Assembly: GCA_977017575.1 (NCBI GenBank)
Contig: CDRNVI010000005.1
Location: forward strand, 1 to 64,000
Reading direction: 5' to 3'
Source: Paramoeba atlantica
Taxonomy: Eukaryota; Protista; Discosea
Length of the DNA stretch: 64,000 bases
How positions within the stretch are numbered: the stretch's first letter is position 1; every line of letters starts with the position of its first letter. A program made the position numbers and the translations under genes. A model generated the notes under the pieces. That model made no database searches and was not told the origin of the DNA. It worked only from the letters and a program-made list of their open reading frames with translations. Shown here piece after piece: positions 1 to 64,000 of this stretch.

Positions 1-142
1 GGTCATTTTATTGAAAGAATCCATCACAGCTTCGTACAATAAGCTGCTCAGTGAAGTTGGTTTCGTTGAACGCACATTAAAAAGTGTGCCAAACAAAATG
101 AGGATTGTTCTAGAGAAGGAGGGGTGGCACTGTGGGTACTAG
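1..142 (+). pseudogene. C-terminal fragment of an IS630/Tc1-type transposase (paralogue of 8764..9606)
   Basis: Translates to ...KESITASYNKLLSEVGFVERTLKSVPNKMRIVLEKEGWHCGY*, nearly identical to the end of ORF 8764..9606. Confidence 0.85.
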
Positions 143-339
143 GTTCGTCTGCTCAAGTTTATGCCAAAAAGGTGAAATTTCTTAAAAAACTTGCAATTGA
201 CGTTTTTGACCCTCTTACCAATTTATGATACTGCTAAATATACGGGAAACGATATACAGGGGTGGGCACGAAAATGTGGGGGGGGGGGTTAAAATTTCTA
301 TAACTTGGACAATTTTGGAAAGTAGCACCGCATTCGAGA

Positions 340-847
340 GCTCTCGCAGAGTTACGTGTCATGTGACCCGCAGGTAGCATCTGGCCAATTCATAGACCTG
401 AGGGAATTGGATCTTGCCCACGCTTTCCCACCACGTAACGTCACAGCATCGTCCTCCTGGCCAGTTAAAATTGGTGCAATACACGTAGTCTTCCCATGCT
501 TCTGCGGTGCAAAGAAACATGGGAAGGGTGTTGCCAAGCATGTCGTTCATAGTATCAACCGATGGGGGATAAATACTTTTGTCGCGAAAAGTGATGTACG
601 GTGGACTCAACCACATCACATTACTAAAAAATTTCATAGCATGCTGTTTTTCGAGACGTTGCAGGTGATAGCGCAATGAGTTTTCTAAGGAGTTGCTTTT
701 TTTTGCTTCGTCCTTCAACTGCGCCAAGATAGGAGCCACCGAAGTTGACATTGGTTTTCGCTTGTCATCAGAGAAGAGGTCAAGGGCATTTCGTAGGGGA
801 AGCATTTTCACTCGACCCCCTACCCCCCCTAGCCAGGTAGGGGTCAA
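340..847 (-). pseudogene. hAT-family transposase C-terminal (dimerisation domain) fragment
   Basis: VTWWESVGKIQFPQVYELARCYL matches the WW...FP.L..LA..YL hAT dimerisation motif; broken before the expected TSA.SER motif. Confidence 0.7.
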
Positions 848-1590
848 AAAAGCTAATTACAACTTTTTTGGGTTCATTTTTTTGAATGTTTCGGATGAGG
901 AACAGTAGTAAAGTAGGTTAGAAGACGTGGAAAAGGAGTGCAAAGTAATCTCTAGTATTTAGCCATATGCACTTTAGCCTCCTTGACCGAAAGAAAAAGT
1001 TTACTATAGTCCCGGAAGGCATTCCTAAACGTTTCCGGTTAATCTTCAGAAAAAAGCGAAAAGTTTCAATGATGGACCCGGGGCTAAGTTTATGAAATTT
1101 TTCGAGTGTCTTATAGGACTTAAGTCGCTCTCAATCGATCGCGAGTGCCGTGCGCTTCTCGGGGCACACGAGGCAGGAAGGTAAGCACAGGGGGCGGTGT
1201 TTCTTCGTCGTGAATCACCAACAAATGTACCAATTTTTAAAAAAATGTACTCTGTGGAAAACAAATCGACTTTTTTGCGGTTTTTTTCCCGGTTTAGGTA
1301 TGATACAGGTGTCCACGAGTGAAAAGGACCTCGGATTCGGAACGATTGGGTTGAAAAACAGCCCCATACAAAATATTTCCAAAATCGAACAAAATGCAAG
1401 ACCTGTAGGGGGGGGTAAAAGAGGCTGAACACTACTGTATATGATATGCGCAAACAAGCGTCACCGAGATCTGCAAAATGCAATAAAAATTAGCCCAAAC
1501 GAAGACTTTACACAAATTTTAGAGGGGGGTGACTTATCGTGTCCCTAGGTTTATACAGTAGTACTATATTTACAACTCCATCCCAAATTT

Positions 1591-2190
1591 TTGAAACCGT
1601 TCTATGGACATACCTTAGCGAGCACGGAGTGTACGTACGATTTGCCGAGTACATGCGAGTACGTACTCGTGTACGTACAGAGCAGTTTTAGCATTGTTGC
1701 CGTTCTCTTCTTTAACAATCACTTTATTTTGGTAGAACTCCGAAGGTCCCTGCTCACAGTGTATGACAGCTATGAGGCGTATTCTCCATTCGCCCGAAGC
1801 GACTTTTTAAAACTATTCTTGGAACGGGCAACTCCTCTTCTTGGGCAAGAAAGTGGGAACATTCGTGTTAAATATGAAAAGATCTTACAACAGGAGCCTA
1901 TGCTAAATGAATGCGGATTGCATGTTGTTAACAACTTATGCTCTTTGTTATTCTACCCTGCAACTTTTTCTAGGGTTGACAATGTGCTTGTCAGAAAAAA
2001 TCTTTCCAGGTCCTGGTGGCCTCGTGGTCCAGGAATTCCTCTACCCCCTGAACGAACAACAAATTCCGAAGAAACCCTTGGAGAAGTGTCCGTGGAGAAC
2101 GTGTCGGAAGATGATTCTGATTCTGATTGTTCTATAATTGCGAATTTAGTGAATGATTTGAACTTTGAAGATGAGTCCGTTAACAGTTGA
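1591..2190 (+). CDS. Ulp1/SENP-like (C48) cysteine protease domain, 5'-incomplete
   Basis: His-Asp-Gln-Cys order in NNHFIL...VYDS...QQ..LNECGLHV; no ATG start in the ORF. Confidence 0.6.
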   Translation: MKPFYGHTLASTECTYDLPSTCEYVLVYVQSSFSIVAVLFFNNHFILVELRRSLLTVYDSYEAYSPFARSDFLKLFLERATPLLGQESGNIRVKYEKILQQEPMLNECGLHVVNNLCSLLFYPATFSRVDNVLVRKNLSRSWWPRGPGIPLPPERTTNSEETLGEVSVENVSEDDSDSDCSIIANLVNDLNFEDESVNS

Positions 2191-2649
2191 AAACTTTATG
2201 GGGTCAGGGACATTGTCAAGCAAATGTTGGGGCTTAGCGAACCTCACCTCCCGAGCTTTATTTCCGTCCACAGCAACGGTTCATATTGTAATATTAGTTT
2301 TTACCACGGAACTGGGTTTTTCTGTGGTTTTTACTCGGTGTCGTGTAAGTCCTCGGAGTGCTTCTCCAGGCATATTCTACTATGGGCGTTCAACAAACTC
2401 GAAATAATATTATAGTATCCTATGAATCAGTTACATTAGTAACTAGTATTTAGGTATACACATTTTTTATATTTTTTACTTTAAGCACTTTCTTGTTTAT
2501 TAGTGTTACACAGGCTTCATGAAAAAAATCTTTGCTCGAGAACAATTCCTTCACTCTCTTCCCCTCCGTCATCGACCCTTGCTTCGCTACCGATGTCATT
2601 GGCACCATGTACGCACTTTCCACCATCCCCCTTGTTTCACCCTTTTCTT

Positions 2650-2758
2650 CCCCCCTTTATTATGTACCCCCCCCCTTATTATGCACCCCCCCCCCTTTAT
2701 TATGCACCCCCCTTTATTATGCACCCCCCCTTTATTATGCACCCCCCTTTATTATGCA
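2650..2758. repeat. Six copies of C(6-10)TTTATTATGCA
   Basis: Read directly; resembles the sub-repeats of the adjacent MITE termini. Confidence 0.9.
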
Positions 2759-2857
2759 CAAACTCCAAAAACGTGTGCATATTAAAGGGGGGGTCACAGT
2801 ACAATCTTCTAAGAGAAGTATAAAAGAGAAATATCGCATGCGTGCTCTTCTAACATA

Positions 2858-3191
2858 CTGTGACCCCCCCCTTTATACTTCGCCCATTTTGAGCAGTAAC
2901 GAAGTATAAAGGGGGGGGTCTGAATTTTTTCCCCGCTGTAAAAACGAGTGTAAGAAAAAGGCCGTGCCGCTTCGCGGCGCGGCTCATCCAGTTTTCCTGT
3001 CTTTCCTTCTATCTCACCTTCCATTTCTGGAAGGAAAGAATGGGAACGTTCTTATTTTTTTTCCAAAGGTTTTAGAAGAATTATGAAAAATTAAAAAAAA
3101 ATCGCCCGCCCCCCCCTTCGGGGGGGCACACGAAAAACGAAGTATAAAGGGGGGGGGTCTGACCAGCGAGGTATAAAGGGGGGGGTCACAG
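2858..3191. mobile_element. ~334-bp Tc1/mariner-type MITE
   Basis: TIRs CTGTGACCCCCCCCTTTATAC / GTATAAAGGGGGGGGTCACAG flanked by TA on both sides. Confidence 0.85.
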
Positions 3192-3427
3192 TATTATGAT
3201 TACAAGTTTCGGTCCAAAAGAAGTACGCTTCATCTTTCTCCCGAGAAAAGGGAGGCCCGTGTGAATTTCTGTCGCGCACTGCTTAAAGAAGATGAAGGCC
3301 TTTTCGACGTACGTGAAACATTGTGCGCCGGATAGATCACCGTATTGTAGGAACGGCCCCTTTTCAGAGGGAAGTACCTGGTGCTCAAAAATTCGTAAAA
3401 GTAGCATAGAAATAGTACTATAGAAAG

Positions 3428-3660
3428 GTGATTCTTCGGGATCATTGGATTCCATATCCCAGGAAAAATCCCCAGGCGATCTACATGGACGATGGAGCTC
3501 CTCCGCATCGTTCTAAGCTTACTTCTTTGTGGTGGGAAAGTATGTTCGCCAGATCGAGAACTTCCTCTTGCTTGAGGCGATACGTTTCTGTCAATGGAAA
3601 CCCTCTGCCGTTTTGGCCTGCGGATTCTCCGGATTTTAATTCGGGGTCCGACAAAGTCAA
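3428..3660 (+). pseudogene. Degenerate Tc1/mariner/IS630 transposase fragment
   Basis: YMDDGAPPHRS...WPADSPDFN motifs. Confidence 0.7.
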
Positions 3661-4165
3661 AATTTTTGAAATTTTTAGGATTATCAAAAAACAATTGACC
3701 CAAAAAAAAGTAAAAATATGTTTCCAAAATCGACTCCTAAAACGTATTTTCAGAGCTTGAGACCTCAGCTACCATTCTACGACGTTTGTTTTTATAGATT
3801 CGCCTCCTACCCCTACTGGTAAGGCATCAAAAACGCCCCAAATTCGGGGTAAAATTTCCCAATTTTCGCCGAAAAATCGAGCGTTTTTATCCAAAAAACA
3901 GGGGTCTGAAAATATATTGTGCCCCCCCCACTTATTTGTCACCACTTTTTCGAAAACAGAACAATTTATTTGGTTAGATGAAACAAAAGTCCCAAACTTT
4001 TTTCTTTATTTTGGGAATCTCCAAAGCATTCGGATAAAGTTGGCTTCACATACCCGACTTATGTGACTTCCATAACTCCGCATTACCCAGTCCCAAGCCT
4101 GGGGAAGGACCACGTGCATACATAAACGTATACACATGGTCCGGGGGAGGAGGGTGGAAGAAGTT

Positions 4166-4765
4166 ATCGGGACATATACCCCGGGAAGTTGTGGGGATTT
4201 TTGCCACGGGAAAATATCGGGACTTGTGCCCGGGGAAAATATCGGGACTTGTGCCCGGGGAAGATATCGGGACTTGTGCCCGGGGAAAATATCGGGACTT
4301 GTGCCCGGGGAAGATATCGGGACTTGTACCCGGGGAAGATATCGGGACTTGTGCTCGGGGAAGATATCGGGACTTGTACCCGGGGAAGATATCGGGACTT
4401 GTGCCCGGGGATGATATCGGGACGTGTGCCCGGGGAAGACATCGGGATTTGTGCCCGGGGAAGATATCCGGACTTGTGCCCGGGGAAGATATCGGGACGT
4501 GTGCCGGGGGAAAATATCGGGATTTTTGACCGGGGAAGATATCGGGATTTGTGCCCGGGGAAGATATGGGGACATGTGCCCGGGCAAGGCATCGGGACTT
4601 GTGCCCGGGGAAAATATCGGGATTTTTGACCGGGGAAGATATCGGGACTTGTGCCCGGGGAAAACATCGGGACGTGTGCCCGGGGAAGACATCGGGACTT
4701 GTGCCCGGGGAAGACATCGGGACGTGTGCCCGGGGAAGACATCGGGACTTGTGCCCGGGGAAAAT
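4166..4765. repeat. 25-bp minisatellite (CGGGACTTGTGCCCGGGGAARATAT), ~24 units
   Basis: Read directly; accounts for the 25-aa periodic spurious ORFs in all frames. Confidence 0.95.
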
Positions 4766-4857
4766 ACTACTTACGTACACTGTACTACGAGGGGCATTAC
4801 TACGAAGGGTATGATTGGCGAGACCGGTCTTCCGGCACTTCCTCCCAGAGTGACCCC

Positions 4858-6099
4858 ATGGAAAAACCTCGCGAATGTCCGACGAGCCGCCGCCGGCGAA
4901 GTTCGATGCACAGGGTCCCTTCCCCCTCCCCAGAGCGGCCGCGTCGAACTCGTCGAGGGTCTCGTTTCCCGTCTTACTTAAATTCCACTTGTTCGTTCTC
5001 GCGGAGTTCAACCCGTAGCGAACGCCGTCAAAAGGAAGATATTAAGAAGGAAAAAGCTCGAGAACGACATGAAAGGTCATTGGGAACTGCATGTCGTCGC
5101 TTGCTCGAACAAGCGAGAAGCGAAATTGGAACGCCTGAGTGCCCGCAGGTGTCAAAATTTTTCATAGAAAAACTTCGTAATCTTCGAAACTTCCCCTTCG
5201 AGGGCGTCCACCCTGCATCCTGAGAGTATCAGGCCCTCGGAGGTGGACGCCCTCGAAAGCTTTCCGAGCCGTGCACACGCCGTGTGCGACGACTTGTGTT
5301 CTCCGGAAATTCTGCGCGAGAGGTATCATCTCAGCTGCGCCGCGAGGGCGTTGCTGATGTTGTTCCTCAGTCTATCCGAGTTTCGATGCACCGCTTCGGA
5401 CACAAAGGTAGAAAGCGTGTCCGCAAGCCCTACTTGTCCAAGCGCCATCGCAAGCTTCGGATGGACTTTGCCACGGCCCATGAGCACTCGACAGTGCACG
5501 ACTGGGCTCCAGTTGTATGGTCGGACGAGACGAAGATCTCGCGCTTTGAAACGGGGGGAAGTCTTTGGACATGGGGGACCCCGGGGGAGGAACTGGGTGA
5601 AAAAGGGGTAATTCCCACGGTAAAGTACGGAGAGGGGCACATCATGATTTGGGCGTGCATGTCCCGAAGCGGTGTGGGGCATGTGCGTCTAGTTCAAGGG
5701 AACCTGAACGCCACACAGTACGTCGAGATTCTTGAAGAGAATCTTGCCCCCTCCATCGAAACTATGGGTCTAGACCCCCCAATGGTCATCTTCCAACAAG
5801 ATAGTGACCCCAAGCACACAAGCCATTGTGCGCAACGGCACCTCCGGGGTACCGGGTTTGAAGTCATGCGGTGGCCCCCGCAGTCCCCTGACTTAAATCC
5901 AATCGAAAACGTTTGGGGGGAACTCAAGCGGCGCCTTGCAGCGCACGATGATCCACCAAGCGGGGTCCGAGAGTTGTGGGAGAGGGTAAAAATGGAATGG
6001 GCGAACATACCACCCTCAGTATGTCGTGCCCAGGTGGACAGTATGCCTGCCCGTATGAAGGCAGTGCTGAAGGCTCGTGGGGGGAATACTAAATACTAA
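4858..6099 (+). mobile_element. Tc1-family DD34E transposase with one in-frame TGA at 5221-5223
   Basis: GRPRKLS linker just after the TGA; WSDE / QQD(34 aa)E in SPDLNPIENVW; ORFs 4651..5223 and 5284..6099 are in the same frame. Confidence 0.9.
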
Positions 6100-6387
6100 T
6101 TTTACGGGCATAATCTCTCTTGGGCGATTACGTTTCATCTATTTTTTGGGACAAGATTTTCTCTATAATAGGTAGCAAAAAAACCTTTCGAATGCTGAAC
6201 TTTTTTATATTCATTCTTATTTCTTTGGTAGAACGAACTGAGGTGAACTATCTACGGGTACTATTAGGTGACACTCATGCCTACACTACTAGCACACATT
6301 ACCAGCGCAACGGTGATATTTAATCAATAGCTCTATACAAAAAGAAAAAAAACCGAAACATTCGAACGGTTTTTTTGCTGACTGTAT

Positions 6388-6855
<468 letters not shown>

Positions 6856-7950
6856 TCATCACCTTAGTGGAATGAATGTTCTTGATTTGTCTCATACAAA
6901 CCAGTTGTGTGGCTGATGAGGCTTTCCTCACCGCAGCCTCACAGAGGTCTCGTCGTACCGCCTTGGCAGGCTTGCCTGGGGGTAGGCCTAGCAGGGCGTG
7001 CTTGGCGTTACTCTGCATGTCCCTAGCCTTGTTTTCGAATGGGATGGTCCCCAGGAAGTCAGCCGTGAAAAGGTCATTTGCGAACAGCGTCTTTTCCGAG
7101 GGGCCCATCCCTCCGAGCAGGGCCTCGGCACAAGCTTGGATGGTCTTGTCCACCTGTGAATTTGCCACTTTAGTAACCGGCGGTTCATGCGTCCGCACAA
7201 TGTAATTCCATCGTGGACTACCGCACAGCCGCAGAAGAGGAAGGGCACACTGCCTGGGGAGGTCCTTGAGTTTGCCAAGGAAGGAGATCACCTTGGGGGC
7301 CTTGGTAAGGACCCACTCCTCCTCCCTCTCCTCCGTCTCCCCAATAAAGGCCCCGAGTAACTTTACCCCGCCTGGGGAGTGCACCATTCGGGTCCCGGAG
7401 AACTCCGAGAAGAGGTTTCGGTGGCGGGTGGCTACTTTACACTTGGCCACGTTGAGCCGTAGCCCCAGGTGCTTGATCTCCCTCACAAAGGCCTCCAAAG
7501 CTTCCCCACACACCTTAAGCTCACCTGCGAGGGTGACGTCGTCCAGGTAAGCCCAGACTTTGAGGTTACTTGGGAATAAAGCGGCCACCTTGGATAGGGC
7601 CCCTTGAATTCCTAAGGCAAAAAGGATAGGGGCCAAGGGGTCACCCTGTTTCACCCCCCTGGTGCTCAGGATGGACTTATGTATCATCCCCGAGATGGAG
7701 GGTGTTCGGCTTCCCGTAACTAAAGAGGGAGATCCCCTCTAGGGGAAGTAGCTTGGGGTCCCCCCTCAGGGCCCGAAAGATCGCCGACCTCGAGATGCTG
7801 TTGAAGGCGTTCTCGAGGTCAGCCGCCACAATGACCTCCTCCGGTCTATCCCGGAAGTGTTGGCGTACACCGTAAATAATGTGTTCGCATCCTTGGGCGT
7901 ATTGGGCACCGAAAAATTGGGCAACGTAAAAATCACCCACTATTGGCAAA
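6856..7950 (-). mobile_element. CRE/R2-like non-LTR RT fragment, frameshifted, truncated at both ends
   Basis: ADLENAFNSISR (ORF 7677..7949), GVKQGDPLAP and AYLDD (ORF 6848..7687). Confidence 0.9.
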
Positions 7951-8189
7951 CTTTTTTGCCAATAGTGGGTGTACCCCCCCTTTACAATGGACGGTACTGT
8001 ATTCGTGTCATTTGTTATGTCTAAGAAGTATCAGTGCTAGGCTTTTTCTCCGGCTGAATTTTCTGATTTTCCATTTCTAGAAGGGAAGGCTTAGAACGTT
8101 CTTGTTTTTTTTTTTAACTTTTAGAAAAATTGCGAAAAATTAAAGAAAAATCGTCCCCCCTTCGGGGGCGCCACACAAAAAACGAAGTA

Positions 8190-8518
8190 CTGTACCCCCC
8201 CGTTTATAATAGCCTCGCTTTTGCCCAAATGAACCTATAAATGGGGGAGGGCGATTGCAGATTAAGAGTTGGCACAGAAATCGCCATACATTCGGGAGCG
8301 AGGAACCAGGAATTATTCAATCGCTAAGTGGGCCCCGGCGCTCTTCCAAAGTAAAATGTCCAGCAAGAACACGCGCCATACCTCGAAGAACCATATGAAA
8401 ATAAATATCAAAATATTAAAGACGGTGCAAGAAAATTAAAAAAAAATCCCCAGTTTGCCAAAAAAAGAATCTATAAAGGGGGGAGGGGTCGAGGCTATTA
8501 TAAACAAGGGGGGTACAA
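8190..8518. mobile_element. ~329-bp MITE nested at a TA inside a copy of the 2858..3191 MITE (host remnant ~8055..8567)
   Basis: TIRs CTGTACCCCCCCGTTTATAATAGCCTCG / CGAGGCTATTATAAACAAGGGGGGTACAA; TA duplicated; host sequence matches ~3020..3191. Confidence 0.85.
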
Positions 8519-8763
8519 TATAAAGGGGGGGGGTCTGACCAGCGAAGTATAAAGGGGGGGGTCACAGTATATAGATTATGAATACAGGAACACTGTTTTC
8601 CTTCCTACAACTGGTAAAAGTGTACGTGTGGCTTAGACGAGGGATTCTGATATTCTATGAATATCACTGGCCTATGGCCACTTTACAGTGGCCATGAAAA
8701 GAAGTATGCACAGAAAATACAGAGGGGTAGAATTGTAGACTTAAATTTATAACACCTAAACCG

Positions 8764-9606
8764 TTGCTTCGCAGAATGATTACAAAACGAACTCTCTCGA
8801 ATGGTTCACGGCGAAGTGCCGACAGAACTCCTCCATACCCAACTATCCGCGCCAAGCATCAGTCACGACCGAAGACCGCGTACTCTCCAAGATTATCCCG
8901 TCGGGTCTTAGAATATCTTCATTTTCAAGAACCCAGGTGGGGTAACTTCTTTTCCCTGGAAAATCAAATGAGCAGTATTTGTTATCGTGTGGATCATAGT
9001 TTCGTGCTTGGTTTCTCCAGATTTCCGATCATTTGGTGTGATGAGAAGCTTTTTCGGTGCGGTTGCCGCGGGAGTCGAACGTTTATTGGTCGCGAAAGCG
9101 ACATCGACAAGTACTCGACCCCTGGAATGGACCGTTGGGTGGGGGGGAAGGGTATTATGGTGTGGATGGGGGTAAGTCTCAGGTATGGGGGGTTCATCCA
9201 CATTTTCGAAGAAGATTCATCTCTGAAAGGGAATAATTTTAAGAACGCAATGACAAAGCGTGGGGGTTTTCTTTCCTTTCTTAGGCGTCATTCTGCAGCT
9301 GTTGTTGTGATGGACAACGCAACTATCCACAACACAACACGTACTTATTTTAAGGAGCGCGGGGTCAAAATGTTGGATTGCCCCCCCAAATCTCCAGACA
9401 TGACGCCTATTGAGAATTTATGGTCAGTGATGGATGCCATAAAATGTAGAAAAAAACCATTAAACCGTGAATTCTTAAAAGAATCCATCACAGCTTCTTA
9501 CAATGAGCTGCTTAATGAAGTCGGTTTCGTGGAACGCACTCTAAAGAGCGTGCCAAACAGAATGCGTATTGTTATAGAGAAGGAAGGGGGGCACTGTGGG
9601 TACTAG
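8764..9606 (+). mobile_element. IS630/Tc1-superfamily transposase, DD32E spacing, 5' part degenerate
   Basis: WCDEK, VMDNATIH, SPDMTPIENLW; 32 residues counted between the second D and E. Confidence 0.85.
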
Positions 9607-10791
9607 GTTTGTCATTTCATTTTTTTGCAAATTTCTAGAAAAATTTGCAATTGACGTTTTTAAGCCACCTGCCATTTTAAAAAAATGGAATTTATCCGGT
9701 AACCGATATATCCTCCACAGGAGGGTTGTGTGAGATCTCTCGAATGCGCTATTATTTTCCAAAATTGGCCAAGTTTTACAAATTTTAGACCCCCCCAGCA
9801 TTAGCTGATCCCCCCTGCATATAATAGAAGAAAATTTAATAGAAGAAAAATATATAAAAAGGGCTCCGGTGGTCCAAAAATTTTCAAAATAATCGGGCCA
9901 TTGGGGGCTCCAGGGGGGGGGGGGTCCAGGGGGGGCATACCGCATGAATTTTTTTTGAAAAAAAATATTTTTAGAAAAAAAGCGCGGAAGGGGTTGTCGG
10001 GGTTTCGGCACGCATTTTCCACCCCCCCACCCGGGGGTGACCCCCCTTCGTATGCGCAGGACGTGTCCGACAAGTTCGGGTTTTTTCGGGAAAAAAAATG
10101 AAAAAAAATTCAACTTGGCGAAAAAAATGGTAAAAAAAGTATTTTTTTCGAATTCCTTTCCCCTATTGTATTTTGTTAGTGTGGGGCCTATACTAGCTTT
10201 CTACGCCTTTGTTTTCGCAAGATATCCCTTCTTGTAGCCGTGGTATGCCTCCTAATATGACCCATTTTTGACCAAAAAAGGTGAAAATGTATTTTTCGGA
10301 CCCCAAGGGATCTTTTTGTGTCCAAAGAATGGTGTGATTGGAGTCGTATTCTCTACCCAATACGTCCGGGAGGCTTTGACTCATGCCTACGAGTGATTTC
10401 CCTAACGCGAATGTCGGATTTAGTGCTCTGAGAGCAAAATATCCAAAAATCACCCCATTTTTACCCGAAAATCGGCTGTTTTTGGCTATAATCTTTCCGT
10501 TTTCTCCAGCTTTCGAAGCCGAATTTTCTTTTTTAGTCTCCTCGTTAAACGCGGTGGTAGTTTTCAACGCGAAGCGCGCAGCATGAGTGACTTCTAAGTT
10601 GAAAACAACCACCGCGTTTAACGAAGAGACTTTAAGGGGTAAAAATATCATTATGGGGTAAAAATAGCCATGGAAGAGAAAAATGTTTAGTTGTGCTTAA
10701 TTTATTCTGAGCTAATTCCAGGGTATGTAGCTAGGTGCGTAACAGTACTTAAATTATATTGTTGAGAATTCTGTTAATCATAGAGGTTTGA

Positions 10792-11253
10792 CTAAGTTTT
10801 CATCGACTTTCCTACAATTTTCCGAACGGTATAAGTCCAGACTCGGGTCGTACTGCATACAAGGCTAAGACATGTAGATGCAAACGATAGTGCTTGAATA
10901 AGACATAATATGCCACTGCGCCAAACGATCATCGTTTCAAGCACAAAAATTGGAGCGTCACTGAACAAAAGGTGTGTCAAAATACCATATACACACCGAC
11001 GAACAACCAATCCTGGTGCAGATTCGTACCGATAGGCCCACGAATAACACGCTGAGCAAACTAAAGTGAACATAAGCACACTGGAGCACGTTGCTATCAA
11101 ATATAAAAGTATCACAAAGGGTCCGATACCGGGGGTATTTTTTTGGTATTGTACCCAATCAACATAGTTTACTGTACACAAGCACGAATGCAAAAAATGT
11201 AACCAAAGCATTGCTTGAACCCCCAGACGACGTTGCTTGTGATCGATCCTCAT
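10792..11253 (-). CDS. Hypothetical multi-pass membrane protein (~153 aa from first ATG)
   Basis: Intronless ORF with about four hydrophobic segments; same strand as SHMT; in-frame stop upstream of the first ATG. Confidence 0.7.
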   Translation of the reverse strand: MRIDHKQRRLGVQAMLWLHFLHSCLCTVNYVDWVQYQKNTPGIGPFVILLYLIATCSSVLMFTLVCSACYSWAYRYESAPGLVVRRCVYGILTHLLFSDAPIFVLETMIVWRSGILCLIQALSFASTCLSLVCSTTRVWTYTVRKIVGKSMKT

Positions 11254-11886
11254 AAGAATCACTTTTGGCGCTGGGATACCTCAACCAGAAGATTTGTACA
11301 TACAGTCTTTTCTGGATATGCTAAATACATGTACTAGTATATAGAACCTTCCGTAATACTGCATTGTATTTATTTGGTAAAACACGTTATTCATGTAAAA
11401 CTCTGTCTTCTTTTCTTAGTCCACAATCATAGCTTGTCATATCTTGAATAGGCGTCCTATACATCCAATGTTGGTTTTCCTATCTATGAATATTCATAAA
11501 TATCTAAAAACCACGAATATACATATCAATGAGCCATTCAGAATTTCATAAACTATCTAAAATAACATTAGAATACAGGAAGTTTTTAACTAAATAGTTT
11601 ATTGATTGCAACATCAAGTAAATCAAGTTCCTACTTCAGTGTATGTACGTACGACCATAAATAATATGTCCAGAACAAATTTTCGTAAGCTCAGCATATT
11701 TTTTTCTTCTATTACTATGCCAAAATCATTCCTTTCACTATTTTATGCATGTATGCGCATTTTCATCTAGTTGAGTTTCACGGTATTCTGCACAAATTCT
11801 TGTGTATAACAAACCATATAAAGATCAGTTAATATTTTGTTGTATTACTCCATCACAAGAACATAGAACTTTCGTAGAGATCTAGT

Positions 11887-13284
11887 TCATACCTCTGGTA
11901 CATGATCACGATATTTCATCCCGTCAATACTGAAACCTGGGATTGGATACTGACCTGCAAACCCTTCCACATCATTTCGAAGACTCTCTATCTCAGCATT
12001 CTCGGATAGCTTGGCTACAAAATCAACCAATCGTTTACCAGCACGGAGCTGAATGTCCAACGCAATCTTCACGGCGCGTTCCATAAAGACGGCAATAAGT
12101 CTCATTTCCGCTTCTTTCATTCCTCGAGAAGTAAGCGCTGGTGTCCCAATGCGAACACCACCTGGAGAAGCAGCACTTTTATCACCCACAACAGTGTTTT
12201 TATTTATGCTGATCGATGATTTTTCTAGTATCTTCTCATATTTCGAACCTGTCAGGCCTAGTGGGCGTAAATCCCAAAGTAGTAAGTGATTGTCAGTCCC
12301 ACCGGTAATCAACGTATAACCTTTATCTATCAAAGCTTTGGACAGCTCCTGAGCGTTGCGAATGATTTGGCGACTGTACTCCTTAAAATCTTCTGTGGCT
12401 ACCTCTTTCAACTGTACTGCAATGGCAGCGATAACATTTTGATGGGGACCGCCTTGAAGGCCAGGAAAGACTGCCATATTGATCCGCTGAGCAAAATTAG
12501 TTGAGTTACCATCGCGCCCGAGCTTACGGTAAAATATCATGCCAGCTCTTGGTCCACGAAGGGTTTTATGAGTTGTTGTAGTCACTATGTCACAATGTGT
12601 AAAAGGAGAGCGCAGTAATCCGCTGGCCACCAGACCTGAGACATGCGCCATATCACACATTAACAGAGATTCTGTTTTGTCCGCAATTTCCCGAAATCGT
12701 CCGTAGTCAATATCGCGTGGGTAAGCGGATCCACCGCAAATAATTACTTTTGGAAGGTATATTTCAGCAATTTTCTTCAATTCTTCGTAGTCAATGATTC
12801 CATCAGAATCAAGGGAATACGGAAGCGATTCAAAAAATATTGAGGTCGCACTGATTCGCTTTTTAGCTGTATAGTAGCCATGTGTAAGATGTCCCCCCGC
12901 AGGAAGATCCATACCCATGATACGGTCATGTGGTTGTAAAAGGCCAGTGTACACGGCGAAATTGGCCGGTGATCCAGAATAAGGTTGAACATTGACCCCC
13001 CACTCCTTCGCATCCAAATGAAATGCCTCCAACGCACGTGATTGGCACAGTCCTTCGATTTGGTCAATAAATTGTGTTCCTCCGTAATATCTAGCTCCGA
13101 TCTCCCCTTCAGCATACTTATTAGTTAGATGTGAACCTAAACATTCTAGCACTGCTGATGAAGTAAAGTTCTCGGACGCAATCATCTCCAAACCGAAGTA
13201 CTGCCGCGCTTTTTCTTTTTCAAGAATGTCATAGACTGCGGAATCTTGCTCTTGTAACAGTCGATTTTGGGGTAACTTTTTCAT
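11887..13284 (-). CDS. SHMT: Serine hydroxymethyltransferase, 465 aa, intronless, no evident targeting presequence
   Basis: [31 protein letters not shown]-lysine motif [22 protein letters not shown]. Confidence 0.98.
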
Positions 13285-13499
13285 TAAGGCAAGAAAGATA
13301 TGGGTAAAGAAGGCTTCAAAAATTCATGAAAAAATAATAATACAGCAACGTTAAAAAATATCTCACTGTTATGAAAAAATATTTTGTTGAGTGATTATCT
13401 TTGAAATGAAAGACCTGCGATTTTTCTTAACTTCAAGAAACTGATTTCAACGATGAGAAGTGACTCGTCCGATGAGGCTTCCGAGTACAGCTCTTTTGA

Positions 13500-13670
13500 C
13501 TCTTCTTCCTCCTCCTCCTCCTCCTCCTCCTCTTCTTCTTCTTCTTCTTCCTCTTCTTCTCCTTTCTTCTTCTTCTTCTTCTTCTTCTTCTTCTTCTTCT
13601 TCTTCTTCTTCTTCTTCTTCTTCTTCTTCTTCTTCTTCTTCTTCTTCTTCTTCTTCTTCTTCTTCCTCTT
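13500..13670. repeat. (TCT)n/(TCC)n trinucleotide repeat
   Basis: Read directly. Confidence 0.98.
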
Positions 13671-13808
13671 CTGTGTGTGAGTGTGAAACAGATGAAGATT
13701 GGAGCCCCTCTGATTTTTCTGAGGATTCCTTCACGAGCGACGAGGAACCGTTTTTACTTCCCGACATACGTTACAGGCTCGAGGGGATAAAAAAATCAGG
13801 GGGAGGGG

Positions 13809-15055
13809 GGGGGGCGTTCGATGAGTACTCACCGAACGGGCAGCCCGTTCGATGAGTACTCACTGAACGGGCAGCCCCTTCGGTGAGTAATTTGCAGAAC
13901 CAGTCAGGGCAGAATCAGTCAGGGCATTCGACTTTTGTCGGATGATGGGGCGTAGCGACCCCAGCTTCCCTAGCTAACTCACCCGGCGTCGCACAACAAG
14001 ACGCTACATACCTAGGGTGGGTACGATCAAGGTCCCGAGGATGACACTACCCGGTGCCAGCAAAACAAGGCACAAATTAACTAGGGTAACGGTCACCCAG
14101 ACATCGCAGCGTGAGAATGACACCGCCCGGTACCGGTTATAACAAGGTACTAAGGAACTAGGGCGGGTGTCATTCAGCATAATCTTTGGAGTGTTTTTTC
14201 ACTTCAAAAGAAGTGTTTTTTAATAAAGAATATTTTCTTGTAGTATATAAAAGGGGTTAAAAAAAGATAAGCTGGCTGCTCGCGCTCGATCTGGTCAAAT
14301 CTTCGGATTTGACTTGCGTGCTGCGTGGCACAGCTCCTAGCAAGCGATAAGGGGGGGCTTGTTCTAGGGAGGTAACATCTCCTCGGAGATATAATGCCTA
14401 TTAATCATCATCAATTTGCAGAACGACCCGTTCGAAGAGTACTCATCGAACGGGACGCCCTGTTGCTTGAGAAAAATAATTTGCTGCAACATTTTGGGGG
14501 AAAAACGTGCATTAAACGCGCGTCATGGAATTCGATCGACTTGAGGAGGCTGTACAGAAACTGAATCTTTACGGCAGATAGCTGTATTCGTACCCCCCTT
14601 TTCAGCTCACAGTTGGGCCTTGCCTCTAGACAGGTAAACTAGGTGTCGCAGCATAGGAAAACGAGTTCACAATCCTGCGGAAGTGCCAGACATAGGTTCT
14701 CAGTGCGCGACCCGCGCGCTGGAGCGCGCGGGTCGCCAAAAAATATAATTATGTCCCAGGGCTACGCTCAAAGTTGGGCCTTGCTCGCAAACGGGGGCTT
14801 TTGCCTCCAGAAGTGGGCTACGCTCACAGTTGGGCTTTACCTCCATACACATAAACTAGGACGCAACTGTCGCATCTGGAAAAGCATTAAACGTTCTTTT
14901 TGTGGTTGACCGTCGATTCAATGAATTACTCACGGAACGGACAGCCCATTCCGTGAGTTTCATCGAACGGGACGTTACTCACCGAAGGGGCTGCCCGTTC
15001 AGTGAGTACTCATCGAACGGCTGCCCGTTCGGTGAGTAATCATCGAACGCCCCCC
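13809..15055. mobile_element. Non-autonomous ~1.25-kb element with ~80-bp TIRs built from palindromes
   Basis: 13809..13889 is the near-perfect reverse complement of 14976..15055; no coding capacity; TSD not resolved. Confidence 0.75.
13980..14175 (+). ncRNA. Three copies (13980-14019, 14048-14088, 14115-14175) of a conserved hairpin with a 1x10 internal loop
   Basis: CCC-G-[5-bp stem, ~10-nt loop]-YAANNAACTA-GGG with compensatory stem changes; function unknown. Confidence 0.7.
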
Positions 15056-15298
15056 TGGCCAAAATCAGTTCCAGGTGAGCCAGAAGCATCACACTACTCT
15101 TCACCCTCATCACTATGGTCTTCCGAATCAACGGCGTCGTTTTATTTAGCTACTGTAGAGCCGGAAGCGTCTGTAAGTTACGACGCTTAAGTACATGTAT
15201 CGGACAATGTGATGATGGGCATATCTATTGATTATAAGGTCGGGGCGTCCGATTAACACCGGACGATGGGACTTAGCGATCCCAGCCTCCCGAGCTAA

Positions 15299-15337
15299 GG
15301 CCGGCGCTAGCAAAACAAAGCGCTAAATAACTAGGCC
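15299..15337 (+). ncRNA. Copy of the 1x10-loop hairpin
   Basis: GGCC-G-GCGCT AGCAAAACAA AGCGC-TAAATAACTA-GGCC. Confidence 0.7.
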
Positions 15338-15903
15338 CGTTCAGGGCACTGGTCGTCCCACCGGGATCTCTAGTGAACGAGTGCGTCCTCACTCAACGTC
15401 CCTTGATGAGTCCTCGGTGGTGAGATTCTGACGCCTGTACTCTTCCGGAAACGGAGAGGATGCTCAGCCCCACTTAAAAAGACACTCAGGCCGACGTAGA
15501 GGTATCTCTGTAACGGAGATTCCTGCTACGATCCCATAGCCCTAGTCGGCCAAACGGGATATCTTATCTTATCAGGAGCTGGTGCACGGTGGGGGAAACA
15601 AGGGAGTTTCCTCTGGGGTGAAGGGGGGCATAGAGGGGGTATGTTTATGGGCTGGTGGGTTGGGTTGGGTTGGGTTGGGACAGAGAGATATGGCTCCCTA
15701 GTTTCAGCCTAGGTGCGCTGTGCGGATGCCGATGCTCGAAGCATCTGTGCCGACATGAGAGTACCTCAACCATAGAAGGCACACATCTGACTTATCCCCC
15801 TATAAGCCAATAATTACAGCTCCAGGGTAGGAGGGGTTCGCTACTCCCCAGCGTGGTTTAACAAGTTAATCCACGACCCTGCCTTAATTTTTTTGTGCGG
15901 ATG

Positions 15904-15946
15904 CCACCCTAGTTTCTTGACGTCTTGTTGTGTTGACGCCGTGTAG
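15904..15946 (-). ncRNA. Copy of the 1x10-loop hairpin (second minus-strand copy at 16635-16690)
   Basis: GCGTC AACACAACAA GACGT CAAGAAACTA GG on the minus strand at both sites. Confidence 0.65.
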
Positions 15947-15974
15947 GTCCACACTATGGCGATGGAGAAAGAGG

Positions 15975-16265
15975 TGGGGAGCGCGGCGGAGAGCGAAGCG
16001 GAGAGTGAGGCGGGCAGCGCGGCGGGAGCGCGGCAGGAGCGCGGCGGGAGAGCGGCGGGAGAGCAGCGGGAGAGCGGCGGGAGAGCGGCGGGAGCGCGGC
16101 GGGAGAGTGGCGGGAGAGCGGCGGGAGAGCGGCGGGAGAGCGGCGGGAGCGCGGCGGGAGAGCGGTGGGAGAGCGGCGGGAGCGCGGCGGGAGCGCGGCG
16201 GGAGAGTGGCGGGAGAGCGGCGGGAGAGCGGTGGGAGAGCGCGGCGGGGGGCACGGCGGGGAGCA
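15975..16265. repeat. GC-rich ~11-bp repeat (GGCGGGAGAGC-like); related tracts at ~19870-20000 and ~20640-20760
   Basis: Read directly. Confidence 0.85.
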
Positions 16266-17141
16266 CGGCGGAAAGACGGCGAAGGGCACGGCGAACGGGG
16301 GTGAAGGGGTACATGGGGCGGGGAGCTCGGCAGAGAGCGAAGCAGGGAGTGAGGGAACAAGGTACAGGTACAACAAAAAGGGGGTGTTTAACAAAAAGCG
16401 GTTGGTTGGTTGGTTCACAGAGCAGTTTGTCTCCGAGGAGATATGGCTCCCTAGTGCGGATGCCGATGCTCGAAGCATCTGTGCCGACATGAGAGTACCT
16501 CAACCATAGAAGGCACACATCCGACTTATCCTCCTATAAAAGGAAGCCAATGATTACAGCTCCAGGGTAGGAGGGGTTCGCTACTCCCCAGCTTGGTTTA
16601 ACAAGTTAATCCACGACCCTGCCTTAAATTTTTTGTGGATACTAGCCTAGTTTCTTGACGTCTTGTTGTGTTGACGCCGGGTAGATCCACACCATGGGCG
16701 CGGCGGAGATCAAGGCGGGGAGCGAGGTGGGAGTGAGGCGGTTGGACAGCGGGGAGGGCAGCAGGGAGCACGGGGGGAACGGCGTCGGGGTTTTTTTTTC
16801 CTACATGGAGAAAATCTTTGCCTCAACCGCCTCGACCGCCACCCGGTGTCCAACCGGCAGGCTTTTCTTGGTCGAGTGAGCTGGCCACCTTCCAGTGGCA
16901 AATGAACGGGTGTTTCCACCCACGCACCTCAGGGGAGACACCCCATTACAGGGTAGTGCGAGACTTGCATACCAGAGTTTCGTTGAATCTCGGATTGCGT
17001 CAGAGACTCTGGTAGCTCACTCGCTAAAAACTCCACTGCTCCGGATTGTTAGTCCAGGAGCGCTCCTAGCGTGGAGAAACGAAGGGTCTTGCCTAGAAAA
17101 AAGGATCTAGTCCCTTCGCTTCTCCGGGAGATGGGGAGGGG

Positions 17142-18010
17142 AAAGGGGGTATTAAACAAAAGGAGGTATTAAACGAAAAGGGGGTATTAAACAAAAAGGG
17201 TGTATTAATCAAAAAGGGGGTATTAATCAAAAAGGGGGTATTAATCAAAAAGGGGGTATTAAACAAAAAGGGGGTATTAAACAAAAAGGGGGTATTAAAC
17301 AAAAAGGGGGTATTAAACAAAAAGGGGGTATTAAACAAAAAGGGGGTATTAAACAAAAAGGGGGTATTAAACAAAAAGGGGGTATTAAACAAAAAGGGGA
17401 TATAAACAAAAGGGGGTATTAAACAAAAAGGGGGTATTAAACAAAAAGGGGGTATTAAACAAAAAGGGGGTATTAAACAAAAAGGGGGTATTAAAAAAAA
17501 GGGGGTATTAAAGAAAAGCGGGGTATTAAAAAAAAGGGGGGTATTAAACAAAAAGGGGGTATTAAACAAAAAGGGGGTATTAAACAAAAAGGGGGTATTA
17601 AACAAAAAGGGGGTATTAAACAAAAAGGGGGTATTAAACAAAAAGGGGGTATTAAACAAAAAGGGGGTATAAACAAAAAGGGGGTATAAACAAAAAGGGG
17701 GTATTAAACAAAAAGGGGGTATTAAACAAAAAGGGGGGTATTAAACAAAAAGGGGGTATTAAACAAAAAGGGGGTATTAAACAAAAAGGGGGTATTAAAC
17801 AAAAACGGGGTATTAAACAAAAAGGGGATATTAAACAAAAAGGGGGTATTAAAGAAAAGGGGGGTATTAAAAAAAAGGGGGGTATTAAACAAAAAGGGGG
17901 TATTAAACAAAAAGGGGGTATTAAACAAAAAGGGGGTATTAAACAAAAAGGGGGTATTAAACAAAAAGGGGGTATTAAACAAAAAGGGGGTATTAAACAA
18001 AAAGGGGGCA
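17142..18010. repeat. 18-bp satellite (AAACAAAAAGGGGGTATT)n, ~48 units; short arrays at 18477-18576 and 19793-19838
   Basis: Read directly. Confidence 0.97.
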
Positions 18011-19024
18011 TTATACAGAAATTCACGTCGTCTTTTCCCTTCCCGACATAGAATCAATAAATTAGGTAAATAACACATGAAACTTGAATAAAATCAACAT
18101 TCACAAAATACACTTACTCTAAATCCCTTATTCCTTAATACGCCTTCCCTCATATTCGTCTTTCATACTATAGTATAATCCTTATTCCAAATTCAAGTAA
18201 CTTACGAATGGGCATTGCCCACCAACCCGCGAAATGGCTGGGGGTTGGTGGGTGGGAACGATTTTGTAACTGTTTGAAATTGAATGTCTCTATAACACAA
18301 GAAATAATATTTGATATAATCCGATCAAACTAGAAAATTCAATAATAACTAGATCAAATAAAACATTCCCTCCGATAATTTATTATTAAGATCATAGTAA
18401 TCATACTATGTGCCCCGAAGGGCCACCACTCATCACGTATAATAAAAGTCGTCTAAATTTCAAATCGTATACTAATAAAAAGGGGGTATTAAACAAAAAG
18501 GGGGTATTAAACAAAAAGGGGGTATTAAACAAAATGGGGGTATTAAACAAAAAGGGGGTATTAAACAAAAAGGGGGCGCTCCACGGGCACTTCCGTGAGT
18601 TTTTGAGACACTTCGATGATTTCTCATCGAAGTGCCTACGTGTCACAGGGTGACTCATCGAAACGTCAATCTTCTCATCGAAGGTGATTTTAATTGCTTT
18701 GGAAAGAAAAAAATCGAGAACATGAAAATAAGAAAGCGGCGACACTGAGAATCTGTGTCTGCCACTTCCGCAGGTTTGTGTATTTGTTTTCCTATACTAC
18801 GACACCTAGTTTACGTGTCTGGAGGCAAGGCCCAACTTTGAGCGAAGCCCACTTCTGGAGGCAAAAGCCCCCGTTTGCGAGCAAGGCCCAACTGTGAGCG
18901 TAGCCCTGGGACAGAATTATATTTTTTGGCGACCCGCGCGCTCCAGCGCGCGGGTCGCGCACTGAGAACCTATGTCTGGCACTTCCGCAGGATTGCGTAT
19001 TTGTTTTCCTATACTTCGAGACCT

Positions 19025-19159
19025 GGATGACACTACCCGGTGCCAGTAAAACGAGGCACTAAATAATTAGGGTGGATGTCATTCTGGCAACGTAGAATGG
19101 GTGGCACCGCCCGGTACCGAATATAACAAGGTACTAAGAAACTAGGGTGGGTGCCATTC
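19025..19159 (+). ncRNA. Two tandem copies of the 1x10-loop hairpin with long outer stems
   Basis: GGATGACACTACCC...GGGTGGATGTCATTC and GGCACCGCCC...GGGTGGGTGCC. Confidence 0.7.
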
Positions 19160-19298
19160 GGGCTAATCTTTGGAATGTGTTTGTGTTTTTTTTATCCACC
19201 CTCAAAAGATAGAGTGGTTTTTTTTGGTCAAGGGGCGCCTTATTTGCATTACCTAAGGCGCAGGGGTATAGCGCACCTCACCTCCCTAGCTGTAACCT

Positions 19299-19391
19299 AA
19301 CTCCTCTCCAAGCGGAGGTCAACCGTAGCTTGCTATGGCTGGCTCTCCGGATACGTCGCAAGACGTATTCGGACTGCCCGTTTGGGGAGTT
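19299..19391 (+). ncRNA. 93-nt three-way-junction RNA-like element (second copy 21045-21137)
   Basis: Closing stem AACTCC/GGAGTT plus CCAAGCGG/CCGTTTGG; CUUG- and GCAA-capped arms. Confidence 0.55.
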
Positions 19392-20453
19392 GAGGGGCCA
19401 TAACTTTTCGGAGTCAAAAGGCCCAATACATCATGTGCACGCGAAGCTCTTTTGAATAGTTTTGTGCGTTTCGTAGACAGCGAAATGCGTCGCACTCAAG
19501 AACAAGAGGAAGAAGAAGAGTTACCTCGCACTCCAGAGGAATTACGAACTCCTGGTGCCTGGGATGACAGACTTATTTTTAGCCCCTTGGTTGGGGCCGA
19601 AGCTGCTGCACGTACTTTGCTTCCGTCAGTTCGTGTATGTCCAGGTTGTGCTGAGTTTGCTCCCGAGTCGAAAATGCAGCTACCACCTCAAAAGTAATTA
19701 AAATCACCTTCGATGAGTTTCTTTCGTTTCGATGATTTTCGTTTTGACACGTGGGCGTTTCGATGAGTACTCACGGAAGTGTCCTCGTACCCAAAGGGGG
19801 TATTAAACAAAAAGGGGGTATTAAACAAAAAGGGGGTATACGGGCAAAGGGGGTACGGCGTCAGGGTGCACGCCGGGGCGCACGACGGGGAGAACGGCGG
19901 GGCGCACTGCGGGGAGCACGACGGGGCGCACGGCGGGCTGAACGGCGGGGCGCACGGCGGGGAACACGGCGGGGAGGGCGGTGGGGAGCACGGCCGGCAG
20001 TCTGCGAAAGGCGCGGTGAAAGGGGGGTGAAGGGGGGAAGGGGTACATGGGGTAGATAGGTCTTAACAAAAGTCAACAACAAGCAACAAGGTACAGAATC
20101 AAAACAAGAACAAGGTACCAGATGGGCTGGTGGGTGGGGCAGAAAAGTCGACAAGGGACCAACAAGGTAGCGGATTTTATGCCCTTGTAAAGATGAATTA
20201 CCCTGTTAAAATGTAAAAAAAAAAATTCCCAAGATCCATTTTATAATAAATAAAATAAATTACTTCAACACACCCGTCAAAAATCTTCAGATCGATCTCT
20301 CTTACTGTTTTACCCCCCTGTATAGTCACTTGCCTCAAACGTATGTAAGGCGCGCTCGACCGCCAAAATTTCCGGTTTGTTTATTTCATAGGGTTCTTCC
20401 CATAAGCTGCCTGTGGCCGTCATTGGGTCTATTGAAGGGAATAATACTGCGCC

Positions 20454-20495
20454 CCTTGTTGTTTTCTGTACCTTGTTGGGTTCTGTACCTTGTTG
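20454..20495 (+). other. Tandem truncated SL relics (minus-strand cluster at 20070-20170)
   Basis: CCTTGTTG-TTTTCTGTACCTTGTTG-GG-TTCTGTACCTTGTTG. Confidence 0.75.
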
Positions 20496-20861
20496 ATTTG
20501 TCCCCCCCCACTGCTATTTCCATTGTCCCCCCCGCCGCTCTCCCCGCCGCGGGGAGACCCCTCCTGGACGAAAGAAGAAATCGCCCTCCCGCACCGTCCT
20601 CCGGGTCGCCCTTCCGGTTGCCCTCCTCGACGCCCCCCATTATGACCCCTTTGCCTGCCGCGCTCCCAGCCGCGCTCCCCGCCAGGTTCCTCGCCGCGCA
20701 TCCCGCCGTCCTTCCCGCCGCCCTTCCCGCCACCCTTCCCGCCGCCGTTCCCGCCGCTCTTCCCGTTCTCCACATCGCTCTCTCCCTCCGCTGCGCTATT
20801 TACTGCGCTCCCCGCCCCGCTCCCTCTCACCGGCCCCTTCCTTGTCTCACTGTCCCATGTT

Positions 20862-20917
20862 GTGGAGCTACCCGGCGTCAGTAAAACAAGACGTCAAAAA
20901 ACTAGGGTAGTATCCAC
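20862..20917 (+). ncRNA. Copy of the 1x10-loop hairpin
   Basis: GTGGAGCTACCC-G-GCGTC AGTAAAACAA GACGT-CAAAAAACTA-GGGTAGTATCCAC. Confidence 0.7.
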
Positions 20918-21171
20918 GCAACAATTCAAATTTAGGCAGGGTAGTGGATTAACTTGTTAAACCACGCTGGGGAGTAGCGAACCCCTCCTACCCTGGAGCT
21001 GTTAATTATTGGCTTCCTTCATTGGAGGATAATATTGGAAAACTAACTCCTCTCCAAGCGGAGGTCAGCCATAGCTTGCTATGGCTGTCTCTCCGGATAC
21101 GTCGCAAGACGTATTCAGACTGCCCGTTTGGGGAGTTGAGGGGCCATAACTTTTCGGAGTCAAAAGGCCCA

Positions 21172-24100
21172 AATCATCATCATCATAGTCACTTGAACAC
21201 GGAATGAATAATGATATACATGAACATTCTCACAGTATATTATATACACTTCTTTTTTGTATCTACTCTCTCATTTGTAAACATGTTACCAAGGTTTTTG
21301 TTTTTAAAGTCAAATTCTAGAGGCCCATGTTTTGTGAATCGTCATTAGATAAATAATTTCTCAGCTGAGAGAATACAATCGACCCATTTAACTCCTGCAG
21401 GCGCAGCGAAAATTCGTTCAGTGTTCGGACCCTATCAAGTCCGCTGCAGTCCGCCAACGTATGCAACAAGTGCCGGAGCCCGTGATGCATAGCACCACCG
21501 GAGAGGACTGGGAGGCATACGAAACGCTCTTGAGGTATCATCCCGGAAGCCACGTATGTGCTGTGCTTGCGCGTAATGGCCTCTCTCATCAAGGTACCGC
21601 TACGTTTCCGTACATTAGTGGGCGCCAGCTCGTGAATTATTGTTAGGTCATAAAAGATTTCCCCAGTTGCCCAATGTATTACAATGTCAGGTCCTGACCG
21701 ATGGAGGCTCGCATTTCTACAAACTTTTTGATGATCACTTTTTCGCCATTGTGGGAACGATTCCCCGCATGTAGAGCATTTATAAGAAGTAAACTGTCGA
21801 GGTTCCCTTTCGCATGGCACACCCGCCTTCATGCACAGTTCATAGATAATACGCACCAGATTATTATGTTTCATTGTTGTATTATTTCCGGAACACTGGA
21901 CGCATCCAGCTATGTGCGAAAAGGCTGATGAAGAATCCAGAAGGGTGCGGCATCCTGGGCATTGCAGACTTTCGGGAATACGGGGGTGGCTTAGACCAAG
22001 ACGGCATCAAAGCTAATGTGAAGAATTTGGAAGGCACTAACTTTGCCGTAGAATGAAGCCACGCGGAGTTCACTTTTTCACTTGCTGCTCTCAGCACTGG
22101 TGCAATTTTCGGGTCCTTACTCAACGATTCTTTAATGGCTCTGTTAAGCTTTGCTTCAGTTACAAATTCATCGTGGGGAGGGGTTATCTGACCTTCATTT
22201 CCCACCGGCGATGGAGACGTGAGACTGGGTGCTCGAACTGAATAGGAATTAAGTCGTTCAAGAGTACTGTGCCTTGATGCTTCATACGCCGATTTTCGCA
22301 AGAGATCAGTGGGCGTTAACCCCAATCCTCCGCTCTTCACAGGTAGACGCGCCCAAGCAATTTGCTTTGGTGTCATCGATCCAAACCATGCAGTAAGAAC
22401 TTCTTGCACTTGCTTGTCAAAAGATTTTGCCATTTCAAAAGTTTCTTCCGGTCGATGCACCCTTATATGGTATCGATGTCGTACATTAACACATCGCGAC
22501 AGGAGGAGAAGCGAAACGTTGTTTGCTCCCATGTCACAAAGCCGCCGAAAATCGTTAGATGCTTTTCAAGCTTGGCAAGAAGCAGCTCACTGACTCGGGC
22601 TGCTTCCCCTACGTAGGCTCCTAATGTTTTGACTGCCTTCTCCGCTATCTGAACGCCTTCATTCGCTAGACTTTCGGGTAGGCGAATATTGTTCAGACCG
22701 CTAAACCATACACACTTTTGAGGGGCAAGGCAGATTTCTTTGCTTAGAAGAAGTTCTTTGAGGCGAACATAGGCAGCTGCAACAAGATCTTCCTCAGTTG
22801 ACGCAATATTGATATCATCAACATAAGCGTATATATGTAGCATGGGAAATTCTTGTGCAATTGTCTCCAGTATTGGCTGAAGAAAGGAGCAGAAGTATAG
22901 AGTCGACAACGGCGACCCTTGGCGAACTCCAGCCGAACTTTCAACTGTTGAAAACAGTTCCCCGTTCTTTCCGTAAAAGAGGAGTTCAGACGCTGTCCCA
23001 TATTCGGCAACAAATAGTCGCTGAAAAGGCCGAAGGGCGCTCAAAGCAAAAATTGCTTTTGCAATCTCGCCGCGTGAAGGGCTATTAAAAGCGTTCTTCA
23101 TATCCAACGAGAGGATAGCACACCCTTCCATATATCGTCGATTGAGTTCGTGAACAATAGTCTCGCAGCCAGCGCGACTCATTACCCCATGCTGCATCGG
23201 CAGGAAAAGCTTTTCAAATTTATGTTCGTTACGCAGAAGAAGGATTAGTCCAGCCAACTTGAGAAAAATTTCTCCCATTGCCACCGGTCGAACGGCATGA
23301 GCTGTTTTAGGGAGTGCAACTAAGCGTGCTCTCCGCAGTCTGCGCATTACATCCTTGGACAGCATTCCGTTAATTAAATCGCACATCATGTGGCTTAGAC
23401 TCGTGCAACAGATCTCATCGTCCAAGAGCAGACGAATGATGGCCTCTGTGGTACCGGATGGACCTGGGGCGGCGCCTTTTGCGAGTCTCTTTCCTGCTTC
23501 TCGGAGTTCATGGGGCGGGATACATGCTACCTTCGGGGCGTCGGTGGGAAGCTCAAAAGAAATCGGTAAAGATGGGTGTAGTTTTTGTAATTGAGACAAT
23601 TTTTCTTCATCCCCTAATGATGTTTCGGTGATGTCTTGATCTAACACGCGCGTCGCTTTCTTAATCGCTCCTTCCAAAACCAGTCGTGTCGCTTTTTTGC
23701 CTGCTCTCAGATCTTTAGCCTTTTTCTCCACTTCACTGTTTCCTGCGTTCGTCTCCTGAGTTTGAATTGGGCGGCGACGACGCTTTTTTCCAATGAGATG
23801 GCGCACTGTAGCTAACGAATGTTTCATTGCCGACATGGTTCTGTGCCAGATTTGATTTCGTTGGTCGTAAGAAGAATCTGCGTAATCCCGCATTATGTCA
23901 CGATAGATAGAGACAACACAGGGCACAAACTCTGCACTGACAGTCCGCATGGTTGGCATTGGATCGAAATCCAAGTCTGCTTCCGTATGAGAAAATCCTT
24001 GATTACTTGGAATTCCTTTAGCGTCCACATCAATGCTGCTTTTTGAATCCTTTCGATTTAGCCATTGTATTGAATAAACTCTCACATTAGAGTTTGGAGG

Positions 24101-25204
24101 AATGAACCCACGAAATTGCTCGCCGCATTTGTACCCTTCTATACCTTCGTACTGGAGAGACATCCGTCCGATTCCGGAACGCTTCTTAACTGACTTAACC
24201 ACACCTTTCGATATATTCATCTGCGAGGAATCGCTGAAGCACCATGCCATCAAGCACGAGTCCCCTTGTTTCGCCGTTTTTGATGAATCCCAGATGGTAT
24301 CCGGTGCCAGTGGAAACTGCTCCGTTGGGTTTATCGACTTATTCAACTTCTCTATCATCTCGGCCTCCTTGGCAACTTCTATGACAGACTCTGTTTCAGC
24401 AGGAAGTTCAAAGTTCGGCATCGTGATATTGTTTTCGTCAACTACCTCGTGCAGTGTCGTAGACCCGTCAACCCTTCCCGTGCTCAATGGGGTGTCCTCA
24501 GGAGTTAAACAGTCGGCGTATGTCTGACATTCGACATCTGCGTCCTGCGTCGGCTGTTCGGCTGAAGTTTCATCATTCGTCGCAGTGATCGACTCAGTCG
24601 TCGTAGTGCCTGGCCAAACGACGCTTGCCTGAGACTCGGTATTGACGTCCTGCATCCCTAACGTTTGTTCCGCTGAAGATTCTGTATTTATCGTAGTGAT
24701 CGGGAGGCAATCTAACTTTGATATCGTTCTTCTTTCTTTTCCTCGAGCGGTTTCTGCAATTTGGCGTTCCCTTGTCTCACGCTCCTCGGCTGTAGGAACA
24801 CCGTGCAGTGTCAGCAGCCCATTCCACAGTCTTTCCGACCACTCCAGCAACCTTACCGAGTGTTTGAAGACGCGAAGATGGTTCAGAGTGGGGAACTTCA
24901 TTACTTGAGCTTATCGTTGTGTGATTTTCTTGTCGCTGTTTTCCAATGATCACTTTTATGCGAGGTTTGCGTGAGGGGATTGCCGTTGTTGTTGTTGTTG
25001 GGTCCGGGCCGTTTGTCTCCGAAGAGATGTGGCCTCCTCACTTTCCGCGTAAGTAGCGGTGCGGGTGCTCCACGCGGGGAGTAAATCTACAGTGCGAGAG
25101 CCTAGGCTCAACCGCAGCATGTAGACACCCGACTTGCCTCCTCCGGGAGAATGAGGTGTCATGCCCTAGTTGTTTAGTGTCTTGGTATCTTGATACCGGG
25201 CGAC
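21172..25204 (-). mobile_element. Near full-length RLE-type non-LTR retrotransposon (family A), frameshifted
   Basis: ORF 22463..24901 (APGP, RPVAMGE, DMKNAFN, GVRQGSPL, AYVDD) continues in 21882..22532 and 21317..21874 (CCHC finger, GPDIVI..YDLT endonuclease); hairpin copy at 25158-25204 in the 5' region. Confidence 0.92.
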
Positions 25205-25280
25205 CCATGCAAAGCGCGTGGCGATGGGGGTGTTGGCGAGGGCGGCGCACCGGGGCGAAAAGGGAGGCCAATTTATGGTA

Positions 25281-25737
25281 TTAACGTAAATGAGAGCCCT
25301 CGCCTAATTTCATAACGTAAACTTTTAGGCAACAAGGTACAGGGGTAGAGGGGATTGCCGTGGTCACTGAGTCTTCGCACTGCCTACGTGACGTTTCAGC
25401 TGCTTTCTCTTTTGTTTTCTTTTCTTCCTCTGCGCGTGCGTCCAACTGCTTTTTCAACTCACTGAATGACATGCGAAAATTTCTTTCTGTATCATCTTTT
25501 CCGGTCGGCAGCGGGAGTAGACTGGGGAACCTAAGCTCTATTGCGTTTTCGGCCGACGAGGAATCTGCTGCAGGGGACTTCGTCGCCGGAGGGGACGATA
25601 GCGATGGCGGTACTGCTGATTGCGCCTGCGACAGATAAGGTTCTTGTTGTTGTTGTTTAACCCGTTTGGCCATGACTGGCTATGGGTTCAGAGTACACCC
25701 TAGTTATTTAGTGCTCGTGTGAAACGGCACCGGGTAT
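25281..25737 (-). mobile_element. 5' end of a family-A element: hairpin (25695-25737) plus ORF start MAKRVKQQQQ, truncated
   Basis: SFSELKKQLDARAEEEKK matches SFNELKKQIEARQEEERK in ORF 49454..51052. Confidence 0.7.
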
Positions 25738-26057
25738 TACCGTACTCCGTGGGTGGTACGCTGTCAGTCGCGCGCAGACTTTCCCAGTGGGATGCCGCAC
25801 TCGCAGATAGACAAGCAATACCTGTCAGGTTGCGTGGTCTGGCTTGTCATCCGTGACTTCAATGCCCGATGGATTCGCATCCTGGGGCAAAGAAGTAGTG
25901 GAACAGTCGTTATATTCTGTTCCACCACCAGGGATGACTCACGCTAGGGTGTGTGGAGCTTGCGAGGCTCTCTCACCAGCGGGGCTCACAATGGAGCTCG
26001 ACCAGTGCCCTTCACAATTTAAATTTTTGCATATGGAGACTACCCTAGTTTCTTAGC

Positions 26058-26790
26058 GAAATCAACGTCTTCTCTCCCCTGCATCATAATGAAAGTAAAC
26101 CATGTTAAAACCAATTTTCCTAGTAATATATCGCTTCAATGAAAGTTTCAGTCCAATCATCCCGACCATTTTTTGTTTCCAATAAACTATATCTATCTGA
26201 CGAATTATCAAGGTACCTGGCCAATATAATAAAAACAATCACAGAAACCCAGTCAACAACTCCTCAAACTTACGAACGGGCATCCCGTCCACCAACTCCG
26301 CGAAATGGTTGGGGGTTGGTGGGTGGGCGCAATTTGAAAAGGGTAAAAGAAGGAGTGTCGCTATACACAAAAACAATATATATTACTTCATCCCGAGTAC
26401 TACTAAATTATAAATCTCATTACATCTAACAACGGGTGCCCCTTTCGGGGCCACAATCTGTAAAAACAAATCATAATATAAATATTATGTGCCCCGAAGG
26501 GCCATTATGTCAATCATCCTAAATTTCTAAACGTATACTTCTAGAAATCAACGTCTTCTCTCCCCTGCATCATAATGAAAGTAAACCATGTTAAAACCAA
26601 TTTTCCTAGTAATATATCGCTTCAATGAAAGTTTCAGTCCAATCATCCCGACTGTTTTTAGTTTCCAATAAGCTATATCTATCTGACGAATTATCAAGGT
26701 ACCTGGCCAATATAATAAAAACAATCACAGAAACCCAGTCAACAACTCCTCAAACTTACGAACGGGCATCCCGTCCACCAACTCCGCGAA
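26058..26790. repeat. 247-bp direct duplication (26058-26304 / 26544-26790) of a dispersed non-coding repeat
   Basis: Read directly; related reverse-complement copies at ~57100-57296, ~58110-58320 and ~58694-58755. Confidence 0.9.
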
Positions 26791-27025
26791 CCAACCCGTT
26801 CGCCCGTAATCCAAACTCCCGCGCGCACGTGTTTGTAGCAAATGGTGGCGGCCAATTACTAAAAACTCGTAACGTTTTTCAAGAATTCCTACCGCGTAAT
26901 GAAATTGAATAGTATATATTTTCTATATAGCTAATTTTTTTATTTTTTTTTGATTCTATATAATGAGTTTTACTAATTAATGGTACATTCATACCTATGC
27001 GAGTTTCCATACATGTATGTATACA

Positions 27026-27790
27026 TGCTTATCCGGTGCGGCTGATAGGGTCCGCTGGGTTTTCGGCAGATCTCACATAACGTGCCATGATACATACGCC
27101 AAGGTTCTGATTTGTCTTCAACACACGCTTGAGCTCTCCGGCAATACTGTCGGATTTCGCGATCTTGCGGTTGAATGCTGCTTGGCAAGAGGTGTTGTCA
27201 ATAAACTAATCAACACAGGTTCCTTTTTGAAAGTGGTGTGTCAGTTTTTCAAACGCAAGTCGAACGGCCATCGCCTCAGCGTGATTCACTTCGTATTTGA
27301 ACTCAGGTTGCCATTTATCGCCAACAATAATCACTTGTCCGTCGTCCCGGTAAAGAACCGCGCCCCATCCTTTAGCTGACGCATCTGTGTACAGTCGGTG
27401 TTTATGCGGGACAACGTCAGGATGCGGAGGTGGTGATATAGGCTCATTTACCAAAATGATATCACGCCAATTCGCGAGAATCGATCGGGTGGCTGTCGGA
27501 AGAGGAACCGGTTGATGTGCGAGTTCGGGGCATCGGTTTAACTCATTGATACGTCGTCTAACAATCTTTAAGGGGAAATGATAGTCTGGAATAATATGAC
27601 CCAAGACCGCTGCTGCATAGAGGAGGAGCCCCACCGCCGTCTCCAATTGAGAGTACGTAATATTACGAAACCGATCTCGTGACATTTTCCGTATAACCCT
27701 AGGCCCCAGGTTGACCTTATGGGTTACGTGATTATAGAAGACGCCGTTAAAAACATATTCAGTGGAGGGGTCAAAACCAGCCTCCTTGAA
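27026..27790 (-). pseudogene. YR-retroelement RT C-terminus/RNase H fragment, close to the 51.8-kb element
   Basis: LYTDASAKGWG, YEVNHAEAMAV, ENPADP; premature TAG at 27206. Confidence 0.9.
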
Positions 27791-27952
27791 CAAACCACGG
27801 CGGGGAGCGCGGCGGCGGCGACGCATGGGGTAGCTCAAGCTCCCTCCCCAAGAGGGGGGGCGAAACAGGTCGCGGGAAGGGCGACGCAGCAGGGTGGAGG
27901 GGACGGCGAAGGGGGCGGCGCTAGGGGGTGAAGTGGGCGGCGGAAGGGGGGC

Positions 27953-28480
27953 TTAATTTCCCCAGGGGTGAAGGGGTGCATGGGGGAAATTGATGGGGGT
28001 GCATGGGGGAAATTCAACAAGGTGTGCTGTGTGATCCTCCGTATCTCCAGATGCAGCGGCTATTCCATCGTCAAATGGCGGAGACCCGAGAGATCGACCG
28101 GGCTCCCCTCCTGTTTCCGGAATTTGCACGTCTACAGAATTCAATGCTGCACCGGACATGGCGCTTGATGCCGTTCTTATAGCATCAGCTGCGACAGCGC
28201 ACGTTCTTTTGGCAAGTGGCACTGTAGGAGTTTGTATTCTCGACCGATAAGGTGTGGATGCGCAATGCAGTGAAGGCGATGAAGGCCGCAGGCCGGGCGA
28301 TGGTTGCGAGCGTAGTGCAGAGGAGGATGGTTCAGGTTGCGGTGATTTCTCTGATGTTGGCGGCGGAGGCGGCGGAGATCGCACCTCGGTTGCTTTCTTC
28401 TTTCGCCGGGTGGAGGGGAGAGGCAAAATTTCGGGAGATACTCCCGATTCCTTCGCCTTAGAGCGGGTGACCACTCCCAT
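27953..28480 (-). pseudogene. N-terminal fragment of a non-LTR ORF (MGVVTRSKAK...) preceded by SL 3'-end relics
   Basis: Similar to MGMLTRAKAKETGV at 49535; TTGTTGACTTGTTG upstream at ~28510-28530. Confidence 0.6.
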
Positions 28481-28804
28481 GGGAAAGTAAGAATAAAGGG
28501 GATATAAAACAAAAAGTCAACAAGTCAACAATGAAATATACTTGAAATATACTTGTATTCCCCATGTGCCCCTTCACCCCTATCCTTGGAGACCTTCTCG
28601 TTTTTTTTTAAACTATCCAGGGTGTCATAGAAGGAGGTTTTCTTGACCTTTCTTTTGTTAAGGGGGGTGGACTTTATAAGCTTTTTCCTATATGGGTATC
28701 TATAGATATTATGTATATAATAATACATATTGGCATTGAACAAACGAAACTATGTTGATACGTTTGGCTCAAATGCTGTACCTATTCGCGTAAGGAAAGT
28801 TGCT

Positions 28805-29020
28805 ATGACTTCATCGACGCGTTCTTTACGGAATTTACGGAGTGTGTCACCCGGTGCAGACGAGCTCGCGCCTACCGAGCCGCTGCCTGCACAGGCTTTG
28901 AATCAACTATGTACGGTTGTGAGAGAAAAGTTACTTGTTGCTCAAGGTGAAAGACCAAGTGTAAGAGTTCGTGCGGTATTTCGCAGGAAGGATGAACCGA
29001 ACGAGCCCACACAGATGCTG
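28805..29020 (+). pseudogene. Gag N-terminal fragment of the 42.1-kb YR family
   Basis: PTEPL.Q.L...CTV.RE.L...PSV.V.A.FRRKD shared with ORF 42164. Confidence 0.85.
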
Positions 29021-29398
29021 TTAAATTGTGAAGGGCACTGGTCGAGCTCCATTGTGAGCCCCGCTGGTGAGAGAGCCTCGCAAGCTCCACACACCCTAGC
29101 GTGAGTCATCCCTGGTGGTGGAACAGAATATAACGACTGTTCCACTACTTCTTTGCCCCAGGATGCGAATCCATCGGGCATTGAAGTCACGGATGACAAG
29201 TCAGACCACGCAACCTGACAGGTATTGCTTGTCTATCTGCGAGTGCGGCATCCCACTGGGAAAGTCTGCGCGCGACTGACAGCGTACCACCCACGGAGTA
29301 CGGTAATACCCGGTGCCGTTTCACACGAGCACTAAATAACTAGGGTGTACTCTGAACCCATAGCCAGTCATGGCCAAACGGGTTAAACAACAACAACA
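29021..29398 (+). repeat. Inverted duplicate of 25645..26022 (family-A 5' UTR with hairpin at 29306-29348 and ATG at 29370)
   Basis: Near-identical reverse complement. Confidence 0.9.
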
Positions 29399-29399
29399 A

Positions 29400-32300
29400 A
29401 TGCTGTACCTACTGCTGCCTTCCGGGGATAAGTGGTTCCGCAACTGGGCGTACACTTCCGTCCCATTCAGTTCCTGAAGTAGGAGCTTGAACTCCATTTC
29501 AGTTGCTCGACAATTTAAGAGAGTCGCGTCGGATAGGACATGCAACAGAGATCTCGTATTTTGATGAAGAGAGCCGCAGGACAGCACTGGGATGCACTGA
29601 AATGCGAAGTCGGGAATTTTTCCGGATGTCACATACGTATCCCGTTTCCGCTTGATTGCATCTTTTTTTTTTGCTTAATGTATTAGGGATTTATGCGCAG
29701 CTAAAGAAATACTTAGACGGCTGCACGCAAACTCAAGAATATAGTATATAAATTCAAACACAAATTCACGATAAGCTGAGTCAGCTTGTAAAATACATAG
29801 AATATCATTTTTGGGATAGTTTTTTTTTTTGGTGGTCCAAAATTTTCGAGTTGCAAAGTAGAGCAAAAGCTTTATTAACTTTTGCAAAAAGTTTTAACAT
29901 ATGGAAATTGTTTCTAATGTTATATACAAATCAAGTCATAGAAGACCTAAGGAGTATACCCAGTCAAAAGTTAATAAAAACAAAGGTCTTAATAAAAGCA
30001 AAGATCATCTAATCCATCCGGTTTTAGGTTGTAGTTTGTTTGCTCGTTGCTTTTTTTTGGAGGTTTTATTCACAGATTTTTAGGGAATAATTTACCGCAT
30101 GATTGTTTTCGACTTTAGGCGTTGTTGTTGGAATTGACGTGGACTTGCGCATATATATATACCATATGTATATTGCATAAAAACGAATCTCTCACTATTA
30201 TTATTTTGCGGTATGTTCTTTTAGTTGCAACTTTACGCAGAGAAAATAAGCGGTCTTGACACGGGTTCTTTTTGCGAACTTTATTTTTGCATCAGTAAGA
30301 ATTTCGCCTTGGAGCGGGTGACCATATTATTATTGCATATTATTATTATTGCATCAGTAAGAATTTCGCCTTGGAGCGGGTGACCACTCCCATAGAAATG
30401 TAGAAAGTAAAAAAATCAACAACGCATTCTCGTTCGCGACTCGCTTTGCCGCCCTATTACGCCTCCTCCTCCACCCTCTTTGCCGCCCCCTCCTCCGCCT
30501 CCCTTTGTGCTGCGCAGGAATTCGATAAGGAGATCCGGCAGGTCTTAGTGAAATGGTGTGACGCTGACGAATTTTTTTATCTTTTTTTTTATTTTTTTAT
30601 CATGTGCCCCGTAGGGCCACGGTCAGATCTCATACAGAATCAAAAGTATCTTCTTTGATCAATTCTTTCCGTAAACTATAATAAGCTAATACTTTTATTT
30701 TTTTTCTGATGATTAGAGACTAATTTTCTGCGTCTGCCGATTTGACAAATAGCTAGGCATCTGGGCATAGACTTCGTTTCCATTTAAGTCTTGAAGAATC
30801 AATTTGAATTCCATTTCCACTCTCCCTCGATCCAGCATCCGCCAACGCGTGAAGTACGAACCTTGTGTTTTGGTGGAGAGATCCGCAAGAAAGCACAGGT
30901 AGACACTGGAGGGCGTAATCAGGAATCATTCCAGTGGCGACGTACGTTTCATTCTTGCGTGCGATGACATCTTGCAGAAGTTTCGTGCAAGTCTTGTTTT
31001 GGTTGGATGATGATAATTCATGGACTACCGATAGGTCATAGAAAATTTCTCCCGTGTTCCAGAATACCACCAGATCAGGCCCCAAACGATAATATTGCCC
31101 TCTGCCCTCCCTCTTCGCCGCTCTCCTGGCGGTCTTGCTCACCGTGCTCCTCCCCCGCATCCTCGCTGCCCTCCTTGTCGCCATCTCTGCCGCCCTCATC
31201 ACTTCCCTTGTCGCTGTCGTCCTTTTTTTTTTCTATATGAATATATGGAGTATCATTCTTTTTTTTGGTATGTAAATTTCTTAGTTTTTCCTCCTTCCAC
31301 AAGCAATCAGCCCACCCCAAACTAGCAAACAATTTCCCCCCACGAAGCCGCCTCCCTGAAGAGAAATGCAGTGAAAAAGTGACACCCGGAAGGTAAAAAC
31401 ACCCGGGGGTTTTTCCTACCCCCCCACACTGTGCCCTACCCCCCACAATTAAATCCCAGCTCGTACCGGTTGAGCTCGCGAGTAGAAAACCCATTTCGCA
31501 TGAACATTACTCTTCAATTCCGTATCCATTAATAATCGCGTCGGGGGATGATGTAGGCAGCCGCAATACGAGCATACGACGTATGTATCCCGTTTCCGCT
31601 TGATTGCATCAGTAAGAAGCTGGGAACAAGATTTCGCTTGATTGGAGTTCGATAGCTCGTGCACCACAGTTAGATCGTAAAATATTTCCCCGGTTGACCA
31701 ATATATCACCAAATCAGGCCCTGAGCGAAACAGCTGACGTCCGGCACATGTTTTGTCATGAATCATTTTGTTGCTTGGAAACACTTTATTCTTGCAAATT
31801 CCGCATTGCCAAGTCGAAAAAGATCGCGGTTCTTTCTCGCATTGTATACCGGCCTTTTGTGCCAAATCGAAGATATACTTAACCAGCCGATTGTGCTTCA
31901 TTGTGGTATTAAGCCCTGTACATTGGACGCATCCGGGGATGTGCTGCAAAGCTGTTTTGTTGTCGAGTAACATACGACAGCCGGGGCACAGCAGCGATTT
32001 CGGGAGTCGAGGGTGAGGCATCCCAAGGCGTGTCATGATTGCAATCTGAAATGCACGCGTGGGTACAAATTTAGCATTAGACTGTAACCAGTCATAGCTT
32101 CCTTTCCGCTCTCAGATCTTTAGAACGGCAAAAGCTCTTATGAGCTACAAAACTTTGAAAACTCTCAATCCTACCTCTCCATCCAAATCTGCCAACCACT
32201 ATGACCTTGAACTTTGAAAAACCTTTAAAACCCGTAGTCCTCCCCACTGTTCTTGTGAGGAAGGTATTGCCGAAGCTGCGAGTGGGCAGCTGCCCCGTTT

Positions 32301-32480
32301 AACTCCTGTAGATACAATTTGAATTCTGAAATCACGGACATACGCGGAAGTTGGCCCCTATCCGCCAGCGTCTTGAGAAGATTTTCTGTATTGCGATGCA
32401 GCGCTCCACCGGAAAGCAAGGGAAGGCATTCAAATTTGTTTCCCGGTATTAAACCCGAATTGACGTACGTTACTTGCTTT
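29400..32480 (-). mobile_element. Series of non-LTR C-terminal (CCHC/RLE) fragments at ~29400-29660, ~30720-31085, ~31510-32220 and ~32225-32480
   Basis: GPDLV..W.TGEIFYDL, C.P.LS.G.LH.NT and KHNRLV motifs in ORFs 29321, 30753, 31449 and 32225. Confidence 0.85.
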
Positions 32481-32713
32481 CTAAAATTTTCATCATGGGC
32501 TGAAAAAGTACTACATGTTTTCGTACGTCCCACTTGGGGATTAGCATCCCACACGGGGACATACATTTTAATTTCGTCTGTTTTAGAAAATAGGATAAAC
32601 TAAACTCTTCAATTCTTGCAGAAGTGTAACTCATTAAATATTAGACTCATTCCATGTGCTATACGTTCTTCTATTTTCTTCTAATGGGCAAACTAGATGA
32701 GGGCTAAGTATGA

Positions 32714-35700
32714 TTTGCTTTGAAAATACGGAATTCCCTACGGGCGCCGTAGGCTCTCAATATAAGTACCGATGGAGGGCAGTGGTGTCAAGTCTTCAGC
32801 GCTGGATTTTCTCGTGAAGGGATCTGCTATTTGGGCGTTGGTAGGTACCCACTTTACTTTCAGGTTAGTGTTTGATGGGATGTACTGCATCCACCTATTG
32901 GCAGTGAAGTTAGTGCTTGCACGCCTCTGGAGGGCCATGGCTACAGGCGCGTTGTCGACGTTCAATAGAATGTCCCGATGTCCTTTTCTGACTGCTGCCA
33001 TAATTCCACCAAGAGCCGCACTCAGCTCTGAGTAGAATATATGGGCTCCGGGCTTTGTCATGCCTTGTTTTGCAGTTTCGGGAATGCCTTGATTGAACAA
33101 CAGAATAGCCCATACGATTGAACTGGCATCAGTCCAAACTTCCACCTTTTCTTCTTTGGGTGTATGACCTATCTTTTTTAACCAAACATTTCGCTTGAGT
33201 GCGGAAAATGCATCAGTCAGTTCGCCTAACAGGTGGTCGGTCGGAGAGAAGGAGATCTCCCAAGACTTTTCGTCGTGCACTTTTCTGGCAACTTTTCCTA
33301 GTGTTTGAAGAAGGTGTGCAAAAGTGCATAGTGGGATTTTCATAACCGTTGCCCTCCACATTAGTAAACCAGAAAGCGTATACAGTTCCACAGCTGTCCA
33401 CGTCCCATTCCCGATTATGTCATTGTATCTTGAATACGCCTTTTCAGTCCACTTTTCTGACATGCAGTACTTCTTATTTTTTAGATCAAATTCAATACCA
33501 AGTACGCACGCTTCCTGTAGTGGCTTCATGGTGAGATCATCTACTTCTAGTTGAACTGCGTGGACTCGGGCGCGAAATTCTTTTGCATGGTTTTCTACTT
33601 CTGACTTGGATTTTCCGAACAAAAGAAAATTGTCTACCCAGGCCAATCCAATGTCCCGGACAATGCAATTTGAAACTCGCTGTGCAATAGCCGGGGCCCA
33701 TGACCATCCCATGGGCATGGAAGAAAATTGAATACTGCATGTTTCTCCTCTAGCGTGACCTAAAACCGCTCCAAAGTAGGATCGGATCTCGGGAGTGAGG
33801 GAAAATTGGTAAAAGTAACTCCGTGCGTCCGCGTGAGCCATCCATTCCGAATCTAGCAGATTTTCAATCACGTTATGTATGGATGGTAGGTGCATTGCGG
33901 GGGGGCATTCGAAAACTCGGTTGAGTTTCCTACAATCGCAGATTAGACGAAGTGTGGAGTCTTTCTTCGGAACTGTAAAGGTACGATGTACTACTATCGG
34001 TCCTTCGGTCTTCTCTACAACCCCCATGCGTAATAAGTCTGGTAAATGATGTCTCATAAATCGAGATACTGGTCGATTGCCTTTAGGTGCACGCAGCATG
34101 TGCGCGTGAAAGGCGTTGACGTTCTGTAGTAGATGTAAAACGTCTAGACTGCCATCGTCATTCATATTGTTCAGTATAGAATATGACAGTCTTGTGGTTG
34201 TGATAGGAGCTATTATTCCCTGATTTTTGTACGCTCGCACGCTCGGTGGTCGGGTGAGCTGCCCGTGAGACATAGACTGATTGTTTGTGTCTTCAATTTT
34301 CTTCGTTGCAATGTTAGCAATGTCCGTTGAATTATGCACGTAGATAGGTTCGGGATTCGGTTCGCCTATAATGTTATCGCTGTCTAGCGTGATCTTACCG
34401 ATGTGCAAGGGGAACCTACCTTGTAATTGACGTTTTAGTATGTAAACAGCTGAATTAGTTTTCTTGTCATGTCCTTTGGTGTTTTCTGGGTTCACAGTAA
34501 TTTTGTCGCGTCCTGTAGCCCTAGGGACAAGGCCACTTCCAGTCGAGGGAGATATATCCACAATGTCTCCAGATCTTTGTGCTTGGCCAACAGCTGTATT
34601 ACCGACAGTGGAACTCCCTCTCTGAGGAGTGATACTAGAGCCCCTCTTTTTACAGAATGTGCCGACAACTCTGCTTTCACCCGCTTCAGCACGGCATTGG
34701 CTCTCAGCGTCGTTAAAGTCGTGAACTTGTCTTCTGGCTTCAGCTTGTCCAATTGGTCCATGAAGATTTTCCACTCCGTCAAGTTGCAAGTCATTGGAAT
34801 AGCAGTCCCTACTCTGAAGGGATCCCCTTTGTGAGTCGGAAACGTTACTCCCAGTATTCTCCGCTCGAGATCTACCACTTGTAAATCTAATTTCCTCAGA
34901 TGTTTGACATCGTCTATTCTGCTGCATGTCTTCCACGCCAAGGTCAGGCCCGCGGCTTCGTCCGGAAGCAGCCATTCGCACGCCTCCAATACTTGTTCGC
35001 GTGTAGCCGGGGGCGCCTGATGCTCCGGTATTTGAGCCCCTTGACGCTGAAGGGATCGCATATAGGCTGTTACAGTCGACTTTTGCAATTGACCCCCAGA
35101 TCGGAATATGATTTGTATCAGACTCTTTGCATACGTATGTGCGGTTTGGATGCTGATGGTACCCCGTTGAGTTTGCGGATTGATTAGTCTCATTTTCGAC
35201 TCCAAGAAGCATATTATACACCAATCTTCGCTTGGAACGTCGTTTCCGAGATTTTCCTTCCAAACTGTATACTGTTTGTACACGCTGGAAAGGTGATTCC
35301 AGCGCGAGTTGGATTTCTCTTCTAATAGACGATCCTGGCCTAGAACGATCATTTGTTGAACGTCGACTGTAGGAATCGCGGCTCTTGTTTCTCTGTTGCC
35401 TTCCACGCGGTCGAGGAAGAGGTCTTCGATCTCCAGTAAGCTCTTTGCTCTTGATCTTGTTACTATCCTTGTAACAGCCCTGTTGCTCGTGGAAGGTTGC
35501 TTGTACTGAGTACTTCGGACATGACTGGTAGTGCCGGCGCCGGTTGTGGTTTCCGTTTGATTTCCGTATGTTTCGTTTCCCTCTTCTTGAAATTGATTTT
35601 TTATGCCCCTTAATAAATATATTTCCAGAATATTCTTCACTGTAAAGATTATTGCCCCTAATGTTGATAGTTCTATTATATTGCCCCTTATATAATCTAT

Positions 35701-36511
35701 TGTTTCTTGGACTAAATTTCTGTTGAATTCTTCGAGTCAGAATTTTTTCCCTTGCGGTTTTGTCATCGGGCCCGCGTTTCGCCCTGTTCGGTCGTTTTCT
35801 GTCTCCATGGCTTTGATCATTGCAGGTAGAATTTTTCCCCGCAGTCCCCCGGTCGTTTTTGCTTCTTCAAGAGCCTGTGCGAAGACGCGGCAGTCCCCAT
35901 GTTGAACGCGAACTTTGTAAGCAACCAACGCCGCCAATATGTTGTCCCCGACCGCCATGTTCCCGTCTGATTTCCATACAAGTCCCATTTTCATTGAGTT
36001 TCGCACCCAAGCCAAAAATGCTAGCAACAAATCGTTCTTCCGATGCTCGTCTTGGTGATAGCGTGGGGCATTGCGTTCGGCAGCTCCAATACCAAAGTAG
36101 CGACGCAAATGAGCGTCCAATTCCACAAAACTACGTCTCCGAGGGTGCCTCGATGAACATCGCCTACGTAGATAACTCAAGCGGTTCGAACGTTCCAGTC
36201 TCTCGGCCTTCAACACGCTCCATCGCAGCGGAGTAAGGGTCAGTGGCGAGTTTCTCCACCCCATGTAATCGAGCATTCGTCGGAGGAAACGTAAGCTCGC
36301 CAAATTTCGCATAGTCCACCAACATAGTTGTTTTCTCTTCGCCAATCTTCTTCACCACTCCCTTCCACATTTCTCCACGTGGCACTTTGTCTGAGGACCA
36401 TAAAACCGCGATAGTGTCGCCAACCTGACTCTCGGCCACAAACCGTCCAATGCGAGAGTCAGATAGTGGGGGGAGGTCATTCATTGTGCGTTTTTTGCTT
36501 TGAAAATACGG
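32714..36511 (-). mobile_element. Tyrosine-recombinase retroelement Y1 (gag-YR-RT/RNaseH, VIPER-like order) bounded by 18-bp direct repeats
   Basis: Gag-like 36484..35737 (frameshifted); YR 34492..35640 (CSRIDD, HSVKRG, LAKH, Y); RT/RH in 32738..35263 (RLICDCRKLN, MPMGWSWAP, WVDN, WTDASS, ADPFTR). Confidence 0.92.
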
Positions 36512-36673
36512 CTAGGATTACAATGAGTTACACATAATTATCCATCGTTTACTTCCATACATGTATGAATACGGTGCATTAAAACGATTTCACATTTTTA
36601 CATGTATTACTCAAAGAGTTCCTGCAATACTAAATGTTATAAATAAATGTTATAAATAAAATAATACGGGCAT

Positions 36674-37040
36674 TTTCTAAAATTTTCATCATGGGCTGAA
36701 AAAGGACTACATGTTTTCGTACGTCCCACTTGGGGATTAGCATCCCACACGGGAGCTTTCAGAACCAAACTTCGCTAAATGTATCCGAAGGCACAGTCAT
36801 TGGAATACGATCCCGTGGAGGATGCAAGAAAAGCACGCTGCAGTACATTGGCATTGCTGGACACAAGCAGGGACACACGTTTCAAGGTTTCTTACCGCCA
36901 CAAGCAAATGTTAGAGTCTACATGATACGATGGAAGATATCGCAAGACCGCAACACTTCCGAAAGTCCAATCGGATATCCAAACGAACCCCATCAAGAGT
37001 CAAGCCTCGCATCGAATGAAAATTCACGCAATCAATGGAC
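36674..37040 (+). pseudogene. Family-A non-LTR N-terminal domain fragment
   Basis: LNVSEGTV...LQYIGI...FQGFLPPQANVRVY matches ORF 22463 and ORFs 49454/51166. Confidence 0.8.
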
Positions 37041-37256
37041 AGTTTTTTTTATATATGTATGTACGGTATGACTTTCTCACTTACTTTCCTACTTGCTCAA
37101 CTTCTTTCCCTCACTTCCCCCCATTTTGAAAACGAGAAAAATATAAAACTAGTAAATATATGCTTTCCCATCTTACCCACTTCCCTTTACCAATCTTTTC
37201 AGCTTTCCAGGGAGGGTGAGGTCTCCCTCTGCTAGGAGGGGCAGACTTTCCCCTAA

Positions 37257-37530
37257 CCATTCGCGCGTTCCGGACCGGGTCTTTCGACCTCTCCCAGCTT
37301 TCCTTGTTAACCCTTCTCTTGTTGTACGAGAGGGCGCAAGCAATGGGCCTGTGCCGACAGCGGCACGGTCGCGGAGCATGATGCTGGCCGACGGGGAGGG
37401 AACAAAGTTCCCAGCCCTTGTCCTACCTCACTTGGAGTACCTAGACCTGGCGGACTAGGCGTGAGCGTAGACCCTGTCGGCATCGACCGGCATCCGGACC
37501 GGCAGTTTGTGTGCCCACGACCTATGTCAC
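37257..37530 (-). repeat. Solo copy of the CRE-like 3' UTR (homologue of ~56540-56821; partial third copy ~37760-37885)
   Basis: Shared GAGAGGTCGAAAGACCCGGTCCGGAACGCGCGAATGG and CCAAGTGAGGTAGGAC. Confidence 0.85.
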
Positions 37531-38041
37531 TACCATAGGTTCCGTGGGTTTTTTTTATACTACTGTGAGATCAATCAATTTTATTTGATTAGTCAAATGG
37601 GCATGTGTATGATTGTTCCTAATGCATTGTAATTTTCAATAGGCAAAAATTTTAATGAAATTATATTTAATTTAATTTGAGGAATTCGCAAAGCATATTT
37701 TCAATCAGGAGAAGGTTGAAGAGAGGCGGTACGAGAAGGAAAAGTGGATGATAAAAGTGGACTTATAATCATTGCACGTTTCGGACCGGGTCTTTCGAGA
37801 AAAAAACCTGATCCTACCTACCTCACGTTGGGGAACCTCACTCGAAAGAGCAAGACGTGAGAGTAAGCACTGTCGGCACGATCAACTACCGTAACGACCA
37901 CATTTCGGAGGCACAGGTCGTAAAGTAAAAGGCATAAGATGGGAGTGCTGTCGGAGAGTCGAGAAAACCGACTACATTCAGAGTCTGAGGCCTCCTAGCC
38001 ACTTTTCGCCCTTGATGTGATTTCGCAGCTGCGACACGATT

Positions 38042-40306
38042 GTGTATGCTGCGAACTTTTCGTTTTCCAAATGGACAGAGCAAGACACCGATCATCTTCC
38101 CATTCCGACCTGCCGAACCATATCGGCAGAATTTGCGCCGAGGGTGGTTGCAGTGTATCGTGAAATAATCAGAATGTATCAACAAAGCGATTATCTTGAA
38201 AGAAACAGAATCTGGCATCGTGCATTGTCGGCTATGAAATTCTCTTTGGCTGAGACGCGAAAGAGCTACGTCAGAAAACGGCGCCGCAAACCTATAATTA
38301 TCGGACATGAGGCAATAGAAGACGAACAGTTAACGGGCGACTTACGTGCTATAAAACGAGCCACTCGATTAGCCCTTGAGGGAAGCGTGACGAAGGCCGC
38401 CAAGATAATGGGCCAAAGCTTTAAGCGGAGCAAATTGACTGACAAAGAGACACTAGAAAAACTTTTAGCTTTACATCCCCAGCATCCTTGCGCTTTCCCA
38501 CTGCCAACTGATGCCCCTGTCATTGCAGGGATAAATGCCGAAGAGCTTAGAAGCGCCGGACGACGATTGGCGAGAGGAGCTAACCCAGGCCCGACTGGTA
38601 CCACAGACATAGTAGTACGATTGCTACTAGATGACGAGATCTGCTGCAACAGTCTTGTCATCATGGTGGAAGACCTTGTCAACGGTTTCTTGAATGATGG
38701 AGTTATGAATCGACTAAATCGATCACGCCTCGTCGCAATTAGCAAATCAGAAACAGAAGTCAGACCGGTAGCAATGGGTGAAGTGATCACAAAGCTTGCA
38801 GGAATAACTCTCCTACAGCGGTACGAAAACACGCTAGCGCCATTATTTGAACCCATACAGCATGGGGTACTCTCCCGTGCTGGGTGCGAAAAGATTGTGC
38901 ACACACTGCATAACAAGTACGAAAAAGGACAGTGCATTCTTTCGCTCGATCTCAAGAACGCCTTTAACACCCCATCCAGAATTGACATCGCAAAAGCCGT
39001 GTTTGCTTTTTCAGCGATGAGACCTTTCCAACGCCTCTTTCATGCTGAGTACTCCAGGGAATCTGAACTGTTGTATTACGGAACAGATGGGCAGCTTGCG
39101 GGAGTAGTACCGAGCACAGCTGGAGTGCGACAGGGCTCACCGTTGGCTACCCTTTACTTCTGTACTCTTATGCAACCAATCTTGGAGACAATGTCAATGG
39201 AATTCCCGGAAGTCAAAATTTTCGCGTACATTGACGATGTGAATCTGTGCTCTTCCAATAAAGCCCAACTCGAATCAGCATTTTTCCGTTTCAAAGAATT
39301 GATCGAGGATAAAAAGTTGGTTCTTTCCTCATCCAAATGTGTCTGGTTCGGGGGGGCATCTGGGGCACAGATACCTATAAAACTGGAACAGTGCAGAGTG
39401 AAGACAGAAGAAAAAGCGATCAAGATTCTTGGAGCGTACATAGGTAACAATGCAACCATCAAAGAGAAGCTGATGCAGAAGCTTGAGAAACATAACGAAA
39501 TTTTTAGACGCCTCAAGATAATGGGTCCGAACAATATTTCACTCCGACTTCTCTCCAAATCAGTGAACATCCGACACTCTTACTTCATGCGCGTGCACGC
39601 CCCGGACAATACTCAAGATTCGGCACTTCAGTTCGATAAAGAGGTAGGAGATGTATTGAAACATTGGTTGGGACCATTGGACCAAGAGCAAATGGAGCTA
39701 GCACGACTCCCCGTTAGCGAAGGCGGGTTGGGTCTTACTGCATGTAATTCGATACGACGCGCAGCTTACGCAGCATCTCGACAAACGATTTTCGAGCGCC
39801 ATAATTCTTTTTCAGCTCAGATTGTCAATCGAAATGCTGTGCGTGCGTCAGAAGAAATACGAAACAGCACAGACACCAATGAAGCGAGCGAACGATCCCA
39901 GAAGCTATCCCACATAGTAAGGTCCACAACCTTCAAAGGAAATTACGACTGGCTGCAGTCAACTGCAAAGTTGGTACCGTCACATCTTTTTAGGCTAGCG
40001 GTATTACCGAGATTAGGAATGCCCCTCCAATCGTCAATGAAAGAAATTCGATGCCCCGGATGCCAAACTGAACTCAACCAACATTCGGTTCTGACCCATC
40101 TACCAGGATGCACTCAATGCAAGGGAATAAATGCCTCATTCAAACATAACACCCTGGTTCGCTACATACACAAGATGTGTCTAAATGCAGGAATTCCTTG
40201 CGAGAAAGAGCCTCGAAGATTCAGCTCAGTTCACTGCACTACATGCCGAGCACCCAGGGGTGTGAACTCTTATGTTATAATTTTGCCGTACGTTGACACT
40301 TTTTGA
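38042..40306 (+). mobile_element. Family-A non-LTR RT ORF (RT domains plus CCHC finger), truncated at both ends
   Basis: RPVAMGE, DLKNAFN, GVRQGSPL, AYIDD, CPGC..HLPGC..C..KHN. Confidence 0.93.
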
Positions 40307-40639
40307 TAGCAACTTTAGTGAGATATTGTTAGCCTCCCAGAGAGATATACATCCCTCCCTATCGCGAACGGGTGTCCGTTATGAGTAAAGCAGGATAACA
40401 ATTTTTATTAAGATAACAATTTTTTTGTTAAGATAACTTTTTTTTTGAAACAAGCAACGGAATGAATTCAATGAATGAGGAAGAGGGGGAATATAGGGTG
40501 TCAAAGGAGGAGATAGGAAAGAAGGAGCATCGAATTATGATTTAAGCATTCTAGAAATGCTTTTCGCTTGTGACATGGGTTCGCTTCTCATAAATAAATA
40601 AATGAATAAATAAATAAATATTCCAGATAGACGTGTCCG

Positions 40640-42141
40640 CTGACTTCTTACAACCGAAGTCCTCCCATCCATTTCTCTGTCGGGATGTAGTCTCTGAGTT
40701 GAGATACTATCGTGTAAGCTGACATCTTCTCAATCTCGAGTTGGAACGCATTGCGCACGTTATCATAGTTCAGCTTCGCTCTTTGTGAGAGAGCCTTTAA
40801 TAGGGCCTTTGTATCAACATGTAGCAGGCCGCAATCTGTTGCGGCCAGACATTTGAATGAATCGCTGTCGACGCCTTTCTCAACCACATATTTCTTGTAC
40901 TTTCTGTCGGCGACCTGTTGCATGAGGGCAGAGCTGGTTTGTTTCGCATAGCTAGTACAGCACGTGTGGACCACTGTAAAATCATAGAGCACCTCACCGA
41001 TGTGAGGCCACATGATGGCAAGATCTGGGCCGGAACGAATGCGGCGGGCTTTGCAAGGATGTTGCTCGGCGACTTCTGCGGAAATCGTGCACTTACATTT
41101 TGTGCAGTGGTACGAAGAGTAAATGCGCGGTTCGATGACACTAGGAAGGCCTGCTTTTGAGCATAACTCTGCGAGGTAACGGACTATGTGTGAATGCTTG
41201 CGGGTAGAGTTCATGCCGGAGCAACGGGAACATCCAGCAACGTGGGGAAGGATGGTTGAAGGAGATTCTTGATTCGAACATCCAGGGCAAATCATTTTGG
41301 CCGGTGCTTTTGACACGCCGATTCCCAAGCGCATCATGAGCGTGTATCTAAAAAGATACGGGTTAACGTAGTTACTTGTATGTTCGAGGTGAAAATTAGC
41401 TTCCTTGGTGCGCTTCAAGATATTTGTTAAGGTTGAGTCTTTTTGTACTTCAATTAATTGCTTGTCATGCGCTTGGCTCAAGTTCTTTTTAAGAAATTTG
41501 CGGGCCTTTTCCGCGCGGCTCTGAGCTTTAGCTTTGACCTTGCCGCTGCCCTCTGAATCTACCGGAGCGTTATTGGGTTCAAATTGCTCTTCAATAGATT
41601 CTCGGGCCGCTGCGAAGTAATATTGTTGTTTCAGAGTGCAAGAAATCAAGCCTAATCCGCCTAGTTTTTGCGGGAGCGCTGCAAGCTTGAGTGCCTGGAC
41701 ATCGGCGCCACACCATTTCTGCAGGACCTCGTGTATGTGCTGCTCGAAAGATTGGGCTAGGTAAAGAGTAGCCTCCGGGCGGTGAACTCTTAAATGGTAG
41801 TCTTGGCGTGGAATTGTACAGCGGCGCAAAATCGCCAGAGAGAGGTTACTCGGGCCCATGAGAAGAAGGCGACGAAATAGGCATTTGTGCTTGTTCAATT
41901 TGCGCAGGAGAAGATCTTCTACCACATTGTCTTTGCCGATATAGGCTCCTAGGATCTTTATCGACTCGGTGCAAAGATTAACGCCTAAGTTTTCTAATGA
42001 AAAGGGTTCGCATGACGCACATTTCTGAAAGAATTCACATTTTTGAAAGTTAACGCATAGATTGAGCTCGGCTGTGGTTTCGCGTAAGTGCAGGAACGCC
42101 GCTTCGAGTGATCGCACGTTGGTGGAACTGAGAGTTTGTTA
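40640..42141 (-). mobile_element. 5'-truncated non-LTR copy (thumb, CCHC, RLE), family B
   Basis: LPQKLGGLGL, CPGC..HVAGC..C..KH, RSGPDLAI..YDFT. Confidence 0.9.
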
Positions 42142-45100
42142 ATTCGCGACAGTTAAAGTTTTAATGACCGTGGTTGACGCTCCTTCAACTCGAGCTTTAC
42201 GGTCGTCGCGTAGTTCTTCCCCTACTGCTGAGTCGCTCGTGCCTACCGAGCCGCTCACGCAGCAGGAATTAAGTCTCGTTTGTACGGTGGCCAGAGAGCG
42301 ATTATTTGTGAAACCCTCGGTGCAGGTGCAAGCATCTTTCCGTCGCAAGGATGATCGTAATGGTGCTCGACAAACGTTGATGGGCAAGCTGCGCAAGGAA
42401 GGTCTTGACTTATGGGGGGTGTGGGAAGATAAGCCGTCTAAGGAGTACCCCTTTCCTCACCCGGATTTGGACTATTTTGAGATTAACATTATTGAGGATC
42501 GCGAGGTGCCGTCATCAGTTGCTAATTCGCAAGTCCCTATTTCTGAGCCAGTGGGATCGTCTGGGGAACTGCCAAGTAGCGCCCAAGAAATGGCAGGGGG
42601 GAGACAGATTGAGGGACCCTCCTTGACGCTTCCGGAGGCCCCACAGGAGGGCAGGCCCAGGCTCCTTGACCCCAACGCATTGAACCCTTATGAACCGATA
42701 ACCTTTGAACCGTGGATTAATGCGTTAGACGACGACGGATTCCGTACCAGAGGTTTGATTCGCGAGCTGAGAGAGGCCCCGGAATTTGGTTTGCATGGTA
42801 ACCGATTTTATTATGATCGGAGCTTCGTTAAGCAGCAGGAACGTGTGTTCAATTCGATTTTTTGCAAGTGGATTGTTTTTGCTCGGTTGATACCAAATTG
42901 GAACCAAGGGGTCTATCTCGAGATGGGACGCGGAATAATTCAAACCCTTCGGGATGCTTACTGGCGGCGCGCCGAGTTGACGTTGATCTCGTCCACCAGA
43001 AAATGGAGAAAGATGTACGCCCAGAGGACAAATTTTATCATCATGTGAGCGATCAGTTAGTCGAACGACAAAAACTGTACGCCCGAGTCCAATCGTTTTC
43101 TACTTTAGGAACGCAAGTTTCACGCCCAAATCCAGTACCTTTTCGTCAGACCGGACCTCTTCAGCGACGAAATTTGTTGTGTTTCGGTTGCCGGTCACCA
43201 GAACATATCTGGCGCAATTGTCCCAAGCGCTTTAATCAGGATTTTCGCTCGCGGGTGGCTTGCCCTGCCGCAGGCAGTAAGAGTTTATGACTAATCCCCA
43301 CCCAAACGGCCAGTATTATAATTACATTCAAACGAAAACAAACAAGCCTTTTTGCGCAAGCCCCGAAGCGGAGGAGAGTGGAATGCAATTTGGTTGTGAA
43401 GGATGTTCAGAACTTAAGCGGGAGGTGCGTACAATCCGAGAGTATTTACGGCGGAACTTTGAGTCTACAGCAGGCGTGTCCAGCACGCTTCAAATTGGTG
43501 AAATTGTTAATGGGGGTGTCCACACTGACACCGGAAATACGAAACGCATTGGATGCCGTGGGAGAGATGTGGAGCACAACAACGTGGCAAGCGAGGGCTC
43601 GCTTGTGGGAAAGACTGACAATGTTTTGTCAGTGGAGGGGAATAGAGGTCACCCAATTCACGCGGTCGCATTTATCGCAAGTTTGCCAATTCGAATCCAA
43701 GCAAAGTTAACGTACGCACGCAGCCTTGCATCAATTCTCAACCTGGCAGGGCAAGTGGTGAATCCTCTGCGCTTCTACGTAAAATCATTGATGGCCGAGG
43801 GGGCGACGGAGCCGCTACGCCAGATGACCCCATTGACTCTGACCGATCTAAATCAACTGTGGCTCCATCTACCGGACAGCGAAAGACATACCTTGCTACT
43901 TTGTTGGAAGGCAGCAAGTCGGTGGTCAGAGACGGCAATGTTGACCCGAGACAAGTTTCACGAGATATCGCCTACCAGGATAGTGATTTGGTGGGGGAGC
44001 CACACAAAAACGTCTCGCTTCAATCCTTACCGCCCGTCAATGTATACGGTAGTGGAAGGTCCGGGAACGAGCCGGCTGGCGAACTATATTTCCAGACTTG
44101 GGGGGTACCAGCCAATGTCTCGAACAACGGTATCCGAAGCGGATCGCCAAATAAGGCGCATTTTGGGGGAAGGATTCGGGACGCACTCTGCCAAGAGGGG
44201 GGCGATAACTCAGTTGTTCGCCGAGGTCGCAAAGGGGGGTACGAGCCTCGAGGAAGTACAGCGGTTAGCGAAGCATCAGTCGCTGGAGTCACTCCTAAGA
44301 TACAATGCAGACCCCGTTACGACGGCGCTAGCGCTGGGTACGCAGAACGCGACAAGCCGGTTAAACATAATGTAGACGCTGATTTTGTTTTTCGCAAGTT
44401 TTTGGAGGACATTCCTCACGAGAAAGTTCGGCATACGATCACACGTACACGACGCACTTCGAAAGTAGCGCTCCCAAAAGATTTTTCCATCCCATTGCAT
44501 GTGAAAAAAGGTATTCCACGCATTGAAGTGCAAGCCCTCAGGAATATGATGAATGAGACTGCGGGAGCTCGATTCGATGAGACGTGGAATACGTTGTTAT
44601 CTTTACCAGGGGTGGCATCTCGGGTTCCCACATATCGATCTTTCTTGCCGGAGGGAGATGTAAAGGAGTTGGTCGACGCGGGTTTCTTTTCGCGTGTGGA
44701 TGCAGAACAGGAGAGTAGTCGCCCCACGATGGATTGGGTAATCCCTTTCACTGTTGTTGAACCGGCCGATGATGGCTCCGAGAGAAGACGTTTTATTGCA
44801 TGGACACAGGAGGATAATGAGCGGATTAAGGAGAGTTACGTGCCATATGTTCCTGTGAGACACGCAGCTTTCTAGCTACACCGCGCGAAGGAACAGAGTG
44901 CGGTGAAGCGTGATCTTGCGTGCGGATTTTGGCAGGTCGCAATTCCGTTATCATGCCGTCAAAAATTTCGTTTCGTGAATAAAATGGGGGACCTGTATGA
45001 GATAACGGTGATGCCGATGGGCCACCGGTGTGCACCGGAGCTGATGCACGCATTAACTGCAACGCTGGCTGGAGATAGAGAATATTGTGAGAACAAAATG

Positions 45101-46012
45101 GCGTTTTTTCATGGAGGCCTCGATACTTATATCGATGGAATTCGATTTGCAGGGAATGACAAGATCACAAACGACTTTGCGCGATTCGTGGACGATAGAG
45201 CGGAGCGGGTGAATGCCTTGTTTAAGGATCATGGTCTTCCACCTGAGCAGCGGTACACATTCAACGGTATAACATATCACCATCGTGAGGGGAAGGTATC
45301 ACTGGGACCAAAATTGACCCGCAGATTAGAGCATGATGAATTTATTGGTGCTACGTATTCATCGTTAGAGGCTGGTGTCGGACGTCTGGTTTTTGCCTCA
45401 GGTGTCATGGGTGTGAATCTACCTCAATATCATCTGGAGTTAAAAATTGTGCGCCGGAGAATCAATAGGTTAAATCGAGAACCCGAACTGCTCGATCAAA
45501 TAGTGCCCTTGCCAACGCCAGTACGGGTTGCGCTAACTGAGTGGCGCGATACCCTTTTATATCGATCGCCGGTGGTTCCGCTTCCGCATCCGGAAACAGT
45601 TCCGCATCGGCACATTTTATGTACAGACGCCTCCTCGAAGGGTTGGGGGGCAGTTTTATATCTGGATTACGGACAAATGTTGTGCACTGGATCTCAATGG
45701 CCCCCTGATTTCGAGTATGAAGTTAACCGCGCGGAAGCGCGGGCTGTTCGCTTGGCCTTTCAAAAATATGGTCATCATTTTAACTCGGATACATGCGTCG
45801 ACCTATATGTTGACAATACTTCGTGCGTTGCTGCGATAAATAGAAAAATGTCACGTTCAGACGGTATAACTTCTGAGCTACGCCGGTTGTTAGATTTCTT
45901 AAAGCGTAAAGGTGTCGCCGTTCAGGCACAGTATATTTGTTCGAGCGAAAATCCGGCCGATCCTTATAGTAGACTCTGCACGGTAGACTCGGATAAAGCA
46001 GATGTCATGTAG
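42140..46012 (+). mobile_element. YR retroelement Y2 (gag-YR-RT/RNaseH), inactivated by small lesions
   Basis: CCHC CFGCRSPEHIWRNC; YR ASRWSE, HSAKRG, LAKH, Y; RT MPMGHR, YIDG; RH TDASS; 1-bp frameshifts at ~42965 and ~43655; TAG at 44873. Confidence 0.93.
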
Positions 46013-46606
46013 TCGACTTACTTTGAATTTGAAGATACGATACCAAAAAGAAAAAAAAATGTAGCAGTGAATATCGAGAAGCACGGGCACGGTGAGCGAT
46101 ACGGAATTTCCTTATGATTTATTTTGGCGGAGTAGGCACCGCTGAAATACATCAACGTGCGATTGGGTTGTAAATGGAAGTAGGACGAGCGAATGGGTGG
46201 TCCCCGCGTCACCCGTTCGCAAGCTGGGAGAGGACAGAAGTGTTGTGGGATTATTTAATTTTGTTATGTTATGACCGGTCATACAGTATTCATATGAATT
46301 TTGAATGTGCATAGAATTGAACGTATCAAATATCAGATAGAAGAGGGGAATGAAGATATTGTTTTGCTTAGTGCTTTCTTTCTTTCTTATAATATTTATG
46401 ATGCACAATTCAATGCGTTCCCAACATAAATGTCATCTAAAATTCTTGACGCCTTACTTAAGTTCCCGGCTCGAGCATGTAGCAGCGCTTTCTTGATTGA
46501 TTTTATATCACTGGTAGCTTCTTCATCCTTCTTCTGTGAAACTGATCGATGCTACTCTTCCCCCTCTTCCGCCTATGCAGTCGTTTCCGCCGTATGTTTT
46601 AATTGA

Positions 46607-48304
46607 TTGTGAAATCGCTCGAGGCAGCGTTCCTGCACCTACGGGAAATCACCGGAGAGATTAACCTTCAAGTTAAGTTTGAAAAGTGTGAATGGTTTCA
46701 GAAAGACACCCCATGCACTGGCGAATCTTCATTGGAGGGGTTAGGCGTCAATTTCCGCCCAGACGCACTAAAAATTCTCGGGGCTTATATTGGCGGAGAT
46801 GAGATTGTGGAGGACCTACTTATCAAGAAAATGAGCAAACACCAATGCCTCTTTCGTCGCCTCCTGCTCATGGGACCTAGTAACCTATCTCTGGCCATTC
46901 TACGACGATGTATGATCCCCCGGCAAGACTATCATTTAAGGGTACATCGACCCCATGCTACCCGACGACTTGCAGAAGCATTTGAGAAACAAGTTCACAA
47001 GGTTGTTGAAAAATGGTGCGGCGCCGATGAAACCGCCTTTCAACTTGCAGCACTCCCGCAAAAGCTTGGTGGCTTAGGTCTGATTTCCTCCGTTCTCAAG
47101 CAAAAGTTCTTTTTTGAATCCGCCCAAACATCTATTGATGAGCACTTTCAACCCACTTACGCTCCGGTAGATCTTACAGGCGGGAACAAAACAAGCGCGA
47201 AGGCTCAGAGTCGCGGAGAAATTGCTCAAAAGCTACTGAAGAAGAAAATGACCACTGAGCACGAGAAACAACTGGCAGAGTTGAAGAAAAACGGTCGAAT
47301 AGAACACATCTTGAAGCGCACGAAAGAAGCAAATCTTCATCCCGAGAGCACTAGTAATTATATAAATCCATACCTTTTTCGCTACACGCTTATGATGCGC
47401 TTGGGAATCGGTCTTTCGAAAGCACCCGCTAAGATTACTTGTCCGGGCTGCTGCAGTCAAGAGTCGCCTTCCAGTATCATTTCCCACGTCGCAGGATGCT
47501 CCCGGTGCTCAGGAATGAACTGTACGCGCAATCACTCCCACATCGTCCGTTATCTCGCCGATTTGTGTTCCAAAGCTGGATTGCCTTCGGTCATTGAGCC
47601 ACGCATATATTCCTCCTATTTCTGCACGAAATGTAAATGCACCATCTCAGCCGAGGTTTCCGAGCAACATCCGTGCAAAGCCCGCCGCATTCGTTCTGGC
47701 CCCGACCTTGCCATCATGTGGCCCCACATGGGGGAAGTCCTGTACGATTTCACCGTTGTTCACACTTGCTGCGCCAGCTATGCCAAACAAACTAGCACAG
47801 CACTGATGCAGCAAGTTATTGATAAGAAGTTCAAGAAATACGTCGTAGAAAAAGGCGTCGATAGCGATTCTTTTCGTTGCCTGGCCACAACTGATTGTGG
47901 CCTACTACATAACGACACGAAAGTGCTGTTGAAGGCGTTGGCGAACCGAGCCCAGTTAAAATACGAAAACGTACGGCAAGCCCTTCAGCTCGAAATCGAA
48001 AAGATGACGGCATACACGGTTGTTTCGCAACTTCGTCATTACATCCCGAAGGAGAACTGGATCGGAGGACTTCGATCTTAGGTCAAAAATGTTCCTCAAA
48101 TGCGAACAGAGCTTTCTGTCTTTCTCCCTTCCCTTCTCTCTCTTTTCTTTACTCTTTCTCTTGCCTAGAGAAAGACCTCAGCGAGCTCTCCCCCCTTTCC
48201 TCCTCCCACGAATCCTAATCCTAATATTAGATTTCATTGAGAGTTACGAATGTTGCTAGTTTCCTTGATGATCGTACCGTTGTTTAGGTTTCTCATTCAT
48301 ACTA
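46607..48304 (+). mobile_element. 5'-truncated family-B non-LTR copy flanked by a 55-bp direct repeat
   Basis: ORF 46603..48081 is a close paralogue of 40648..42117; 46552-46606 equals 48305-48359. Confidence 0.9.
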
Positions 48305-48359
48305 CTACTCTTCCCCCTCTTCCGCCTATGCAGTCGTTTCCGCCGTATGTTTTAATTGA

Positions 48360-49400
48360 GTGTTCCTTGATGATCTTTTGACCGCTTGAGTGTGTTCTGA
48401 TATTTAACTTCCACGTTCCTTTTCTACGGTATACGCTGGATACTTTACCCAATGAGACGTTGACCTCATCTTGCCTATCAAACGACCACGCGACAGAACA
48501 CATCGCTCCCTTTCTGATGTGTTCAGACCACGATCGGATTTCACTTGCCGGGATGGGGAAATCCTGATTTGAGCACGATGCTAGTGTTTCGCAAATTTCC
48601 GTCGATTTAGTGTTCATGTCAAACTGGACGCTGATCGGTGTATCTCGGGGGTTCTGAGACACCGCTTCATCAAGCTGTGGAGAACCGTCGGAAGAGTGAT
48701 TTGCAGAGTCTCGTACCTGCGACACCTCTTCTACCGTGTTTTCTTCAAGCTGTTCTTCAAGCTGTGAAGGACCGTCGGAAGAATGATGCGCAGAGTCCCT
48801 TATCTGCGACGCCTCTTCTGCCATGTTTTCAAAAGTTAATTCATATGGCACTTGGAGAGGACTCGGAAGCTCCTGCGAGTCCTTCGACCTGTCTGAGTTT
48901 GAGAACTGCCTGTCCTCTGAATTCCGCGGCGTAGAGTTGCAGTCAAAGAAGGGACGTTCGGATTTCGGCGTACTTTGCGGCTCCTTACTTATACCCGAAG
49001 TTTGAGTTGGGGTTAACGGTGTGTCCGGTGTTTCTGAAAATACGGGGCAATGTTCGTGTGTCTTTCCTTCAGAAATTTCTTCCGCGTCAGGTGTTTTTGC
49101 CTCACTGAAATCTGCCTCGCGTTTTGCTGCACACGGATTTGTTTCTTGTGATTCGGAACCTCCTCCGGACGCGGTGGTGTTTAGTGTTGCTGAATTGGCT
49201 CTGCGAACCGTGTCGAAATCTGGGCCCGCGTCTGGTTGTAAGGCTGAGCGCGATTCTGGTTGCACGCCTGTTTGGAAAATCGAAGGTGACACGCATACTC
49301 CAGAATACTCGTCACTTGACAGTGAGGGCAGCGTCGCAGACAAAGAAGGCAGCGTGTTTGATATTAGGCTTGCAATGGGCTTTAAAGACTGAACTACAGC
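48360..49400 (-). pseudogene. Non-LTR N-terminal low-complexity region fragment
   Basis: TLPSLSS and FFDC motifs plus CSVAWSFDRQ..VSLGKV shared with ORF 49454. Confidence 0.75.
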
Positions 49401-49534
49401 GGTGGCTGACGGTAACTTGAACTTATAAACCTATATAACGATCGAACGAAATATTGCAACAACGTGCACCGAAAAAGAGGGATCGATCTGCGCGAATCTT
49501 GTTGTTTTATTTTCCTAATCTTTTTCGTCCAAAC

Positions 49535-51585
49535 ATGGGCATGCTCACGCGTGCCAAAGCAAAGGAGACTGGAGTAGCTCCCGTCATCCAGCCGTTGCCG
49601 CCCCGCCGAGCAAAGAAACAACCGATTCTACGAGAGGCAAACGAATCTTCATCGCCGACCCCAAGAGAATTGTCCGTACCAAACTCGCCGGCACCCTCAT
49701 CCGCGCCACTGTCCGCACCACCCTCACCCCAACAGGGGCCACGAACAACATCACCTGGCAATCCGCCGGTATCGATGACAGCACCTCTAGACAAACAAAC
49801 AACGCTGTCACCGCCAACAGAATCACCAACGGAAAAAACCTTACCTCTACCGCTCCCTCCGCCATCCGGGAACAAAGCTGTCAAACGGGGTTTTCGCATC
49901 TCCTTCAATGAGCTCAAAAAGCAAATCGAGGCGCGACAGGAGGAAGAAAGAAAAGTGAGAGAGAGCGAAGCAAAAGCGGCGGAAGCATCGAAACAGTCGA
50001 AAGCCAACTCATTTATCCGGATCCGCCGAACTGAGAGTTCTAGATTCACGCTTCCTTCGGCAACTACTGTTGTTCAGACCCTAAAACCCATTGCAAGCTT
50101 GATATCGAGCACGCTTCCTTCATTAACCGGTCTCTCGACTCCGACCGTCAAGTCGCCAATCCAGCGAGTTGAGATGCGACCAGAGGCCGCAACAGAGACG
50201 CGACCAGAGACCGCAACAGAGACGCGACAAGAAACCGCAACAGAGACGCTACCAGAGAACACAACAGAGATGCAACCAGAGACAAATACCGACTGCTATG
50301 TCATTTCTGAATCATTACGAACGATCTCGACCACACGAGAAACAGAGGTGAAGAACCCTAATAAGGTGGTGCTGAGGCGTGCCCGCAAATCTATGCCGCA
50401 GATAGTCAGCGAAAACATCTTGCGCGAAGACTCCAATGGCGTTGCAAACGAAGAGCGCAACTTTGGCGGAATACATCAACCTGAAAACTCCCCCTGTCTG
50501 TCTCACAGGTCCGCAGACGCGAGCGAAACCTTCTTTGATTGCGTTTCCCCGCTCACGATACAGGTGCCGGAAGGAAACACTTCGACATCAGATACACTGC
50601 ACGAAACGCTTGCAAGTTCAGAAGCAAACTCCTTGCCAGACCCCAATTCGTGCAACAAGGCCATTGTTCAACGTTGGGCAGGGTCAATTGATCCGGCTTT
50701 TAGCTTTCCAGTTGCGACGGATATGCTATGGGAAAGATCGAAAAACGCGAGGCCAAAAGAAGAATGCCTACTGGCGTGGAGCTTTGATAACCAAGCGCTT
50801 CTAAATATATCTCACGGAACTGTAAAATCAATAAAAAAACGTGCTGGAGTTGGAAAGCTATCAATGTCTTACGAAGGAATCGTGGGGCACATGGTATATA
50901 TATATATATCAGTCCGCAAGTGGTCGCAGCAATGCTCTACTTGTTATTATTATTCTCATTTTATCCTAACACAAAGCTCGCTGCGACAACACTACCCACG
51001 CGACTCCATCCACTTTTCCTTCTCGTACCGCCTCTCTTCAACCTTCTCCTGATTGAAAATATGCTTTGCGAATTCCTCAAATTAAATTAAATATAATTTC
51101 ATTCAATTTTTTGCCTATTGAAAATTACGATGCATTAGGAACAATCATACACATGCCCATTTGACATGGTTGGAAGTAAATTCGATGGTTTCCTACCGCC
51201 TCATCCGAACGTTCGCGTCTATGAAATATTTTGGCTAAAACATGCAAAACAACCTGAGATCGGGATGCACCAAGAACCGCGAACCAGGATACATACAGAA
51301 GAAGATTTGGATAAGAACCCCATGCCCACCATGCGGACAATTCCTGCGGAATTTGTGCCATGCGTAATTGCAATTTATCGTGACATCGTCCGCGACTACG
51401 CGGATTCATCATATGAACAACGAAATCGAATTTGGAATTGCATTCTATCTGCTATGAAGCATTCCCTGGCTACCATCCGCGACTTGAGCGGAAAAAAAGG
51501 CGACGACGTCCTTTACCTGATTCTGTTACAGGAGAAGAAAATAACGGGAAAAGCACGAGCGACACTGATGATACCAGAGCGATGA
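49535..51585 (+). mobile_element. Family-A non-LTR 5' half interrupted by a 268-bp insertion (50896-51163, TSD ACATGGT)
   Basis: YEGIVGHMV resumes as GSKFDGFLPP after the insert; CTTGTTG SL-end relic at 49498-49504. Confidence 0.85.
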
Positions 51586-51766
51586 AAAAGTATAAGTTTA
51601 CGATAAGAAATTTAGGAGACTTTATTTTGTTGATATGCAGATGGTGCCCCGAAAGGGGTCTAAACTGTTTTCAAATTCTACCCCGAAATGGGTCTAAACT
51701 ATTTATCTATGTACCAGGGATAGATTGAGGTAATTATAAATATACTGTATATTAGTGACATTTCCT

Positions 51767-51802
51767 CTTTAACGACAAAGATACAGTTTCTGTACCTTGT
51801 TG
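51767..51802 (+). other. Spliced-leader-like exon (36 nt visible), no intron
   Basis: GATACAGTTTCTGTAC core matches the trypanosomatid mini-exon core; same sequence at 57308-57343 and 60790-60821. Confidence 0.85.
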
Positions 51803-51839
51803 TGACATTTCCTCCTATAAACAACAAAAACGTTTTTCC

Positions 51840-52877
51840 ATGGCAGGTATTTTGAATACCGTGCGCCGAACACTCTCTATGGGCAGACAGGACAGTCCTC
51901 CACCAGTTGATCCTAACGACCCTGTGAGCCCATCTCTCCGACAAGGACGGGACCAGAGAAACACCCTGAACCCCGAGCAAGTGGCGGCTTTGCTTCGAGG
52001 TGGGGATGGCGCGGAGGCCATGTCAGAGGAATCGAAGATGGAGTTTGCTGCTAAAGTTAAATCTTTAGTAGCTCGAGGGTACCAGGTATCTGTTGAGGCC
52101 GTGTGGGGCCACGTAGGGGAAACTCATCGTCAAACGGTAGTGGGTAACATTTCTCTTAAGGGCGATGGATCGGGGTCCCTGGAGGCGAAGTGGTCCGACG
52201 AGCCAGGTATGGCATACGATTTCCCTTTCCCGGATATTAATTACTATTCCCTAGAGATCTCTAGTGTCCGAGCAGTCATGCCAGGGGGGCGGAAGACTGA
52301 AGATGGGCAAGCAACACCGCAGCTTGTGACTGACCCCGCCAAGTTCACGACTTATGAACCGTTGACCTGGGGGCCCTGGCTTGAATCCGAAGATGAGCTG
52401 CGCGTGAGGGATCTCATCCGAGATCTTAGGGCGGCACCGGAGTTTGGCTTGTTATTTCACCCCCCGCCCATCCGCGAGCGTCTCTTTAAGATTATTCAGG
52501 ATTGGGTGTATGCCGCTCGTATGTACCCAATATGGCGTGAAGAGTATTTTCTGAGCATTGTCCAAACAGCAATCGAAGAACTACGGAACCATTACTGGGC
52601 ATCTCAAGGCATTCCGATTGAAAATCTCCAGTTAAAGCTGCATAAGCACGACGACGCTAAGGACGCGTATACGAAGGCTGTCGCAGACGAGAAACTTCGA
52701 CAGTTGCGTACTCCCAAGGGGCCGGCCAAGCCTGCATTACTCTGCTACAAATGCCACAAGCCGGGCCACATCCGTGCGTACTGTCCGACCTTAAATCAAG
52801 CCCAGCAGCGCAGCTTCGCCACGGGTTTTCGCTCGGGGGTGACGAGCGGCACCGCTGGTGCAAAGAGGGGCCAATAG
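51840..52877 (+). CDS. Gag-like protein of YR element Y3
   Basis: C-terminal CYKCHKPGHIRAYC zinc knuckle; homologous to Y2 gag. Confidence 0.9.
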   Translation: MAGILNTVRRTLSMGRQDSPPPVDPNDPVSPSLRQGRDQRNTLNPEQVAALLRGGDGAEAMSEESKMEFAAKVKSLVARGYQVSVEAVWGHVGETHRQTVVGNISLKGDGSGSLEAKWSDEPGMAYDFPFPDINYYSLEISSVRAVMPGGRKTEDGQATPQLVTDPAKFTTYEPLTWGPWLESEDELRVRDLIRDLRAAPEFGLLFHPPPIRERLFKIIQDWVYAARMYPIWREEYFLSIVQTAIEELRNHYWASQGIPIENLQLKLHKHDDAKDAYTKAVADEKLRQLRTPKGPAKPALLCYKCHKPGHIRAYCPTLNQAQQRSFATGFRSGVTSGTAGAKRGQ

Positions 52878-55672
52878 GGAAGGCCCCCCACCCCTTATCT
52901 CGCTCGTGCCCGACCGTTTGTCAAACGGAGGGTGAAAAAACCAGGCTTTTTTGCACGTGCCCAGCTGCCGAAAACGCGGCGGGTGAACTTTTCAAACAGT
53001 TCTTGGCCTTCATCCGGGAATACGGATGCAAGTGTTCCGACCATTATACGGTCTGTAGTCCACGCGCCGAAGCGGGAGCGTCCAAATCCCGATCCCCGCG
53101 ACGTCGTCGGAAGCGAAAACATGAACGAACTGCAAGCAAAACGCAGACTGACATGCACTTTGTTGGGACTGGAACCGAGAATGCCGGTAGTCGAACCGAT
53201 ATGCCGCGCGATAGACCCCATGTGGACGACAGCCACCTGGATGACACGAAGTCGGTTGTGGGATCGACTGGCCCGCTTTTGCAACGCGGGAAACGCCCCC
53301 CTCGAACCCCTACACGCTGTAGTGTTCCTCGATCAGCTGAATCTTGCACCCGCAACACTTCTCGCATATGCACGAAGCCTCCAATCGATATTCAACCTCG
53401 CCCACAAACCCACAGGACCTCTACAGCTATACGCGAAAGCATTGCAAGCAAAGGGAGCGCTAGAACCAACCCGCCAAATGGAGCCCGCGACCCCATGGCA
53501 TATCAGAAAGTTGCGCGCCAAACTCATACCAAGGGATTCGATAGCGGTGTTGATCTGTTGGAAAGCCGCGGGCCGATGGACCGAGGTAGCCGAATTGACC
53601 AAAGACCGGTTTGTCAAGGTGGACGACAACGAAGTAATTGTGTATTGGGGGCGGCAAACGAAAACCACACGACTCAACCCGTATCGGTTATCCATGTGCA
53701 CAACGATAGTGGGTCCAGGGACTCCAGAGATAGCTCAACACGTCAGGCATATGATTGCAGGGCAGCGCATAAGCGCCACGACAGTACGGGAGATGGATCT
53801 CCGAATACGCAAGATTCTGGGCCCGAAATTCGGAACACATTCCATCAAGCGCGGAGCGGTAACGTACCTGTTTCAGGAGGTTGCTCTAGGAAGACTAACA
53901 ATATCAGACGTTCAAAATCTCGCAAAACATCAGCACATTACCTCCCTATTACGGTACAACGCAAACCTAGTGACCACCACGAGAGCGCTCGGTACACAGC
54001 GAGCTTCGGCTCTCCTGCAACTCCAATAACACAAGCTGATGTAGATAGGTGCCTCGAGCAGGTCCCACATGTTAAGCGGTATAGCATTATTTGTGCAAGG
54101 AGAACTTCGCGCTTAGCCAAGGCGCAGGACATGCATCACCCCTTACACGTTAAGACGGGAATTCCTACTATGGAACTGGATAAAGTTAAGTCTTGGATGA
54201 GGAATGACACGCGAAGCCGACTAGAGCGCATTATGAATAAAATGTTTTGCACCAAAGTACCACCACAGCCTGAACCATCCATTAAAGGGAATCTTCTTAC
54301 GAAGGACATCAACGAACTGATCACAGCGAATGTTATTCAACGAGTTTCGGATCAAATGGCCCGCGACATACCGACTATACAGTACCTCGTACCCTTTACG
54401 GTGGTGGAAGCTGACGAATCAGGGAAATCCAGACGACGTTTTATTTCATGGACTAAGGATGACAATGAACGTCTGAAGGAATATGATCCGCTCGTGCCGC
54501 TGCTCCATCCGGCGAAATACCTTCATCGTGTGGAAATGGAGGTCGGGGTGAAAAGAGATCTCAAATGTGGTTTCTATCAGGTCCCGGTCCCAGAGCGCGC
54601 GCGCGCGAAGTTTCGGTTTCGTGATTCCCAAGGAAATCTCTATCAGATGAAAGTTATGCCCATGGGGCATAGATGTGCCCCGGAAGTGATGCATACTATC
54701 ACGTCCGTGCTGGCCGGTGACCCGGGAGTGTGTAAACCGGAAGCGAGTTTTGCAAAGAGCAGTGTTGATATATATATCGACGGGATTCGCTACACAGCGA
54801 GCAAAGAGGAAGCCATTGGATATGCCAAGCGGATTGATTCCCGCTGTAGAGAAGCTAATGGAGCCTTTAAGGAGCATGGCTCACCCCCGGAACTGGAGTA
54901 TGTGTTTAATGGCTTAAACTACGATCATATAGTGCACAAGGTCAGCCTGGGACCTCGAGTACTACTGAAGTTACGTCGTGATCGATTTAACACTATTACG
55001 TACGCCCAATTGGAGACGGCGGTGGGGCGTCTCCTCTACGCCTCAGCAGTCCTTGGGTATGTTATTCCGCGTTTTCATTTTACGCTCAAAATTGCGAGGC
55101 GCCGTATTAATATGTTAAACCGAAATCTTCACCTAGCGGATAAGCCGGTACCTCTTCCTAAACCCACGAGATGCATCCTAGCCGATTGGCGGGACGAAGT
55201 GCTAAAGAATATACCCATTGAACCACCTCCGCACCCAGACGTCGTGCCCCATACGCACCGCCTATATACCGACGCATCGAGCAAAGGGTGGGGAGCAGTG
55301 CTATATCTCGATGACGGGGGGGTACAGATTACAGGTGACTCTTGGCCCAAAGAATTTAAATATGAGGTAAATCATGCCGAGGCCATGGCCGTAACCAATG
55401 CTTTGAAGGACTTCAAACATCACTTTGAGAAGGGGACGTGTATTGACTTATACATAGATAACACGTCTTGTCAGGGCGCCATTAATAAACGTATGGCGAA
55501 TTCCGATAATATCGCTAGCGAACTGAAGAAAGTTTTACTGATGAATCAGAATCAAGGGATTTGCATCAAAGCGCGATACATACGGTCCGAAGACAACCCA
55601 GCAGATCCCGTGAGTCGTTTAGATAGCCATACAAAATTTCATAATCTACAACAATTGGTCAGCCGCCACTGA
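52751..55672 (+). CDS. RT/RNase H ORF of Y3 (-1 frame, overlapping all of YR)
   Basis: RDLKCGFYQ, MPMGHR, YIDG, LYTDASS, EAMAV, YIDN, NPADPVSR; no internal stops. Confidence 0.92.
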   Translation: MPQAGPHPCVLSDLKSSPAAQLRHGFSLGGDERHRWCKEGPIGKAPHPLSRSCPTVCQTEGEKTRLFCTCPAAENAAGELFKQFLAFIREYGCKCSDHYTVCSPRAEAGASKSRSPRRRRKRKHERTASKTQTDMHFVGTGTENAGSRTDMPRDRPHVDDSHLDDTKSVVGSTGPLLQRGKRPPRTPTRCSVPRSAESCTRNTSRICTKPPIDIQPRPQTHRTSTAIRESIASKGSARTNPPNGARDPMAYQKVARQTHTKGFDSGVDLLESRGPMDRGSRIDQRPVCQGGRQRSNCVLGAANENHTTQPVSVIHVHNDSGSRDSRDSSTRQAYDCRAAHKRHDSTGDGSPNTQDSGPEIRNTFHQARSGNVPVSGGCSRKTNNIRRSKSRKTSAHYLPITVQRKPSDHHESARYTASFGSPATPITQADVDRCLEQVPHVKRYSIICARRTSRLAKAQDMHHPLHVKTGIPTMELDKVKSWMRNDTRSRLERIMNKMFCTKVPPQPEPSIKGNLLTKDINELITANVIQRVSDQMARDIPTIQYLVPFTVVEADESGKSRRRFISWTKDDNERLKEYDPLVPLLHPAKYLHRVEMEVGVKRDLKCGFYQVPVPERARAKFRFRDSQGNLYQMKVMPMGHRCAPEVMHTITSVLAGDPGVCKPEASFAKSSVDIYIDGIRYTASKEEAIGYAKRIDSRCREANGAFKEHGSPPELEYVFNGLNYDHIVHKVSLGPRVLLKLRRDRFNTITYAQLETAVGRLLYASAVLGYVIPRFHFTLKIARRRINMLNRNLHLADKPVPLPKPTRCILADWRDEVLKNIPIEPPPHPDVVPHTHRLYTDASSKGWGAVLYLDDGGVQITGDSWPKEFKYEVNHAEAMAVTNALKDFKHHFEKGTCIDLYIDNTSCQGAINKRMANSDNIASELKKVLLMNQNQGICIKARYIRSEDNPADPVSRLDSHTKFHNLQQLVSRH
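52932..54029 (+). CDS. Tyrosine recombinase of Y3 (in frame with gag)
   Basis: AGRWTE (R), HSIKRG (H..R), LAKH, RY catalytic residues. Confidence 0.92.
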   Translation: MKKPGFFARAQLPKTRRVNFSNSSWPSSGNTDASVPTIIRSVVHAPKRERPNPDPRDVVGSENMNELQAKRRLTCTLLGLEPRMPVVEPICRAIDPMWTTATWMTRSRLWDRLARFCNAGNAPLEPLHAVVFLDQLNLAPATLLAYARSLQSIFNLAHKPTGPLQLYAKALQAKGALEPTRQMEPATPWHIRKLRAKLIPRDSIAVLICWKAAGRWTEVAELTKDRFVKVDDNEVIVYWGRQTKTTRLNPYRLSMCTTIVGPGTPEIAQHVRHMIAGQRISATTVREMDLRIRKILGPKFGTHSIKRGAVTYLFQEVALGRLTISDVQNLAKHQHITSLLRYNANLVTTTRALGTQRASALLQLQ

Positions 55673-55717
55673 CTGATTGTTGCCGAAAATAGTTTTTACA
55701 AAAAAAAAAAAAAAAAA

Positions 55718-57056
55718 CGTACGAGATATCAGATGTGCGAACACGAACAAGATGGATATCTCAATGCGGGAAAGGGGCAAGCAGTTGGGCTTTTGTAACC
55801 CCGTCTAAGGACATGGGGTATTCCTTTACTCCTACAGAGTTTCGAACCTTGGCCCGCTGGTGGATAGGGATCGACGTCTACCCTGAAGAAGGGAAATGCC
55901 CTATGCCGAAATGTTCTCTCCCACTGGACACCAAAGGGGACCACGCATTGTCCTGCAAACACGGCAATGGAATTATCACGAGGCATAATGCCGTGGCAGA
56001 TCAGTTCGCCGACCTTTGCAGCAGAGCCAAACTGGCCCCACAACGAGAAAAAAGTCTTGGCAACAGAGGCCCAGGGGGCGCCCTCACCAGACCCGGCGAT
56101 GTCTATTTGCCCGGTCTCCAGTTGGGGAATCCGATTGTACTTGACTTCGCGGTCACCCATGCTCAGCAACTAAAACATACGGACAAAGTCCGGAATGCTA
56201 GCTGGGTAACCGCGGGGTCATTTGCTGAACAATATTCATCAACGCAAAAGGGCCAGCAGAGACACGAATCTGAAGAAGCCGGCTGTGCCTTCACCGCCAT
56301 GGTGGTGGAGAGCTACGGTGCGTGGAGCAGCAGTGCATCCGCAGTACTCCGTAAAGTTGGAGAACGGCTTTCGCACGCCTCGTGCGGGTTATTGACAGAA
56401 GGGGGGGCGACGAGCAGAATCTTCACGGAGTTAAACGTGACCCTCATGCGCCTTCAGGCCCGCATGATGGTTAATCGCCTTCTCCCTGATGACCCGTTTT
56501 CTTGCTTGGGGGAGTAAACGTTTCCTGACCGGACGGCAGTCAGCACAGACCCACGTTTGCGCCCTCATAGATGGCTGGCCTGGATGCTGGTCGATGCCGA
56601 CAGGGTCTATGCTCACGCCTAACCCTCAAGGGCTAGGTACTCCAAGTGAGGTAGGACATGGGTCGGGAACTAAAACTTCCTCCCCGTCGGCCAGCATCCT
56701 GTTTCGCGACCGTGTCGCTGTCGACACAGGCCCGCGCCTGCGCCCTCCCATATAACAAGGGAAGGGTTCACAAGTCAGGCCGTGGAGAGGTCGAAAGACC
56801 CGGTCCGGAACGCGCGAATGGATTGGGCATAGATTGCTTGTTTTTATTGTTATTGTTTTTATTGTTCTTATACTTACGGGAGATCGAATTGCTAGTTTTG
56901 GGCTCCAAAATATGAAATTGCTAATTTGATTGCTTGTTTTAAAATCATATACCCCCCCAATGGACCTACTTGGTTCGTCTAATGGGTCAAAATATAGAGG
57001 CAATGCCGCGATTCATACTTCTCCCCCCTTATTAATTGCAAAAAAAAAAAAAAAAA
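55718..57056 (+). mobile_element. 3' end of a CRE-like non-LTR element: CCHC/RLE, structured 3' UTR and polyA
   Basis: CPMPKC..GDHALSC..HN, RPGDVY..LDFAV; A-run at ~57039-57056. Confidence 0.9.
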
Positions 57057-57307
57057 CAGATGCGCTCAGTGACTTGGTCAAATAAGCAATAGCGGGGCTA
57101 TACATGTAGGTGTTTCAGTAGGTGGCCGCCACCATTTGCTGAAAACACATGCGCTCGGGTGGTAGTATTACGTGCGAGCGGGCTGGTTCGCGGAGTTGGC
57201 GGACGGGATGCCCGTTCGTAAGTAAAGGAGTTTGTTATCGATTTGTTTGAAATACTGTAAGTTTGATTGAAATGGCCAGGTACCTTTAAAAAAAAAGCGA
57301 TAAAGAT

Positions 57308-58077
57308 CTTTAACGATAAAGATACAGTTTCTGTACCTTGTTGAATTATTTCCCTTTTCTTCCATACACCATCTCCTCTACAATGGGAGGGCACCCCCCT
57401 CAATCACACTCTCTCTTGTCCGCACCCCCCCTCCGTCTCTCGTCCCATCACCCCCCTGCATCGTATTCCCCCACTTCGTCCTTCCCTCTCAGCGCGCTTG
57501 TCGTTCTGCTGTTTTCCTCTCTTGCGTCCCCCACCCCCGTGCCAGCAGCCCAAAGTATTGTATACTTGCTCACGGGGTGGGGGCAGAGGTCCAGACCGAT
57601 GGGCTCGTGCGTCGTTTCTCCTTGTCCCCGCGTCCGTTCCGCCTCGTCTCTCTTCCCGCTTTTTGCCCTTGGCGTGACGGCGGCTATGCGTTTCGTCATC
57701 TCCACGTCTCCCACCCTCGTACGGCAACCTAAAGTATCTGATACTGCTAACGGGGTGGGAGCGCAGGTCACCTCCACGTCTCCCACCCTCGTACAGCAAC
57801 ACAAAGTATCTTATACTGCTAACGGGGTGGGAGCGGAGGTCCTGGACCACATGGGCCACAGTGCGGACGAGTCGGTCAGTAGGGACGAGTCAGTCGGAAG
57901 GGAGTAAGTGGGGGAAGGGAAGTGAATGTAGTGAGGGGAAGGAAGTAGGGGAAGGAAGGAAGGAAGTAGGGGAAGGAAGGAAGTAGGGTGAAGGGTTTTA
58001 AGTGGTGGAAAGTTCGAAACGTACATAAAAACATTAGACTCAATACTACTCCCCCCAATTATATGCAAAAAAAAAAA
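57308..58077 (+). mobile_element. SL-headed, polyA-ended non-coding retroposon
   Basis: SL at 57308-57343, then AATTATTT; three hairpin repeats; A11 at 58067-58077. Confidence 0.65.
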
Positions 58078-58280
58078 TACTATATATACGTTCTTTAGTT
58101 ATTCATGCACACGTGTACGACGAGGACACGTGTTTGATGAGTGAAAGGGTGCTGTACTGTGGTTAGTTGCGTTGGGTGGTCGTGAGGGGATGGGAGGGAG
58201 AGTGAGGGAGTGAAGGGTGCGAGGAGAGTGGAGGTGTGTAACGAGACTTGGTGTGCGTGGTGACGTGCGAACGGGTTGGT

Positions 58281-58940
58281 TCGCGACGTGGTGGGCATAA
58301 CGCCCGTTCGTAAGTTACAGGGAATATTTGCTAGGTTAAAGAGCTCTGTTTTGTGATACTTGTGATAGTATATTTTATTGATTACAAAGGAAATGGGTAT
58401 AGCGGGATAAATCTTCTATTTATACATGGGAAATATTGATTTCTTTGTTTACCTTATTTTACGAAGTTTATAGCAGAAGAAAGGGTCCGTTGATTTCTAT
58501 AAGTTTACGATAAGAAATTTAGGAGACTTTATTTTGTTGATATGCAGATGGTGCCCCGAAAGGGGTCTAAACTGTTTTCAAATTCTACCCCGAAATGGGT
58601 CTAAACTATTTATCTATGTACCAGGGATAGATTGAGGTAATTATAAATATACTGTATATTAGTGACATTTCCTCCTATAAACAACAAAAACGTGCCCACC
58701 CACCCAACCCCCAACCATTTCGCGACGTGGTGGGCATAACGCCCGTTCGTAAGTTACAGGGAATGTTTGCTAGGTTAAAGAGCTCTATTTTGTGATACTT
58801 GTGATACTTAGTATATTTTATTGATTACAAAGGAAATGGGTATAGCGGGATAAATCTTCTATTTATACATGGGAAATATGGATTTCTTTGTTTACCTTAT
58901 TTTACGAAGTTTATGGCAGAAGAAAGGGTCCGTTGATTTC
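58281..58940. repeat. ~215-bp direct duplication (58281-58497 / 58720-58940) around an SL-free copy of the Y3 upstream region (58498-58693)
   Basis: Read directly; 58498-58693 matches 51591-51832 minus the SL insert. Confidence 0.9.
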
Positions 58941-60605
58941 GCAACAAAATTGGCTCTTGAAGGATGTGTGTCCAAAGCCACCCGTGTACTGGACCAGGAA
59001 GTCAAACAGTCATCACTAAGAGATGAAGAGAAGATGGAACAACTCCAACGATTGCACCCGCAAATTCCGGTGACGTTCGGGCTCCCTGCGGATGCACCGA
59101 AGATAGCTTGCATTGATCCTCACGAATTACGAGAAGCCGGGAAAAGACTAGCCAAAGGATCCTCACCTGGACCAACCGGAACAACCGACACCATCTTCCG
59201 ATTACTCTTAGATGATGAAATATGCTGTACGAGTCTGTGTCACATGATGTGCGACCTCATTAACGGGTTGCTCTCCAAAGAAGTTATGAAACGTCTGCGC
59301 AGAGCACGGTTAATAGCACTTCCGAAAAAGGCAGACGCAGTGCGTCCTATCGCGATGGGGGAAATATTTCTGAAACTAGCTGGACTTGTGTTGCTATTGC
59401 GAAATGAGCACTCGTTTGAAAGTTTATTTCTTCCGATGCAGCACGGCGTTATGAGTAAAGAAGGATGTGAGACCATTGTGCACGAGCTCAACCGTAGATA
59501 CCTTGAGGGCAACGCTATCCTTACCTTAGATTTAAAGAATGCTTTCAATAGCCTTTCAAAAGATGAGATTGCGAAGGCTGTATTTGCGTTCCATACTCTC
59601 CGTCCGTTCCAACGGTTCTTCACTGCAGAGTATGGTGATGCGTCAGAACTGCTCTTCTACGGAAAAAATGGTGAGCTTTTCGGGACTGTCAACAGTGCGG
59701 CTGGCGTGAGGCAAGGTTCTCCCTTATCGTCCTTATATTTCTGCACGCTCCTCCAACCCATTCTCGAGTCAATAGCGCAGGATTTCCCGACGATTCGCAT
59801 ATATGCATATGTGGACGATATTAACTTAACATCCCCAGATACGAATCTTCTCCAACAGGCGTACCATAAGTTGAAGGAAATGCTTGCCAAGCAAAACATT
59901 ATTATGGCACCAGAGAAATGCATTTGGTTTGGAGGCATCCATAAGCTAGAAAATCCCGATGGTCTGCGTTCAGAAGGAATTAAAACCGAACACGAAGCAA
60001 TAAAACTACTAGGGGCATATGTAGGAGAAACAAGCAAAGTAAGTGCACTCCTTCTAGAAAAACTAGAAAAACATAGAACCATCTTCCGCCGTCTCAAAAA
60101 AATGGGTGCGAACAACATCACTATGCTCCTCGCGCGATGCGTAAACGTTAGACACAGATATCATATCAGGGTGCACCGTCCCGAAGAATGCTTTGCACTT
60201 TCCAAGGGATTTGACAAAGAGGCAGAAAATGTTTTAAAAACCTGGCTTGGGCCACTTGATGAAAATCAAATAGCACTGGCAAGATTACCTGTCAAAATGG
60301 GCGGTCTTGGCCTGACCTCCTCGGTACTGCTTCGCAAATCGGCTTATGAGGCTTCGCAGCATGCTGCTCTTGAACGACTAAACTCTTTTTCAGTTCGGGC
60401 GGCAGCTCCAAAACCTCCTCAGCCAATTGGAAATGCAGAAGAAGGCAGCGCACGACCACCAAGCGATGAATATGTAACCGAAGCTATCCTGAACAAAGGA
60501 ATACGTGACACTCTAATGAAGGACAACAAATTGGCCCCCATTATTCGTTCGTCAAGTGAAAAAGGGAATTCGCAGTGGATTCACGCTAGCTCAACGGCAC
60601 AGTGA
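58940..60605 (+). mobile_element. Family-A non-LTR RT fragment
   Basis: SPGP, RPIAMGE, DLKNAFN, GVRQGSPL, AYVDD; close to ORF 22463. Confidence 0.92.
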
Positions 60606-60789
60606 CTTTCTCCCAACTTAGAAAGTACCTGGCGGACCAGCACACAATGGAATACGGGTTTTAGCTTTTCTGTTTTTAGTATCCCGGGTTTTTGATAACC
60701 GGCTCTGGGGCTTCGTGTTCTTGGGTTCCCCTTTTTGTTTATTACCCCCTTTTATTATAATTTTTATTATTACCCCCTTTTAAAAAAAA

Positions 60790-63700
60790 AACGATAAAGA
60801 TACAGTTTCTGTACCTTGTTGAATTATTTTCTTTTTCTTTGTCTGCTCTCTTTTTGATGGTAATGAACGAGACACACTCAGCCAACCATCCTGAGGATAC
60901 ACCTTTCGACCCTGGAATCATGGATTCTAATCAGAATTTTGTCCACGAAGAAAAATCCCATGAATTGGGTAGTTGGGACCAGTTTAAGGGCAACGAACAT
61001 CTTATCCGAAGCGCAAGCACCTATGACGAGAGCTTATACACTACTGCCATCCCGCAGAATATCCCGCACGATTGGATGCGCCGTGCGCACGCTTTAGAAA
61101 AGGATATTGAAACGCCCGACATGGGTCACGTACATGACCGAACTGAAGAGGAGGTCCATTGTAGTGTCCAGCGTGATATCGATAAGTCTAATAATGTTAA
61201 TTTCGAAGGAGCCGATTCGATTTCACACAGCCAACTAAGCACATTTAGCAAGGCTGCGAAGATGACCGATGAGTGCTCTAATGTCAATTCTGACGGAACC
61301 GATTCGACTTCACTCAGCCAATTAAGCACATCTAGCAAGGCTGTGAAGACCACTGATGAGGGTCCTACTGTCAACTTCGAGGGAACTGATGCGACTTCAC
61401 CCAGCCAATTGAGAAAATCCAATAAAGCTGTGAAGGCGAGATTTTTACGACACCTTCGAAACTCAGAACACTCTAATAACTGTTACGAATCCGAAAGCAG
61501 TACGGCCACGTTCCCAGACCTCACTCCGACGGACCTCGTTTCTCATTTCTCTGTTTCTAGAAGTCCAAAGAGGCGCAAGAACAAGAAGTGCTCTAAAAGA
61601 AATATCACCTCACAGACATCTTTGAACCAATCAGGCTCCGAAAGCACAGTAGCGACAGAGTCGGGTAGCGACGGAGTCTCCGTTGAACCGGCATCATCAC
61701 AAGATAGCTGCGTCACATCGGAAGTAAAGCTTAAGCGGAACCGAGCCACATTCAAATCCGAGCCTGTTAAATCACCCAACCTCACGCGGACTACAAAAAC
61801 ACCATATAACGCTAGAAAGTGTCCAGTGGAATCATGTTTGTGGCAAACCGGTCCTCATGGAAATCAATGGCAGGCGTATTATAATCACGCCTCAAACAGG
61901 CACGGGGCGGAAGTATCGGACACGTGGTGGGCAGAGGAGGGCAGATTTCGATGTGCATACTGCAAAAAACATTACCACTTAGGCAAAAAGGAGTCCCATA
62001 CGCGGCACTGCAAATTTCGTACACACGCATCCGATAACCCTCAGGATCCTTCCCGTGAGGTGAACGACTCCCCCAACCCTACCACAAACGCCGCTGTGAT
62101 GCCTGAACGCCCCCCCGGTACGAACCCTAATGATCGGCCCGATCAGATGGAGGATGTTGACAACTTGCTGCCGACCTTATCTTCTGTGTGCGCACTGCCG
62201 GTGATTACGAGCAAGGATATCCCTTATTGCTGCAGGGCTGAATGGGCACGAGTACTCACTTCCTGCTTGATGGCAGCCACGCTAGATAACACACTCGAGG
62301 CGTGGACTCTCCTTGCGATGCTTCCGAAATGTGTCCTTCCGGCCCCCCGCCGTGGAGGCAGTAAGAACAAAACCTCTTATGCGTCCTACGTCCGAAAATG
62401 TCTTTCCAGATGGAACCAAAAGGAGTACATACCACTCTGGAGTGAAGCAATCGCCAGTCTACAGCGCAAACGCAAATCCCCGGCGCAATCACTAGGCCCT
62501 CTTTTATTTTCTCTCGTCGCGAAGGAACTATTTACGGAAATCAAGAAGGCAGCCCCAAGGCTTGACTTAAACATGTGGTTCTTGGACGATGGGGTTCTGT
62601 CAGGCAAATCTTCAGACGTCAGGCATGCACTTGACGTAATTGCAGTCGAAGGTTCCAAGTGGGGCTTACATCTCAATGTTGCTAAATGTGAACTCATTAC
62701 GAATCCAGCTGCCTCTGACCGATTTGCTCTTTTCCCGGACATTCCTGGTCTGAACAAAAACACAGACGGCAATCTTGACATCTTGGGAAGCCCTATTGGA
62801 TCTACAAGCTTTTGTCACCGATACCTATTGGAAAATCCAATCAGTCTCGCTGAGGACTCACTAACAGCAATACAAAAGTTGGATGACCCTCAAGTGGCCC
62901 TATCGCTCATTCGTCATTGCACAGGATTTTGCAAAATGGTGTATGCTCTACGCACGACACCTACCGCGGAGCTACAAGACCTTTGCGAACGCCTGGACCG
63001 AGCAGTCCAAAACACGACGGAGCGCTTTATCGGTCCTTTGGGTGAATCGGCTCGACGACAGGCACAACGAGACAAACGACACGGAGGATTAGGGTTGAGG
63101 TCCGCTGCAACACACGCCACATCAGCATACGTATCTTCTGTAGCCTTTGCGTCTGCAAATGACCGTTGGGACCCCGCGCAAGCTGAGAGTTTTGAATTCG
63201 CAGTACGGGACGTCAATAGGCGCGCGGGCTATAACTTCGTTTCAAATATCGGGAGAATTCCAAAGCCCTCGTCCTCCCCACCTGAACAGTTGAACCCAGA
63301 GACAGCAAACTCCGACAATATCATCCCGGACGAAAGAATCCCAGAAGTTTTGCACCCCGACGACGCAGACCCTGAAGCCTCTCGCCCCGTACTGGTAATC
63401 CCGCGACAACGGGAATTAAGCCAGGCGATTTCAGCATCCCAATACTTGGCAGACTATAAAAAAGCAGATGACAAAACCAGAGCCCGATGGGTATCCCAAA
63501 CGGGAGAAGGGGCATCGGAGTGGGCCTTTGTGATTCCATCGAAGACCAGTGGTTTCGCTTTCACTTCCGCCGAGTTTCACACTCTGACGCGATGGTGGCT
63601 AGGGGAAAAAATTTACCCCAAGGCAAGACCCTGCCCTATGGACAAATGTGGGCTCCCGCTAGGCCCTGAGGGGGACCATGCACTTTCCTGCAAGAGTGGG

Positions 63701-64000
63701 CATGGTATCATCACTCGCCACAACGCTCTTGCCAGACAGTTTGCCTGAGACTGCACAAATGCCGGGCTTACAACGAAGCGCGAAGTAAGCCTGCATAACA
63801 CGGGCCCTGGCGGCGGTCTGACGCGACCGGCGGACGTATTTATCTCAAGTTTTCGAGCGGGCCAGGGCCTTGTAATGGATTTCGCTGTCACACACGTCCA
63901 GCAAACGAAATATACGGATCTAGTCCGTGATGCTAGCGTGGTTTCAGCTGGATCCTTTGCGGAAAGATACGCAACGGAACACAAGCAGAAACAACGAGAA
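60790..64000 (+). mobile_element. CRE/SLACS/CZAR-like non-LTR element directly after an SL exon; internally deleted; TGA at 63746-63748; runs off the window
   Basis: Two N-terminal zinc fingers (CPVESC..H...H, CAYC..H...C), LPKCVL, WFLDDG, GGLGL, GDHALSC..HN, RPADV; RT motifs upstream of LGPLLF are missing (junction ~62490). Confidence 0.9.

Follow-up and report, generated by a model that had tools for sequence, protein, structure and literature searches.

A covarying bulged hairpin in the 3′ untranslated regions of APE-type LINEs and in SINEs carrying their ends in Paramoeba atlantica

LINEs of the stringent type and their SINEs have in common a 3′ stem-loop with an internal loop, which is needed for mobilisation (PMC1636434, PMC4176376). 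Another RNA module, Pr77/L1TcRz, is located at the 5′ end of the trypanosomatid elements L1Tc, ingi, NARTc, and SIDER, where the first 77 nt adopt an HDV-like double pseudoknot cleaving at position +1 (PMC3185411, PMC3383444, PMC4035085). Here, we describe in 64,000 nt of Paramoeba atlantica DNA (contig CDRNVI010000005.1, positions 1 to 64,000; hereinafter the window) a genuine structured, covarying, and strand-specific RNA motif of non-LTR retroelements, which is absent from Rfam. It is a sense-strand 3′-UTR stem-loop of one clade of APE-type LINEs, carried also by SINEs built on the ends of these LINEs.

All twelve hairpins reported for this DNA in the preliminary description were recovered in place, eight on the plus strand and four on the minus strand (coordinates are given below together with the elements harboring them). 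The loose pattern CCGGN{19,23}AANNAAYTAGG occurs 10 times in the window, where shuffles predict 0.01, and at least 150 matches, all scoring at least 50 bits, were found in the genome with a covariance model; none of the Rfam families reached its gathering score in the window and six 10-kb loci. Minimum free energy folds of nearly every window copy reproduce the architecture previously described, which, as refined here, consists of an outer stem CCC/GGG, an inner stem of 6 bp closed by G-U or G-C, an apical loop of 9-13 nt with AACAA at its 3′ end, and a 9-nt bulge AAnnAACUA on the 3′ side. The refinement is that the “single G” considered as unpaired in fact pairs with base 1 of the “10-nt strand” (of 41 distinct copies scored, 29 have G-U and 10 have G-C), which defines the motif as a 6-bp inner stem followed by a 9-nt 3′ bulge. 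The proposed constancy of strand length survives this redefinition, since the 9-nt bulge is fixed in 52 distinct complete variants, its positions 1, 5, 8, and 9 being invariant and positions 2, 6, and 7 conserved at 90%.

Covariation of the stems, claimed earlier as well, is upheld both in 11 window copies and in alignments of 87 and 92 matches. For the window copies, 92% of cells are paired versus 35-38% with partners slid, 8 of 12 pairs are changed on both sides, and the covariation score was reached by 0 of 500 shuffles; the larger alignments are paired at 95.4% (87 matches) and 94.5% (92 matches), these values reflecting a modest number of ancestral types with many inherited copies each, not hundreds of independent events. 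Structure is therefore conserved by means of compensatory changes, as in the class of LINE/SINE 3′-UTR stem-loops. G-U cells number 54 versus 12 A-C cells, and the hairpins are always in sense orientation relative to tails, spliced-leader relics, and ORFs. Clustering of rearrangement breakpoints within the motif and the palindromic CTAG in its conserved part might be expected from a DNA-level signal, such as a promoter box, a cruciform, or an endonuclease target site, but compensatory stem changes combined with the one-strand excess of G-U indicate single-stranded RNA, all hairpins follow the sense strand of their elements, and no TSD pattern of insertion into the motif is seen, so that this explanation is barely credible. 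The unpaired nucleotides remain invariant across all 23 inner-stem combinations observed, and the same feature bears on the assumption that the hairpin has no specific ligand and merely stalls exonucleases or polymerases as a stable block, for instance protecting the 3′ UTR or limiting read-through. The stems are indeed stable and GC-rich, with the outer one extending up to ~14 bp, and 5′ truncations accumulate at the inner stem; nevertheless, stability alone leaves unexplained the invariant unpaired bases and the bulge length fixed over these 23 combinations, which makes a purely structural block quite unlikely.

The autonomous carriers of the motif are APE-type LINEs of four subfamilies having one or two sense-strand hairpins just after ORF2, the C-terminus of which follows the pattern GH(V/I)xRM ... 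W(K)Y(R/Q)AQ(D/N)(R/K)xxW. In L036 (2428-4962, minus strand), an 844-aa ORF contains a complete RVT_1 domain (E 4.6e-31), and its homologues combine Exo_endo_phos with RVT_1; the stop codon of this ORF is the TAG of one hairpin’s bulge, after which the second hairpin and the 3′ UTR follow. The ORF2 C-terminus of L056 and L069 is succeeded by a 430-nt 3′ UTR with hairpin X and then (CAA)n, the ORF end of L040, L058, and L066 by 130 nt, two hairpins, and a (TAAC)n tail, and in L039 the hairpin is placed 25 nt past the stop. A sense-strand site in the 3′ UTR of an RT-encoding LINE was thereby observed at each of these loci. Over the 3′ UTRs of the four subfamilies, the hairpin is the only alignable segment, and their C-terminal proteins are 30-39% identical. 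The distance from hairpin to tail is ~45 nt for hairpin X and 150-300 nt in other families. Three SINE families copy these LINE 3′ ends with 82-96% identity, TSDs flank four insertions of hairpin-bearing elements, and more than 20 hairpin-X insertions have a common 3′ end but differ in the length of (CAA)n and in their 5′ truncation; the 3′ region is thus also found in TSD-flanked, tailed non-autonomous SINEs, as it is in stringent-type systems. Among ~290 kb examined, the motif was seen only in one LINE clade and its SINEs. It was not found in the RLE-type LINEs dominating the window, nor in distant LINE homologues from metagenomes (26-29% identity), the latter implying that the motif is specific to this lineage. 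Its limitation to the lineage, with the RLE-type LINEs of the window being devoid of it, counts against a handle for reverse transcriptase (RT).

Composite origin is best seen in a 508-bp SINE at 13906..14413 (plus strand), flanked by TSD AATTTGCAGAAC, for which both TSD and ends were read. Its SINE-specific 5′ 114 nt consist of a head and hairpin 1 (13977..14023, plus strand; inner stem GCGTC/GACGC; R1 match of 53 bits), and the 3′ 380 nt, copied from an APE-type LINE end, comprise hairpin 2 (14045..14091, plus strand; GTGCC/GGCAC; 58.7 bits), hairpin 3 (14121..14168, plus strand; GTACC/GGTAC with an outer stem of ~14 bp; 58 bits), the 3′ UTR, and a short ATC/A-rich tail, all three hairpins being recovered by folding. 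Positions 115-494 of this SINE share 95.3% identity with the terminal 387 nt of the LINE L036, and an independent copy with identical ends (L035) is flanked by TSD (A)CCGGATACGT. Relative to the copy at 19102-19182, hairpin 3 differs by the compensatory change TGACA/TGTCA to TGGCA/TGCCA. This copy belongs to a “type a” element at 19025..19434 (plus strand; repeats D6, D7, and D10), either a 5′-truncated SINE or a LINE 3′ end, in which hairpins 2 (19031-19077) and 3 (19105-19152) match R1 with 62.1 and 59.5 bits and are accompanied by an Sm-like AAUCUUUGG site, T-runs, and structure in the 3′ region (19294-19434); a full “type a” copy with flanking TSD is present in L030.

A single hairpin at 15295..15341 (plus strand; GCGCT/AGCGC, outer stem GGCC/GGCC; R1 match of 57.6 bits) is preceded by a segment similar to the head (15243-15296). 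Two hairpins of type 4 on the minus strand, 15902..15948 (GCGTC/GACGT; 56.3 bits) and 16640..16686 (58.2 bits), lie in the first and in the second of two ~240-nt direct repeats, respectively (repeats D8, D9, and D12), and the flank of the latter (16526-16630) matches 20928-21032 in inverted orientation (repeat I4). The retroposon at 20455..21186 (plus strand) was delineated from its sequence and contains spliced-leader relics, a GC-rich repeat, hairpin 4 (20866-20912; 62.4 bits), a structured 3′ region, and an (ATC)4 tail, adjoining tail to tail the 3′ end of a minus-strand family-A LINE.

The remaining copies had been placed in the 5′ regions of family-A LINEs, and this assignment does not hold. 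The hairpin at 25159-25205 belongs to a nested SINE of ~345 bp (24990..25347, minus strand) with TSD CGGCAATCCCCT, which begins with the spliced-leader relic CTGTACCTTGTTG, ends with (CAA)n, and resembles the L058 LINE 3′ UTR in its hairpin and 3′ region (~82% identity); no counterpart of the 358-nt segment holding this hairpin exists in the family-A copies L043, L046, and L047. The two hairpins at 25693-25739 and 29304-29350, rightly described as a duplicated pair since they are identical, are situated ~45 nt upstream of (CAA)n in 379-nt “hairpin-X” SINEs, one at 25644..26022 (minus strand), 96% identical to the 3′ UTR of the LINE L056, and another at 29021..29399 (plus strand; inverted repeat I1). 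These two copies in opposite orientations are what appears as a 379-nt inverted repeat, and ~20 further insertions of the same SINE have different flanks and tail lengths. The “ATG” believed to open family A ~20 nt behind a hairpin falls inside the tail region of the hairpin-X SINE, and the family-A LINE itself starts at ~25641, directly downstream of the SINE 25644..26022, with no hairpin at its start. The 3′-half fragment TAAGAAACTAGGG... at ~26040-26066 (26023..26066, minus strand) is the 5′-truncated start of a longer hairpin-X element cut at base 1 of the 10-nt strand, and an intact version of the upstream hairpin, of which half is missing here, is available in L050. A 5′-terminal hallmark of the Pr77/L1TcRz type was accordingly rejected, the presumed 5′ copies being separate SINEs. 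As the hairpins near family A sit in SINEs and family A starts at ~25641, the analogy with 5′ HDV ribozymes of R2 and L1Tc fails on position; the module was misread as 5′ and ribozyme-like because SINEs nest beside and inside other LINEs.

Catalysis may be considered apart from position. The earlier failure to fit known ribozymes is confirmed, as no Rfam ribozyme family matched even at E≤10 in stretches of 521-7101 nt, including hammerhead, HDV-like, twister, twister-sister, pistol, hatchet, hairpin, and VS models in 13900-21000 and 13900-14420. Still, about 12 nearly invariant unpaired nucleotides in a 47-nt fold and at least five junctions exactly at base 1 of the 10-nt strand (L042/L037, window ~26055, L066:2153, L023:1671, and L001:1063), suggestive only, could point to cleavage at the boundary of inner stem and bulge, either by the hairpin itself as a new class of small ribozyme or by a cellular RNase. 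The motif, however, lies between ORF2 and the 3′ tail, where cleavage would detach the priming end from the template. Most copies have inherited their two- or three-hairpin arrays without loss, other truncation points map to the loop or to the foot of the outer stem, and the junction cluster is equally well accounted for if RT stalls at an inner stem that is stable or occupied by protein. A new ribozyme or RNase site is, in our estimate, highly unlikely, and just as little probability is given to the broader idea of a hairpin that is either catalytic or an RT entry or exit site—a self-cleaving motif or a point of RT start, stop, or template switch—although, if true, it would explain both the junction cluster at this boundary and the chimeric copies joined inside the motif.

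Of the functions offered in the preliminary description, RT binding is the best supported one, and the ribozyme is unsupported. We lean, with some reserve, towards the hairpin being a 3′-UTR element that LINE reverse transcriptase recognises and that SINEs have taken over, on the model of UnaL2/UnaSINE1. The ORF2 protein would select its template for target-primed reverse transcription via the hairpin, the putative contact surface comprising the bulge AAnnAACUA, the outer stem’s three closing C-G pairs, and the loop ...AACAA, with variable stems serving only as a scaffold; SINEs retaining one to three hairpin copies would then be mobilised in trans, and microsatellite tails—(CAA)n, (ATC)n or (AATC)n, and (TAAC)n—may anneal to the nicked target. 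Two features are unfavorable for such a handle: in three of four LINE types the hairpin is 150-300 nt away from the tail, unlike UnaL2, where it occupies the last 60 nt, and in some SINEs it resides in the head or in the middle (hairpin 1; hairpin 4 at ~260 nt from the tail). The same variability, with distances to the 3′ end from 45 to 300 nt and hairpins in SINE heads and middles, would suit a host or other element-encoded protein bound by the hairpin and affecting how stable the RNA is, its export or localisation, or the termination of translation, instead of which template RT chooses. One LINE stop codon within the bulge is in line with this proposal, and the Sm-site-like AAUCUUUGG/AAUUUUUGG with a covarying terminal hairpin after hairpin 3 suggests RNP assembly on the UTR. 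Yet a general host signal is expected to be spread wider than one LINE clade and its SINEs in ~290 kb, RLE-type LINEs of the same genome do without it, and a motif shared between LINEs and SINEs is what classically marks recognition by RT; we consider the protein-binding alternative rather improbable.

Among known systems, HBV epsilon resembles the motif as a bulged hairpin bound by RT, such binding being predicted here. Epsilon is located near the 5′ end, and its bulge, on the 5′ side, templates protein-primed synthesis. The Paramoeba atlantica hairpin is in the 3′ UTR with its bulge on the 3′ side, and TSDs and tails indicate target-primed reverse transcription, so that an epsilon-like priming signal was rejected. 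Similarly to Pr77/L1TcRz, the motif is a short module common to autonomous and non-autonomous non-LTR retroposons of a euglenozoan, but it belongs to the 3′ UTR and forms a simple bulged hairpin with no match to the HDV model. Central domains of SINE superfamilies (CORE, V, Deu, Ceph, Nin, and others) are also short and spread across SINEs differing in head and tail; they are conserved as sequence and have no assigned function (PMC4758252), whereas the motif is a covarying RNA hairpin present in partner LINEs too. Most likely, we deal with an element of the ordinary kind, a LINE/SINE 3′ handle, of new sequence. As in UnaL2/UnaSINE1 of eel and ZfL2 of zebrafish, a sense-strand hairpin with internal loop in the LINE 3′ UTR is copied by TSD-flanked SINEs and followed by short-repeat tails, specific unpaired bases being conserved and the stems being structural (PMC1636434, PMC4176376). 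It differs from them in its unrelated sequence, in the asymmetric loop represented by a one-sided 9-nt bulge, in occurring as one to three tandem copies often 150-300 nt from the tail, in the possibility of overlapping the ORF2 stop, and in a role that is predicted. Four LINE subfamilies and several SINE families are connected by a single 47-nt motif whose bulge is invariant. It provides an annotation marker for these repeats, a substrate for RT-binding and retrotransposition assays, and a defined, testable RNA signature of LINE-SINE partnership in a spliced-leader protist, a setting in which such partnerships are poorly described. In distinction from UnaL2 and ZfL2, it is kept across four LINE subfamilies with otherwise unalignable UTRs, and its host is a spliced-leader, kinetoplastid-like protist.

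All twelve hairpin copies that the preliminary description had placed in the window are present at their positions, and the loose pattern CCGGN{19,23}AANNAAYTAGG has 10 matches there against 0.01 expected from dinucleotide-preserving shuffles. Minimum-free-energy folds, calculated for each copy together with its flanks, reproduced the drawn architecture: an outer stem of 4 to about 14 bp with CCC/GGG at its end, an inner stem capped by an A-rich loop of 9-13 nt, and an unpaired stretch confined to the 3' side. One detail requires correction, since the "single G" considered unpaired finds its partner in the initial base of the "10-nt strand" (the 3' stretch resembling YAANNAACTA): of the 41 distinct sequences scored, 29 have G-U and 10 have G-C here, so that the inner stem comprises 6 bp and the 3' bulge 9 nt. 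Across the 45.7-Mb genome the covariance model R1, built from the window copies, gave at least 150 matches, every one with 50 bits or more. Among 52 distinct complete variants the bulge AAnnAACUA is 9 nt long throughout, with positions 1, 5, 8 and 9 invariant and 2, 6 and 7 conserved at 90%, while the loop has AACAA as its 3' end.

The covariation proposed for the stems was borne out both in the window and genome-wide. In the window, 92% of cells are paired over the 11 distinct copies (35-38% with partners slid), both-sided change affects 8 of 12 pairs, and none of 500 shuffles matched the score; alignments of 87 and 92 genome hits gave 95.4% and 94.5% paired cells, respectively. The 52 variants contain 23 inner-stem combinations, including GTACC/GGTAC, GCGTC/GACGC, GTGCC/GGCAC, GCGTC/GACGU and GTGTC/GACAC, as well as GCGCT/AGCGC, ATGCC/GGCAT, GCATC/GATGC and GTACA/TGTAC. 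This covariation is solid; it goes back to a limited set of ancestral types, passed on to many copies, rather than to hundreds of separate events. Since G-U cells outnumber A-C cells in the stems (54 vs 12), the structured strand is the one originally drawn.

The Rfam search proposed earlier assigned the hairpin to no family: at the gathering score neither the window nor 60 kb of related loci gave a match, and at E<=10 no relevant one came from 7.1 kb or from the 521 nt around the triple array. Thus the sequence and bulge geometry are absent from Rfam; the kind of element, as discussed below, is already known. Scanning a metagenome collection with an exact pattern yielded four matches, all devoid of the inner stem and therefore rejected as chance occurrences. 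Distant LINE homologues in public metagenome contigs (L076-L081; 26-29% identity) also lack the motif, which makes the hairpin specific to this lineage.

The triple array (13977-14023, 14045-14091 and 14121-14168) belongs to a discrete 508-bp insertion, 13906-14413, carrying the 12-bp duplication AATTTGCAGAAC on both flanks; an independent copy of this SINE (L035, one of the loci compared from the P. atlantica genome) has identical ends and is flanked by another duplication, (A)CCGGATACGT. The A/ATC-rich variable tail on the right of the insertion places its hairpins in sense. The opposite reading, that of hairpins lying antisense in a LINE 3' UTR, came from a 539-aa RT ORF beside the triple array (tandem repeat, L031) and was rejected. 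The last 67 residues of this ORF show 95% nucleotide but only 73% amino-acid identity, hence no coding constraint, and four copies split into different simple tails at just this point; the non-coding ORF end, the divergence of tails and the sense copies flanked by TSDs together make this reading false. In L030 an ORF2 seemed to run on into the array, which would make the array module a native 3' UTR of the RLE-type LINE in L030/L071; this was also rejected, as the module is a SINE insertion of 545 bp, flanked by the TSD ATGTGCGATCGAA, and the LINE ORF continues beyond it.

Three further hairpins had been attributed to the 5' regions of family A, a minus-strand LINE, and this placement did not hold. 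The 358-nt segment hosting 25159-25205 is missing in family-A copies L043, L046 and L047; it is a nested SINE with flanks CGGCAATCCCCT and the end (CAA)n, headed by a spliced-leader relic, CTGTACCTTGTTG. The other two, 25693-25739 and 29304-29350, lie about 45 nt upstream of the (CAA)n tail of 379-nt SINEs (25644-26022(-) and 29021-29399(+)), whose opposite orientation accounts for the "379-nt perfect inverted repeat". The ATG noticed "20 nt after the hairpin" falls inside the SINE tail region, family A itself starting at ~25641. With hairpins in SINEs and the ATG in a SINE tail, the LINE 5' placement is unsupported. More than 20 further insertions of the 379-nt SINE share one common 3' end and vary in (CAA)n length, flanks and 5' truncation, the latter forming a ladder. 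A tRNA search over 13000-30000 of the window found none.

Several features of the surroundings deserve description. A ~31-nt palindromic unit around TTCGATGAGTACTCATCGAA, with the hairpin CGAACGGG...CCCGTTCG, recurs in tandem and beside SINE insertion sites (13815-13890, 14427-14459 and 19750-19790 of the window, the flanks of L048/L049 and the LINE 3' UTR of L049/L071), and the SINE at 13906 sits within an array of such units. The SINE tails (ATC)n and (CAA)n adjoin complementary microsatellites, tail to tail with the 3' ends or GAT codons of RLE-type LINEs (window 21172-21186; L031 ~5925-5940; L056 and L062, equal to window 29385-29399), which is what annealing of the RNA tail to the nicked target would be expected to produce. 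Downstream of the third hairpin of the array the Sm-site-like AAUCUUUGG/AAUUUUUGG is kept in the UTR (window 14170-14216 and 19160-19225; many loci), followed by a terminal hairpin with compensatory changes (CACUUC/GAAGUG vs CCACCCUC/GAGUGG) and T-runs; this layout resembles the 3' domain of snRNA or SL RNA. The spliced-leader sequence CGATAAAGATACAGTTTCTGTACCTTGTTG directly abuts a poly(A)-tailed LINE end at 60780-60822, and its relics head two SINEs (25330-25347(-) and 20455-20500). On the 3' end of the spliced leader a search of the literature yielded no paper. An 18-nt minisatellite, (GGGGGTATTAAACAAAAA)n, occupies ~1 kb with scattered short relics (17037-18000, 18490-18580 and 19795-19840), and an 11-nt tandem repeat (15958-16298) separates the two type-4 hairpin repeats.

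The LINEs dominating the window are not the carriers: no sense hairpin occurs among ~30 distinct 3' ends of this RLE type, which was rejected on these grounds. Their C-terminal CCHC knuckle followed by RSGPD...D.T..H (46603-48081(+), 40648-42117(-) and 21317-24901(-)) has the restriction-like endonuclease layout of R2, CRE and SLACS, with the hairpin absent. A second, distinct LINE clade carries the hairpin in sense in four subfamilies. The LINE of L036 (2428-4962, minus strand) has an ORF of 844 aa in which the RVT_1 domain is complete, and is of APE type, since its homologues have Exo_endo_phos plus RVT_1. Its ORF ends at the TAG of the hairpin bulge AACUAGGG (2428-2470(-)), so that ORF2 runs into the first of two hairpins, beyond which lie the second one and a UTR of 240 nt. 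In L056 and L069 the ORF2 C-terminus ...GHIARM...WKYRAQNKDSW... precedes a 430-nt UTR containing the hairpin of the 379-nt SINEs and then (CAA)n; in L040, L058 and L066 the ORF end ...AQDRVKWRS... is followed by 130 nt, two hairpins and a (TAAC)n tail; L039 has a single hairpin 25 nt past the stop. The C-terminal proteins of the four subfamilies share 30-39% identity, and their 3' UTRs are alignable in the hairpin only.

Comparison of these loci established that the same 3' ends recur in SINEs. The SINE 13906-14413 shares 95% identity, over its positions 115-494, with the final 387 nt of the L036 LINE; identity of the 379-nt SINE to the L056 UTR is 96%, and the nested SINE matches the L058 UTR at 82% in the hairpin and 3' region. 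These SINEs are built on 3' ends of the hairpin-bearing LINEs.

The position, strand and covariation of the hairpin, its sharing between LINEs and SINEs, and its sole survival across diverged UTRs are established. Stringent-type LINEs have a 3' stem-loop that is interrupted by an internal loop and recognised by their reverse transcriptase; SINEs borrow this stem-loop (UnaL2: PMC1636434; zebrafish LINEs: PMC4176376). Since the pattern described here is the classical signature of such a partnership, we infer by analogy that the hairpin is an RT recognition element: the LINE enzyme would recognise it for target-primed reverse transcription, with the C-G closing pairs, the end of the loop and the invariant bulge as putative contacts, and SINEs would borrow it. 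This reading is weakened by the distance of 150-300 nt between hairpin and tail in three of four families, by extra hairpins in SINE heads and middles, and by the lack of the motif in the distant LINE homologues. Among the sequencing runs found, all contig-level and none recorded as RNA, the single one that might be RNA gave no reads on the stretch examined.

Junctions inside the hairpin bear on another explanation, that of a ribozyme, which we regard as very improbable. They were found at L042/L037 (C27), window ~26055(-), L066:2153(-), L023:1671(-) and L001:1063, these five concentrating on the initial base of the "10-nt strand", and at L007/L008, L014 and L023:1038-1061. Such concentration and the near invariance of ~12 unpaired nucleotides would suit self-cleavage, but the cluster is accounted for just as well by an RT that stalls at an inner stem which is stable or bound by protein, other truncations lie elsewhere within the hairpin, arrays are inherited intact, no known ribozyme class fits, and cleavage between ORF2 and the tail would cut the template off from its priming end. 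Several 5'-truncated copies start precisely on that first base, some copies terminate at ...AACTAG or ...AATTAG, and one chimera fuses two different hairpins, CCCGGTGC being joined to CTAGGG. The junctions suggest that the RT stalls or switches template at the motif.

The hairpin is not epsilon-like, nor is it an analogue of Pr77/L1TcRz, because Pr77 represents the first 77 nt of its element and adopts the HDV fold (PMC3185411, PMC3383444). Like the central domains of SINE superfamilies, it is common to families whose heads and tails differ (PMC4758252); unlike them, it is a covarying hairpin present in LINEs too. The closest known system is that of stringent LINEs and their SINEs with a shared stem-loop in the 3' tail.

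What the first reader, a model, noticed from the sequence alone, without database searches (positions are those of the whole stretch)
51754..55717. An intact YR retroelement that looks like a processed mRNA: SL at the splice acceptor, polyA at the end
Seen: the SL (51767-51802) is joined to TGACATTTCCTCC..., 37 nt before the gag ATG, and A18 (55700-55717) lies 27 nt after the RT stop. An SL-free copy of the same upstream region (58498-58693) reads TATATTAG|TGACATTTCCTCC, so the SL sits exactly where AG is. The first 11 nt are duplicated before the SL (51756-51766). Inference: a trans-spliced, polyadenylated Y3 RNA was reverse-transcribed and rejoined to its own upstream sequence, so a YR element moved by a non-LTR-type route without its recombinase. 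Alternative: a lone SL inserted with an 11-12-bp TSD.
Basis: partly seen in the sequence, partly recalled or inferred. Interest (0 to 1): 0.85.

Follow-up and report, generated by a model that had tools for sequence, protein, structure and literature searches.

The report
Spliced leader trapped in VIPER-like retrotransposon
A complete tyrosine-recombinase (VIPER-like) jumping gene of a kinetoplastid-type protist carries a DNA copy of the cell's spliced leader inside its left repeat, so it was copied from trans-spliced RNA; the A-run taken for its poly(A) tail is an internal tract, and it did not move like a processed mRNA.

Summary
The sequence features are real. A 35-nt spliced leader (SL, 51768-51802) is joined to the element at the AG acceptor. 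It is flanked by a 12-nt duplication, and A18 lies 27 nt after the RT stop.

A18 is not the element's end. All ten copies of the two sister families that span this site (six Y3a, four Y3b) have an A-run there. In uninterrupted copies it runs straight into sequence that resumes in the window at 58078. Window 55718-58066 is a nested, poly(A)-ended LINE-type insertion.

Paralogous empty sites put the inserted unit at exactly 51591-58940, without target-site duplication, inside a LINE ORF. Its layout is gag, YR, RT/RNase H plus split direct repeats A1...B1-A2-linker-B2, as in VIPER/TATE.

Four independent SL|TGACATTTCC junctions exist in the genome. Three continue upstream into repeat A at different points, one across a 6-nt microhomology. 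The fourth has 13 nt of SL directly against flanking DNA.

Best reading: reverse transcription of trans-spliced element RNA, then an imprecise strand transfer that rebuilds repeat A. A LINE-style processed-mRNA route is not supported.

The scan already reported SL fossils in YR elements elsewhere in this genome.

The parts
51417..51590 (+). Left flank: ORF of the host LINE that Y3 interrupts
   Evidence: The frame stays open across the join 51590|58941 and gives a 607-aa ORF. The uninterrupted junction occurs 4 times in the genome and in read contigs.
51591..51755 (+). Repeat A1, upstream part ('U3'), ending in the AG trans-splice acceptor (51754-51755)
   Evidence: 51591-51767 is 100% identical to A2 at 58498-58674. 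A starts at TATAAG after a different flank in every copy.
51756..51767 (+). First copy of the 12 nt that follow the acceptor (TGACATTTCCTC)
51768..51802 (+). Captured spliced-leader exon, 35 nt. It lacks the extreme 5' nucleotides and has one T>C difference from the consensus.
   Evidence: The T>C variant occurs at only 3 places in the genome.
51803..51833 (+). Second copy of the post-acceptor sequence; the last 31 nt of repeat A1
   Evidence: 100% identical to 58663-58693.
51840..52877 (+). gag-like ORF (345 aa, CCHC knuckle), ending in TAG
52932..54029 (+). Tyrosine recombinase ORF, in frame with gag behind the TAG
   Evidence: Pfam Phage_integrase E=0.008 over almost the whole profile. A profile of 6 homologues hits Cre at E=3e-5 and a XerC-like recombinase. 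H-x-x-R and the catalytic Y are invariant.
52751..55672 (+). Overlapping ORF whose C-terminal half (about 54200-55672) is RT plus RNase H
   Evidence: Pfam RVT_1, RT_RNaseH.
55700..55717 (+). Left part of the element's internal A-run (A18)
   Evidence: An A-run of 13-26 nt at the homologous site in all 6 Y3a and 4 Y3b copies.
55718..58066 (+). Nested insertion of three poly(A)-ended retro-pieces: a LINE 3' part, a fragment of another YR family, and an SL-headed LINE 5' part
   Evidence: Absent from the C92 and C18 copies. Its internal A-run is at 57040-57056, with a short A9 tract just before the SL at 57309.
58067..58077 (+). Right part of the A-run (A11). It may belong to the tail of the nested piece.
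58078..58279 (+). Region Z, the element's 3' non-coding part
   Evidence: Follows the A-run directly in the C92 and C18 copies. About 85% conserved in Y3b.
58280..58497 (+). Repeat B1
   Evidence: About 98% identical to B2.
58498..58693 (+). Repeat A2, SL-free, with the intact acceptor
58694..58718 (+). 25-nt linker found only between A2 and B2
   Evidence: Analogous to the ~30-bp exclusive internal region of T. cruzi SIRE (PMC6681497).
58719..58940 (+). Repeat B2, ending in the canonical right terminus ..GGGTCCGTTGATTTC
   Evidence: The same terminus is followed by a different flank in every copy.
58941..60605 (+). Right flank: continuation of the host LINE ORF (RT domain)
   Evidence: RVT_1 E=6e-24. 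ORF continuity is and the empty sites.

Best explanation
Y3 is a complete, young VIPER-like tyrosine-recombinase retrotransposon occupying 51591-58940. Its layout is gag, a TAG stop, an in-frame YR, an overlapping RT/RNase H ORF, and split direct repeats A1...B1-A2-linker-B2. It inserted without target-site duplication into the ORF of a LINE.

Its RNA is trans-spliced at the AG inside repeat A, so the template RNA begins SL + last 31 nt of A and lacks the first 165 nt of A.

Inferred mechanism: during reverse transcription the cDNA ran on into the SL, to within a few nucleotides of the cap. Its 3' end then had to transfer onto another copy of A (A2 or a second template) to rebuild the missing part of A1. 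Normally the SL complement is not retained. Here the transfer landed 12 nt downstream of the acceptor at a short SL-like homology. This left A(upstream part)-12 nt-SL-12 nt... frozen in A1.

A18 is an internal A-tract of the element. It later received a nested 2.35-kb insertion of poly(A)-ended LINE-type pieces.

Shown: the element's boundaries, repeats and ORFs, the internal nature of the A-run, and the recurrence of SL junctions. Inferred: the order of the template switches and the nature of the acceptor.
For: 1. Boundaries. Read contigs join 51590 directly to the sequence starting at 58941. The genome holds 4 uninterrupted paralogous junctions. The host ORF is open across the join. There is no TSD.

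2. Architecture.
- A1 and A2 are 100% identical, and B1 and B2 about 98%.
- The same A1...B1-A2-B2 layout occurs in sister family Y3b, about 72% identical.
- The termini TATAAG... and ...GATTTC abut different flanks in every copy.
- This matches the published VIPER/TATE layout: SDRs, SIRE = A2+B2, no TSD (PMC6681497; PMC12278014).

3. The A-run is internal.
- It is present in all 6 Y3a and 4 Y3b copies.
- It is followed directly by Z-B1 in the C92 and C18 copies.
- It is interrupted exactly there by poly(A)-ended pieces in 4 of 6 Y3a copies.

4. The SL comes from trans-spliced RNA.
- There are 743 dispersed copies of the SL 3' 20-mer.
- SL RNA genes carry the intron GTATGAGAAGCT.
- The genome has exactly four SL|TGACATTTCC junctions: the window; C18:236710 in Y3b, with a 13-18-nt duplication and a 6-nt CTTTAA overlap; C66, where A[1-90] plus a stutter precedes the SL; and C1:216707 in Y3b, where 13 nt of SL abut flanking DNA and the copy runs through both A-runs to a canonical B2 end.
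- That is 4 of about 11 5' ends in these families.

5. SL 5' ends in retrocopies are ragged and stuttered genome-wide, as expected for an RT pausing near a modified cap.
Against: - No RNA data cover Y3. No run is on record as RNA, and the one possible RNA run shows the SL only on another transcript.
- The acceptor of the strand transfer, and why synthesis stops at the first base of A, are inferred.
- The junction in the window has only 1-2 nt of microhomology.
- A non-YR 5.1-kb tandem unit shows a similar 34-nt-SL-34-nt layout, so the process may not be specific to the element's own cycle.
- B1 and B2 of the window copy differ by about 2%, although A1 = A2.
- The SL-bearing junction itself was not seen in an independent read contig; only SL-free forms are listed.
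Confidence: 0.65

Rival explanations
1. First reader's model. A trans-spliced, polyadenylated Y3 mRNA (SL...A18) was retroposed by a non-LTR (LINE, target-primed) route and landed next to its own upstream sequence, without the recombinase.
For: The SL is at the acceptor and an A-run lies 27 nt after the RT stop. This genome does make SL-headed, poly(A)-tailed retrocopies in trains, including fragments of YR elements.
Against: - The A-run is in every SL-free copy and in a family about 72% identical.
- The copy continues to Z-B1-A2-B2 after a nested insertion.
- Empty sites put the 3' boundary at 58940, with no poly(A) at the junction and no TSD.
- The 165 nt upstream of the acceptor are an integral part of A1, with the canonical left terminus.
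Confidence: 0.04
2. A lone SL (a 35-nt cDNA of the mini-exon) was inserted into a resident Y3 copy by a staggered cut that made a 12-bp target-site duplication.
For: A perfect 12-nt direct repeat flanks the SL. From my own recollection, not checked here: 12-bp TSDs are typical of ingi/L1Tc-type LINEs.
Against: - The duplication starts exactly at the AG acceptor, and the SL 3' end is joined exactly to the exon start.
- The same SL|R junction recurs in three other copies with a different left side: a 13-18-nt overlap, a junction at position 90 of A, and no A at all.
- A 35-nt exon without intron or tail is not a plausible target-primed template.
Confidence: 0.04
3. Post-integration conversion. 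A partial SL-bearing cDNA of Y3 mRNA, made by any cellular RT such as a LINE RT with template switching, recombined with an already integrated SL-free copy. It was homologous on its right side and joined by microhomology on its left.
For: A similar duplication-SL-duplication layout (34 nt) occurs in every unit of a 5.1-kb tandem array with no recognisable YR or RT genes in the 3 kb I could read. LINE RTs are abundant here.
Against: - The C1 copy has the SL remnant at the very left end of the inserted unit, with no repeat upstream. Conversion of a resident copy does not explain that.
- About 4 of 11 young 5' ends in these two families carry the SL.
- All the junctions lead into repeat A, which the element's own cycle must copy at that step.
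Confidence: 0.2
4. The SL-bearing junction is an assembly or chimeric-read artefact.
For: Contigs of the three DNA-like runs that are listed across this site show the 47-nt-shorter, SL-free form.
Against: Those contigs can come from the SL-free paralogues at 97-99% identity. Four different loci carry SL|R junctions, each with its own left side. The surrounding repeat is 100% identical to A2.
Confidence: 0.03

Closest known systems
VIPER / TATE (VIPER-like tyrosine-recombinase retrotransposons of kinetoplastids) and the SIRE module
   Same: - A gag-like ORF, then YR, then an overlapping RT/RNase H ORF.
- Split direct repeats A1...B1-A2-B2.
- A short exclusive linker between A2 and B2, as in SIRE.
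- No target-site duplication.
- Occurrence in a kinetoplastid-type genome.
   Different: - DNA copies of the host spliced leader are embedded inside A1.
- There is an internal A-run after the RT stop that acts as a landing pad for LINEs.
- The number of A-linker-B modules at the right end varies from 0 to 2.
- Neither the two VIPER/TATE papers I read nor my searches gave any report of SL capture in VIPER or TATE.
- Phylogenetic placement with named VIPER sequences was not tested.
Relict spliced leaders in dinoflagellate retrogenes
   Same: A DNA-encoded SL at the 5' end of a sequence shows that it was copied from trans-spliced RNA (papers listed, e.g. PMC6050394).
   Different: There the SL heads processed host-gene retrocopies. 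Here it lies inside the terminal repeat of an autonomous recombinase retrotransposon, between two copies of the post-acceptor sequence, with the upstream repeat rebuilt.
Minus-strand strong-stop transfer of LTR retroelements and retroviruses (R-mediated)
   Same: The part of the left repeat that the RNA lacks is restored from the downstream repeat. A1 = A2 in young copies, like LTR identity.
   Different: The 5' end of the RNA is set by trans-splicing, not by a promoter in the repeat. The repeats are split (A, B), not LTRs. Integration leaves no TSD. The transfer mechanism here is inferred only.
SLACS / CZAR / CRE site-specific LINEs of SL RNA genes
   Same: Retroelements physically associated with SL sequence in kinetoplastids.
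   Different: Those insert into the SL RNA gene at a fixed position. Here the SL is joined to the element at a splice acceptor and is not followed by the SL intron.

Membership tests
VIPER-like YR retrotransposons (VIPER/TATE, order DIRS) | Encodes a gag-like protein, a tyrosine recombinase and RT/RNase H, in that order, with overlapping YR and RT ORFs | tested here: met
   RT and RNase H are. YR: Pfam E=0.008, family profile against Cre E=3e-5, invariant HxxR and Y.
VIPER-like YR retrotransposons (VIPER/TATE, order DIRS) | Split direct repeats A1 at the 5' end and B1-A2-B2 at the 3' end | tested here: met
.
VIPER-like YR retrotransposons (VIPER/TATE, order DIRS) | No target-site duplication on insertion | tested here: met
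   Empty site ..GAAAAAG|GCAACAAAA.. against the filled site.
VIPER-like YR retrotransposons (VIPER/TATE, order DIRS) | RT groups phylogenetically with VIPER/TATE | not tested
   No named VIPER or TATE sequence was available by reference. The nearest outside homologue is an unnamed EukProt transcript at 42% identity.
LINE-mediated processed retrocopy | The 3' end is a poly(A) tail abutting flanking DNA | tested here: not met
   The A-run is internal, and the right end is ..GATTTC at 58940.
LINE-mediated processed retrocopy | Target-site duplication flanking the whole insert | tested here: not met
LINE-mediated processed retrocopy | The copy starts at the RNA 5' end (SL) without upstream, non-transcribed or spliced-off sequence | tested here: not met
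   165 nt of repeat A plus a 12-nt duplication precede the SL. By contrast the C1 Y3b copy does start in the SL.
SL-relic retrocopies (copied from trans-spliced RNA) | The SL exon is joined to downstream sequence exactly at an AG acceptor seen in an SL-free copy, without the SL intron | tested here: met

The most novel reading that the evidence does not exclude
The SL-in-repeat junctions are frozen strand-transfer products.

On this reading, VIPER-like elements of this protist replicate from SL-trans-spliced RNA that runs from the acceptor in A1 to the end of B2. They rebuild the spliced-off part of A1 from A2, and they integrate a linear cDNA that carries a variable number of A-linker-B modules.

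The position of each junction (12 nt, 13-18 nt, position 90, or none) would then record where the cDNA end re-annealed. That would be the first sequence-level view of how split-direct-repeat YR retrotransposons regenerate their ends, in an organism where trans-splicing replaces a promoter-defined start.
Probability: 0.45. Interest if true: 0.65.

Novelty: new variant of a known kind. Interest (0 to 1): 0.5.

Why it matters
The replication mechanism of split-direct-repeat tyrosine-recombinase retrotransposons (VIPER, TATE, Ngaro, PAT) has been inferred rather than observed.

In a trans-splicing organism the SL tags the exact 5' end of the RNA that was copied. These junctions therefore show three things: which RNA is the template, that the missing part of the left repeat is rebuilt afterwards, and that the rebuilding step is error-prone.

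The finding also corrects the local annotation. Y3 is one 7.35-kb insertion, with a nested LINE train, inside a LINE. It is not the first car of a train of processed cDNAs.

It is not a case of a recombinase element hijacking the LINE pathway, which would have been the more surprising claim.

Tried and rejected
- Rfam found nothing, either on the whole window at gathering thresholds or on 58000-59000 at E<=5. No ribozyme was detected that could define the left end of A.
- Folding of repeat A shows no unusual stability (z = -0.58).
- I tested whether the first ~40 nt of A are a degenerate SL. The local alignment is not better than shuffles (p about 0.1). Rejected.
- RNA evidence is lacking. No run is on record as RNA. 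The one possible RNA run (X4) has the SL on another transcript and nothing on Y3.
I could therefore not read the true 5' end of the SL RNA gene. One gene-like copy has ..GCGAG before CTTTAACG, while retrocopies mostly have T or A there.
- No empty site was found for the host of the C1 Y3b copy, in the genome (exact pattern) or among the fetched loci. Its left boundary is inferred from the sequence alone.
- Searching the single YR sequence against PDB gave nothing. The 6-member profile was needed.
- Pfam found nothing on the ORFs of the 5.1-kb tandem unit L001.
- A literature search for the SL string gave 0 papers. Searches combining spliced leader with tyrosine recombinase or retrotransposon found no description of SL capture in YR elements. 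The PNAS 2000 VIPER/SIRE paper is not held.
- A-run lengths were not used as evidence for or against a fresh poly(A) tail. Two copies that appear to be duplicates of one locus differ (A24 vs A20), and the two A-runs of Y3b copies are suspiciously equal within a copy.


Full report
**1. What is in the sequence**

The window reads ..TATATTAG | TGACATTTCCTC | 35-nt SL (51768-51802) | TGACATTTCCTCCTATAAAC..ACGT, followed by the gag ATG at 51840. A second SL-free copy of the same 196 nt at 58498-58693 reads ..TATATTAG|TGACATTTCCTCC... The SL is therefore joined exactly behind an AG, and the 12 nt that follow the AG are present twice.

The 35-mer is not expected by chance: 0 matches in 100 shuffles, against 2 copies found at up to 3 mismatches, and a third copy that lacks the first few SL bases lies at about 60790.

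A18 lies at 55700-55717, 27 nt after the stop of the RT/RNase H ORF.

**2. The SL is the organism's real spliced leader**

- The last 20 nt of the SL occur 743 times in the 45.7-Mb assembly, joined to many different sequences.
- 49 copies are followed by GT. Several of them, including copies spaced 2.6-2.9 kb apart on C11, continue GTATGAGAAGCTTCGAAC.
- The core ACAGTTTCTGTAC and this intron start are, from my own knowledge, the conserved kinetoplastid type.
- A contig of a possible RNA run carries the SL joined to an unrelated transcript.
- Genomic SL copies start raggedly around CTTTAACG. They often show stutters such as TTTAACGATAA-CTTTAACGATAAAG. That is what an RT pausing near a modified cap would leave.

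**3. What Y3 is**

- *Coding regions.* gag (51840-52877, CCHC knuckle) ends in TAG. The same frame continues into an ORF (52932-54029) with a weak but near full-length Phage_integrase match (E=0.008).
- *YR support.* A profile of six homologues from this genome hits Cre recombinase (E=3e-5) and a XerC-like recombinase. H-x-x-R and the tyrosine are invariant.
- *RT/RNase H.* An overlapping ORF (52751-55672) carries RT and RNase H in its C-terminal half.
- *Repeats.* A1 (51591-51833, including the SL) is matched by A2 (58498-58693). B1 (58280-58497) is matched by B2 (58719-58940), with a 25-nt linker between A2 and B2.
- *Comparison with the literature.* This is the split-direct-repeat layout published for VIPER and TATE. 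There SIRE equals A2 plus a ~30-bp exclusive region plus B2, and insertion makes no TSD (PMC6681497; PMC12278014).
- *Sister family.* Y3b is about 72% identical in DNA and has the same layout.

**4. A18 is internal, not the end**

- Five other Y3a copies (97-99% identical) all have an A-run of 13-24 nt at the same place.
- The four Y3b copies have two A-runs 58 nt apart. The second is followed by sequence homologous to that after the Y3a run.
- In the C92 and C18 copies the A-run is followed at once by CTATATATACGTTC... That sequence is window 58078 onward and leads into B1.
- Window 55718-58066 is therefore a nested insertion. It consists of three pieces, each ending in an A-run:
  - a LINE 3' part, 94.7% identical to another copy;
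  - a fragment of another YR family;
  - an SL-headed LINE 5' part.
- The C75, C12 and C2 copies are also interrupted exactly in this A-run. The tract is a recurrent landing pad for poly(A)-ended elements.

**5. The boundaries of the inserted unit**

- Contigs of three runs end their match at 51590 and continue GCAACAAAATTGGCTC... That is the sequence starting at 58941.
- The uninterrupted junction CAGAGCGATGAAAAAG|GCAACAAAATTGGCTC occurs four times in the genome.
- The reading frame is open across the join. It gives a 607-aa ORF whose downstream part has a strong RVT_1 match.
- Y3 is therefore one insertion, 51591-58940, into a LINE ORF, with no TSD.
- Every copy begins TATAAGTTTACG.. and ends ..GGGTCCGTTGATTTC next to different flanks.
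- This excludes the processed-mRNA reading. There is no poly(A) at the 3' junction and no TSD, and 165 nt of spliced-off sequence are present upstream of the acceptor.

**6. SL capture is recurrent**

Exactly four SL|TGACATTTCC junctions exist in the genome.

| Copy | Family | What lies left of the SL |
|---|---|---|
| Window (C5) | Y3a | A up to 12 nt past the AG |
| C18:236710 | Y3b | A up to 13-18 nt past the AG; element and SL share CTTTAA at the junction (6-nt microhomology); A1 otherwise 100% = A2 |
| C66:304337 | Y3a | The first 90 nt of A, then the stutter ACGATT |
| C1:216707 | Y3b | Only the last 13 nt of the SL, directly against foreign DNA (another YR element); no upstream part of A |

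- The C1 copy runs through both A-runs, B1, A2 and B2 to the canonical right end.
- The window's SL differs from the consensus by one T>C that is rare in the genome. It also differs from the Y3b junction by one base, so the events are independent.
- About 4 of 11 5' ends in these two families carry the SL.

**7. Mechanism**

*Shown:*
- Y3 RNA is trans-spliced at this AG, and such RNA is reverse-transcribed into genomic copies.
- The C1 copy indicates that an SL-bearing template extends through the A-runs to the end of B2.
- In three of the four events the cDNA continues from the SL into repeat A, at different positions.

*Inferred:*
- The spliced RNA lacks the first 165 nt of A, so these must be recopied from another A (A2 of the same RNA, a second RNA, or a plus-strand primer product starting at the first base of A).
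- This step resembles retroviral strong-stop transfer. It would explain why A1 = A2 in young copies.
- When the cDNA has run into the SL, its 3' end no longer matches. It is either trimmed (SL-free copies) or re-anneals at a short SL-like homology just downstream of the acceptor. That duplicates 12-18 nt and traps the SL.
- The variable number of A-linker-B modules (none in the C18 copy, one in most, two in one Y3b copy) also points to a jump-prone synthesis.

*Main rival:* recombination of a partial SL-bearing cDNA with a resident copy after integration. I cannot exclude it for the window copy. A similar 34-nt-SL-34-nt layout in a 5.1-kb tandem unit of unknown nature keeps it alive.

**8. Comparison and novelty**

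- By all structural criteria tested, the element is VIPER-like. Phylogenetic placement was not tested. The best outside RT homologue is an unnamed transcript at 42% identity.
- SL relics are known for dinoflagellate retrogenes.
- I found no paper describing SL capture inside the repeat of a YR retrotransposon.
- Within this scan the same phenomenon was already reported on other DNA of this genome (s1-381664, s1-381643, s1-369850, s1-369998). SL-headed retroelements in general were also reported. Those are unchecked AI notes, not independent evidence.
- This window adds four things:
  - the empty-site proof of the element's boundaries;
  - the demonstration that the A-run is internal and a LINE landing pad;
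  - the four-junction comparison;
  - the copy that starts in the SL.

**9. Verdict**

- The finding is of moderate interest. It is a new variant of a known kind.

Noticed in passing
window 49454-51590 and 58941-60791: These two stretches are one LINE, split by the Y3 insertion. The ORF is continuous across the join, has a strong RVT_1 match, and the element ends in an A-run at 60782-60791.
   Followed up: yes
window 55700-58077; L034 5010-5541; L035/L036 about 3738-3830: The internal A-run of Y3a is interrupted by poly(A)-ended retro-pieces in 4 of 6 copies (window, C75, C12, C2). It acts as a landing pad for LINE-type insertions.
   Followed up: partly
L039 5625-5718; L040 5577-5686; L042 5427-5536; L041 5577-5681: Y3b copies have two A-runs 58 nt apart. 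Their lengths are equal within a copy (18/18, 26/26, 26/26; one is 20/26) but differ between copies. This is unexplained. It may be a homopolymer-calling artefact or some concerted process.
   Followed up: no
L032 (reverse strand) about 1440-1501 = G000:C92 just upstream of the Y3a copy: A partial SL (from CGATAAAG to CCTTGT) is followed by two stuttered ATACAG(A)ACCTTGT units. It abuts repeat A1 at its 4th base and replaces the usual TAT. This looks like another template-switch junction involving the SL, this time at the left terminus.
   Followed up: partly
L001-L004 = G000:C1:8252-26549 (5093-bp tandem units): Every unit carries CAG | 34 nt | TGA + SL | the same 34 nt, followed by a 127-aa ORF without a Pfam match. 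It has the same duplication-SL-duplication layout as Y3, in a unit with no YR or RT similarity in the 3 kb I could read.
   Followed up: partly
L040 5896-6987; L033 (reverse strand) about 5988-6010: The number of A-linker-B modules at the right end varies. One Y3b copy has B-A-B-A-B. The C18 Y3a copy ends after B1 with no A2-B2, yet has the canonical ..GATTTC terminus.
   Followed up: partly
L010, L012-L014 = G000:C1:122810, 129223, 147450: Poly(A), then a partial SL, then TTAAAAA, then a full SL joined to an internal point of an RT/RNase H gene of another YR family. This looks like a processed, SL-headed retrocopy of a YR-element fragment lying in a poly(A) train.
   Followed up: no
L011, L013 = G000:C1:127719 and 146675: Another YR family has the SL about 370 nt upstream of its gag. 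In both copies the SL is preceded by the same 14 nt (TCTTCAACTTGAAA) and then by different flanks. An SL-bearing left end seems to have been propagated.
   Followed up: no
G000:C97:349-28637 and C107:1828-22429 (not fetched): Arrays of SL followed by GT, spaced about 2.56 kb, are probably the SL RNA gene arrays. The intron start GTATGAGAAGCTTCGAAC was read at C3, C6, C11 and C24.
   Followed up: partly
window 52875-52934: The gag TAG is followed in the same frame, without a further stop, by the YR ORF, while the RT ORF overlaps in another frame from 52751. Both a readthrough and a frameshift arrangement are possible. Earlier notes s1-389445 and s1-389655 address this.
   Followed up: partly
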